From contig OZ316775.1 in NCBI GenBank assembly GCA_973851085.1, positions 7,998,001 to 8,062,000 on the forward strand: a stretch of DNA of 64,000 bases, read 5' to 3'. How positions within the stretch are numbered: the first letter of the stretch is position 1; the number at the start of each line of letters is the position of its first letter. Source of the stretch: Ptychomitrium polyphyllum (taxonomy: Eukaryota). Positions 1 to 64,000 of the stretch are shown piece after piece. The notes under the pieces were generated by a model, which saw only the letters and a list, made by a program, of their open reading frames with translations, did not search any database and had not been told where the DNA came from. A program made the translations under genes and the position numbers.

Positions 1-3000
1 TTAGATACTTGGTCTTCTAAAACAACCTCTAAGGATTGGGTTTCTTCAATAACGTTGCTAGATGCAAGAAATCGTTCATCAATAATTTCAATAAGTGCGA
101 GGTATTTCTTGTTTATAAGCACCATGTGATGTTTGGTTGCAAAATCTTTATCCACTAGAATTGCACTAACTATTTTATCAACTAATAATTTAATTTTGAT
201 AGGAAACATGAAACAAGAGGTAGGGCTTGAAGGTACCAAGAGACCTTGATTTGATGGTTGTTTGCTTGTGGTGTCCAGTCGCATGGTGCCTACTGTTACT
301 GGACAATCTCATTTTCCAACTCTACCATTCTGCTTTAAGCCTTAAAAGCAGATCCTTTGATTTGGCAATTGTGCACTTTATGTTCAGACTTGCCACATTA
401 CAAACATAGGTTTCTTCTTTGACGCTTTTTTTTTTCTTCTGGAGTTAAATTTCTAAATTGGGCAACATCAATTTGCATAGTTTCCGGTCCTTATGGTCGA
501 TTATCCAATACTTTTGAAGAAATGGTTGCCATACCTTGATGTACTGGTCGCCATCCCAAACATTATTCTTGGCGTCTTTCAAATAGTCTATTGTCACATG
601 CTATTGCTTGAATAATGAATTTGTCCAATGTTACAACGCTTAGCATTGTGAGTAACAAATCCTTCAGATTTTTTCAATTATGGTGCAAACCACGATAGAG
701 CATTGTTTGATAAAAGAATGGCTACAAATTCCACTTGAGTTGTGCCATCAAGATAGCAAGATTGATGCAAACTAAGGAAGAGCCTTACTTGTTGAATAAA
801 ACCTTACAACTTTGATCTTGATTCATTGAAATTGTCTAACATCCTTATCTTTGGCTCTGCATGGGTTCAACGTAAGCCTTTTCTTTTAATATTGGAAGTA
901 ATTGTTTGTCATATATATTATAACTGATTTTTACTAGTGAAAACTTCTTTAAGTAAAAAATAATTGCATAGAATCTTCCATCTTTGTTATATGGTGAGTA
1001 TATTAAGGCAAATGCAAAGTCTAAGGCATCCACTTCTTAATAAAAAGGGTTTAATGGATTTGGATAAATAAAAATTGGAACCAACATAAATGACTTTTTA
1101 AGACCTTGAAATCTACATTTTGCCTCTTTATTCTAAATGAATTTTTATTTCCCTGTAAATCTTATCAATGGAATAATAATCTTAGAATAATCTTTGATAA
1201 GTATATCATAAAAATTTGTAAATTCCAAGTAGCGTTGAACATCTTAAATTGATCTTGGCGTATTCCACTCTATGTCATTGCTTATTTTCTTTTCATTCAT
1301 ATGAATTTGTCTTTTCAAAATAATATAGCCTAAAAATTCAACCAAAAATACACACAAAAGATATTTCTTGAATTTGACATATAACTTTACTAGCATAACT
1401 TTTTTCAGTCCGGTTGTATGTGACATTTGTAATCATATTCATCTTTTAAATATATTAAAATATCATTTAAATAAATGACTACAAAATTGTTCAAATGCTC
1501 ATGAAAGATATCATTCATCATGTGTTGGAAGACTGCAGGGACATTGATAAGGCCAAAAGGCATAACATTGTATTCAAAATGGCCGTACCTAGATGAAAAA
1601 AATATCATCCATTCATCTCTTTCTTTAATACATACAAGTTTGTAGGCTCCTCTAAAATTGATATTGGTGAATATCTTTGTTCGGCCAAGTTGTTATAGGA
1701 GTCTTGAGATTAATGGTCTTCTTAGTCACTTTATTGGGGCCTCAATAGTCCACATACATATACAATGATCCATTCTTTTTTTTATACAAATAAGAAAGAT
1801 GCTTTAACAAAATATTTGAAATGTTAGATGAAGCCTTTTTAAAGGTTTTCATCAATATATTCTTTTAAAGCAGTCATTGATTATAGATAGATTTAATAGG
1901 CGGTTAGGCTCCTTTTTGCAACTTGATGGCGCAATTGTAAAGCCACTGCTTTAATAATATATCTGTATTTTTTTTTCAAAGAAATTTTTATAATCTTGGT
2001 ATTGATGGAATATGCTTTGATTAATTTCTTGTATAAAGCCACATATTGGTGTGGCATAAACATCATAGATTGGTTTATCCAATATAAATGCCTTAGCTCC
2101 AATAAATGATGCTCAAAGATTTTTTGTACCTTGACTTATTTTTTTGAAACCATGAGCTCCAATTTATGATTGGATTATTTCATTCAAATTAAATAAAGCC
2201 TAAAAAAATAGGATTTTTTGGCATTGAATGATCTTGAAGAAAATTAAATGTGCTTGGTTTTCTATGAGATTTTTTGATATAAATACTAAATATATAATCT
2301 AGTTATGATTTCAATAGGTACAAGATGTTTTTTGTTCACCATCACCATGTAATTTTTGGTTGCAAAATCCTTGTTTATGAAGCATGCCATTGCATGAGTG
2401 TTCAAAAGAGCTTTGCAAAATATTTCACCATCTGACAATTTGATTTTGATAGAAAAAATAAAATAAGAAGTAAAGGTTGGGGGTAGTAAAAAACCTTAAT
2501 AGCTGTTTAATTGTGGTGTATAGTCGCATAATTCCTACTGGACTAAACATCTTCATTTTCCAACTCCACCATTGAACTCCAAGCTTTGAAGGTAGATCCT
2601 TTGATTTGGCAATTCCGGATTTTATAGCCAAATTTGCCACAATACAAACATGGGTTTTGTCTTTATCACCTTTTTTTTGCCTTCTAGATAAATGTTTAAA
2701 TTAGGCAGTATTAATTTACACATGCTTTGGTCTTTGTCGTTAGCTTTCCATTACTTTTGAAGAAATGGTTGCCATGCTTTAATGTATTGGTCCTGATTTG
2801 AAGCACTATTCTTGGCGCCTCTTAAAGAACCAATTATTACATGCTATTATCATAGACATAGATTATGCAATATAATCCTTAGAACATTCTAGAACATTCT
2901 AGTATATTATAGTAGTTTCTTAGAGTACTTTCAAATGTCTCCAAAGCCTTTCTATATTCTTACAAAACTCCTAGGAAAGTTGCTCTACCTTAGAAAATTA

Positions 3001-4200
3001 CCTAGGAAGGCTCCATCATCTTAAGAAACTTCCTAGGAAAGTTCCACCACCTCAAGAAACTTCCTAGAAAGGTTCCTTTACCTTTGGAAATTTCTTATGA
3101 AGATTTCTTAGACTTTTAGAAAATTCTTAAGCTTTGTAGGAAGCTTCTTTAGAAGTATCTTAAGCGATACAAGTGTCATAATATGAATAGGAGGCAAGAC
3201 AAGGTATTACTTACTCTTGCCAGTACAAGTTGTGGATCATCTTGTATCCTGCCTTGTACTAGTCTTTGTATCAAGTTCTTATTAATCATTAGCTCTTTGG
3301 AAGCTAATTCTTGGGAAACATTTTGTTTCTACTTCTTGTTTCTTATGTCCCTAACAGCTATTGCTTATGCAATGAATTTATTCAACGTATCAACCTTTGG
3401 CATTATAAGTAGCAAATCCTTCACATTCTCTTTTAGGCTCTATAAAAATCGTGTGATCAAAGTCTTATCATTCCAATTGAGGGCTCAAACTAGTTGTTAA
3501 AAATGTGCAATATATGTAGCAACTAAGCCCTATCCTTATTGTAGACTTTGGATTCTTATTTTAGCCACCCTTTCTCAATGAGTGCTTCCAAATAAGGATG
3601 TCAATGCTTCCATAAAAACATCTAAGCATGTATGATTTTGACGTAAGACCTTTTCTCTAATATTGGCCTCTTGCAATCAAAAACTTTCTTGATATAGACT
3701 TTGAATATCATTATTGAATTCTTCAACTTGACAAACATGTAATTTTAAATTTTTGTTTGTGTTGAATGAGCAAGTTTTGACAAAAACTGTGTTTAGTAAC
3801 TCTTCAAGATGTGCAATGGTTGCAAATATGTCCTTTGATGTTCTTGGTACATTATCCATACTCAAACTAATAAACTTTATGAATGAAGAAGAAAAAAGAA
3901 AAAACAATAAATTAGCTTAGAAGAGGGAATCCGCAGTTTTTAAGGATCTTTTATACCTTCAAGAAAAAAAGTACATATTTAAGAATATCAGAGACAAAAA
4001 GACTATCAAAATCTTCAAAAGAGGGTAATTTGTGTCTTTTAAAAGATTAATCCTTTTTCAAAGAAATAGCACTTGCTTTTAAAGAAGAAATTAATTATGG
4101 TGTCAACTTAAAAGAGGCTAATTTGCAACATCTAAGATGCTTTAGGATCCTTAAAAGGATGAAAAATCTACTATTTTTTAAAAAAGAACTCTAGCTTTAA
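1..4200 (-). mobile_element. Degenerate Ty3/Gypsy internal regions (two adjacent partial copies: gag/protease at 1-680; RNase H/RT/protease/gag at about 690-3900)
   Basis: Minus-strand fragments RYGHFEYNVMPFGLINVPAVFQHMMNDIF...VVIYLNDILIY (RT, 1405-1608), DALDFAFALIYS...YNIYDKQLL (RNase H-like, 845-1033), gag-like text repeated at about 400-680 and 2640-2850. Many stops and frameshifts. Confidence 0.85.
2848..3356. mobile_element. Solo LTR (family A) inserted in gag, 5-bp TSD GCTAT
   Basis: Starts TATCATAGAC (decayed TG), ends CCCTAACA. GCTAT at 2843-2847 and 3357-3361. The empty site resembles the related copy at about 596-620. Homologous to 47376-47978. Confidence 0.85.
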
Positions 4201-4226
4201 TAAAGTTAAGAATAGTTTTGTCAAAC

Positions 4227-4589
4227 TATTAGAGACACAAGAAATAAGAAGCAAATACAAAGTGGTTTCCAAGAATTAACCTCCAGAAAGCAAATGATTA
4301 ATAAAAATTGATACAAAGACTATAATAAGGGCACAATACAATATGCTCTACAATTTGTATTGATCAAATTAAGGTATATCTTATCTTACCTCTTATTTAT
4401 ACTATGATGCTTGTATTTCCAAAGATACTTTTAAAGAAGCTCAAAAATGTTTTAGAAGTCTATAGAACCTTCTTTCAATTACCACTTTTGGTAATAGAAG
4501 CATTGGAAGTGTTCTAAGAAGTTATCACATTGTACCAAAAGGGTTTAGAAGATTTTAAAGACTATATTGTATAATCTATGTTCGTAACA
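4227..4589. mobile_element. LTR family A copy in the opposite orientation, lacking most of the internal tandem repeats
   Basis: Reverse complement aligns by eye to both ends of 2848-3356 (TATTAGAGACACAAGAAATAAGAA...TATGTTCGTAACA). No matching TSD seen. Confidence 0.7.
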
Positions 4590-6860
4590 CTTTGAATTAA
4601 TCAATATATCATCTATATAGCATACAATAAAGTTATTGAGGTACTTACAAAATTGACATTGTATTCAAAATATTCATACCTTATTCAAATTGTTAATTTG
4701 TATTTGTCTTTTTTTTTTGTATGCTATATTTTAGACTCTTCACATTTCTATTTTTAAATAGATTTTTGCTTTCTTAAGTTGATTAAGAAATTTGGATATC
4801 AAGGGCATTGGATATTGGTTCTTCACCGTCATTTTCTTGAGGCCGCAATAAACAATATATATTTGTAAAGATCCATCTTTCTTTTTCACAAAAAAGACCA
4901 AAGGACCAAAATAAGACTTTGAATGTCACATAAATTTTTGACTAAGTTTTCATCAACATACTTTCTCAAAGACAAAAACTTGTTTTGGAATAAGTTATAG
5001 ATAGATCCAAATTGTGGCTAAGGACCGTCTTGGAAATCAATGGTACAATTGTAGGAACAATATTCTGATAAGATTTTTGTATTCTTCTTTTCAAATACAT
5101 TATAGAATTTTTATTTTTTTTTGGAATGGTTGATGACAAAGCTACTTCTTTAGACGTTGAAGTTCCATAAATAGTTAAAAAATTGCCATTTTTTCTACCT
5201 TCATTAATGCTTTAGCTCAAATACAGAGAAAATTTATAGACTTAGGTATGTGAGATGCACAAGCTTCTTCTCTTAAGTTTGATTGTTACAAGTTTTAATA
5301 TAAGATATTTCATTCTAAAAGATGCTCAATTTATATGCAAGTTATATTTTCAAGCCAATAATGATAGAACTTGATAGAGTTTAATGACATTAAATATCAT
5401 TTGGCTACTATGGTTATTTAATGTTACTTTTAATGGCTTGGTTTTAATAATAACATCTATAGAAAATAAAAGTTGGCCATCTATAACTTCTACATGGATG
5501 GGCTTAGATTTTTTAATAAAAGGAAATTTATGAGTCTCCAAAAATTCTTCATTAGTAAAGCAAGCAAAAGCCTGTAAATCCAACAAAGCAAGGCTTTTGG
5601 ATTTTGAATACTCAAAGAAATAGATATAGTTAAACAAAAAGAAGAATGAGTTCATAATATAAAAAATGTTTTTAGTTGCTAAGGAAGATGATCTAGTTGC
5701 ACGGTCCCTATTATAGTTGAACGTCCTTGTTTTTCTACAAAATATTTGGCGTTGTGGTTGTATCCCTCATCTAATATATACATAGGGGTTTCTTAGGTCG
5801 GTTATCAACTTTGTGGCCAAGTTTTCCACAATATAAGCACAAGTATTGTTTTGTTCAACGTTTCTTTTTGTATTTGGTAAGGGGCTTGAAGCAAATCACA
5901 TCAATTTGCATGGCCTTTGCTCTCAAGTACTTATTAAAGATGGATGGAGCCAAAGCTACCAAGAAAGTAATATGTGGCCGTTGCATAATCAAAGCTCTTT
6001 TATCTTGTTGACTTTGAAATAGATGGTAATTTAATTTGGAGCTTAGCTAATGGCTTCATCAAGTTTTTAGGTACTTGGCATGAACAAAAACAAATCCTTA
6101 ACCTTATCACATACATTCCAATGGAACTAATTCATTCAAACTTCTTCTTCCCGATTAATATTACATGCAAAATGTCAAACCAACATATGAATCCAAGATA
6201 AAGTCTTGGTCTTGATTTTCAATGCTTCAAGGGCACTTATAGTTGAATCTAATTTGGTTTTTTTTGAATTTATCATATTGACCTCTTCACCTTCTGGCAT
6301 ATAAATGAAAAAGAAATAAATGAACATGGCCAAATAAAAAAAACCAAAGAAAATTCAAAGTTAATTTGAGTCTAAAAGAGAATAATTTGCAACCGTGAGA
6401 GTACTATAGCACTTCTAAGAAGAAAGATAATCAACTTTCTATAAAAAATTATTAAGTCTTGATATTACTGTATGATAGTTTCAACAAACTGTTACAAATA
6501 GAATAACGTCAAGGCATGGATTCAAGACTTTAGAATATGAAGTAACATATTTTCAAAGTATATTAGACGTAAAGAATTATAAAAAGGTATAAAAACATGA
6601 CTAAAAGGTTTGAATGAGACCACAAAAGATGCATTGTTGAAATAGAAGATTTTTTTAACCTCAATTCACATATATATTAAAATTACAAACCTTGGAAGCT
6701 TTTTAAGAAGCTTATAATATAATGCTTCATAGTTAAGCAACCTTGATTTGCTTATTTGAAGTTTTTTGAGCCAAGGTAACTTTTTTAGAATCTTTTTTTA
6801 CTTTCTTAAAGCTTCTAGGAATATTTTTAAAAGCTTCCAAAATTTATATCTGTAATAACA
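4590..6860 (-). mobile_element. Truncated Ty3/Gypsy element: LTR (family B, 6490-6860), leader, gag, protease, RT N-terminus
   Basis: Protease-like ALLDLQAFACF...PIHVEVIDGQLL (5350-5655). Colinear with the plus-strand copy at 33690-36360. LTR TGTTACAAAT...TGTAATAACA is similar to 33433-33690 and 55569-55933. Confidence 0.8.
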
Positions 6861-8929
6861 AGGATTGGAGTATAACATTGGAAGCAAGAGATTTTGGATT
6901 CTTAATTTTGCTAAGGTTATAGGAAAAGTAAAGATAATATAGGCCATATTTGTAAGTTTAAATTGTTGGATTTGGATTCATACATATGGAAGAGCTTGTA
7001 AAATAGATTGTTCATTAAAAAAGGTTATAAAAGCTTTGTTTTATAATTAATGTAATATTAAATTGATTTTGTTTAATTAATAACATATAAATCATTAATT
7101 TTAATATTCTTATTTGTACATTCAATACAAATGGATGATTATATAATAATATAAAAATTAAATCTTATTGTTAAAAATAATTTGTTGGATTGTTAACTAT
7201 TTAATAAATCATATATAATTAAACCTTTAATTCATTATTAATTGAAAATGACAAAAATTATTGCTTGTTAATTAAAATTGACTTAATTATATTTTAACGT
7301 TTCAAATATATCCAACATATGCATGTATATCATGTTATTTCATGAAATATTTTATAAATTATTTTGTACAATATACTTTATGTTCATTTGATATAGATTA
7401 TATATTTTTTACTAGGTTTTAAATATTATTCAAATGTTTACAATTGTATAGCATTGAATGAAATAAAATTTTGAAATTAAATAATTGTTAGCCGATATGC
7501 ATTAAGGAGTTTTTAATAATAATAAATTTATACAATTATAAATGCATTTGAAGTGTTTTAGTTAAATTATGCTTCAATTACTACTATTAAATCCTTTGTT
7601 ATATTATGTTGTTATTATGTTGTTAGGTGATTTTTAATTAATAATTCTTTATTCATATTTAAATTTTTAAAATTAATGTACATTTACATTCGTATGCAAT
7701 GTGATATTTACAAAACAATAGGACTGTATTTCAAAAATTCACTATATAACCAAAAAAATTGATGTTACGATGAAGCTAATCTGAAATTCTTATTGAATCT
7801 ATGATAGCCACTAGCTAGTATATAATACCCATCAACTGATTATATTAATAATGGCATTAAAAATTATTCTATTTCTTTGAGGCACTTGTGTATCACTTGG
7901 ACCACCACATACATCAGTCCACAGCATGTGCAGCAAAAATCGAAGATACTGTAATGTAGAGTTTAAAATTTAGTGACAAATCGTCAATGTACTTATGATC
8001 AACATTATCTATCCTTTACAAGATGTAGGCCGTCGGTACATAAGGTCAGTTTTAGGCACAACGACAGTCTTTTGGGTTTGCAGCAGGTTGCAAGGAACAA
8101 CATTGAGTACGGACCACTTGTAGTGTGGCATGGAAAAGACAAGCGACGTGTAGAAGTGCTCCTCACGTTCTCTTATGCCCAAAAAATCTAATCAATGTCG
8201 TAGCCTTACGCCGGGGCTGTGACATGAGAGGGTGCCAATGTATAGGAGTTTGCTTCACAAATTCCATAAAGCTTCGCATCTCTTGTCAAGCATACTCAAC
8301 ATTTGGAGATGCGTGTCTGTGTCCACGTGATCACTTGGGGTCTCATGGTACTGGTGTTGATCTTGACATATCAATCAAACTTCAACACTACGCATGAACT
8401 TTTCCGCTGTCTTTTTAGACGGCCCACGTTAGAATTCAGAACTCAGAACTCAAAACTCGTCAAGTTGTTTCTAGGCTCATATCCTATTCAGCGTAAAAAC
8501 GATAAGATAGAGACCTAAACCTGTCGCTGCATCCAAATCCGAAATCATCTACCGTCGCCGTAGAGTTTACTTCATGATTTTTGCAGAATGCGTAGATGAC
8601 TTCAGTATCAGATGCAACGACTGTACATGATTTCGACAAGGCCTCTGCAGTTGTGGATACAGCCCTAAGTCACCAGGCAACAGCGGTGACCGGTGACCAC
8701 CTGGATTGTTCTTCACGCTTCGTCTCCCTTCGAAACCCTCGTCCTTGTTGGAACTTGTTAATTTGTTTCTATGCTCATGTTGATGCGTGCTTGAAGCGCT
8801 TAGGATTTGTTGCTAGGGTTTGTTGTTCCTTGCTCGTTCTTCAACCTCTGTCGTTCCAGTTAGTTTACGCGGGTGTTTTAGCTTGGATTGTTCTTTTCTA
8901 TTCTCCTTGTTATCTTTGCCGTTTGTGTT

Positions 8930-9709
8930 ATGGCCATGGCTATGACGATGGATGTGGCAGGGTACCCTGTGGCGCCTTCGGGCAAGCGCAAGTGGTATGG
9001 CAAGGATGCGAGACAGAGCAATCAAAGGTACAATAAGAACATTCATAAGGTAGTGAAAGAGTCGCACAGTCAGGGTTTGGATGTTTTGCAAAAGGAGAGT
9101 CGTTTGAAGAGGAGGAAGTTTTGTGCTAAGAGGAGAGTTCCTAAGACAGTACCTAGAGCCCCTTACAACGACAGTTCGTTTCTTATGCGTGTGAGGAGGT
9201 CTGGGAGATTAAAGTCTCGTGCTGTCCTCACGCCTACTTCCTTTATGTCGTCCCCTAAGGATTCCAGTTACAAGTTGGATACTTACGAGGATTTTGTTGA
9301 TCATGCGGATTACGGTTATGGCTCTATGATAGGCCTCATCCGTCTCCGAACAACTGAAGGTGGCGATCAGTCGAGCGGTAGCAGCACCGTTGAGAACTTC
9401 AACAGTTTTGACAACAGCACGTGTGTGGAGCAACCTTCAGTCCCTCCTGCAGATGATTCTGCAGAGCAGATCGAACAGCGACTCGACCGCGGCGTGAGTC
9501 AGTTTGAGATGACTCATCCTTCACCTCAAGAATTTGCAGAGCTTCGGGTGGCAAGACAAGATTGTCACATCCAACATTTGGAAGATGAGAATCTTGTATT
9601 GAAAGATCGTCTTTTCTTGATACAGCAAGAAGTTAACGAGCTTATGCAAAGATTACAAGAATGTCAAAATTGCATCACGGTTGATGGGAGTGATGAGAGC
9701 GATGATTAG
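8930..9709 (+). CDS. PRLI-interacting factor A-like protein (basic region, APYNxSSFLMR motif, C-terminal coiled coil)
   Basis: Single-exon ORF from ATG 8930 to TAG 9709. Motifs PRAPYNDSSFLMRVRRSG, YGSMIGLIRLR, EQRLDRGVSQFEM and HIQHLEDENLVLKDRLFLIQQE recall the plant PRLI-interacting factor family. Confidence 0.75.
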   Translation: MAMAMTMDVAGYPVAPSGKRKWYGKDARQSNQRYNKNIHKVVKESHSQGLDVLQKESRLKRRKFCAKRRVPKTVPRAPYNDSSFLMRVRRSGRLKSRAVLTPTSFMSSPKDSSYKLDTYEDFVDHADYGYGSMIGLIRLRTTEGGDQSSGSSTVENFNSFDNSTCVEQPSVPPADDSAEQIEQRLDRGVSQFEMTHPSPQEFAELRVARQDCHIQHLEDENLVLKDRLFLIQQEVNELMQRLQECQNCITVDGSDESDD

Positions 9710-11269
9710 CAATCTTGCCTTGTCGCCTTGTCTTCACAGTTAAGCTTATCATTGGTCTTATTGGTGTGCATAATCATGTTCACTTGATCTGTGGTAATTC
9801 TCTTGAGCTGCATCACAACAGCGGCTGGCGCTGAGGAACTCGCGAGATGTACATACGCGAAGGGCTGACCTTATATTTTCTTTGATGTCCAACAATATGT
9901 AAGTCTGAGCTTTGAGTTGTGATGCTTTGGAAGGTGAATTTCAGCTAAAGTAGGATTTAATCATAGACTTGTTTTAGTTTTTAGTGAAATATTTTTTGGA
10001 GGAAAGTTTGGCTGAACAAGAGTTCTGAATCTTCTCCAGGTCGTTTTCAATAACGTTGGTATCTCAAGGCTGTTACTAGTATACCTGGAATGGCTGGTAA
10101 GCTTCACAATTAATATTCATAATTGTCATACTTCTAGCTTTCTGTGTACTACCTGGTAAGTAGAAAATTCAGTATGTATGTGATAGGAGCATAGGCTACG
10201 ATACTCTAGGTAGTGATGTACATTTCTTCAACTGGACAAAGGCATTTTGTCATGTACAATATCTTTCAGTTTTGCAAAAAATTTCAGACATTTGAAACTT
10301 CGCTTCAACGGTTTAATTTGCAATCATTGCTCCCATGGACATTCCAGGTGTTATTATTTGTTATGATTGTTGAGCTTGGTGGTGGTTTTGGTAAATTTTT
10401 AGACCAGTCGATTATCGTACTTGGGAGGACCATATTGATATGTTTAAGTGTTTTTTCTCAACTTCTATATATCGTTGGTCCTGATACTATCTGCGTTTGC
10501 CTTGGTCTACAATTTGTCTGTTTGATTGACACCGTCTCTGAGTATGTGCATGTGCAGTTCATCTTAAGTGTATTAAAGCAAGAGAAAGATTTTGTCAACA
10601 CTCAACGGCTATATTAGATAATTGAAAATCCAGGATAATTTATAAAAATCCTTTCCTACGATGACTGTTTCGTCACTCCATTTTTCTAACATCTGTGTCT
10701 ATTCTCCAAGATTATGTGCTACTGCCAGAAATAGCCCACGGCTAAACATGTTTCTTTCTTAACACAGGATTCTACCAAAACATGAACGCAAAATAAATTA
10801 TAAAGATGATGTGAACAGCAAAAAGAAAACCCAACAACATCAAAAATACAGCTAAAGAAGACCGAACACAAAGCAAGAAAGACACTGAATCTGAGATGTT
10901 TGACTATATAAAATACGCATGATAGCAAATCATAAGTTCCACTAGTAGCATCGAAGATATACAGAAACTGGCGCTTACACAAGCGCCAGAGTATCACCAT
11001 GTCAACTGAAAGGCGGCAGACAATCAGCGCTGCTCGGCCATCTATGATACAAAACCATCACCTCCTTCTACGTAGAGCCAGCTCGTCCTATCATGATCCA
11101 CAATCAGACCAGTCCAGTGAACCATGCACTCCATCGACCAGATCATCGCATATCCCGAGAGCGGTCCGCACAGGTCCCATGTCCTTGCACATCGATCCGA
11201 GGCGATTCCCCCGCTCTCCCCACGCCCGCGCTCACAAGCACGTCACGGGTCGTCAACGGTCCTTCCAAC

Positions 11270-12067
11270 CTATCTGAAATTGGCGTGGCCCTCCCACGTC
11301 TGCCCGAACTGCCACCACTTCCCCACCGCGTTGCGCACCACCACCGTGCGCCCGTCCGACGTCGTGATCATGAACGACAGCTCGCCCCGCATCTGCCGCC
11401 GCACGGTCCACAGCGCACCCCAGTTGCGGTACATGGGCACCCACCCCGAGTACGGGCACATGATCTTCACGGACCTCGCGTCGCCCGCGCCGCCGACGTT
11501 GTGGATCAGGATCATGAAGAACCACGGGTTGCCGCCCACCGTGAACCGGATGCCCCCGCGCTTCCTGCACGGGACGCGTCGGTAGTACACCGGAGCCACG
11601 CCTCCCTGGAACTTGGCTAGCGTGGCGTACGCCGGGTACGGCAGATCGAAGTGGTGGCGCGGCGGGTCGCACCACCCGTCCCTGGATCCGGGCGGGCACA
11701 GGTTGGTGGCGGTGATGGTGATGGTCCGCGAGTAGCTCCAGCACCAGTTCTTGGCGACGTTCGTCTCGCGGATGTGGACGCATCGGAGCTGGAAGCAGGC
11801 CCCGCACGCCGCGCCGCCCTGGTACAACGGGCTGCTGAGCGCTGCGGTCATGGCACCGTAGCCGAGAGCGTAGGTGTTCTGGTACCCACATGCGCCTCGC
11901 GACGCCTGGCCGCCGCCGTCGGGCGTGCCGTAGAACGTGATGTGACCGCTGCCCCATTCTCCCGAACCTCCGAGCGCCGAAGGCAGAGCACTCATCAGGG
12001 CCACCACGACCACCACGGCGGCCGCCAGCCGCTTCATCGTTCCGGAGATAGACGCGTCCATCTGCAT
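11270..12067 (-). CDS. EXPA: Alpha-expansin (intronless CDS), copy 1
   Basis: Signal peptide, HITFYG, GACGY, GAACGACFQLRC, TATNLCPP, WCDPPRHHFDL, RRVPCRKRGGIRFT, NVGGAGD, MYRNWG, WQFGQTW. Start may be the ATG at 12067 or a nearby downstream ATG (MKRL...). Confidence 0.97.
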   Translation of the reverse strand: MQMDASISGTMKRLAAAVVVVVALMSALPSALGGSGEWGSGHITFYGTPDGGGQASRGACGYQNTYALGYGAMTAALSSPLYQGGAACGACFQLRCVHIRETNVAKNWCWSYSRTITITATNLCPPGSRDGWCDPPRHHFDLPYPAYATLAKFQGGVAPVYYRRVPCRKRGGIRFTVGGNPWFFMILIHNVGGAGDARSVKIMCPYSGWVPMYRNWGALWTVRRQMRGELSFMITTSDGRTVVVRNAVGKWWQFGQTWEGHANFR

Positions 12068-14412
12068 GACGATCCTCCTGCCACATCGGTCTCAACATTG
12101 TCAGTAGCAAGGGGAGAAGAAATACTGGTTTAATATCTATGTGTGTTTTTGGTTCTTGCATTCTCGAATATGAAATGCGCCGGATGAATTAAGCTAGGTT
12201 CTGCTTGACCACTGCTGTGGCGAGTTGGCCTCAACATCAATATGAGGATACATTCAGGCCACAAGTCGTTCGATTTCTATCCGAATTTCAGAAGCATTCT
12301 CAGTACTGCTCTTTGCATTACAAGTCGAGTCCAGACTCAAATGGCTCATCCGCCATTTACATTGAACCTATTTTCAATTACACAAAGAGGTTTCCACATA
12401 ATCGTAACTAGGTTTTCAATGGGCTGTACCTGTACTGCCTCGTTGATTTCAGTCCAACAGAAAGATGTCGGTCAAGAGATCCAAGAACTAGAAGGCTATA
12501 TCAAGTACACTTACATAAAACAGATGCGCAGCTAGCTGAAGCGTCAGGATCAGGAGCCAATGACCTGCAACTAGTTTCTTCTAGTCATGAGGACCCAAAA
12601 ACATAGCTGCGTCCGAAGCTGCGTACTTCAGATGACGGTTTGTGAAGTCCTGCGAAGGACGCTGCCGCAATGCAAGGACAATGAGTGCCACAGATCATGT
12701 AGATGTTATATAGTCTCCTTACTTCCCTTGAATTGATAAGCACCATCCAGGAGAGCCGGAGAAACTAGAGGGATTGTGTTTCTATTTACGCCAACCATCT
12801 GCATGTGATCCTGCCCACTGGAGCTCAGCGAGATTCAAGTTTTTCCCGGGGTGGCTTAACTTGGAGGCAAGCCTAGCGCAGACAGAATTCCATGCTGACG
12901 AATGTAGTGTCATCTCGGTCGCCAGGCTGGGGTTTTTGAGCTTCGGTTGGCTTGGCTTTGAATTGGTTGCTCCTCGCAATGAATTCATGTTCATTTGTGT
13001 CAAAATAAAGGAAGAAAAGAGGAATGTAGGGTCATTATTATATTAAGACACAGACTTGTAGAGGCCAGAGTGGTGATAGCCTGTCACAGTGCAAATAGTT
13101 TCAATTAAAAACTATGCCTCTCCAGGATTTTCATATTTGGCATAGAAGTTATGTAAGCACTTTCTCGATTTGGCCAAATACAGGAGACGTCATTTGCGCA
13201 GGCGACTCTACAATGGTGCTAGTTTTTCTGACATCCTGTTATTCAGAGCCGCTGGTTGATAAGCAAACTTACTGATTGTGAAAACCATGTTAATCTAGTA
13301 GCAGTTTTGGATAGACAATGAACAGTAGTACAGTACCCATCTGTGCCGTGAAAAGGAGGATGTAATTTTACTATTAAAAAAGGCAACCATAGTTGATGTT
13401 TCTTATGAAACGACGTAAGCTGCTTTGTGAGTTATCCTCAATTCAGTTGGGGCCGCTTTACATAAGAAGTGGAGACCGATTTTTATGAAGGTCCTGTCTC
13501 GGAGGAAATTTAGCTAAGACCAGGACGAGAGCGGCCCTCGTATTCAACGGTAGCAATGAGTTCTAAGAACGGAAGGTAATCTAGGCAAAGTGGTTCCAGA
13601 GAAATTAAATGGTGCAATCATTCCAAGGAAGGTAGATTTAGGCAATTGATTGTCTTAATAATCAAAGGATCCAATAATCTAAGGATCCAATATTCAGAAT
13701 TGAGGTCATGTCAAATTCAAAAATACTATTTTAAGCTATTTTATTGACTTATTAAAGTATAAAATTGGAAGAGTGACTTTTATTTTAAATAAGTATGACG
13801 ACCATTACATCTTCAATGCAATGGTAGCAAAATTTATACTGCAAGAATTCTAAGACAAAGTCTTAAATGAAGTCTCAACTAGTATATATAGACAAACAAA
13901 CAAATAAGGATGACCATATTATAAGGATTATTTTACAAAAACCTAATCATAAAAAGGCTAAAGGTCTACTTCCAATGTTATATTAATGAAAGGAGGGGAT
14001 TCCTAACCTATTTCCATAAATCACTTTTTCTTTTGTAATTAATAGTGACATATTTATAGTTAAACTTTTGTTTGCTTGCAAATTCTAATTTCTAATGCCT
14101 AACTATAAATGTTTAGATTACAATTGTATATCTATTAGTTGTAATGAAATATACACCACATCATTCTGAATTTGGTGCAAACTATAAACAAGCTTATATA
14201 TAAGATTAATTGATGGATCTTATCCATTCCAATTATGTAATTTCACTTCTATACTAATCTTATAAATGCCCAATAAATAAGCACCATATCTTATTACAAC
14301 ATATTCTTTTATTAAATAAGTAAAGAAGAGTAATCAATTAAAAAAGCTACCAATCATTGGAAATTTAGTCCTTTCAACTTTTAGATTCACTCTTTTAAGT
14401 ATATTGCTTGTA

Positions 14413-14515
14413 AATAGTATTTTATTGATTAACAGATAGTATTTTGTTGATTAATAAATAGTGGTTTGTTGATTGGTCAATAATAATTTATTGATTGATG
14501 AATAGTATTTTGTTG
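14413..14515. repeat. Degenerate 22-bp tandem repeat, about 5 units (AATAGTATTTTGTTGATTAATA-like)
   Basis: Consecutive units visible directly in the sequence. Confidence 0.7.
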
Positions 14516-16673
14516 TATATTAAGTCTTTAAGGTTTTTTATATAGTACAAAAAGTGACCTTATAGTCTTGTTTTGTCTATCCTTTTCTTTGTTCATCTAT
14601 AGCAAACTTGTTTTTACTTTTATTTTGATCTCATTGTTATATTATTATTCATTGTTTTATTTTCTTACTTTTAAAATTGTATATAAACTTGCGGTAAATG
14701 ACATCACCTCAAAGATGTAATGGTTCCCTTATTTCTTTTATTAAAAGCAACTATAGCATTCTTTAGAAATTGTGATAAATCACCTTTGAAGTAGCAACAT
14801 CCATAACAATGATACTAAAGTATTTTATTATGGTTTCTATCAACAAATTATATGTTATTTATCATAATCATAAGAAAGCAAGAAAGGTTTTGTATATATG
14901 CGTATATAAGATTATACAAATAAACACTAAATATCCAAAATTTGGAACCTTGTGCCTAAATTCTTTCATTTTGAAGTGACAAATACACTTGCCAAAAATT
15001 CTATAGCATGGAAGTATGTAAAATAATTTCCATTTATTTAAATGAAAAATTATAGTAATTAAGTTGGAACAAATATCAATTCCTATTTATAAATATAAAC
15101 ACTTACATTAGCTAAAATTTTGATTGAATATAAGCACTTGGATTGAACAAATTGTAATGGAAAGTGCTTTTCTTTATATGTGAGCTTCTCTAATGCTTAT
15201 GAAAGTTAGTTCATAAATCAACATTAAATTTGAATTGATTTTTTTCAATTTTAGAGGGTAAGTATGTAATTGTCATTTGGAATAATTTTCATCTCAGTCT
15301 TGCAAATATCTCATGTAACTAAAAAGTATTCTATCAACTTATGAAAAATTCTTTATTTTAAAATCCACCTTTTTTCAAACTGAAAATATTTTAATGGAAA
15401 TCAATACAATTTTCCTTCTAAATAAGGTCATGACAAACAAATACCACACAAGTTTTAAGATGAAAACAGTACATATTTATTGAAATAGATACTAACTTGG
15501 GCAATTTTGAATCATAAAGTGGGTAAAAAGTAGAAAAGATAGAAATATAAGGGCTTTTGATGGAATTAGAGAACAATGAAGAAAAAGAACAATTAAAAGT
15601 TTAAAGGATTGCCTATGATTTAATGGATGGGGAGTGCTTTCATCTACATAAACAAGCACCTTTACAAATTAAGTAAAACTAGAGAATGTTCCGCAATTTT
15701 AAAACTAGCCACGTACATTGGCTATACTTAGATTGATACAAACACTTGCACTGTACAAATTATAATTGGATTGTTCCACATGTAAAGAAGAGCTTTTCCA
15801 TTATCCATAAACAGCCCCCATGGCTCAAACTTAAAAACAAACTCAATAAATATTTTGTTTACTTTGAATGTTTTTACTAAGCCCGACTTGATTACCAGGT
15901 GTTCATTTCACAGATACAGTGCAACTTTTCCTACAGGTGGTTGTTGTAGTTTTTCTTTCTTCAAATAACAACTATTCAAATAAAATATATAACCTATGAG
16001 TATGAAATTTGAATTCGGAAGGTCTCTTAGTTTCTATAAATCGTACTGTGGAAACAATGCAATCAAAGAGGTTTTTATCGAAATTTGAAATGATGTACTT
16101 CTTTAATAAATATATTGTCAAAAGCATGTAACTAGAAAACTGAAGTGCAGATTGTGGAGCTCCGTTGTGTGGCAAGGACCATGTCTTTTACCCTTTTTTT
16201 TTTCTTTCACTGTGAAACGTTGAAACCTCGTTGCAACCCAAGGATGGACTGCGCGTAACAGCATTATTTTGAAGTCTCAATCTCTGACGTTGCTCTGCCA
16301 TCGAATTCGCTGAATTCCCTGATGGCCTCATGGGCTCCTGTAATTTTGGGTTCAAGAACGACAAAAGGGCTGACCTAAGTTCCTCGCCAAATGCAAAATA
16401 CCAAGCGAGCAGTTTACGACGTTTGCGATTAGTACGCCATTTGGGAATACTACAATCATCCAAATTCGTAAGCAAGTAGATCTGCCTTCTCCAGACCAGC
16501 CTTAATGGTACGCCACCCCGGAAATTTTGAAATAAATTTGAAAATTCGTGAATCTCGCTGACTCGCACAGTGTTCCAGAATCTGATGATTGGTGTAAAAT
16601 AGCTTCCAGGGTCTATTTTCGTGATCCAATTGGCCCGGATGGCGGCCCGTTTCGTTGCTGAGGACGCGTCGGG

Positions 16674-16860
16674 ACTATATAAAGCATCTTCTTGGACTTT
16701 AGTTTTACAGTCCTTGCATTGCAGCAGCGTCCCCCTCAAGGCCTTCATCAGGTCTCAGAAGTCTGAATCATTCACTCCCCCATATGAGAGGAAACTAGTG
16801 TCCAGTTTCCTGCCTTCTCATCCTCCTCGACTGCTCGCCGCGGATCTGTTTCTTGTAAGT
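16674..16860 (+). promoter_or_regulatory. Putative TATA box, non-coding first exon and 5'-UTR intron donor of expansin copy 2
   Basis: CTATATAAAG at about 16675, GTAAGT at 16855-16860, candidate acceptor GGCAG just upstream of the start codon (about 17354). Confidence 0.45.
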
Positions 16861-17364
16861 ATCTGAATACTCATTGCTCTTGGATCTGTGTAGCCTTTTT
16901 TGAGACACTACATGGGTTATTTGAGATCGATTATATGAAGTTGTTGGTTCTGTTAACCCCATGCACACTGCCACACGGCTTCGCTTTAACATTCTCTCTA
17001 GGGAGATCCTTAAGTTATCGCTGATAGATCTTTGTAATGTAAATGGTTACACATTGTGAATATGGGAGGAGTATCCAGCAGAGTCATGGTATACCGTTCG
17101 ATTTGCAGCAGTACTGTGCAAACGAAAGCTTATATTGTCGCCCAAAATAGTCTACACATCTAGTGTCCACATGAATCAATGAACTAATTCCTGCGTAAGC
17201 ACGAACGTGTTTTGTACGTGATACATTCCTCATCCTGTCCAGGCTAGACCGCAGCACCACCAGAAATTTTGCATCTGTTTAGTTTTAAGAGTTCATGGAC
17301 TGGACGTTAGATACTACTGCGATTTTCCTAACAAGGTTGAGACCGATGTGGCAGGAGGATCGTC

Positions 17365-18162
17365 ATGCAGATGGACGCGTCTATCTCCGGAACGATGAAG
17401 CGGCTGGCGGCCGCCGTGGTGGTCGTGGTGGCCCTGATGAGTGCTCTGCCTTCGGCGCTCGGAGGTTCGGGAGAATGGGGCAGCGGTCACATCACGTTCT
17501 ACGGCACGCCCGACGGCGGCGGCCAGGCGTCGCGAGGCGCATGTGGGTACCAGAACACCTACGCTCTCGGCTACGGTGCCATGACCGCAGCGCTCAGCAG
17601 CCCGTTGTACCAGGGCGGCGCGGCGTGCGGGGCCTGCTTCCAGCTCCGATGCGTCCACATCCGCGAGACGAACGTCGCCAAGAACTGGTGCTGGAGCTAC
17701 TCGCGGACCATCACCATCACCGCCACCAACCTGTGCCCGCCCGGATCCAGGGACGGGTGGTGCGACCCGCCGCGCCACCACTTCGATCTGCCGTACCCGG
17801 CGTACGCCACGCTAGCCAAGTTCCAGGGAGGCGTGGCTCCGGTGTACTACCGACGCGTCCCGTGCAGGAAGCGCGGGGGCATCCGGTTCACGGTGGGCGG
17901 CAACCCGTGGTTCTTCATGATCCTGATCCACAACGTCGGCGGCGCGGGCGACGCGAGGTCCGTGAAGATCATGTGCCCGTACTCGGGGTGGGTGCCCATG
18001 TACCGCAACTGGGGTGCGCTGTGGACCGTGCGGCGGCAGATGCGGGGCGAGCTGTCGTTCATGATCACGACGTCGGACGGGCGCACGGTGGTGGTGCGCA
18101 ACGCGGTGGGGAAGTGGTGGCAGTTCGGGCAGACGTGGGAGGGCCACGCCAATTTCAGATAG
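17365..18162 (+). CDS. EXPA: Alpha-expansin (intronless CDS), copy 2, protein identical to copy 1
   Basis: The 265-aa translation is identical to 11270-12067. Confidence 0.97.
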   Translation: MQMDASISGTMKRLAAAVVVVVALMSALPSALGGSGEWGSGHITFYGTPDGGGQASRGACGYQNTYALGYGAMTAALSSPLYQGGAACGACFQLRCVHIRETNVAKNWCWSYSRTITITATNLCPPGSRDGWCDPPRHHFDLPYPAYATLAKFQGGVAPVYYRRVPCRKRGGIRFTVGGNPWFFMILIHNVGGAGDARSVKIMCPYSGWVPMYRNWGALWTVRRQMRGELSFMITTSDGRTVVVRNAVGKWWQFGQTWEGHANFR

Positions 18163-19571
18163 GTTGGAAGGACCGTTGACGACCCGTGACGTGCTTGTGA
18201 GCGCGGGCGTGGGGAGAGCGGGGGAATCGCCTCGGATCGATGTGCAAGGACATGGGACCTGTGCGGACCGCTCTCGGGATATGCGATGATCTGGTCGATG
18301 GAGTGCATGGTTCACTGGACTGGTCTGATTGTGGATCATGATAGGACGAGCTGGCTCTACGTAGAAGGAGGTGATGGTTTTGTATCATAGATGGCCGAGC
18401 AGCGCTGATTGTCTGCCGCCTTTCAGTTGACATAGTGATGCTCCGACGGTTGCTCTATTGTTTGTATATAGAGCATCTGCATTTCACGTCAATGTTAGTT
18501 TTGAATCATATCTTCGAGATGGCCCTTAGCTTTTGTACGGAAATAGCTTGTTTTAGATTGAAGTCGAGAATAATATAAGCACTCTTGGCATTCGTGATGT
18601 ATTTTAGGGAAATTTCGCTCTGGCTGTTTGAGAGATTTTTGAAGGATTTTTGGTACGCTGGTCAATTCCGAGTTAGTTTCATGATTGTTACATTTGAAAA
18701 TGATGTCTCTTTTTACAATTTTCAGAGTTTTTTCGATCTGTTCTATCCTCTGTTTGAATTTGTAGATATTTTGATATCCTGAGGGTTTGAGATGGTGCGC
18801 ATTTCATATGTTACGAACCCGATATATTGGATACCTGAGTACTCTAGACTGACTTGTGCTTTGATTTCTACTTCTTGCATATCATGATTGGATAGTTAGT
18901 CGGAATATGTGAATCGATGTTTGGATAGTGGCATCGATATTGGCACGTGTACTGTACTTGTTTTAGTCAAAGCATTTGGAAGATAAATGTACCCATGGAC
19001 GTTTTGAAGAAGGATATAATCATCGCTTTCGTACTTCTAATCTAATTTAATCATAAAAAATGAATAAACGAGAAAATTGCTCGGTATATTTCCAGTAAGA
19101 GATCCTTTATTGCTGCATGCAAGATCTCAGAGTTGAAACATCAGAGCGAACGACAGGAGATACTCCAATCGTTGGAATGGGAGCATGCAGCTGCCGATTG
19201 TTATTGCATGGAAGCGTTGGTATTGAGTCTTTCAAGCCACTTTGAATATGTAATCATTAATGTCAGTGTATAAAGAGCTCATATCTTGATGAACATCCAC
19301 ATAGTAGGAAGAAAGTTCTCCTTGATTTCAGAAAAACTTAACAAATCACTCACAGGGAATAAATTAACAAATGTTACAATCACTCTCCGGAAGAACAATT
19401 TGAGTGTCTTCTGATGGGAGTCCATAACTCCGTTTGATGTGGATGTAAGCCTGTGTTTAAGGAAAATGACTACACATAGTGTCAGACGTAACTGAAGAAG
19501 TCAATTTCATTACCTAATTTGAAAAAGAACTAGCCTATTTACTTTTGTAGAATAAATAATCAGCCTGAAGG

Positions 19572-22500
19572 TTAGGGGTAGAAGCTCTTGGCATCCTGGG
19601 AAGGATGGGTAGGGCTGAGGTTGAACACAGGCCCTTTGAACCATTTGCGAGCGCTCAGGAGCCAGGCACTTATGACCAAAATGAAGACGCCACCTACGGC
19701 CACGGGTGCGTAGTTCAAGGTGAGCTTGGTCACCGGGTACACAATGGGCAGACAGAAGAGCACAGTAATCGTGGCCACCCACAGCACCGCGACCCAGCCC
19801 ACGAACTCCCCATAGCGGCCCAGGTTCCAGGGCCCCGGGCGGAACGTGCTGCGTGCGATGGTGATGCGAAACAGAATGGGTAGAGCGTACGAGATGTACA
19901 GGCCGATGGTTGCAATCGACACCATGGCTTGGAATGCCACCATGCTACCTAGTGACTGCACTCCAAGGGTCAAATGAATCTGTCAGTTTAGCCAAGTACT
20001 TCACGGTGCATATGAAGGTAGCTATCTAATGACAGAAACAAATTATTATCCACTATCTCTTGTTGCAGTCTCTTTCATATAATAGAAAAGAAAAATCAGA
20101 AGAAAAAAGGTTCAAAGTAGTCGGTTTAAGAGTTTCAAATCATATGAGCATTTCTATTATATTTACCAGTGTTTACAATATTGTTAAGGGAAATGGAGGA
20201 TTGATGAAGGTTGGGGATGATTACTCTGATTCTTACCGTTAATGCCATGCAGAAGGCAATGAGAGCTGACAACCAGACGGCATTAAGGGGAACTTCTCGC
20301 CGGTCCACCAAGTGCCACCAGTTTGACAACGGTATAGCTCCGTCTCTAGAAAATGCGTACACCATCCTGAATTTGAACAAGGCCAATTGTTAAGTGAGAT
20401 ACCGATGTATTCTGATTTACCACAAATTAATTTTCCAGTTTGTAGAAAAGCATGTTACAAATCAAGCTGACAACCAGTTCTTTAAACAACAATAAATCGA
20501 AATGTGATATATGTCTAGTGGAATATTTACGATATATTGTTTTTCCATCTCACCTTGAATTGCTGGTGATGGAGCTCATTCCGCAGAACCAAATTGCAAC
20601 CGCTACAATACCTAAGCACACGATGCCGCCTGTCCCACTACCATATCGATCTCTGAAGACGTTGTAGAAAACTTGCGCAACAGCATAGCCTCCGGCATCA
20701 TTCGCTGGGTCGAGCAACGCAGCTGGGTCGATCACTACAAAACAGAGTCCTAGGATGTACCCCCATCCCACGATGAGAGAAATAATAATTGCGCTAAGAA
20801 TGCCATATGCCCCGTTTTTATCTGAGGATTTTGTCTCTTCGGACTGCAGACAGACAAATTAGTTAGCAGGCTGTTTGGTCAGTTTGGTGAACAAGCTCAA
20901 TTCCATTTCGAAACACGGCCTAAAAGCAGGCTGTGAATGCATAAGATACTGCAACATTAGTGTGATAAGAGAGTTCACCATGTGAGCTGAGGCGTCATAG
21001 CCAGTAATGGTATACTGGCTCACCAGTAATCCCAGGAGAAAAATGTAGGGGCTGCTGCTAATTCCAGTATCACTTGATTTGTTGAAAGTCGTAAAAACGG
21101 AATTAGCCGTCTGGCGGTCCTTGGCAACCGCTGGAATGAGTATAATCAGCACAAAGACCCCTGCAGAAAAGCATTCCCAGTTCGTATTTATCATCAAATC
21201 AGAAAAGGCTTATTAATAAACATGAGCGCGAGTAACTGAACTTGTGTCATGGATTGACCACATTATGTGCTAAAACATGAAGTGTCCATAAAGCCTAATT
21301 CCAAGTCTGACCCTAAGAACAAACTCAAAGGGGTATGGAACATCGCAATACAACGTGCATCACACATCACCTACCATCACCTAAGACGCGGATAAAGAGC
21401 AAGGGTGTTTGGAAGGTGAGATTGAGAATTCCAACATACTACATAAAAAAGATTCTCCCTGAAAGACGTCATGGTATGGAATTCTCGAACTTCTTCTGAA
21501 GCCTCAGGGCTATAGTACCAAGGTCGCGTGACTAGATCGACGTACCGAGAATATTCCACAATGCAGCGAGTGTCCCCAAATACGATACCCAATGGATGCT
21601 GAAACTGTTGACAAGTGCATGTGAAAACAAAATGCCTCCGTGGATTCCAATAACAACATATTTGTTTGCAACGTATCCACCACCATTTGCCCCTCCAGTG
21701 GCGAGGAGAGCCATAACAGCTATCATCTGGGCCAGAGAAAAATCGATGCTGGTGGTAACTGCCCATTGCCCAACAACATTGTACCTGAAAATGCCAATAG
21801 AATCACAATTACTACAGTGATGAGGAGTAATAGCTTATAAGACAATGGCAATCGTGATAGGTAGCACAAATGATGCGAAAACCAATAACATACTAGATAA
21901 CTGGGCATTGTGCATACCAGCCAGTAATCCAAGATGCGAAGGGGCCCCATCTTGGGCCAGCCAGCTGAGAGCTCCAGTAATACAACCCCCCAGATGTGGG
22001 GAAAGCTGAGCAAATCTCTGCCATGGCAGCGCCAACAAACAGGGTAAACACGCCAACAATCAGCCACCCATAGACCATGGAGATCGTTCCTCCATACGTG
22101 AGCCCCGTGTTGAACAGCGTCGTGATTCCTGTTAGAATGGAGATGATGGCGAAGGAGAATGCAAAGTTCGATAATACTCTGATAAAAGATCGAGCACAAG
22201 AGTTATTAGAGATTAGTAAGGTGGCCAAGTGTAGGGGTTTTCTATTATAAAACTTCGAGAATTGGATTTCCACTGAGAATCTTGTCATAAGGTGCGTGCT
22301 CTGAAATTAGTGCGCAATTACTGCTCCGCAACCAAGACTTCTCCTATCTGTTCTCAAACATGTTCATGCCACAACATGCTATCTAAAGCTTCTGAAATAT
22401 CACTTTCATTCCGTACCCATTTAACCTCGAAAATTCGAAAATCGTGCCTTCTCTAAACAGCCTCTTGGCTGTAACCAGTTATGAATGATTCCTCACATAG

Positions 22501-22894
22501 TAGGACCAAGTGACTCTCAAAGAGGTCTAATCATCGATTTTCTGTGTTAGAGATTAGTAAGGTGGCACATGACCTAAAGGGAAGGGGACAGGAGTTTCAG
22601 ACTGTGTTGGGAAGAAATTAAACGAACGTCTCTACGCAAGAACAACTCTGTCTGCCATCCTCCGACCGTTTAGAGACAAAAAAAAATTTAGGTCCGGAAA
22701 AGCATAGAATAAAGGACGAGAAGGCAGCGCTATGATACTTCCAGTACGGCTCAGGAAGGTTGTGGAAATCGGTTTGCTTCAAAAGAGATAGGATCAACTT
22801 ACGAGAGGTCACGCTTGAGTTCTTGTTTGTATCCGAGCTCATGCAGACGCTGCTGCCCAGAATCCATGGTAGTGGTCCCTGACTTCAAGCCCAT
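19572..22894 (-). CDS. BAT1: BAT1-like amino-acid/GABA permease (APC superfamily), 7 coding exons: 22894-22803, 22178-21918, 21784-21546, 21160-20979, 20843-20554, 20366-20237, 19955-19572
   Basis: DSGQQRLHELGYKQELKRDLS/VLSNFAFSF, MAEICSAFPTSGGLYYWS, TITGYDASAHM/SEET, SNSR/MVYAFSRDGA, AFQAMVSIATIGLYISYALP. All junctions are GT-AG with a consistent reading frame. Confidence 0.93.
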
Positions 22895-24349
22895 CAATTC
22901 TGCAACTCAACCGTAACCCACGAAAGCTTAGATAAGTCTCCTGACACAGCACCACTATAACAGAAAACGAAACATTAAACCAGCAAACTTCAAAGGTAAC
23001 AAAATCGGCCATGGCCAGTTGACGGATAGGGCTTCACCTGTCCCTACAAGAAGAGACGTCTCTTCCTCGTCAGACATGACATCCACTCTACAAACCCGTA
23101 AACTCAGCCCTCTCCTCTCTCTCTTGCAAGCAGAAGCAAAAATGCGAGAGAAACCTAATGCGCCCCCAAGTACCAAAATCTCCAACTCTCTCCGACTCGC
23201 AGAATGAAAAGTATCAAACATCTATTACAAGACAAGTCATAATTACAGATAATGTACTGTAGAACAAACCACACAACTTATCCATAGTACCTGTTGAAGC
23301 AAGTCGAAATAACCGAAAAAGCTCAACACGAACACAAGCCTGTGACTAGCCTCTGTCGCCAGAGCGCTGCGAATACTCATCAGCAAACGACGTGAGACTC
23401 TCCCCCACAACTAAGCCGAGACTGATGCAAACCTCCCTGTCAAACATCCCACCACTCCCAGGTGCCCGAAAGCTACAGCTTGATCCTCGGCAACAACAAA
23501 AGACACAAGTGCCGCAAATGAACATGTGCCCTCTTCATCCACATCCCATAAATGCAGTCCCTAATATAATCAACCACAACCACCTTGCAGCCTGCATCCC
23601 ACGAAGTTAGATCCTTACGCCGCACACATCTCACGAATGGCCGTTCAGTTGCTAGACAGCGACGCCCAGAGAGAGAATCTATCTAGAGTTGCGTAAGGAA
23701 TATCAGTTCACAAGTCTAGGTGTGTCATGGTGCTTTCATCTTGTTTGTTTATAGACCAGGGTCCCGCATCTTTGGAGGCTTGGACTAATGAAAGGATACC
23801 GGCTCTAGATCCCTGCGAAGTGGAGCCCTGTCCTCTCCCACGCACTGTAAAAGGGATCCCGCAGAGCCATGAGTCGATGGACCTGGGCATCCGAGGAGTG
23901 TGCGCCTGATCCTCGCTTTGCCTATAACTCGGAAAAGGCTCCTGGTTTCCGTCCTAGACTGAAGGTCCGCAGCTTCGCTCACAAACCGAATCTGCCGTCA
24001 CCCATCCCTGGCTGTCGCCCTCTCGCACATCACGTAGATTCTAGATTCGCAACTTCCTACTTTCCGCACGACGCTTCTGCCTCTTTTCACACTGTGCAGT
24101 CTAATTATCGAAGGGGCCTTGGATGGATGCTGACGACGATATGGCTTTGGTTTCGATGGTTTTCATCTTCTCCATTAATTTTTCGTTTTGTTTGTTTAGA
24201 GATAAAAAAATAATGATAATAATACTCAGAAGAAGAATTTTTATTTCTTTCATTTTTTTGTTTTTTATTTTTATTCTATTTTAAATTTTTTTAAATCCAG
24301 CTATATGTCCATTTATCTCTCTATGTGTGTATAAGTGTATGTGTATACA

Positions 24350-24445
24350 TATAAATATATATAAATATAAACATTTATAAATATAAACATTTATAAATAT
24401 AAACATTTATAAATATATATATATATATATTTATGTATATATGTA
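24350..24445. repeat. AT-rich minisatellite (ATATAAACATTTATAA x3) and (TA)n microsatellite
   Basis: Directly visible. Confidence 0.85.
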
Positions 24446-24487
24446 TGAATAAAAAAAAGTGAGAATATTCGGTTTAGATACTTGTGA

Positions 24488-24950
24488 CAATATATTTAAT
24501 TTTCCAAATTGTGAAATCCATAGAAGTATTCTTGGTACTATTGGAGAACTTTCAACAAAGAAATGGGCAATGTACATTGGTGGTGTTATAAGTTTGAAAA
24601 TCACAATGTGACAAATATTGAATTTTAAGTATTTTATTTAAAAAAATCCACAAGAAAATCATACCACAATAATCTTAAAAAATCATGCGCATTTGCATCA
24701 CATAGGAGTCTCCAAAGTTGGACCAATGGCAAAGGCAAATTATCAGATTAGAAAAAGTGATTTTTTGGTTTTATTTTGTTCAAAACAATATCTTAAATCT
24801 TCCAAACTATGAAGCCAAAAGAAACGTTCTTAGCATTGACAAAATGCTCTCAATAATAAAATTTTATACACTGATGGTATTATAAGTTTTAAAACTTCAA
24901 TGCAACAAATATTGAATTGAGAAGTATTTTATTTGAAAGAAACCCAACAC
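24488..24950. repeat. Diverged direct duplication (about 160-bp units about 295 bp apart), possibly a non-autonomous transposon remnant
   Basis: GGTGTTATAAGTTTGAAAATCACAATGTGACAAATATTGAATT vs GGTATTATAAGTTTTAAAACTTCAATGCAACAAATATTGAATT. Confidence 0.55.
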
Positions 24951-24999
24951 AGTAGAAATCTACAAATATATCTACAATTTGTGCGCATACTAGTTTTGA

Positions 25000-27500
25000 C
25001 ATTTTCTTTTGGAATGCAAGATGAGAAGAGCTTGAAATTTGTCTTATCAATACTTATACATACTTTTATACATACTTTTAGAAAAGAGAAACCTGACAGC
25101 TTCTAAGTATCCTCATGTATTAAGTGAAACTTCAGGAGGAAATAATTTTGCTTGACTAACAGACGAAACATGAAGGCAATTTGTCTTCACATCACAAGTA
25201 AGCCTGCTTGTTGATTGGTACAATTAACCGCAATCTTGGTCACTCAATAGTCAATCTATAGCAATTTTCTAAATTGTTAACCTTTTATAATCTTAATGAG
25301 CTGATATATTCTGCTGAATTGCTAATGAAGCACCACCAAAAACAGGGATTAATTGACATTCTTTTTGGAATACAATAATACAATAATCTTAATCTTAATT
25401 GTAACTTAGACAATTTTAGTGTCATTTTAGTCAGGGAAGGAACGCCTTATGTTGCTGGTATTAAAAGGAACTGCCCAGAAGGGAGTGAAACAATTAGAGA
25501 ATTTGCAACAATCTGAGCTCTTGATAACTGCTTGTATTGCAAATCTCTAAGAACAGCCTGTATTGCAAATCTCTAAGAACAGGAACAGTGAGGACATTGT
25601 CATCTTGAGTTGTTCAATTATCTTCCAAAGACATAGTCAAGTGTTCTTCTTAATAAGTGTATGTGATCAGATTTGAATAAAGAAGGATTGGATGGCACCC
25701 TGCAACCAAAATCGAATTTTGATTGACCATAACTCTTCTGTCATATTGGCTTGCAAACCTTGCATCACGTGAGTCTTGTCCTAAAGGTGGTGGATCCCTA
25801 GGATCTCGTCTAAAGTTTTGATTAGGATTGAGAAGATGGAAACCTACATTAGTTTGAAGTGCCCGTGGTGGATGTTCATTTTGCCTATGATTGTTATAAT
25901 CATAGTAAAGATTTGGAGGCCTTAGGATGTTGTCAAAGGGAGGCTCTCTAGCGCCTCTATGATTGTCATAGGTTTGTTGGGCATAGTTGCCTTGAGGTGG
26001 TTGTATAGGCACTACTTTATCAAGTTTCCTACATACCTCAATTGAGTGGTTGCCTTTACATTTTCCACATACTACTTGGTTTTTTATCCAATATTGACCA
26101 AGTGCATGGCATTTGCTACAAAAGGCATGGACTTCAAAGTTCTGCCTATTTTTATTATTAGCCCCTTGGTTGGCCATCTAGAAGTTTGATTGCCTTTGGT
26201 TTGGTCTCTATTAGTTTTGGACTCCATGAAGGGGTTTGTACCTCTACTGGTCTAGCAATGACATAGCATTGCAAAATTGAGCAGTGTGCCCTACTTATCT
26301 ATAAGCAGTGCACCATAATCCAGAAGTATGCCGTCTAGATTCTATTAGAGGTGGCAGTGAATTGAAATTTTGGTTTCAAACTAATTCCACCATCTCATTG
26401 ATTAAGGCTTGCAATTGTTTCATGATATCATCTTTGTATCTTTGCTAACTAGCTTGCAATTCTGTTTGATGGATTTTAACTTTGTATCTTCTACAGGCAA
26501 AAATAAAGCATGGATTGAAAGAGGTGGTCTCATTGCCAAGGATATTGAATGAAATTCCTCTCTATCATCTATTGGAATGGCTTGAATAGGCAAAGGGGCT
26601 TGCACTGAGGGGCCATGTTTCTCATCCTTAGACCGAATAGTGATAAAAAAGAGATGGACTCATCCTCCTTCCTCCATAGTCTTTCATACTCTTTTTCTAT
26701 TCATTTTATGCCCCTAACAATCCATTTTGTTAAATTGGAGGGTGCTTGTCTAAAATATCTCTAATACTAGAGCTTTTGTAAAATCTTTGGATGAAGAATT
26801 GTCTCAATGTATTGTCATTGAGCATTCCCCTTATAAATCTAGTGTAGATTAATTCAAATCGTCAAATATAGGATGAAAATGTCTTCATCTCTTCTTTGCC
26901 TTACTACGGCTAATACTCTTACTGTAGCACTTTGTCCTACTTTGGAAAAAAATTGAGCTAAAAAGTTTCTTTAGAGTCTGTTTCAAGTGGTGAAGAGCTC
27001 TTTTGGCTGATTGCAATACCAATCAAATGCTTCATAACGCAATGTAGTAGGAAATCAGACCAAATAGTAGCCTTGGTCTATTACTAGACAACTAAACAAG
27101 GCTTTTATGTAATGCTCAACGTGTTGAGAAGGGTCCTCGGTCTTTGTTCCAAAATATTTTTTTGGAAAGTTGAGGGTCTTACTAGCCATTCTAACTCTGC
27201 GGGTACTACAATTGATAAATCCCTTGGTCTAAGCAAGGAATTTATTGGAGGGGGTACTATTGATATAGCCATACTACCAAGCCTTCTTGTACTATTTAAA
27301 AGATCTATTTGATTGCTAATACCTTCTTTTGGATGTTGTTTGTGGAGTATGTAATTTATTGATCTTGTCTAAAGAAAGCATTAGTTTTGGTCTACTCGGA
27401 TGCGTCCTAGATAACATTTAAGTCAAAGTAATATCAAAGTCTAAATAGCATTTAATAATTCAACCATTTAAATTATTGCCTTCTAATTGTCTTTACCTGT
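25000..27500 (-). mobile_element. Degenerate Gypsy gag/protease region
   Basis: Zn-knuckle-like CSKCHALGQY and CGKCKGNHSIEVC (25650-26177), plus retrotransposon-gag-like text with stops at about 26750-27150. Confidence 0.6.
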
Positions 27501-28652
27501 GTGGAGGACTTTTTAGGGAAGAAATGAAGTTCAACCTTGTTCCATACCTCATTACGTAAGCTACCTCTTTAGGCTAAGAGGCTGTGCTTTTGTGTGAAAA
27601 GACCAGAGCCTTTCATTACTTAGCTCCTAATTGACCTTAAAGCACTATAATAAACAAAGATCACCTTGAAGCTTTATGCTTATTGTCAAGATGTTGGATT
27701 TGATCCAATTCCATCCATCATTCTACCATGGCAATTTGAAGAAATATATTTGTAAATAGGTTATTTTAGCTATGGTATTTAATGATTCTAGGTGGTATCT
27801 AAATCTACTACTTTGGATCTAATAATTTTTCTAATAATAATTCATAAGCATTCATTAGATGTTAACATCATTAATGATTGTGTAAATTTTGGAATTAGTT
27901 TAATTAGATACCTATACACAATTAAATTTGCACACTCCCCTTCATGTGCAAGAAACAACAAAAAACACCAAATGGAGAAGTACTAGAGTGAGTATCACCT
28001 TGATCTCATTTGTACCCTATTTGATGTTATCATTACAACTTGAGGTGGGAATTATCATTTTTTGCTATCATAAAATGCAAATGGGACTTACTACTAAATT
28101 TAACAACAAAATCTTTACTTGACAAATTTTTTTGTTTTTTAAGAATTCCTCTTCACCGTGAAGAAAAACATACCTAGTTTTCATATCCAATCAACCTAGC
28201 ACGGTTAGTGAATTCCAGCCTTACGTCCTAATTGAGTCTAATTTAAAACATATCTAGCTATGATGTAGGCAATGCTAAGTTAAGCGTACAATATTCATCT
28301 ATGCAACATTCATTGATGGCTAAGTTAAATCATTCTTCATTATATATATAACATTCATTCATCCATATCAATCCATTCGTTTACTAATAAAGCAATCCTA
28401 ACATTTTAGAATGATGCATACTAGCATTTGATAGCAAGATATAGTTTATACGTCTAATAAAGCATTCAACATTATCCAATCATTCTAATAACGAGATTAT
28501 CTTTTATTAGTAAAAATGTTGCACCAAAGATGTTGGAATTTGTCTTACGCCGCGCATAAGTTCTTTACAAACACCATCTTCAACTTCTTTATTAAATTTT
28601 TATTGCATTCTAATACAATTTTAAAACCCAGGAAGAAGTTCTCGGCAGATGT

Positions 28653-30164
28653 TGTTGTCGTGAAAGTAGTAGCTATAGGAAACACAAGGTCTTTTTTAGC
28701 ATCTAATTGATCAAAGTCAAGATGCATGAACAATTTCTATTTCTAACAACCAATGAAGCAAATACCCTACTCTAAATTTTTCTTCTACGCTACCTTGAAA
28801 ATCCCAAATGCTAAATATGTCATAACCTTTAGCAAACTAATCCAAAGAATCTAAAAGTTTAGCAAAACCTTTTTGAAACATTCAAAATGTTATATATATA
28901 TATTTTGGTTGCTAAATCCTTAATACCCTCTAAAATCCATAACTTCAAAGTTTGCATTCTTCATTGCTACAGCTTTTTTATCCCTATTACTTTACCACTT
29001 CATAACTCTCTTATTGCAAATTCAAACTTCAAACTTTCTGCACATAATAAATATCTTATAATAAACACCTTGTAAAAAGATTAACCTTATAAATTCTTTC
29101 AATCATCTACAATGATTCAAATTGTGCAACTCCAAACTCTATTGTATACTACCTTCTAAGTTCTAGTTGCATTTTTCTTTGTATCTTTTGCTAAAAAAAT
29201 GCAATGCTCACCAAATTTTGATATTATCTTTTCAAAGTAGTTTAAACCTTTTTCTCAAAATTTCACTTACAAAGAATGTTTCTAAAAAAAGTTACAAACA
29301 TTCAAACTAGCCGCCCTTAGAAACTCAAGGCAACTAACTTAATTCTATTCAAACTAAAGCCACGACCACATACTAATTCCAAATGGAGCGCGTAATGGCT
29401 TTCTAGAAAGCTTACAAAGAAAAAAGAAAACCCAACAAAAATCAACTCAAATTAAGAAGCATATTATGAGATCTCTCCCAAAGCAGGGCTGCCTTCTTAT
29501 TCTAGTGAGAGAGGTTAAGAGAAAAGAAGAGGGTGGTGGTCAAACCGCCACATCCGCCCTTTATCTCTCCACATCAGCCCCTAATCTCTTGTATCAAATC
29601 CTTATCTAATCATATTTTTAAATAAAAAACAACCAAAATCCTTTTTTTTTGCTTTTCTTTCTTTTCTTTCTTTTGGTTGAAACTTCTAGGTTCTAACTAT
29701 AAAGAAGGTAAAATAAACCCTCATAAATCTAAAATAGAAACTAGAAAAACTAAAATAAATTTAAAAAAGTAGAAAAAAGATTGAAATACAACAAGAAACA
29801 AGTTAAGAATAAAACCATTGTCGAGGTAAGATCAGACACCAAGTCATGAACTTGGTTGATTATATAAGTTTCAGTTGTTGAACTGGTCCAAGTTTAATTT
29901 TTGTTGGATTTGTTGAGTAAAACGGCAGCACTTGACTTAATATTGCTAGCAAAAATGGCAGGCAAAAAAAAACTATAGTCAACCGGCTTAATTGCCTTGA
30001 GCAAAGATAAGATGCGGTTGCACCTCTAAGATAAATAAAAATTGTGGTTTCACCACGATCAGTTTTTAATTTTTTTTTTTTTCTTTCTTAATACTCTTTT
30101 CTAAATACACCAAATAAAAAATACTACTTAAGTTTTAAACTATATAGTAAAATTCATCACAACA
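28653..30164. mobile_element. Solo LTR (family C, about 1.5 kb) with 4-bp TSD ATGT/ACGT
   Basis: TGTTGT...ACAACA termini. Both ends match, in reverse complement, the ends of the insertion at 43442-43984. Internal part is similar to about 37560-37722. Confidence 0.7.
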
Positions 30165-31449
30165 ACGTATCAAAATGTGAGCCAAATAAAACCTTCAACT
30201 AATTGGAGAGATTTACAATTTATACAATGGTGTTGATAATTGACTAATAGATTGTTGCGTTGTTAATCATTTGACATATGCTAGTGAACAAACTAGATTT
30301 AATAGATTGTCACTACTATTTATTCATAAATCTAATGTTATTGTTGTGGAATTTTATGCATGTCCATTGACACAAGGTTTGACAAGGGATTGGAAGAGAA
30401 TTGGAAATTTTGTTGTAGACAAGGTCCAAGACGTACTCCCGTAGAACTTTTCTTGTTTTTTCCTCCGCAATTCCTTTATTGGCTGATTTGCGTGCCTCCA
30501 GTTCTTGTAGCTATACTTTTTTTGTCCTAAATGTGCAATTTGTTTAGCTCGTTGTTGTTACTTTCTTGTGCAACTTGCCACATATCCGCCGCTTGCCTTT
30601 AGTCTTTTGCAATTTGCCTATCTTGCTTATAGGCCCGCAATACTATAGCCGCTCTTTGGATCTTGCAGTCTGTCTTGCATGATGTCTACAACAAGGTTGA
30701 ATTAGCTTCTAAATTTAATCTTCTTTATAAATTAGCATACTCTTAGATTCAAACCTACTTTTGAATTCACTTATTACTTCTACTAATATTTGATTTTTTC
30801 CATCTTAGCCAAGCTGAATTTCTCCTTCTTTCTTTATAATTGAATTGGAGTTTGTTCAAAAATATAAACTAAGCCTTTCAGAGCCAATTAATGAAAATTC
30901 TCCCAAAATCCAATTAGTTATGGAATGCACCCAATTACTAGTATTTCAGAAATAATCCTTCACTATTACCACTAATAGTTGATTTTAAGTAGTAAATAAT
31001 CAAATGAACGGATTACTTGGTTCATATATGGCAACCGTCTGGAACAAATTAAAGAAGTAGAGAACCTAATTAAAGTGCTATGAGAAAAGTGGGAAGTTAA
31101 TGGCTACACAATCATAGATGTATTGAGTCCTCTAAAGAATGGAAATGTGAGATTGGACTATCATATGGGTGGATTGAAGAAAATGTTTATAAGAGAATCT
31201 AAGAATGTTGATTATAGAGATAAGAAGAAGATGCTAGGAGGAAAATAAAAGTTATATTTTTACTTCTAAATTTAATGTCAATAGCTGTTTGACACTCATG
31301 GATCCATTCAAACTTGACGATTTTCTAGTGAGATTAGTAAGAGGATGGAGGTGGAAGCATAATCTACAATAATGTCTATATACCACCCCATGTGACCCAA
31401 AGCTCTCTCCATGCCTTTGGCGTTTATAGGCGGGCCAATTTAGCAACTA

Positions 31450-33430
31450 CTTCCACCTTCTTTGGATTGAGCACCTTGCCCTTTGCTAACACTACATAGT
31501 CCTATAGGACACCTTGGATCACTGCTAGATATAGGTTTTTGGGATTGAAAATAATTCTTTTCTGCCTACAACGTTTGAAACTTTTCCTGACCGCATTCAA
31601 ATGTTCAATTACAGACGTCTAGGTGCTAAAGTCATCTATAAATACTGCAATGGTTTTAAGTAGTAAGTGTGAAAAAGCGTGGATCATGGCTCTCTAAAAA
31701 TCCACTTGAGCATTACAAAGTCCAAAGGGCATTACCATATAAATGAAAGTTCTCCAAGGTGTTGTAAATGCAATCTTGTGGTAATCTTCAGGTGCTATGG
31801 ATATTTGGTTGTAATTAGAATATCCATCTATAAAAATATACACCTTTTGTCTACCACCTCACCTAGAATAATGTTAATGATAAGGAAAAAGTGGACTTTT
31901 TGTGTGCACATGTTTAGTGTCCTATAATCTAGACATACCCTCAATTTATTGTTTTTTTTCTTTACTAATAACATTGGAGATATTTGATATGAGATTTCTA
32001 TTGGTTTGATGAAGCTAACTTTTAGAAGTTTTTCCAACACTGCCTTCACTATTAATTGTAAATTGGAATTAATTCTCTTTTCTCTTTTCCAAATGGGCTT
32101 AGGCCTTGGAATAAGAGGGATAGTATATTAGACCACCTCAGGGAAATTCCTCACAAGTCTTTATACAACCAGGCAAAGATGTCATGGAATTCCGTCACTA
32201 AGGTTCTATAATCTTTTGTTTCTTTGGCTATTATTTATATCCCTATCTTGATGGTTTTGCGGTAGTTCACCTTCAATTGCTACATTTATCAATTTTTAGT
32301 CTTGTGACTTAAGATGGCTAGGTTGTATTGGCCCAAAATACTAATCCGTTGGTATTAGAGGATAAGTAACTATATCAGAGCCTATTTGAAGGCCTATTGA
32401 TGTCTTCTAGACCTTATAAAATGGACAAAGAATTTCTTCTTCTACTAGCACCTCAAGCTCATTAATTTGCAAGCCATCCATATGGATATGGCACACATCT
32501 TCTATGGTAATGTCATCTACTGAGGTGGCAAGGTCAGAATATTCAAAATCCTCTTCAATCAGCCATTCTGCCTCTATGAAGTCGGATGACCATTCTATAT
32601 CAGAAGTATGATGTTTAACTAACCATATGACAAATTGGCCATTATCTTACCAATCATACAAGCCAAAGCCTAGGCATTTCAGAGGAAGGTCCTTGGTCAT
32701 TATTGAAAAAATGCAACAATGCTAGTACAACAAGCAAGAAGAGAGAGCAAAGTTGCAACAAGAGAAGTGTGGAGCAAGATGACTCCCACTTCTAAAATTC
32801 CTTTTCTTAAACTTTGGATTCATCTACCAAAGTGTGCCATTTGGCGACCATGCATTTGCTTCTACTAATGAGTGACATGTGGCGGCCAATCCTAGCTGCC
32901 ATAGCTACTATAGCCGTTGTCCTAACTCCAACGGCCGCCCTAACCCTAGCCGCCATACAAAATACTTGTTGCTTTTTCTTAATTTTAGCCTCCATATCTT
33001 CTATGGCCTTTTCCTTGACACCCCTTTGACCATTAACAACCTATCAAGCTCTAGTCCTACACAAGGAAACTTCAACTAGGATCACTTTATATGTTCCACT
33101 CTTTTCAACAGTTACAACTACAGGTGCTAAAGCATGCAAGTCATCCACGTCAAAGCACACCTTCTTTTGTACTTTCTTCATAATTATAGTAGTGGGCATC
33201 CCATTATCAAATGAATAAACCTTGTCTTGGCCTTAATTGGATATACTACGCTAGATACATATTTTGGTGAGATTATTAGGAAGTCCATATACAATGTGGG
33301 GCCTATCACCTTCCTAATCCACTTTAGTATTGCCATTTTTAACCAAGGCTTGCCTAGCAAGACAGGAAAGGATCTTTTGTTGGAATACATTCAAATGATA
33401 TGGAAAGTGAAGAGATAATCTTTCCCCTTT
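31450..33430 (-). mobile_element. Degenerate Gypsy protease-RT region
   Basis: KLLKVSFIKPI...SPMLLVKKKNNKLRVCLDYRTLN (31828-32049) and FPVLLGKPWLK (33184-33390). Confidence 0.8.
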
Positions 33431-33432
33431 TT

Positions 33433-33690
33433 TGTTACAGACACAAGAACTATAAGACAAGGTTTCAGGATTATCAAGATAATGAACAAGATATGTTCAA
33501 GGTATATTAGAAGTAAAGAGCTCTAATAGAATACAAAGACAAAGCGAGAAAGTTTGAACTAAACCACAAGAGATGCATTGTCAATAGTGCAAATTCCTTC
33601 AACCTAGACTATCAAGGACATACATATTGCAAGCATCTAGAAAGGTTCTTCAAAGGTTTAAAAAGCTTCTAAGAAAGTTACCTTTGGTTT
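33433..33690. mobile_element. Partial LTR family B, inverted relative to the adjacent LTR at 33690-33969
   Basis: TGTTACAGACACAAG... aligns with 6490 onward and 55569 onward. The adjacent segment is its diverged reverse complement. Confidence 0.65.
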
Positions 33691-36360
33691 AGAAAACTTC
33701 CAAGGAAGAAAGTTTACATTGCTTAACTACAAAACAATATAAGATAAGCTTTCCAAGAAGCTTCCAAAGCTTGAAGTTCAAGTAAATGTAGGAATTAAGT
33801 CTAAAAGGCTCTTCAATCTTGACAATGCATTTCTTCAGGTCTAATTCAAATCTTCTGGCTTTGTCTTTTGTACCGTAATGTTGCTTTTTATCTCTAGTAT
33901 ATGTTGGACATATTTTGTCCACATCTTGGAATCCTAAAACCTTTTCTTGTAATTACTCTATTTGTAACAATTTGTTCAAATTCTCACACAACAATATCAG
34001 AGCTTGGTCTTTTTTAAAAGAGATCAGATCACTTCTCTTTGTCAAAAGCACTATAGCATTCTAAAGGTTGCGGATAACCCTCTTCTTTACTAATATTTCT
34101 TCTTGAATTTTCTTGAATTTCTTGCGTATTTAGCAACTTTTAGTTATTCCCATTTCATTTCTATGCAAAAAGTTAAAGAAGTTAATATGATTGATTCAAA
34201 AGAAACAAAATTAGATTCATTATCAATGCCTTTGAAGAATGAAGATCAAGAGCAAGATTTTATCCAAGCAAAACAAAGAACTGTACTTGACCATATATAA
34301 TGGTCAAAGAATAGAAACACCATAATTGCTATTCCAAGTCAATATAGGTGTTTCATTTTCTAGACTTGATTTAGTAGAAGACAAACAAATTCAATATGGG
34401 AATTCAATGTCAACAACCAAAGAATCAAGAATCAGCCTTGCGGAGTATTTTGATGGTACACATTCAAAATTTCAAGGCTTTATAAACCAAATTCAATTTA
34501 TTACCTTGCTTCAACCTTTACGGTATCCTACAAACGCTTTGTGCATTGGTTTAATAGGAACATTGCTCTCAAGTTAAAAATTGTCTTAGTTTGCATTAAT
34601 TTTTGAGACAAATTCCCCCATACTTAGCAACGTTGATGTATTCCTAGCCGCGTTTGTAGAAGTATTTAGTGACCATGACAAGCTCTTTTTTACAACTATT
34701 AAGATTTGTGCCTTACGCCAAGGGCCACGTTTATATCAACTCATGCATTAGAATTTTGAGAATTTGGATGCGATATCAATTGGAGAGAAGAAGTGTTGAT
34801 GAGTCAATTTAATTAGGGCATGCGTAACAAGGTTAAAGATTTATTGCTATCCATGTCAAACCCTTAGATATTTGATGAGGCCATCAGCCAAGCTTTGAAG
34901 TGCAATAATCGTCTATTTCAACATTAACAAGATAAACAAACTTTGATTATGCTTTGGCCATATACCAACTTTTTAGTATCTTTGGCCCTCTCTACCTCTA
35001 ATAAGTATTTGGGAGCGGAAGCTATGCAGATTGATGCGGTTCGCTTTAAGTCGCTTATTGAACATGAGAAGAAACAACAAAGGAAACAAGGGTTGTATTT
35101 GTACCATAAAAAACCTTGCCACAAAGTCGATAACTGCCCAAAGAAACCTCTACGTACTTATCAAATGAGAAATACAACCACAACGCCAAATATTTTGCAA
35201 AAAAATGAAGACGTCTAGCCACAGTAGGAACCGTGTGGCTGGATCTGCTTCCTTTGCAAGAAAAAAATGGTCCTATTCTATTAGCTCATCTTTTCTTTTG
35301 TTTTACTATACCTATTTGTTTAGGTGTTTAGAAGCTCAAAAGCCTTGCTCTAATAGATTCAAGAGCCTTTGCTTTCTTTATTGACAAAAAATTTATAAAA
35401 ATCCATAAGTTTCTTTTTATTAGAAAATCCAAACCTATCTTTGTGAAGGTCATAGATGGTCAACCGTTATCTTCCAAGATGTTATTCATGAGACCAATCC
35501 ATTAAAAATATCATTGGACAATCGTAGTAGCCAAGTGATATTTAATGTCATTAGATCTCCATCAGATTCCATCATTTTATAGTTTTTTTAGCTCAAAAAG
35601 CACAACCTGCAGATGGATTTGGCATCCTGCAAAATAAAATTATTATCATTAAAACTTGTAACTCCTAAGTTTTTGGAGGAAGCTGAAGCATTTTATAGAT
35701 TTAAAACCATAAAGCTTCTTTTTATTGGAACTAGAGTATTTATAAGAGTAGCAAAGACTGGTGCTTCTTTTGCTGTGAATGCAATTCCAACATTCAAAGT
35801 TGTAACTTCATCTTCAATCGTTCCAAGAAAATATAAAGAGTTCAGCAATGTATTTGAAAAGAAAAATGCATACACTGTACCAAAACATTGTTCCTACAAT
35901 TATGCCATAGACCTCCAAGATGGTGCCTAGCTACCATTTGGACTTATTTATAATTTATCCCAAAACGAGTTTTCATCATTAAGGAAGTATATTGATGAAA
36001 ACTTAGCCAAGAACTTCATTTGACATTTAAAGTCTCATGCTCGTGCTTTGATACTTTTTGTAAAGAAAAAAGATGGATCTTTACAAAAGTGTGTCAATTA
36101 TTGCGGCTTCAACAAAATGACGGTGAAGAACTGATATCCATTGCCACTAATATTTGAACTTCTTCATCAACTTCGTCAAGCAAAGATCTATACTAAAATA
36201 GACGTGTTACAATTTGGTGCGTAATACTACAATTTGGTGCAAATCAAAGAAGGAGACTAATGGAAGACGGCTTTTCATATAAGGTATGGACATTTTTATT
36301 ACCATGTCATGCTTTTTGGACTTATCAACACACTTGCCATTTTTTAGCACTTGATGATTG
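33690..36360 (+). mobile_element. Truncated Ty3/Gypsy element: partial LTR B (to 33969), leader, gag, protease, RT N-half
   Basis: PBS-like ATATCAGAGC near 33994. EYFDGTHSKFQGFINQI (gag), EAMQIDAVRFK, KYKEFSNVFEKK...[26 protein letters not shown]. Confidence 0.85.
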
Positions 36361-36369
36361 ATTTATCCA

Positions 36370-36900
36370 TCTTTGAGTGATCTCCGTAGGTGGAAAAAAT
36401 GGCGTTTGTTGGGTGGAAATGTTAGTAGTTTTGTTTTGGGCAAACTTAGCTAATGCCACATAAGAAGTCCAATCATTTTGTTATTAGTTGATGGTATATC
36501 TCAAATATTGTTCCATGATTTAGTTGATTTATTTTGTTTGGCCATCGGTCTAAAGATGGAAGGCAAAAGAAAGTTTTATGTCTACCTTTAGGACTTCAAA
36601 GAGCAACTTCCAAAATTTTGATACAAATTGTGGTCCACAATCCAATATAATATTGTCAGATAATCCATGATAACGGCAAACATTATCCATTAAAGGTGTG
36701 GCAATCTCTTTATCTGTAATTGTCTTTTTGCATGGTACATTTGCCATCTTAATTAATCGATCTACCACAATAAAGATGGTATTAAAAAAATTTGACGGTG
36801 GAAGATCTGTAATGAAATCCATTGAAACAGATCATCACAATTGCCTTGGAATAAGCAATGATTGGAGAAGTCCATATGGGCAATCTTGTGGTAAGAGTGG
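36370..36900 (-). mobile_element. Gypsy integrase fragment
   Basis: MDFITDLPPSNFFNTIFIVVDRLIKMA...HGLSDNIILDCGPQFVSKFW (36550-36822). Confidence 0.85.
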
Positions 36901-37724
36901 TTTCTATACAAAACGTTGGATAATTTTGCATTTAGTCAATTAAGTATAAGTTTTTTTTTAATAATACAAATTACAACTTCTGAGAACTTATTAGCTATTT
37001 TTTCATCTTTGATTTTTTACTTCCTAAATCTTCTTTTCTCCCCATCTTAAAAATAACCCAAGTCTTTAACAATAATTATTCTTTTTCTTTCTTTTAAATC
37101 TGAATTACATATTTTCCTATATCTTCTAGCTAAAAGGTCCTATGCTCCTAAGATTTTAATAATATAAGTATAGAATTCTAAAATTGCAACTCTCACAATT
37201 TCTTATTTATAGTCCAAGTGGTTCTTAAGAATCATGTCTTTAAAATATTTTCACTCTTTCTGCCATAGCTTCTGGACCTCTCCATTACTTCATAGTTCTA
37301 TAATTTTTTTTTACAATAAATTTAGACTATAAACTGTATTGACATACTATCTATCTTACAATAAACATTTAATCAAAATTTCAACCTTAAAGCCCTCCAA
37401 TCATTTCCAATGGCTCAAAACATGTAGCTTTGAACTCTATTATATATGCTTTCAAATCCTGGTTGTATAATTCCTTATGATTCCTATTGTAAGAATCTAA
37501 TACTCTTGAAATTTTCTACACCATCATTTTTAAGTAGTTATAATGTTCTTCTACAAATTTCATAATAAAAAACCAATTCTACAAAACGTTATAAGCATTC
37601 AAAATATTTGCTTTCAAAAATTCAAGGCAACTGACTAATCTTTATTAAAATTAGTGCCAACCATATATTAATTCTAAATGAAGCCTTTGATGGCTTTCTA
37701 AAAAGCTCACAAGAAAAAAGAAAT

Positions 37725-38741
37725 TGATTAGTAGCGAATGCTTAGGTGCAAACTTCCATTCATGTCCAAGGCCTCAGTTGGTATTACTTCCATTTCACAC
37801 AGCCTAACCGCATTTAATGGTATCTCTTCACCACCACTCATGATTCCCATGTGATTCTAAGATCACCTTGGGCCACCATAGTGCCGGCGTAAAGACACTA
37901 CTCCAACTTAATGATAACAAGCGTACCTTTTTAGATTTCACTAATTCCTTTTATGAAACCAGTCATCCACCGGCTTACAATGGTGTAGGAGTCTCTGTGG
38001 TGAAGCCCCAATATTAGCTCCATCCACCAGGGTTCATCCTTGATTCCTACCGAGACATTATAAAAATGGAAAGGAGGACCAGCCCTCCCCTATAGTACTC
38101 TATGTGGAATTCAGCAAGCCCCCTGGCCTTCTATAGCTAGCTAAATCCCAACACACTCAAAACTTTGGAAGACCACCCGATCTTCCTTGGGACTTAACCG
38201 CTGGAAGCTTCCGGAACTTCCTACGGACTTTTAAAAAGCCATATCTTCTACGTTTGGTTCCCAAATCTATCAAGCAACCACTTTATTGTCATCCACTCTT
38301 AGCGTAGATGCCGATAGACTCCTCAAATGTCTAATATAACTTAGTATTTTGGGAGATATGCCTCTCCTAAGGTTTGGAATTCTTAGGAAGTCCCTCCTTG
38401 CATTGTTCTAGTCCAGCACAGTTATAGTCAAGGGCTACCATAGTTTAGAACAGCCTTTGGAAGCCTCAACTTTGGAGTACCATATCTTTTAGCTCCCTTA
38501 TCCAATTTGAGCAATCTTTTGCATTCTAGAATTAGTTTGTAATGAGGACTCCAATGCTCATAGTTTCTTCCTTGTGGCCCTTAGTCTACATGAGCAAGGA
38601 TGTTTTTCTCCCTTAAGATCCTTTCCACGCTAGGCCCACTTAGATCACCTCATTATTAGTGCCACAAGTCTCGGACGTCGCTTTGAAGTCCCCCTTGTGC
38701 CTTTAGTGTTGCGGGCACTCCTCAAAAAGAAGAGCGCGACA
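37725..38741 (-). mobile_element. LTR family D (probable 3' LTR of the chromovirus, truncated at its left end)
   Basis: Colinear with 40596-41741 and 54466-55281. Ends GCGCGACA at 38741. Confidence 0.85.
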
Positions 38742-39539
38742 TCCACCACTACTTAAATGGAGTCAATGCCTTCATCAACTGTATTTGTAGTGTAGACTCC
38801 AAATCAAAGTTTGCCATCTTCTAGTGGTGCAGCATTTTGTTTTCTCTAAGGTGCGATCCCTACGATGCATTCATAAATCTTTGGCAAAGTCTTAAAGGTG
38901 TCGTTTAGGAGGTGGTCTGTTTAGGCATCCTAGACAAAATTCTTGGGGTCCTAAACTACTCTAGACCTACCTACTTTGAGACCCTTTTAGGATAGACTCC
39001 CCAGTTAGGCTACACTTCCCTAACTCTACCTTTTTAATTAGGGTGGACTTCAATGCTCCACCAAGTTCTCTTAGTTGCAAACTCAAGGTGGCTTTTATTC
39101 CAAGACTCAATCGCACGGGGATATTGTGAAGTTCCGTCCAATTCTGATTCCACTATTTTTTTAAGACATGAATTTATGACTCCCATGTTTTAACTTTTGT
39201 TAGTTTATAGGAGTGGCGCTTTTATGAGCACGCACCATTACCTTGTTTCCACCCAAACAAGCCCAAGACTAAGAGGTTTCATGGTTTTAATCATTCTTCC
39301 TCCAAGCCTTAGTCCCTATTACTTGGCCTTCCCAACTTGGTTTTACATGTCTATTCTCTCTCTTCTATCAACTTAGCACAAACACAAGATTGGGACATCA
39401 TCTTATATTCTTATCTTAGCATACACAAAAGTTGAACTTTATTGCCATAAGTCAAAGAACCAATATATGATGTGAAGAAATTACTACCATAAGCCTCTCT
39501 CCCCCACTAAAAGAGATTGATGTCTTCATCAATGCCGAC

Positions 39540-39887
39540 ATTGTTCTTTGTTGGAATTTCTATCCCTCTCAAAGCGTTCCACTACTTCATTGGTATTTTC
39601 TAAGTTCTTGGCCGCTATCAAAATTGCTTCCTTTTCATGGTACCTTCACCACTTCACCAAATATTCTTTTCCTATTTTCTTGAAGTGCCTACACTTGAGA
39701 ATTTTTTTCACTTTGTATTCCAAATAATTGCCTTCTAATTTTGGCAGTGGCCAAATTATTTGCTTGCAATTGGGCCACAAAGTATCTTTTTTGAATGGCT
39801 TAAGGAATGAGACATGAAATGTTAAGTGTAATTTGATTTTGGATGGTAGCTCTAACTTATACACATCTTTAAACACCTGCTTTATTG
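39540..39887 (-). mobile_element. Integrase C-terminus with chromodomain (chromovirus)
   Basis: VYKLELPSKIKLHLTFHVSFLKP...EYKVKKILKCR...KEYLVKW. Confidence 0.85.
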
Positions 39888-40343
39888 TGTAAACAAAGAT
39901 CATCACTCACAATAGATCGAGTGCCAGCATCAATCATTAAATATGAAATCAAAACCAAACCCAAATGCATAAGAAGCACATCCTTAAGAACCTGGTTTCA
40001 ATCTACATTCAAGAAACTAATCATTCACACAAGAATCAAGCTATCTTTCACTCCATAAAGGAAGAATTTAAGAGTGCTAGTGTAAGAGGGAACTTAAGAT
40101 TTTACTAAAAGTTACTAAACCATAGCCACAAGAAAGCATCATAATTTTCTTCTCCAAAAACACACTCACAAGACTTGACTTGATAATAATGTCAAGTCAA
40201 GAAGCTTTTCCTCTACTTACAACCAAATCCTAGGTAGATGAGCCTTGAAATTTGGATGAAACTCATCCAAATCTAATATGGACTCCTACAGGATTCCATT
40301 TAATAAACTAATTGACATGATATGGCCTTTTGATGTCACTTCA
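39888..40343. mobile_element. LTR-like repeat (family E); second copy at about 48690-49011
   Basis: AATCATTCACACAAGAATCAAGCTATC...TGTCACTTCA shared by both copies. TG...CA termini. The left about 80 bp recurs at about 40358-40440. Confidence 0.7.
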
Positions 40344-40595
40344 TGTAACAGTTGTCATATAAACAAAGATCGTCACACATAACAGATCGAGTGCTAGCAT
40401 CAATCATCAAATATAAAATAAATACCAAACCCAAATGCTCAACAAACATCCCTTCAAGTGCCCTCCCTAGCAGATAAAGAGTCTTTCCAATCAGCTAGGA
40501 ACAAATACACACGTTGTTGGAGATAATCGCGATGGTGATGTTGCTGCAACATTTGTACACATCCATCTCAGTATTGTGGCCTCGGTATAACAACC

Positions 40596-41741
40596 TGTTG
40601 CAACCCTCGTAATGCACCTTAGTAAGCGTTACGTGCGTCAATCCAGTATACCTCCATATGCACATGGTTAACTCCCATTCTCACTCTTCAAGTCTTTCTA
40701 CCATTTCTTTTAAGACACTTAATTGATTGGTAGCCAATGGTTAGGTGCGGACTTCCATTCATGTCCAAAGCCTCACTTAGGTGTTACTTCCATTTCACAC
40801 GGCCTAACTACACTTAGTAGTGTCTCTTCACCACCACTCATAATTCCCATGCGATCCTAAGATCACCCAAGGCCATCATGGTGCCGGTGTGAAGACACCA
40901 CCTCAACTTAGTGGTAATAAGCATACCTTTTTGAACGTACTAGGTCCCGCCGTGAAACCGGCCATCCACCGGCTTACAATGGTGTGGGAGTCCCCGTGGT
41001 GAAGCTCCAACACTAGCTCCACTAACCGGGATTCACCCTTGGTTCCTATTTGGATACTAGGAGAGTGGGGAGGGGGACCAGCCCTCCCCTATAGTACTCT
41101 CTGTGGGATTTGGCAGGCCCCCTGGCCCTCTATAGCTGGCTAAACCCCGATATACCTAAAGTTTTGGAAGACCACCCGATCTCCCTTGGGACTTAGCAGC
41201 TGGAAGCCTCCGGAACTCCTAGCGGACCTTCAGGGAGCCATATCTTCCTTTTTTGGTGCCCAAATGTATCAAGCAACCACTCTATCGTCATTTACTCTTT
41301 GCGTAGATGCCGATAGACTTCTCAAACATCCAATTTGAATTAGTATTGTGGAAGATACGTCTCTCCCAAGGTTCGGGATTCTCGGGGAGTCCCTCCCTGG
41401 ACTGTCCTAGTCCAGTACAGTCACTGTGTGGGGCTGCCACAGTCCAGAACAGCCCCTTGGCAACCCCAACTTTGGAATGCTATAACTTTTAGCTCTCTTA
41501 TTCGATTTGAGCAATCTTTAGCATTCTAGAATGAGTTCTACGTGATTCCTCCAATGCCCACAATTTATCCCTTGTGGCCCTCGGTCTACATGGGCAAGGA
41601 TGTTTCTCCCCGTCGGGATCTTTCCCATGCTAGGCCCACTCGGTTCCTTTCACAATTGGCACCACAAGTCCCGAACGTCACTCCGGGGTCCCCCTTGTGC
41701 CCTTAGTGTTGCGGGCACTCCTCAAGGAGAGGTGCGCAACA
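40596..41741 (-). mobile_element. Solo LTR family D with TSD CAACC/TAACC
   Basis: TGTTGCAACC...GCGCAACA termini, flanks match at 4 of 5 bases. Confidence 0.85.
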
Positions 41742-42910
41742 TAACCAGTCGTGGAAGAATTTACACTCGCCATGGTACAAGCGCAATTTCCAATGCCGTA
41801 ATTGCTTAAACGCTATCTATAAATGCCTCACATGTTTCTGTGGGCTACTACTAAAGATGATAATATCATTAATGTACATTCTAGCAAATAGTAAGCCAAC
41901 CAAAACATGGTCCTTCACCCTCTGAAAATCAGCTGGTGCATTCTTTAGGCCAAATTGAAGAAACTTCCAATGATAGAGTTGATCCTTGCCATCTTGATCA
42001 ACTCTCCAAAATGTTGTCTTTAATTGGTCTTCCACAAACAATGGCAATTGGTGATAGCCAAATTGCAAGTCCAAAATGCTGAAAACTCAAGAGAAATCAA
42101 TCACATTAAATAGTTACTCTGACATTGGCATCGGGTACTGGTTTAACTTGGTCTTATGATTAACTTGATGGTAATCTCTACACATTCACATCTCTGTCCA
42201 CTTGCTAAACATATCCTTCTTAAAAGGCATCATTGTCGCACAAGCATACTCCCCATTAGAGAACTCAATCAAACTTGCAGCCAATAACTCTTGACAACAA
42301 GTTTGAACACCAAATTTCTTTGAGGCAGTCAATCTATAAGGTCGTCAAAAGATTAGATGATCATCTTTCAATTGAATGTGAATGAGTTTGCTTCTTAGCC
42401 TTCAAGGTCGTTGAGGCTAAAGGCAAAATAGTTGCAATACGAGCGGATAAAAGCCTTTAAGCTTCGTGTTTCGGCACCTGTAAGATGTGGCCCTAATTCC
42501 AATGGCCAATTATTAAACTTTGTGGCCTCTTTCTTTGCCAATTGAAAACCACTACATGCCGGCACGCCTTCTAATTGTTAATCTGTAGCAGAAAAAACTC
42601 TCATGCCCTTAGGATCCTTACTAAAAGCCAAATGAGGAGCTTTACCACCATCATCTATGTATAAGATGGCAGTTTCATCAAAACATGGAGTACCTTGCAA
42701 AAAGAGCCGTGAGAACATTTCTTAGGCATTTGCTCGTCCAAAGTCTTACGCCAAAGCAACAAAAACGAGTTGAACTTGTAGCTCTTCCATTGCATGCTAC
42801 TTCAAGCAAAAAAGTAACTCAGATTCCTCAACTTCAGTGAGTTTTTGCTCTACTGCCCCTTGACCATTGCTCTCCGACCTTAGAGAAACCAAATGGCCAT
42901 AATGATGTTG

Positions 42911-44440
42911 CTAGACAGCAAGACAGATGCCAAAAATCCACACCAAAGTGTTGAGGTCTATAGCTTGGTCCAAAAGAAAGCAACATTGATCCTCAGGGAG
43001 ATCATGAGTAGCTGTGGTGCCTGTCAAAAAATCCATAGCGCGCTCCCTCTCATCTGCAGTAGGCTCTTTATGAGTTTGTGAATGTGAATTCCAAACCATG
43101 CCAAGCCCACGTGCTTGAAATGCAAAAGATCTCGGATATGTCACCAATGTGGGCAACGCCCTATTAGATGCTCCCAGCTTGTTGACCAAAGCCAATAGAG
43201 ACTCATTGTCTTTAGAAATAGCCAAGGCAAAGCGATGACCATCTAAAATATCATCCACCTTGCGTCCAGTGGGTCGTTGGATTTTAGAAAGTGTTGCCGT
43301 GAGTACATGAGATGGTGCCAAGTTGGTCCAAATCCAACAACGACGATGTGCGTAAGAATCCAAAAATGCAACATCCACGAAGGTTGGAGGACCATGGAAT
43401 TGGCAAAAATACTATCCATCCTTTAAAACCTTTGTCTGTGTTGTCATGATGTAATTAATTGTATAGTTTAAAACTTGAGTAGTATTTGTTGTTTGGTGTA
43501 TTTGGAAAAAAGTATCAGGAAAAAGAAATAATTAGATTAAAATAAAGGTTGTGGTAAAACCACAATATTTATTTATCATGGAGGTGGAACCGCATTTTTA
43601 TCTTAGCTCAAGGTGATTAGGCCGATTAACTGTAATTTTTCCATCTTGCTGTTTTTGCTAGCAATACCAAGTTAAATTAGCTGCCTTGAGTTTCTGAGGG
43701 CAACTAGTTTGAATGTTCATAACTTCTTGTAGAAACGTCTTTTGTACGTGAAATTTTTAGAAAAAAATTCAAATTACTTTAGAAAGATGGTGTACAAAAT
43801 TTTAACAAAACTTTTTTAAAACATTCAGTAAGCTATATATAAATTTTGGTTGCCAAATCCTTAGTACCCTCTAAGATCTATAATTGGGTGTTAGAAATAG
43901 AAACTCTTTATGCATCTTGACCTTGATCAATTAGATGCTAAAAAAGACCCTGTGTTTTCTATAGCTACCACTTTCATCACGACAGCGTGTTACGTAATGG
44001 AGGCACATTTTCAAAAATATACCTAGGCGGCGTAGCTTGGTGTGTAAACCACCACTCTATAAGCTGGCTAGATTAAGTCTGCAAATAGACTTGACCGGAG
44101 GTCATCCAAACCTCAACCCGCTCCGACATGTGAATGGCCTTGATAAGGCCACCTAGCAATGAATAAGTCAACATGGTCCAATCTCCTCAAATCCTCATCA
44201 CTAATGAAAAAGACATCTCGAGGAAATTGGCCAAAACAACCGTGAATGGCAGATGAAATTAACTGCTCCGAGCATAAAGCCAATAATATCTAGAGGTGAT
44301 GTTAGGCTGCTCAATTGGATACAAAACCTAGTATCCATATGAATGTATTGCTAAACATTGAATCCGGCTTCTAAAATTGCCGCCAAACTGGTACCAATGC
44401 CTACAAATAGCTCCACTAGGGTAATACCCTCAGTTGGTGG
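42911..44440 (-). pseudogene. Retrotransposon-borne C5-cytosine DNA methyltransferase domain (DNMT3/DRM-like), decayed
   Basis: Motif I LVELFVGIG (about 44393-44419), IV VDLFIARWPYQGHS...GLDDLRSSLF (about 44080-44175), VI YIFENV (about 44004-44021), VIII DSYAHRRCWIWTNL (about 43320-43360), IX/X ERERAMDF..GTT...LLDQAIDL (about 42950-43050), in canonical order. Confidence 0.85.
43442..43984. mobile_element. Internally deleted solo LTR family C interrupting the MTase domain, 4-bp TSD GTGT/GCGT
   Basis: TGTCATGATG...CATCACGACA. Both ends match 28653-30164 in reverse. Removing it plus one TSD copy rejoins ENVPPLRNT-QTKVLKDG in frame. Confidence 0.8.
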
Positions 44441-47375
44441 ATGCCAATGAATAGGATAAACAAAGGAAAATAGTGATGAGGTAGCTGGTACATTCAAAAG
44501 CTCCAATGAAGCCACAATCTTTTGGCATTGCCAAGATAGTTCTTCCAAAGTGTTCCACGGTGGAAATGGATTTTTGCAATGTCGTGCAGAAACTTCTAAA
44601 GGTAGTAAACCATGTTATTCCACTGAACTAATCATAAATGCAAATGTCTCCTCTAGCAGAATAGGTCCATAAGGTAAGTCTGTTATTCAGACGCTGCAAC
44701 CAAATAAAGTCTCCATTGACATAGTTATGGCAACTACTGCAAATGCTATAGGAATGGATTCTTTTCTTCCATCTCTTGCAAACCAACCTAGCCTAATCTA
44801 TGTCTCTTCAATTCAATTGTCTAAAACCAAAATTAAGTGGATAAAGTACCTGCTGACCAATTAAAAAATCATAGTTGGTAACAGTGGTCACTACACATTA
44901 TAAAAACAAGTGTGAGTAAAGAAGGTCAGAACCAATGCAAAGAATCAACTGCAATGGTTGTCTAATATAGCCAGTAGTACGCTCTGTGCCTCCAATTGAG
45001 GTAATGATGGTAAATGGACAAGGTTCAAGGTCTGCATCACCTAGACCTAGCTCTTAAGTAAGATGCTTGCCAATCATGACTGGCTAAGCACCAGAGTCCA
45101 TTATAACTTTCATCGGTGTAGCACGAGTGGCATTGCCATTGGTACGGCTAACAACAAGTACATTGTTGTCATTAAATAGCTACACCACTCTTATAGCCAA
45201 TGGCGCATCAAATGAAGAACTTAGCTTCATTTGCTGTGAAGCACCTGCATTAAATGCTACAATGGCTTCAGCAGCAAGCTTAGCTGGCAACATAGCCAAA
45301 TCCTCATCTATGGAAGGCCTAATTATTGCTTGAGCCACTTCAAGAAATGGCATAGCAATTTTGCCTTCTAACATCTTGTCAGCCAAGTGAAAAATCCTAA
45401 CTGGATGAAAATTTGGTGATGTCAGCTCAACACTGGAGAAAATAGGCATATGCAACACCTTTTGTGCCAAAGTGTGTGCCAAGTCTCTAAAAGCAGTTCC
45501 TCCATATTGTGCTAAAGCTAGAAGAATAGGTTAAGATGCAGAACCAACATCTACAAGGCTAAATGATAATGGCAACCACACTTGGCCAATCCGATCTGAT
45601 GAACCACTATGACGTATACGCACGCTTTGTTGTGATTCATCCATGTTGGTCGTCACCATCTTGGCTGCTGTTTAGGCACGTGTGGCAATTGCAGCCACCA
45701 TCTCCCCTGAAGCCCCTACCATATAAATATCTGAAGCAGAAGTGCTTATTCCATTCCAAAGAACCACTTTAAAGCCAGTGACGTGATCCAATGAAGCCAC
45801 AATCTGGAACTTCTTTTCCAATTCTATAAACTTGGCTTCTAATGCTTTTTCTTTCTCCAAAAAAGGCCGCTTTTCCGGATGTAAAATAAAACAATGATCA
45901 TCATCATAGTTGAGCTTGTCACAATAAGAACACTTCAACTATTTCTTCTTGGCCTTCTCTGCAATCTTGACCACATCTTCCGTCTGCTTAGACTTATCCA
46001 ACATTGGAGCTCTCTTCTTCTCAGGGCAATTAGGATCATTCTTGGTATGACGAGCTTCACCACACCCTCAATAATGCAAAGTCTTCTCAGACTAAGTCTC
46101 TGCCAAACTATTTGTAGCAATAGTAGCCTTCTTAGATTTGGAAGCATCTGTCATCTAAGAAACCATATCAGTGGCATCGTGTTGACAGAGAGTTCAATCA
46201 CACATCTCAACTTCAGTAAATGATTGAGCCAACGTTGCTCGACCATGGTAGTTGAAAATAATCCTTAGCATAGCCAAGTCTAGCAGTCGCTTGTGAATCT
46301 TAGACAAATAGATCTGGACAAGCTGACTCTTTGCAAATACACATCTAGATTCCATTGCAAACATTTCCAAATGGGTATATATAGTATATGAAGTCTCTTC
46401 CTTCTTCCGATAGAAGTCTTAGATGCATTGCATCTGATCACACCTGAAGCCTCCATGCTCAACCTCCAGATGAGCTATAAACAAGCAAAGTGGCTCAAAC
46501 AACGATGGCTGACCAAGTGCAGATAATGCTGCCTGCGTAGCCTATGCCATTTGTAATATTGTGGTAGAGGATTAACTCAATATCGGAGCCTTGTTTTTTG
46601 TGTCTTTAAAATATGAGCCATTCCCTTCTACAAGCTTCTCTTCCACCTTCACTGCAGGGATCAAACTAGCCACTGCACCTTCCTTCAAGGTAGAAATTAG
46701 CTCTACACGAGCCTTCTAATAGCGTTCCACCTCACGCAATTGGAGCTCATGTTCATCACTCCACCGTTCATATGCCTGAATTGCCTCAAACTCCAAATGC
46801 TCTGGCAACAGTCCAAATGCGTACTAGTTATTGAAACTTGGAGACCGCTAACGCTTCTTTTTCATCCAAGTCCAAAACTTGAGCTTCCAATTGAGTAGGG
46901 AAATGCCCCTAGCCCTTCCAGAAAATTGATCCCTCAAAACATGTCGAGGATCGTCATCCATCTTGTCAAATGTGGCCACACTCCAAATCCAAAGCCTATT
47001 TGTAGTATTTACTGCTGGCTCAAAGTCTTTAGTGTGTGCACCTTCCAAATAGTCTAGTGACGGAAATCGATAATAACAACTCCGTGTTTGCACCATAAAA
47101 ATGAGTACTTGGGTACTTGCAACAATCTAAAGGATAAAGAAGCAACCTGCACTTGCACCTGCAATTACCACCAAACTATGCAATGAATTGGTCATCACCT
47201 TCAATCATCATAGGTCCAACAAGTACCGCCCACATGGTACTAACAAAAAGAATCTCGCTAGTTATCAATCCAATTTCATCTCTACGATACGCCTATAAAC
47301 ACAGACTACATACAACACAAAATGGAGCAACACTATAAATCAACACCAACAATGCTCGCAACATGGGAGAGTACT

Positions 47376-47978
47376 TATCACGGACACAGATCATGCAACA
47401 TAGTTCCTTGAACATTCTAGAACCTTCTAATATACCATAATAGCTTTTTAGAATACTTTTAGACGTTTCCATAGTCTTTCCATGTTTTTAAGAAGCTTCC
47501 TAAGAAAATTCCTCCATCTTAGGAAACTTCCTAGGAAGGTTCTATCATCTTAGATAACTTCCTAGGAAATTTCCTACAAAGACTCCATCATTTTAGGAAA
47601 CTTCCTAGGAAGGTTCTACCTCTTTAGGAAACTTCCTAAGAAGGTTCCGCTACCTGAGGAAACTTCCAAGGAAGGTTCCAACATCTTAGGAAGGTTCCAA
47701 CATCTTAAGAAACTTCTTGGGAAGGTTCCCTAGACTTCCAGAACATTCTTAAGCCTTGTAGGAAGCTTCTTTAGAAGTATCCTAGGAGATACAAACGTCA
47801 TAGTATAAATAGGAAGCAAGACAAGGTATTCTTTAGTCTTGCCAATACAAGTTGTGGATCATTTTGAATCCTGCCTTGTTATAGTCTTTGTATCAAGTTT
47901 TTGTTAATCATTAGCTCTTTGGAAGCTAATTCTTAGGAAACACTTTGTTTTTGCTTCTTGTTTCTTGTATCCCTACCA
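47376..47978. mobile_element. Solo LTR family A with expanded about 29-bp internal tandem array
   Basis: Aligns with 2848-3356. Repeats of TTAGGAAACTTCCTAGGAAGGTTC.. at about 47490-47730. Flanks GTACT/CTACC are only a partial TSD match. Confidence 0.8.
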
Positions 47979-50900
47979 CTACCATAACAAAAATAAAAAA
48001 TTCAAAGCCTAGATTTTCTTCCCAACAACAAATTGCAAAATGCAAGTGGACTAAAGCAACCGGCATATGCCTGCGGTTAATAGCCACAAAGTCACAAATA
48101 CCTGCAATGCAAAAAAAATTCTAAAAGTATTTTCTTAAGTTTTAAACTAAAAAGATAGTGAGAACTTTTGGCTGAGGTGTTGAAAAACACAAATCTCCTA
48201 ATGAAAATAGCAACACTAGGGGATACAATGTGCCACAAAGCCAATCTAATATTAAAAATGAATTAAATGGCTAAATTCCCAAATGTAGGTGCAAATTTTG
48301 CTCAAAATTGAGTAAAAATGCCTTCACAATCCATCTCCAAAATTTAGACTCTATTTTTCTTTTTATTTAAAAAAAAACACATAAAAATGTGATTTTTGAA
48401 AAACTTTTATCACCAAAAGTTTTCATTAACAATAGGTATATTTACCTCTACAAAATCCAAATCTGCAAATAAATTCAAAAATAACCTTTTTTGCAAAAGT
48501 TATGAAGTCGCAGTAATTAAGAAATTAGAGGTTGTCTAAAATCCACGAAGTTTTCAAGGTTTCCTCCTTATCTGAGCTGGTCTATGCTGGTATGGTGCGA
48601 TTGGAAATCTTCATGTTTCCTAGATTTCAAAAACTTTACTTTTTCTAAATTTTAGAATCTTCATTTTTGTGGATTTTAGACAAGGGTCCTAATCATTCAC
48701 ACAAGAATCAAGCTATCTCTCACTCCACAAAGGAAAAATTCAAGAATTCAAGAGGGAATTTAAGACTTTACTAAAAGCTACTAAACCATAGTCATAAGAA
48801 AGCAACAACATAAGTTTCTTTTTCAAAAATACACTCACAAGATTTGACTTGACAACAATATCAAGTCAAGAAGCTCTTCCCCTACTTACAACCAAATTCT
48901 AGGTGAATGAGCCCTGAAGATTGGATAAAACTCATCCAAATCTAACATGGACTCCTACAAGAGTCCATTTAACAAACTAATTGACGTAATGTGGCCTTCT
49001 AATGTCACTTCACATGACGTGCTCCACAATGGAAAACAGCCTCGCAAAATTGGACATGAACTTTAAAATGAGGCCTTCTGGCAAACTAAAATTCTTTACA
49101 TTCAACAATACCTTTTGGCCTATTTCATACTCCACTTTATGTCTTCCGGCGTTGACTTGTTTCTCGTATTGTTTTTGTACCTTTTTCAACAAAAGCTTGG
49201 TCTACTCCAACATTTGTTTCCGCTTTTTGGCCAAGTCTTCACCATCTTAGTTAAACTCTAGTATTGAATGTGCTCCTTCAAGTGCTAAGTCAGTAGGCTA
49301 AAGTGGCTCCACTTTATAGGCCACTTTAAATGGCGACTGCTTTGACGCCAAATGATTAGCCGCATTGTAATTGAACTCCGCTAGGTTCATATAATCCAGC
49401 CAATTCTAGTGATTCGCACTCACAAAGTTCTTCAAGATCTGGTTTTAGACTTTGTTCACTCGTTCTGTTTGCCCATCCGTTTGAAAATAGAAGGCAGTAC
49501 TAAATATCAATTTGGTTCTAACCTTCCTAAAATATGTTTCCAAAAAGCACTAGTGAATTTTGGATCTTGGTCCGACACAATCACTCTTGGCAATCCATAA
49601 TGTTTCCATCATGCATTGAAGAATAGCTTTGCAATCTCATATGCGGTTATGGTTCCTCTAATTAGCACCATGTGCGCCAACTTGCTAAAGCAATCTACCA
49701 TTACAAAGATGGCATCATGCCCTTGTAATTGTAGAAGATTTGTAATGAAGTCCATGGACACGCTATGCCATGGACCCAGCGGAATTGGCAAAGGTTGTTG
49801 TAGATCGGCTTGCTTTTGGTAAGAGGCTCAATTGAGTTGGCACTTCACACAAGTTTTCACAAAGCCGGTGATCTCCACTTTCATGCTCGGCCAATAGTAC
49901 CTTCTTAACACCGCCGCCATGGAGGTTTTTTCCCTCTATAGCCAGCTATGAGACTATCATGTTCTTCTTTCAAAACCAACAACCGTAGTTTTCCTTGATG
50001 CACATACACCCAACTTTGTTTGTACTTGAGCAATTCCTTCTCCAACTTAATTTCCTTAAGTTTTTTACCCTTCTTAAGCTCACCAAGAAGCCTTTGTGCT
50101 TTAGAGTCCTTCATGTATCCTTCTCTTATTTTCCTTTCCAAATTGCCTTCTCCCTTGTACATTACTTGCAGGACTTGGATTGTGCTCATTGCTTGCAATT
50201 CTTTCCGCCTACTTAGAGCATCCGGCACTACATTGTCACACCCGGGCTTGTGAATCAAATCCACATTCATGAGTGCAAAGCTGTCATGCCACCTCAATTG
50301 CTTTGCACTCATTTGTGCTTGTGACTCAAAGTACTTCAAGGACACATTGTCCGTATAGACTTTGGTTTTATGTAGGTCCAAGTAGTGCTGCCATGTTTCC
50401 AAACAATGCACTACGGCAAAGAGTTCCTTCTTGTGCGTGGGCCACTTCTTTTGGCACCCATCCAACTTCTTGCTCTCATAGGCAATTGGCATGCCTTCTT
50501 GCATGAATACTCCGCCAATGGCAAAGTCACTTGCATACGTGTGGACTTCAACGGGCTTTTTAAACTTGGAAAACTTCAATACCTGCGGTTGTAAAAACTT
50601 GCCCTTGAGTTCTTTAAAATATGGTGATAAAATTCATCGCATATTTGGCTAGTTCCTTTTTTCAACAAGTTAGACAAAGGTCTAGCAATTTTGGAGAAGT
50701 TGCATATGAATCTTTTATAATAATTTGCTAGGCCGAGAAATGATCTCAGCCCTTTTTGTGTAGAAGGTTGTTTCCACTCTCTAATTGCCTTTATCTTCCT
50801 TATGTTTGGCTTAATATCATCATCTGTCATTATATGGACCAAGAACTCAATTTCAAGTTAAGCAAACTTGCTCTTTTTTCCGTTGGCATAAAGTTTGTAG

Positions 50901-51114
50901 TCCCTAAGTTTTTGAAGAACCACTTCGAGGTGTCTTGCATGTTCTTCCGCCGATTTGAAATACACTAAGATGTCATCAATATAAACAATGACAAAGTCAT
51001 CCATATCTTCTCAAAAGATGGTATTTATGGAGGTCATGAACGTTGTAAGAGCATTGCACAACCCAAATGGCATCACCAAAAATTCATAGGACCCATATTT
51101 AGTGTGGCATGCAG

Positions 51115-52257
51115 TCTCGCGCACCTCTCTTTGAGGAGTGCCCGCAACACTAAAGGCACAAGGGGGACCCTGGAGTGATGTCTGGAACTTGTGGCGCTGA
51201 TAGTAAAGTGGCCCAAGTAGACCTAGCACGGATGGATTCTGAGGAGCAGAAACATCCTTGCCCATGTAGACCGAGGGCCACAAAAGAGAAGTTGTAGGTA
51301 TTAGAGGACTCACAAAGAGTTGATTCTAGAATGCTAAAGATTGCACAAATCGGACAAGGGAGCTAAAAGATATGGCATTCCAAAGTTGGGGCTGCCAAGG
51401 GGCTATTATGGACTGTGGCAATCCTAGACAATGATTGTACTGGACTAGGATAGTACAGGGAAGGACTCCCTGGGGGTTCCGAACCTTAGGATAGGCATAC
51501 TCCTAGAATACTAAATCAAATTGGACGTCCAAGAAGTCTATCGGCATCTACGCAAAGTGTAAATGACAATAGAATAATTGCTCGGTAGATTCGGACACCA
51601 AATGTAGAAGATATGGCTTCCTGAAAGTCCGGAGGAAGTTCCAAAGGTTTCTAGCGGCTAAGTCCCAAGGGAGATTGGGTGGTCTTCCAAAGGTTTGGAT
51701 GTATCGGGGTTCAGCCAGCTATAGAGGGTCAGAAGGCCTGCCAAATTCCACAAAGACTACTATAGGAGAAGGTTGGTCCTCTCCCCCCAACTCCCCTAGT
51801 ATCCGGGTTAATAGAGCTAGTGTTAGGGCTTCACCACGAGGACTCCTACGCTATTGTGAGCCGGTGGATGACCAGTTTTACAAAGGGAAGTAGTGAGATT
51901 AAAAGGGCATGCTTATTACCACTAAATTGAGGTGGTGTCTTCACGCCGGCACCATGATGGCTTGGGGTGATTTCAGGATTACATGGGGATTATGAGTGGT
52001 GGTGAAGAAATACCACTAAGTGCAATTAGGCCGTGCAGAATGGGAGTAACACCTAAATGAGGCCTTGGACATGAATGGAAGTCCGCACCTAACCATTGGC
52101 TACCAATCAATTGGGTGTTCTAAAAGAAATGGTAGAAGGTATTGGAAACTCGGCTTGGAACTTGGAGAGTGAAAATGCGGGTTAACCATGTGCATGTGGG
52201 AGTGTACAGGGTTGATGCGCGTGGTGTTTGTTAAGGTACATTATAAGGATTGCAACA
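51115..52257 (+). mobile_element. Solo LTR family D inserted antisense into the RT
   Basis: Reverse complement of 40596-41741. Splits the RT between ...ELET and ACHTKYGSYEF. Decayed TSD TGCAG/TACGG. Confidence 0.85.
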
Positions 52258-54451
52258 TACGGTCTCTAGCTCATCTTTACCTACAATGTGGATTTGGTAG
52301 TAGCCCGACTTCAAATCTATCTGTTTAAAGTATTTAGCTCTCGCCGATCTATTAAAGAGGTCATCAATCTGAGGCAAAGGATAGTTTTTCTTGATGGTGG
52401 CTTTATTCAAGGCTCTATAGTCAACACATATGCGGAGCTTGCCATCCTTGTTGTCTACAAAGAGGACCAGTGCTCCATATGATGACTTACTTGGCCTGAC
52501 ATAGCCTCTTTCTAACAAGTCATTCAACTGCTTCTTCAATTCTTCTAACTCTTTTTGGTTCAACCAGTATAGAACCTTCAAAAGGGACTCTATTCCCGGT
52601 ATCATTTCAATTTTGTGATCCACTTCTCTTCTTGGCGGTAACTTTGCGGGAAACTTATAAGTGAGCACATCCTTGTAATCACTTAATACATTTTGAATGC
52701 ACTTGGAAATAGTCCTAATCTCCTTGGTACTTAGCCTATTACTTTCTTCTTATTCCAATTGCATCACAACCACAAATTGATTCTTCTCTAATTGTTTTAA
52801 GGAAACTAAGTTCAACTTTCTTTCCGCAACCATAGGATTCCTAGTCAACTTCAATATTACCTCCTTCACACCATGGCGCACTACTAACGGTGTTGGTTTT
52901 TGCTTCACATCCACCACATGAGTTTTGAAAAAGGTATCACCTAAAATGAGGTCTACCTCATCCATCTCACATAGTGTAAAACTTTCCTTCAATTCCAATG
53001 TTCTACTACTTAAGGCCACATCCAACACCACTTCCTTCATCTTGTATAATTTGCCTTCTACAAATTGCATATTGATGGGCTTGCTAGCTTTTTGAATTGA
53101 CATACCCAACTCTCTTACTAGCTTGGAACTCATGAAGGATACGTTGTCCCTGTGTCAATCAAAGATGAGACATTTTTGCCATTTATTTGGGCTTTAGAGT
53201 ATAAGAGACTCAACCTTGGCTTAAAGCTACTAGCCTTGGCCACAAATCCACCTTCTAAAGTATGATCCACAACACAAGTGTAACAAATTTTGGTACTCAC
53301 TTTTTTATTGGGGCACTTCGCAATAAAGTGACCAATCTTGCCACACTCGTGGCAACGCTTGTGCTTCACCTCAGCACCCTTATCTCTCGATTTGAATGGT
53401 TTTTTCTCATGATGGTCCACTTTGTTGTAGGCCCTTCTATCTACTTGTCCTTTGTGTTTGTTTCCAAAGCCAAATTTCTTGCGTTCTCCGCCGTGAGATA
53501 TATTTTGGCTCAATCCACTTTGTTGAGAGGGACCACTTGATTTTTTTTTTGGGTGGTTGGCTTCAATTCTTTCTGCAATCTTAATGATTCCCGCCATGTC
53601 TTTTGGAAGCTTTGGGAACTTGAACTAGGCATCCACCACCCACTTTTGAAGCCCACCCAAAAAGATGCATTTCTTTGAAAACTCATCCATTTTGAATGTG
53701 GCATTCATTTGGGCATTGAAATCTTGCACCTAAATCTTGAAAATCTTGGTGCCTCATTTGCACCAAGTTTCATGCCTTCCTTCAACTCTTGGTATTCCGG
53801 AGTGAAGCGTTCACTCAAAATCTCTTTAAAACCAACATATGTCAAAGTTGTCACCAACTCCGGCTCTTGCTCTTTTTTACTTGTCCACCATTGAAGAGCA
53901 TGGTTTTTTAGAAAGGTGACCGCAATTGAACATCATGATATTTGTCCATTTCCAAAAGAAATTCTTTCACCTTTCTCGTTTAACCTAGCTTAGAAAAAGT
54001 GCTTGGCATGTTTACCTTGGCCAACTTCTTAGCTGAAGATAAAGTTCTAGAATCTTATGCCATCAAGTGCTCAATCAATCTCTCTTAATGGACCATTTTT
54101 TCTTTGCCACACTTGAGTTCTTGGTTCACACCGTCCATAAATTCTAACATTTTCATGCAAAAACTTAAGTCAGGGTTTTGATTTTCTAGGTCTTCAAGCG
54201 ACTCAAGAATCCTAGCCCTTGAGTACTCTCCACCTTCCAACGCTTTGTCTTTTTGAGTTTCTTTAACTTCCTCAATGACTCCAATGTCATCCTATACTCA
54301 TTGGATTGAAAAGATGGAGCCTCATTAATTGGATCAAGGTCTTTATTCATCCTCGTGCATAGTTGTTTAAAAGTTCCGGGCTTTCCGCCATCACTGGCTT
54401 TCTTCTTATCCATTGCCTCTTCACAACGTAGCACTTGGATACTAAAAGCCT

Positions 54452-54463
54452 GCTCTTATACCA
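54452..54463 (-). promoter_or_regulatory. Primer binding site (initiator tRNA-Met type)
   Basis: TGGTATAAGAGC, 2 nt inside the LTR end and one mismatch from the canonical TGGTATCAGAGC. Confidence 0.8.
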
Positions 54464-55281
54464 AATGTTGCAACCTTTGTAATGCACCTTTTGTGAAACC
54501 GGTAATCCATCGGCTTACAATGGTGTAGGAGTCTCTATGGTGAAGCCCCAATATTAGCTCCATCCACCAGGGTTCATCCTTGATTCCTACCGAGACATTA
54601 TAAAAATGGAAAGGAGGACCAGCCCTCCCCTATAGTACTCTATGTGGAATTCAGCAAGCCCCCTGGCCTTCTATAGCTAGCTAAATCCCAACACACTCAA
54701 AACTTTGGAAGACCACCCGATCTTCCTTGGGACTTAACCGCTGGAAGCTTCCGGAACTTCCTACGGACTTTTAAAAAGCCATATCTTCTACGTTTGGTTC
54801 CCAAATCTATCAAGCGACCACTTTATTGTCATCCACTCTTAGCGTAGATGCCGATAGACTCCTCAAATGTCCAATATAACTTAGTATTTTGGGAGATATG
54901 CCTCTCCTAAGGTTTGGGATTCTTAGGAAGTCCCTCCTTGCATTGTTCTAGTCCAGCACAGTTATAGTCAAGGGCTACCATAGTTTAGAACAGCCTTTGG
55001 AAGCCTCAACTTTGGAGTACCATATCTTTTAGCTCCCTTATCCAATTTGAGCAGTCTTTTGCATTCTAGAATTAGTTTGTAATGAGGACTCCAATGCTTA
55101 TAGTTTCTTCCTTGTGGCCGTTAGTCTACATGGGCAAGGATGTTTTTCTCCCTTGAAATCCTTCCCATACTAGGCCCATTTGAGTCACCTCATTATTAGC
55201 ACTACAAGTCTCGGACGTCACTTTGGGGTCCTCCTTGTGCTCTTAATGTTGCGGGCACTCTTTAAGGAAAAGTACGCTACA

Positions 55282-55933
55282 CAGTCTTGATCTTCAGTGC
55301 TTCAAAGGCATTAATAATGGAATCTAACTTTGTTTCTTTTGAATCAGTGATATTGACTTCTTCAGTCCCTAGCATAGAAAAGAAATGGAAACATATAAAA
55401 ATTGCTAAATATGCAAGAAGTTAAAGAAAATTCAAGGAAAAATATTAATGAAGAAGAGGATAACCTGCAACCTTTAAAGTGGTATAGTGCTTTCAAAAAA
55501 ATGCATGATTTGCTCTCTATCAAGAAAGACCAAGTTCTAATATTATTGTATAATAGTCTCGACCAGCTATTATAAACAGACAAATTACAAGACAAGGCTT
55601 CAAGATTTCCAAGATGTAGAACAAACTATGACCGAAGCATATTAGAAGGAAAGAGCTGTAATAAAATACAAAGATAAACCAAGATAAATTGAGTTAGACC
55701 ACAAGAGATGCGTTGTCAAGACTAAAGATCCCTTCAACCTCAATTCCTTTATATACTTGAACTATTAGCCTTGAAATCTTCTTGAAAAGCTTCTACTACA
55801 TTGCATTGTATTCAAGAAATCTTAAGTTGCTTCCTTAGAAGCTTCTTAACCCAAGATAACTTCCTTAGAGCTTCCTAAACCTTCAAAAAATCTTTCTAGA
55901 TTATGTTATGCTTCTAATATATATGTCCGTAAC
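55282..55933 (-). mobile_element. LTR family B (55569-55933) plus leader/gag start, truncated by the chromovirus
   Basis: Reverse complement aligns with about 33700-34255. Ends GTCCGTAACA. Confidence 0.75.
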
Positions 55934-56600
55934 ATTTGTGGTCATCTTGTATTTGACCTAATGGTGCCTGAGGACTTTGGTTAGCCATATTGATTACAAA
56001 TGATGAACAAGTTGTGATTTCTAAGCCTAAGTTTTCCATACTTTGTAAGAGCATAATGTTTAAGATTCTTCTACCATCCATTAAAAAATCAGGCAAAATC
56101 TTATCAACAATGGATACTTTTAATTCTATTGGCCTAACATCTATTGGCTTGCTCGTGGTATAAATTTGAGCCACTACCTTAGTTCTAGGCTTTTATGGCA
56201 ATTAGTTAGTACCCCAGCCTTGAGGAGTTTCCAAATTATAGATAATATTTCTAACAATTGAGATATGAAAATCTCCACTTTCATGGTTTGCAAATTGGCC
56301 TAGATATTATATAGAGTTATTGGAAGTTTTACTTGATGCTTTGGTTCCTGTACCCCTTCTCCTTCAAGGATCTTTGGACCTTCCTAATACCTAACAGGTG
56401 GCTTCACTATAGGTTCCACTTCAAAGTCTCTAGTCTAAAAGGACATATCTCCAATCATTGATACAAACACTAGAGGCTCCTTGCCTTTGGTGGCCCTAAT
56501 GGCTTCACAAGCTTCTTCTCCTACTTTAGACAAGTGAGGTGGACTATCTATGGTAGTATCCTCATCTTCTACTGCAGATGGTAGATGGCAACTTTAGACC
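55934..56600 (-). mobile_element. Gypsy gag-protease remnant
   Basis: FLMDGRRILNIM...MENLGLEIT...INMANQS aspartic-protease-like text (55914-56174). Confidence 0.6.
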
Positions 56601-59016
56601 TAGTCATAACAACTAAGGCTGGTAAAATCGTGGATTGCTGCAATTTAGGAGTTCAATGTGTGTACTACACTCCCGGCATGAGGAGCTCACTAGCATAATA
56701 ACATAAACTTTGTATCCTGGTTTGCGGGGTTTTGGGCCTCAGGGTCTAGCAACTGAGTTGAAAGGGTCAGCCATGTTAATGGCAGTGTTGCGCTACAACA
56801 CGGTAGAAAAGCAAAACTCAGGCAACAGTGATGTAAGCACGATGATAAATGTGGGTTTTCACAATCTGACGTCGGTTACAGAACATTGAACATGCCTGTC
56901 CTGTAGAGTGAGTAACTAATTATCAAAGTTCTGTTGGACCTTGCACATTGCCTTCTTTTGCTTCTGAAGGTAAATTGTAAACAGAATATTTGAAAAACTG
57001 CAGAGTGTTCGATTCTGGTAACAATTACTTGAGCGTTTTCCATCGGTTTCATCCACGACCTATAGCCGATGTTGATCACTGTAGTTGCAAGCATAAACAA
57101 GGTTTACGCTGCATATATTATCAGAGGCCGTTATATAGTTTTCCGATCAAGAGAGCTATTGATACTGTGCAAACCAAGTCACAGAATGCGGTTACAAGTT
57201 TATCTGTAAGTTTGGATCAGAGATTGGGTAGTCATGAGATGTGATGTTTGGAAGAGATTATAGGCCAAATTGCAGGGAATGGCTGTTTCCAGTGTATTCA
57301 ATGTATTTCAAGATGGGGTGCTGTTAAGTGCAGGTGGGACGTGGCCACCAAGTTGAAAAAGTTAAGGGATGAGCCCATCTTTTGACCTCATTTTATAGTT
57401 GGAGCGGATTGCATTTGTTTGCTATGTATGTGATATCTTATAATTTGAACAGGACAGATCACGATAAAGCTGCAATATAGAACTCTTAGAGTGACTTCTT
57501 TCAGCTCCATGGTGAACTCCAAGTTTTCACAGTTTTTGTGAACAACAGGTTCTTCCTCAGAAATGATGCTATTATTTTGGAGCATCCTGGTTGTTGAAAC
57601 TATATTGATGTGGATGGTAATGTATTCAAAGAAATTGAACAAGCTTATGGAGAAAATATATTTCTGTTGTGTGGAACTCAATGTTAGACCAAACTGACTC
57701 AAGGGGAATCATTGTGATGCAGACCACCATATCTACAACTTGTTACGTCTTATTGCAGTGAAGTTTGTATCATTTGAAATTGGGGGGTACGAGAGGTACT
57801 CCTGTCTTGGATGTTTGCCCCATGTGAAAGAATCCATTTCGTGAAAGTTTGGTACAAATATAAGAATCTAGAAAGATAAATAGGTATGCTTATTAGTTCA
57901 TTGGAATGTGACTACAACAATTTTGTCAAAAAAATATGTTTCAAATTGTATTGTTAAATAGTTTGCAAAGAAAATTACGAAAATAACTACATAGATAAAG
58001 TTAAATGGTGAATTACTGAAATAGTGAGTCAAAAAATAAGAGATTAAGTAAATGCAAAGTAAGTTAAAAAATACATCAAAATGTGTATCTCAGAAGACCA
58101 CTTTTAAGATACTTCTTCTAACATGTTAAGTTAGACAAGATTAAAGATGGTTTCAAAGCCAATTTAATATCTTAATTTAATATTTTAAATGTTAATTTTA
58201 ACATTCTATAGACTTAAAAGAATCTTAAAGAGGATCAAAACAATTAGCATTTTTAGTAATAATATTAGTACTAATTAGAATAGATGAGCATAAAGATTTA
58301 AATTTATAGAATGTTGGTGTTTTATAAATGCTTATTTAGCATCAAAAGATAAACACATTTATATATCCATTGCAAAATTTTAACTTTTGCAATTGTTTTA
58401 AGCATCTCAATAAATCACTTAATATTACTTGCAAGTATAGAATATAAAACAAGGAATGAAGCCTTGGTACAAAAATAAAATTAAGTTTATAGGATAAAAT
58501 TAGATATTGTATCTATTTTAGTTATAAATTCAAAATTCTTATTTAAGTGGCATTTTGACATAGAGTTTTTCTTGAGCACATTCTTTCAATATAGGTTTAT
58601 ACTTTCCTTAAAATTTTGTTATAAAATTTATTATAAAACTTATTAAAATTCAACACAATGAACCAATCATATTGTTTGTAGTGCATATTATAATGTGATT
58701 TCACTGATTTGATATCTCTATTAAGTTAGTTCTAATAAAGATAAGAATTTTCTTATGCAGCTTCCAAAAAAGTCAACGGATACTCTTAAGGTACTACTAA
58801 GTATCCATAAAATCGTAAAAACAAAACAATGTTATTCTATATTATTGATTATGTGCTTAATGGTTTTCTAGGTGAAAAGATTTTGATGCAGATATTGGGA
58901 TGGCTTAATGAATGACACACTTTCATTCACCAGATTCAGATTGAATAGTCTCAGACTCTCAGTTGATGTGGAGAAGACGCCGATAAACCTTCGGTATAGT
59001 CATCTCCAGTATGACT

Positions 59017-60528
<1,512 letters not shown>

Positions 60529-62095
60529 TCTGGAGTAATGGTGCAAGCGTGGAGTCGAGGTTTTCCTGGCACACAATAAATGTGAGCTCAAATTTCTGAA
60601 TTGGGCAATCACCTTAAATTGGGTTTCTTTACTCTAAAAAGAGATATTGATTCTACGTCTGTTCGCTCTTTGCTGGTTTTACAGGGTTAAGCAGCATTTA
60701 GAACCTCGAAAGTCACTCGGGACCAGGGTGAGACTGACAGATGGATATGGCAGCTGTGGTGGATATTCAAGAACCTAGATGTTCTTTGGTCGCATAATGT
60801 CCAATAAAATGTATGAAGATCGAATTTAGGGAGCGGTACAGTTTCTGCTCTAACGTGCAATTAGACATTGTATTGCTTGTGTATATAGAAGGAATAGGCG
60901 TTGTGTTGGATACACTTACCTCGGTTCCACCACCTTAGATAAGAGATGAAATGTTAGAATCGACCAAGAAGGTGGACCATGGTTTTATAGGGTGTGAAGT
61001 AGAAACAAGCTCAAGAGACGCTGCCCCTGGTCGCCATAGCTCCTGGCGAGGTGGATGAGATCTGAATCATTCTGCTGAGAGTCAATTGCAGGAATGTGAA
61101 CTGGTTGTGTTCTTGAAGGATTGTTTCGTGTCCATTTATATTACTCTGGAATATACGAACCGCATCAAAACCATCATCAGAGATAGCACATCAAAACTGT
61201 GACAGGTTCTCCCTTTGGTTGGTGCTCTTGAGAGGAAATGACATCATTTCTAGGAATCATTAGTCAAGTTACATTAAAGTGGAATGCATGCTATGCTGAT
61301 CAGGAAATACTGATGGAAACAACAGAGGACTACTCAATTCATCAATCGCTGGGCACGTTCATTGTGCACGCATTGAATGAAGCGCCTGAAAATGTGAAGA
61401 GATTGAGGATAAAACGACAGGGGTTTACTGATTATTCTAAATAGCTTTGAGTAAAAATATTAGAGACGAAATACTCTTTTGGATGGTGCCTTCCGGAACA
61501 AGTGATATCATGACCTCAAATCATCATTACTCAAGTTAAGGTCAAATGCAACGCAATCCACGCTGAGAGCTGACTGACGATCTTGAAAGAAATATCTTGA
61601 GACTACTCGGTATTACGCAATTACATCACAAAGGCATGGGCACCAATGTGTAAGGAATACAGGAAGTGAAGATCAAGGATCACCGGGAAGAATCCACTAG
61701 TGAGTTGCCCTCCACTTCTTCAAGTATCCTAATATTTTATAAGAGATGGTACGATTGCGTGGAAGTAACTTCCAATTCTAAGGTGAGTCACCTAACCAAT
61801 ATACTGCGTAGAGCAAAATTGGTTTTCTGTAAGCATCATGACCTCCAGTATTTTAAAATGGACTGAAGAGCAAGTGTAGCTGTGTAGATGTAAATCTATG
61901 CTGTACCATAAGAGCCTTTACATTCACAGCGTCTATAAAACTCCTGACGAATTACTAATTTATTGGTACCCAGCGTACAGAGCATATATGCGAACATTGA
62001 GTTCCCGCCTGCACTCAAATCTCCTCATCACCTTCCCGCCATTCATTCCATTCGCAAAATATCGGTTATTGCTCTTAAACAATCAAAATTCCAAA

Positions 62096-62610
62096 TTAAG
62101 CATCTCCTCGAGGAGGAGGAGCAAATTGAGCCGCAGGGAAAGTACCCCGCCAGTAGTAAGGTGCTAGAGGCGGTCTTCTAATGTTACAATCCGGACCCGA
62201 AGCAGCGCCGTTGAAGTAGCTCGGAGGCAAAGTTCCGCCGTTCAGAATGAAACATACTTCATAGCAATAAGGCTCCTTCGTTGTAGGGTCACTACCTGTG
62301 GGCCCCGCGGAGAAGTAATACACATAGGGCTCCAATGCCAAAGCCTCGGTGCTGTTCGTCAACCGAGATCGCAGATATTTGAGGCAAATCTCTCCAACGC
62401 TGTCAATGTAGTGCTCGTTTGCGAATCTATACCATGTGAAATCACTAGTGAGCCGTCGGGGTACTGCACCTCGGGTTCCGAGCCGTAAGATGTCGTCGGA
62501 GCGTCGGGGAAGTGTATAGGTCGAGGTAATCCATCTTCGCTGGAGCCAGCAACGGTTCTACAATGCATCTAATGACTACAAACACGATTACTTCTGGAAT
62601 GATCACCATC
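62096..62610 (-). pseudogene. Possible frameshifted gene for a small Pro/Tyr/Cys-containing protein of unknown family
   Basis: GC-elevated island with overlapping protein-like ORFs in different frames (62568-62359, 62362-62096) and a short hydrophobic start MVIIPEVIVFVVI near 62608. No family recognised. Confidence 0.3.
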
Positions 62611-64000
62611 TTGAAACCCGAATTCCAATCCCGCGCTTGACTGTCAATCTTCGTACCACTGTGGAGTTAAAATGTACGAAGGAAGATCTTTCCTAGAGCA
62701 GGTCCACTAAGGTCAGACCAGATGAACCAGCAAGTAAAAAGGAATTCCTGAAATGCTGTTGTATATAAAGAGCTGCGTTTCATGACTTTTTCGAACTTGA
62801 AACAGTGCCATGTGCAATTTGTTAGTTACTATTGAACTAATTTTGGCTCGACTGTGAGCACCTTGGTGCCAAGTATTTCACTTCATGACAAGGTTCGTTC
62901 CTAGCAAATTGTGAGATTCAGTAGTGTTTTACAGCAATAGAAGCAAATTGCAATGGAACATTGGCATTGGTGAAACGATCAAGTCGTGCTATATTGGGAG
63001 TCGGTTGAGACTTGAAATACGTGGGAGCTGAGCTAGAGTACTACCATATTACCCTTGCGTGCCGCATAAGCAAATTTACATAAAATTCTAGAACGTTCAT
63101 TCAGTCTTGATATTTATACGGCGAGACGAAGATCTCCCTGCCGTGAGAATCTTTGCAGCTACAAATAGCCTGACAAGCACCTAAACCACGTTTAGTTACA
63201 GTTTTTACTTTTTGTAACCGAGTTAAGGCCATTTCAGTCAACTTTCCAATATTTTAGTACCACTGATCGTTCTACCAATCATCTAAATTTACAGAAAAAG
63301 GTTGCAGGATGCTCATCGTTTACTGAAACCATGTACTATTCTGATGCTGTAGCGATTTTCTATAATTTTTTGAAACGAACGGAGAAATCCATTGCTTAAA
63401 AAGAAACCCAAGACAACCCTCCTGCAAGGATGCTGTAGCGATTTCGTGGCTTTCAACTCATGTTTCTACAGTTATGAGATCTGACATAAGTTGTTGTAGA
63501 TATCAGAAATTCCAACTTGTGAGTGCTATTGTATTAACTTACGGCACAAATTTCTGAATCTTATGACTGAGTGGATGTTGCTCTGCAGTAATGCTACGTG
63601 TGCAAGATGCAGAGCCTAAAATCTTTCCATTGTTTTCCCTGTTCGGCACCCTAACCATTAGTAGGTCAGAATCATAGAAGTAACCTCTAATTTCCATGTC
63701 CTACTTAATTCTTTCAGCATTCAAACAGATTAACTTCGTTCGTTTTCCTGAATCCGTCCATAGACTAGATGTTCTAGTAATCATGAGGCTTCCACCGGGC
63801 AAAGTGGTCACACTGCCTTGATTGATAAGTAGGCACAGCCTGTACCAATTAAATGTGCATCGCATTGGAGGACACCGATCAAGGTAAGTGGCAACTGAAC
63901 AAGAAATTATCAGTAAGATTCTGATGTATATCATAGCAGAAGATAATAAACACTCCAGACGGAAAAAAATCTGATAAACCTTGAGTTCAGAAGGAAAGGT

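What the first reader, a model, noticed from the sequence alone, without database searches (positions are those of the whole stretch)
42911..44440. Ty3/Gypsy retrotransposon carrying its own C5-cytosine DNA methyltransferase between protease and RT
Seen: on the same strand as the element's gag knuckle (about 45900), protease (VIMDSG, about 45100) and RT (41817-42340) lie C5-MTase motifs in canonical order. They are I LVELFVGIG, IV DLFIARWPYQG (PCQ decayed to PYQ, explicable by a G>A change), GLDDLRSSLF, VI IFENV, VIII AHRRCWIWTNL and IX/X ERERAMDF..GT...LLDQAID. Motifs IV and VI are not in the supplied ORF track and were read by hand. Known: AHR.R.FW.NL and ER..GF...T are DNMT3/DRM-style signatures, and standard Gypsy pol has no such domain. 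I recall DNMT-bearing retrotransposons being reported in dinoflagellates and charophyte algae, so the concept is not unprecedented, but I know of no characterised land-plant family. Inference: the MTase was part of the polyprotein and could have methylated the new cDNA or insertion, for self-regulation or to mimic host marks. This copy is dead.
Basis: partly seen in the sequence, partly recalled or inferred. Interest (0 to 1): 0.92.

Follow-up and report, generated by a model that had tools for sequence, protein, structure and literature searches.

The report
Bryophyte retrotransposon packing its own DNMT3
A dead copy in a moss genome belongs to a family of jumping genes, also multi-copy in the model liverwort Marchantia, that encodes a DNMT3-like DNA methyltransferase on its capsid protein, likely makes its reverse transcriptase only by reading through a leaky stop codon, and would methylate its own new copies; such elements had been described in algae.

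Summary
Window 39883-49019 (minus strand) is a decayed Ty3/Gypsy copy in a moss, 76-86% identical in DNA to intact relatives. Those have ORF1 Gag-protease-DNMT3-like methyltransferase (catalytic PCQ intact, dN/dS about 0.1), one in-frame TAG, then ORF2 RT-RNaseH-integrase-PHD finger. The TAG is followed by CAR-YYA, the tobacco mosaic virus readthrough signal, in 4 of 4 loci covering the junction. So the methyltransferase is not in one frame with RT; it is likely made at capsid level. The ends are split repeats (A-coding-B-A-B) with a 5-bp target duplication, the layout reported for KnitGypsy-Dnmt3 of Klebsormidium (PMC5890265). Marchantia polymorpha gene models include at least five full-length, catalytically intact ORF1 copies. 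Chlorophyte relatives carry the domain between RNase H and integrase. The kind is published for algae; ten literature searches showed no land-plant description. This scan noted the family before in two other genomes. Enzyme activity, readthrough and self-methylation are inferred, not shown. Verdict: new variant of a known kind, testable in Marchantia.

The parts
39883..49019 (-). whole element, decayed, with three later insertions and an internal deletion
   Evidence: ends and target duplication; match to L001
49020..49024 (-). target-site duplication, 5' copy (GAGCA)
   Evidence: the interrupted chromovirus frame reads on at the other end
39878..39882 (-). target-site duplication, 3' copy (AAGCA, one G>A)
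48689..49019 (-). repeat A1, left end of the element; followed by leader, not by B
   Evidence: 86% to A2; 34 transitions and 5 transversions in 322 sites
47375..47978 (.). unrelated repeat inserted in the 5' leader
   Evidence: matches window 2847-3356; absent from L001
42581..47096 (-). ORF1 remnant: Gag, two zinc-knuckle-like motifs, protease, DNMT3-like domain, helical tail; many stops, frameshifts near 44824, 44326 and 44068
   Evidence: tblastn with the 1359-aa ORF1 of L001; Gag-like features 0.93, a lead only
44820..45130 (-). aspartic protease remnant (VIMDSG, Asp at about 45098)
   Evidence: PF13650 E 0.02 in the window, E 2e-4 in L001, both under the curated cut-off
43985..44434 (-). 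methyltransferase, N-terminal half (motifs I-VI; catalytic Cys decayed to Tyr in this copy)
43442..43984 (.). 543-bp high-copy insertion with TG...CA ends and short inverted termini, splitting the methyltransferase
42919..43441 (-). methyltransferase, C-terminal half (motifs VIII-X)
42572..42580 (-). ORF1 stop with CAR-YYA context (TAA CAA TTA here; TAG in relatives and in other host contigs)
41742..42577 (-). ORF2 remnant: N-terminal linker and RT, frameshift near 42396
   Evidence: RVT_1 E 1.7e-13; 72-77% to L001 ORF2 residues 1-279
40596..41741 (.). solo LTR of another family inserted in RT, with its own 5-bp target duplication
40566..40595 (-). about 20 further RT bases, then the breakpoint of a deletion of about 2.5 kb (end of RT, RNase H, integrase, PHD)
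   Evidence: L001 5922 to 8444 has no match here; junction read
40459..40501 (-). conserved block ending in a G tract (polypurine-tract-like), upstream of B1
   Evidence: conserved in 4 of 4 aligned sequences; hairpin support weak
40353..40451 (-). repeat B1, ending in CA
   Evidence: 85% to B2
40351..40352 (-). 2-base spacer of the B1|A2 junction; palindromic CACGACA-GC-TGTCACG in L003 and L006, GT spacer in L001
40017..40350 (-). repeat A2, starting with TG
39883..39983 (-). repeat B2, right end of the element
   Evidence: 7 and 8 other contigs of runs X1 and X2 leave into unlike flanks at 39885

Best explanation
This is a decayed moss copy of a bryophyte Ty3/Gypsy lineage whose first ORF encodes Gag, protease and a DNMT3-like cytosine methyltransferase, whose RT-RNaseH-integrase-PHD ORF is likely made by readthrough of a UAG stop, and whose methyltransferase would be packed in the particle in many copies and would methylate the new cDNA. 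Shown: architecture, family status, purifying selection, conserved catalytic residues, end structure, moss host (about 0.97 together). Inferred: readthrough (0.8), which would put the methyltransferase at Gag level and RT and integrase at a few percent; catalytic activity in intact members (0.75); own cDNA or fresh insertion as the main substrate (0.55), so that a new copy arrives already marked. The PHD finger on integrase likely reads histone H3 tails to choose sites (untested). The internal B|A junction likely templates both cDNA ends, as in split-repeat DIRS-type elements, while the DDE integrase makes the 5-bp duplication; a cut after each CA of the palindromic junction would give normal processed ends (speculative, 0.35).
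For: Intact two-ORF loci L001 and L006, and L003 with one frameshift in ORF1. TAG-CARYYA in 4 of 4 loci that cover the junction while the second codon changes Leu to Ser; in-frame background 22 of 6387; other host contigs read TAG here (8 contigs in X1, 8 in X2). CAR-YYA alone directs readthrough in plant viruses (PMC2194720, passage). First Met of ORF2 is residue 117 in 2 of 3 loci and the residues before it match continuous polyproteins of 8 relatives (E 1e-20 to 7e-11). Catalytic Cys in 112 of 113 non-redundant relatives. DNMT dN/dS 0.115 and 0.072, like the protease. Family profile ranks DNMT3A/B/C (best E 1e-20) above DRM (7e-10) and bacterial enzymes (2e-6); the model of P0001 (pLDDT 83) matches DNMT3A (E 2e-18, TM 0.83 by target). 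Marchantia cluster of 18 proteins on chromosomes 1, 2, 4, 5 and V. Host gene 71% to Ceratodon, 53% Physcomitrium, 44-45% Sphagnum.
Against: No activity or expression data here. The Klebsormidium domain gave no methylation in yeast, which its authors call inconclusive (PMC5890265). The four junction loci are related, so they are not four independent tests; among Gln-Leu/Ser codon pairs 13 of 54 are YYA anyway. A pyrimidine-rich stretch precedes the TAG in all four, as a splice acceptor would have. The Marchantia junction DNA was not seen. CG depletion in intact ORFs (observed/expected 0.52-0.84) and the C>T decay of this copy in all three contexts are what host silencing alone would give. L001, L003 and L006 look like collapsed assemblies, so the full A-B-A-B order was read from the window copy only, with contig support for its 3' tail.
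Confidence: 0.6

Rival explanations
1. One-off capture of a host DNMT3 or DRM gene, or an adjacent pseudogene, in this copy only.
For: The window pieces alone do not pass the Pfam cut-off.
Against: Nine full-length Gag-protease-DNMT proteins among the first 17 hits; intact loci; other copies in the host runs; intronless; no DUF3444, which host plant DNMT3s carry (PMC6453930, passage; Pfam scans 13, 27, 65).
Confidence: 0.01
2. ORF2 is expressed from a spliced RNA that uses the TAG as acceptor, or from an internal promoter, and not by readthrough.
For: Pyrimidine-rich bases precede the TAG in 4 of 4 loci; L003 has a Met at ORF2 residue 14; the Candida element Tca2 has a stop-separated gag and pol whose junction was found to hold promoter activity (PMC2194720, passages and section headings).
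Against: Exact CAR-YYA context kept through a Leu/Ser change; ORF1 and ORF2 in the same frame in all loci; no early Met in L001 and L006; single-ORF relatives are continuous here.
Confidence: 0.15
3. The methyltransferase is active but works mainly on integrated copies, host chromatin or competing DNA, or on RNA, and not on the cDNA in the particle.
For: Being released by the protease from an abundant ORF1 product would also allow action outside the particle (inference); no substrate evidence was obtained here; in many algal relatives motif IV reads EC, not PC, so activity may vary.
Against: Fusion to Gag places it in the particle where cDNA is made (established Ty3 biology, recalled); related SymbioDIRS-Dnmt3 domains methylate CG de novo in yeast (PMC5890265).
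Confidence: 0.24

Closest known systems
KnitGypsy-Dnmt3 of Klebsormidium nitens (de Mendoza et al. 2018, PMC5890265; parts 1-5 of 7 of the text read, searches in three supplements; Fig. 4c and the main supplementary PDF not seen)
   Same: Gypsy domains with an intronless, unpermuted Dnmt3-like domain under purifying selection; DIRS-like split repeats (A-coding-B-A-B).
   Different: There the DNMT is stated to share an ORF with RT and RNase H; here it ends the Gag-protease ORF before a conserved TAG-CARYYA. Host is a moss, with relatives in Marchantia. I saw no mention of a PHD finger or readthrough in the text read. No Klebsormidium sequence was in hand, so orthology is untested.
SymbioDIRS-Dnmt3 and SymbioLINE-Dnmt of Symbiodinium (same paper)
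   Same: Retrotransposon-borne C5 methyltransferase; the DIRS ones methylate CG in yeast.
   Different: Tyrosine recombinase or LINE machinery, not a DDE integrase; independent capture.
EpiLTRs of Cymbomonas and Euglena (bioRxiv 10.64898/2026.05.21.726589, passages)
   Same: LTR elements that join a DNA methyltransferase with a chromatin reader.
   Different: DNMT4-related domain plus DAM and chromodomain; stated to be distinct from streptophyte Gypsy-DNMT3.
Stop-codon readthrough in tobacco mosaic virus, MuLV gag-pol and SIRE1 (PMC2194720, passages)
   Same: In-frame stop between two ORFs; CAR-YYA context as in tobacco mosaic virus.
   Different: Here the stop lies after Gag-protease-DNMT and before RT; readthrough not measured.
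Host plant DNMT3 (PpDNMT3a/b; PMC6453930, passages)
   Same: DNMT3-type catalytic domain in canonical order.
   Different: Host genes carry DUF3444; this domain lacks it and sits in a Gag-protease polyprotein.

Membership tests
Ty3/Gypsy retrotransposon | Order Gag-PR-RT-RH-IN | tested here: met
   L001, L003; L006 ORFs; the window copy has lost RH-IN
Ty3/Gypsy retrotransposon | TG...CA ends with 4-6 bp target duplication | tested here: met
   5-bp GAGCA/AAGCA with decayed ends; intact TG and CA at the junction in relatives
Ty3/Gypsy retrotransposon | Two complete, equal LTRs with a tRNA primer site after the 5' LTR | tested here: not met
   5' end has A only, 3' end B-A-B; no tRNA-iMet-type site in 4 of 4 sequences (one recalled motif only)
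KnitGypsy-Dnmt3 | Dnmt3-like, unpermuted, intronless domain in a Gypsy element | tested here: met
KnitGypsy-Dnmt3 | DIRS-like split repeats | tested here: met
   window copy, 3' tail supported by other host contigs
KnitGypsy-Dnmt3 | DNMT in the same ORF as RT and RNase H | tested here: not met
   stop between them in 4 of 4 loci and the window
KnitGypsy-Dnmt3 | Groups with the Klebsormidium sequences in RT and DNMT trees | not testable with these tools
   no Klebsormidium-named protein came back
DNMT3 family | Motifs I, IV, VI, VIII, IX, X in linear order with catalytic Cys, Glu and two Arg | tested here: met
   intact relatives; Cys lost in the window copy
DNMT3 family | Nests in the DNMT3 clade in a tree with host DNMT1, CMT, DRM, DNMT3 | not tested
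   no host reference sequences in hand; only similarity ranking
DNMT3 family | De novo cytosine methylation | not testable with these tools
   needs an assay
DIRS/Ngaro tyrosine-recombinase elements | Tyrosine recombinase, no target duplication | tested here: not met
   rve integrase and no recombinase hit; 5-bp duplication
Chromovirus | Chromodomain after integrase | tested here: not met
   PHD finger there instead (E 3e-10)
Phygy (REXdb) | RT clade of Physcomitrella, NCGN insertion preference (PMC6317226, passages) | tested here: inconclusive
   the one target site seen is a 5-bp GAGCA; no reference RT set to place it

The most novel reading that the evidence does not exclude
An ancient green-plant Ty3 lineage with a DNMT3 domain and an integrase PHD finger survives in land plants and is young in Marchantia. 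Its bryophyte branch moved the methyltransferase to capsid stoichiometry by placing a leaky UAG behind it, loads particles with the enzyme, methylates its own cDNA, and makes its ends without a tRNA primer from a palindromic internal junction that integrase cuts.
Probability: 0.25. Interest if true: 0.85.

Novelty: new variant of a known kind. Interest (0 to 1): 0.64.

Why it matters
Why retrotransposons carry the enzyme that silences them has been open since 2018 because the hosts were hard to work with. A 2019 opinion paper states that such transposons are absent from land plants such as tracheophytes (PMC6338049, section read). Near-identical, catalytically intact copies in Marchantia polymorpha would make the question testable in a genetic model. 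The stop codon suggests selection for much more methyltransferase than RT, which bears on its job. The relatives in chlorophytes (Scenedesmus, Monoraphidium, Haematococcus, Cymbomonas) suggest the capture is older than streptophytes, or spread sideways. Practical point: ORF1 products are annotated as hypothetical genes, and one as a bacterial methyltransferase of a metagenome bin (P0001).

Tried and rejected
No whole genome is held for this window, so copies were seen only as contigs of runs X1 and X2, which may be the source sample; summed depth is no copy number. No RNA holder was listed, which says nothing on expression. Single-sequence folding failed (pLDDT 34); the alignment-based model was used. 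Viral contigs gave no family member and 30 distant phage C5 methyltransferases, not used further. L002 rows for the DNMT and tail are invalid, because an in-frame TGA threw my codon alignment out of register; they were dropped, and the L003-L006 pair was saturated. The hairpin before B1 is weakly supported and my window slice was cut short. My first motif scan marked 75 proteins 'noPC'; the alignment showed these keep the Cys, mostly as EC. The 'cyanobacterium' and 'Obscuribacterales' labels of L006 and P0001 were rejected as bin contamination, given Gag, RT and integrase and the match to a moss genome. P0230 was left out of the tree. Literature searches without a land-plant description; the library lacks most subscription papers and repeat databases, and the main supplement of PMC5890265 was too large to read. 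PMC9985172 and PMC11982613 (passages) gave nothing on this family; PMC12344493 (passages) mentions only streptophytes and dinoflagellates.

Full report
Observation. Pfam on the decayed pieces gives RT clearly, and protease and PF00145 only under the cut-off. The C-terminal piece 42911-43411 finds 17 proteins among 1092 candidates at 51-77% identity; 16 pass PF00145 and 9 are 1252-1376 aa Gag-protease-methyltransferase proteins. A full-library search gives 568 proteins at E up to 0.001.

Intact relatives. Five metagenome loci and one contig from a genome bin encode close relatives. L001 has ORF1 of 1359 aa (Gag-like region, two Cys/His knuckles, protease, methyltransferase), one stop, and in the same frame ORF2 of 1047 aa with RT, RNase H, integrase and a PHD finger. 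L006 has the same plan and L003 too, apart from one frameshift in ORF1. The window copy matches L001 at 76-86% in DNA over the coding part. It carries many stops, four frameshifts, the insertion at 43442-43984, a solo LTR in RT and a deletion of about 2.5 kb that removed RNase H, integrase and PHD. At sites where L001 and a second relative agree, 369 of 558 differences are C>T or G>A, hitting 66 of 228 CG, 96 of 359 CHG and 207 of 1394 CHH cytosines, as expected from host methylation. Contigs of runs X1 and X2 show other copies along the whole coding part, up to 25 contigs differing at one site, and some join across the insertion.

Host. A neighbouring intronless gene is 71% identical to a Ceratodon purpureus protein, 53% to Physcomitrium and 44-45% to Sphagnum; expansin and amino-acid permease genes lie nearby. 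The host is a true moss; I did not place it further.

The methyltransferase. The L001 domain hits DNMT3A, 3B and 3C first among solved structures. A profile of 25 relatives ranks DNMT3 (best E 1e-20) above DRM (7e-10) and HhaI or HaeIII (2e-6), and the alignment-based model of P0001 matches DNMT3A best. Motif order is unpermuted and DUF3444 of host plant DNMT3 is absent. The catalytic Cys is kept in 112 of 113 non-redundant relatives, as PC in the whole moss and Marchantia group and often as EC in algal ones. dN/dS is 0.115 and 0.072 in the two usable pairs, against 0.09-0.13 for protease and 0.03-0.04 for RT, with synonymous sites near saturation. A tree against host DNMT families was not possible.

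The stop codon. In 4 of 4 loci that cover the junction ORF1 ends in TAG followed by CAGTTA or CAATCA; the window has TAA CAATTA, and other host contigs have TAG. CAR-YYA is the sole readthrough signal of tobacco mosaic virus (PMC2194720). It occurs at 22 of 6387 in-frame positions in three of these loci, though at 13 of 54 Gln-Leu/Ser pairs. ORF2 has no Met before residue 117 in L001 and L006, and that stretch is homologous to continuous polyproteins in relatives. Readthrough is the best reading; splicing at the TAG is the rival. If right, particles would hold far more methyltransferase than RT or integrase (inference).

The ends. Self-comparison gives A at 48689-49019 and 40017-40350, and B at 40353-40451 and 39883-39983: A-leader-coding-B-A-B. 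A 5-bp duplication flanks it, inside the SH3-like part of an older chromovirus whose frame resumes on the other side. Other host contigs cover the A2-B2 spacer and leave into unlike flanks at the B2 end. L006 is a closed 9158-bp assembly cycle coding-B-A-leader, as a collapsed element of this plan would give. The B|A junction is a conserved near-palindrome with two bases between CA and TG, and a G tract lies upstream of B1, not of A2. A1 and A2 differ by K2P 0.136; with a recalled moss rate of 9e-9 per site and year that is about 7-8 million years, an upper bound given deamination. The Fig. 4c legend of PMC5890265 gives KnitGypsy-Dnmt3 a DIRS-like repeat layout with Gypsy domains. How such ends are copied is my speculation.

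Range. A profile search returned 57 long proteins, among them Marchantia polymorpha Mp4g09160 and polyproteins of Scenedesmus, Monoraphidium, Haematococcus and Cymbomonas. The Marchantia cluster (90% identity) has 18 members; of the 15 listed, 7 keep the catalytic motifs and 5 are full-length proteins of about 1280 aa that end about 80 residues after the domain. Of 181 held proteins with a whole domain, 65 have it after RT, 18 before RT in one ORF, and 98 have no RT (domain scans on 30 of 150 and 24 of 57 hits). In the DNMT tree the proteins that stop after the domain, window family and Marchantia included, form one group (98 in FastTree with 112 rows; 91/95 in IQ-TREE on 34 chosen rows, below the star threshold). 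The named chlorophyte proteins fall in a separate group (99; 100/99), most with the order RT-RH-DNMT-IN-PHD. In the RT tree the window family sits with the 11 protease-DNMT-RT single-ORF elements (96, FastTree, 55 rows). Most of these proteins come from unnamed metagenomes, so hosts are known for few, and the trees are unrooted in effect. The PHD finger is closest to those of CHD4, PHF12, KDM5 and PHF21A; that several of these read unmethylated H3K4 is recalled, and specificity was not tested.

What is known. DNMT3-bearing Gypsy elements are published for Klebsormidium (PMC5890265), whose genome set held Physcomitrella and Selaginella; Marchantia does not occur in the three readable supplements. 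Later papers speak of streptophytes, and one says land plants such as tracheophytes lack them. Ten searches showed no description in mosses or liverworts, of the readthrough site, or of the chlorophyte PHD-bearing forms; the unread main supplement, subscription papers and repeat libraries may hold one. Two earlier notes of this scan report the family in other genomes; their short texts do not mention readthrough, split ends or Marchantia.

Verdict. A real, dead copy of a real family. It works like KnitGypsy-Dnmt3 and is probably its land-plant relative, but it fails one defining feature (shared ORF with RT). New variant of a known kind; interest 0.64.

Noticed in passing
window 10980-12104 and 17328-18452: Two alpha-expansin genes in inverted orientation, 99.4% identical over 1125 bp: a very recent inverted duplication or gene conversion.
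   Followed up: partly
window 43442-43984: The high-copy insertion has ends resembling the element's own (TGTCA...CACGACA); it may be a non-autonomous or solo derivative of a related family. Pieces recur at about 28650-30170 and 37500-37630.
   Followed up: partly
window about 36550-39882 and 49020-53620: Decayed chromovirus (Gag knuckle, RT, RNase H, integrase, SH3, chromodomain) into which the element inserted.
   Followed up: partly
window 37722-38742, 40596-41741, 51119-52257, 54487-55281: Four copies of one LTR family at 74-95% identity.
   Followed up: no
window 59017-60633: 538-codon minus-strand frame with a possible signal peptide, long poly-Asp tracts broken by Cys pairs and 45-bp Ser-rich repeats; no Pfam hit.
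   Followed up: no
window 19500-22310: Intron-containing amino-acid permease gene on the minus strand.
   Followed up: no
P0215, P0132, P0208, P0282: Algal-type relatives add G-patch or Tudor domains to the RT-RH-DNMT polyprotein.
   Followed up: no
P0319: A distant element has a C5 methyltransferase between RNase H and integrase with an SH3 domain and no PHD; possibly a separate capture.
   Followed up: no
L006 and P0001: Family members sit in bacterial genome bins, and P0001 is annotated as a bacterial methyltransferase; likely plant DNA in the bins.
   Followed up: partly
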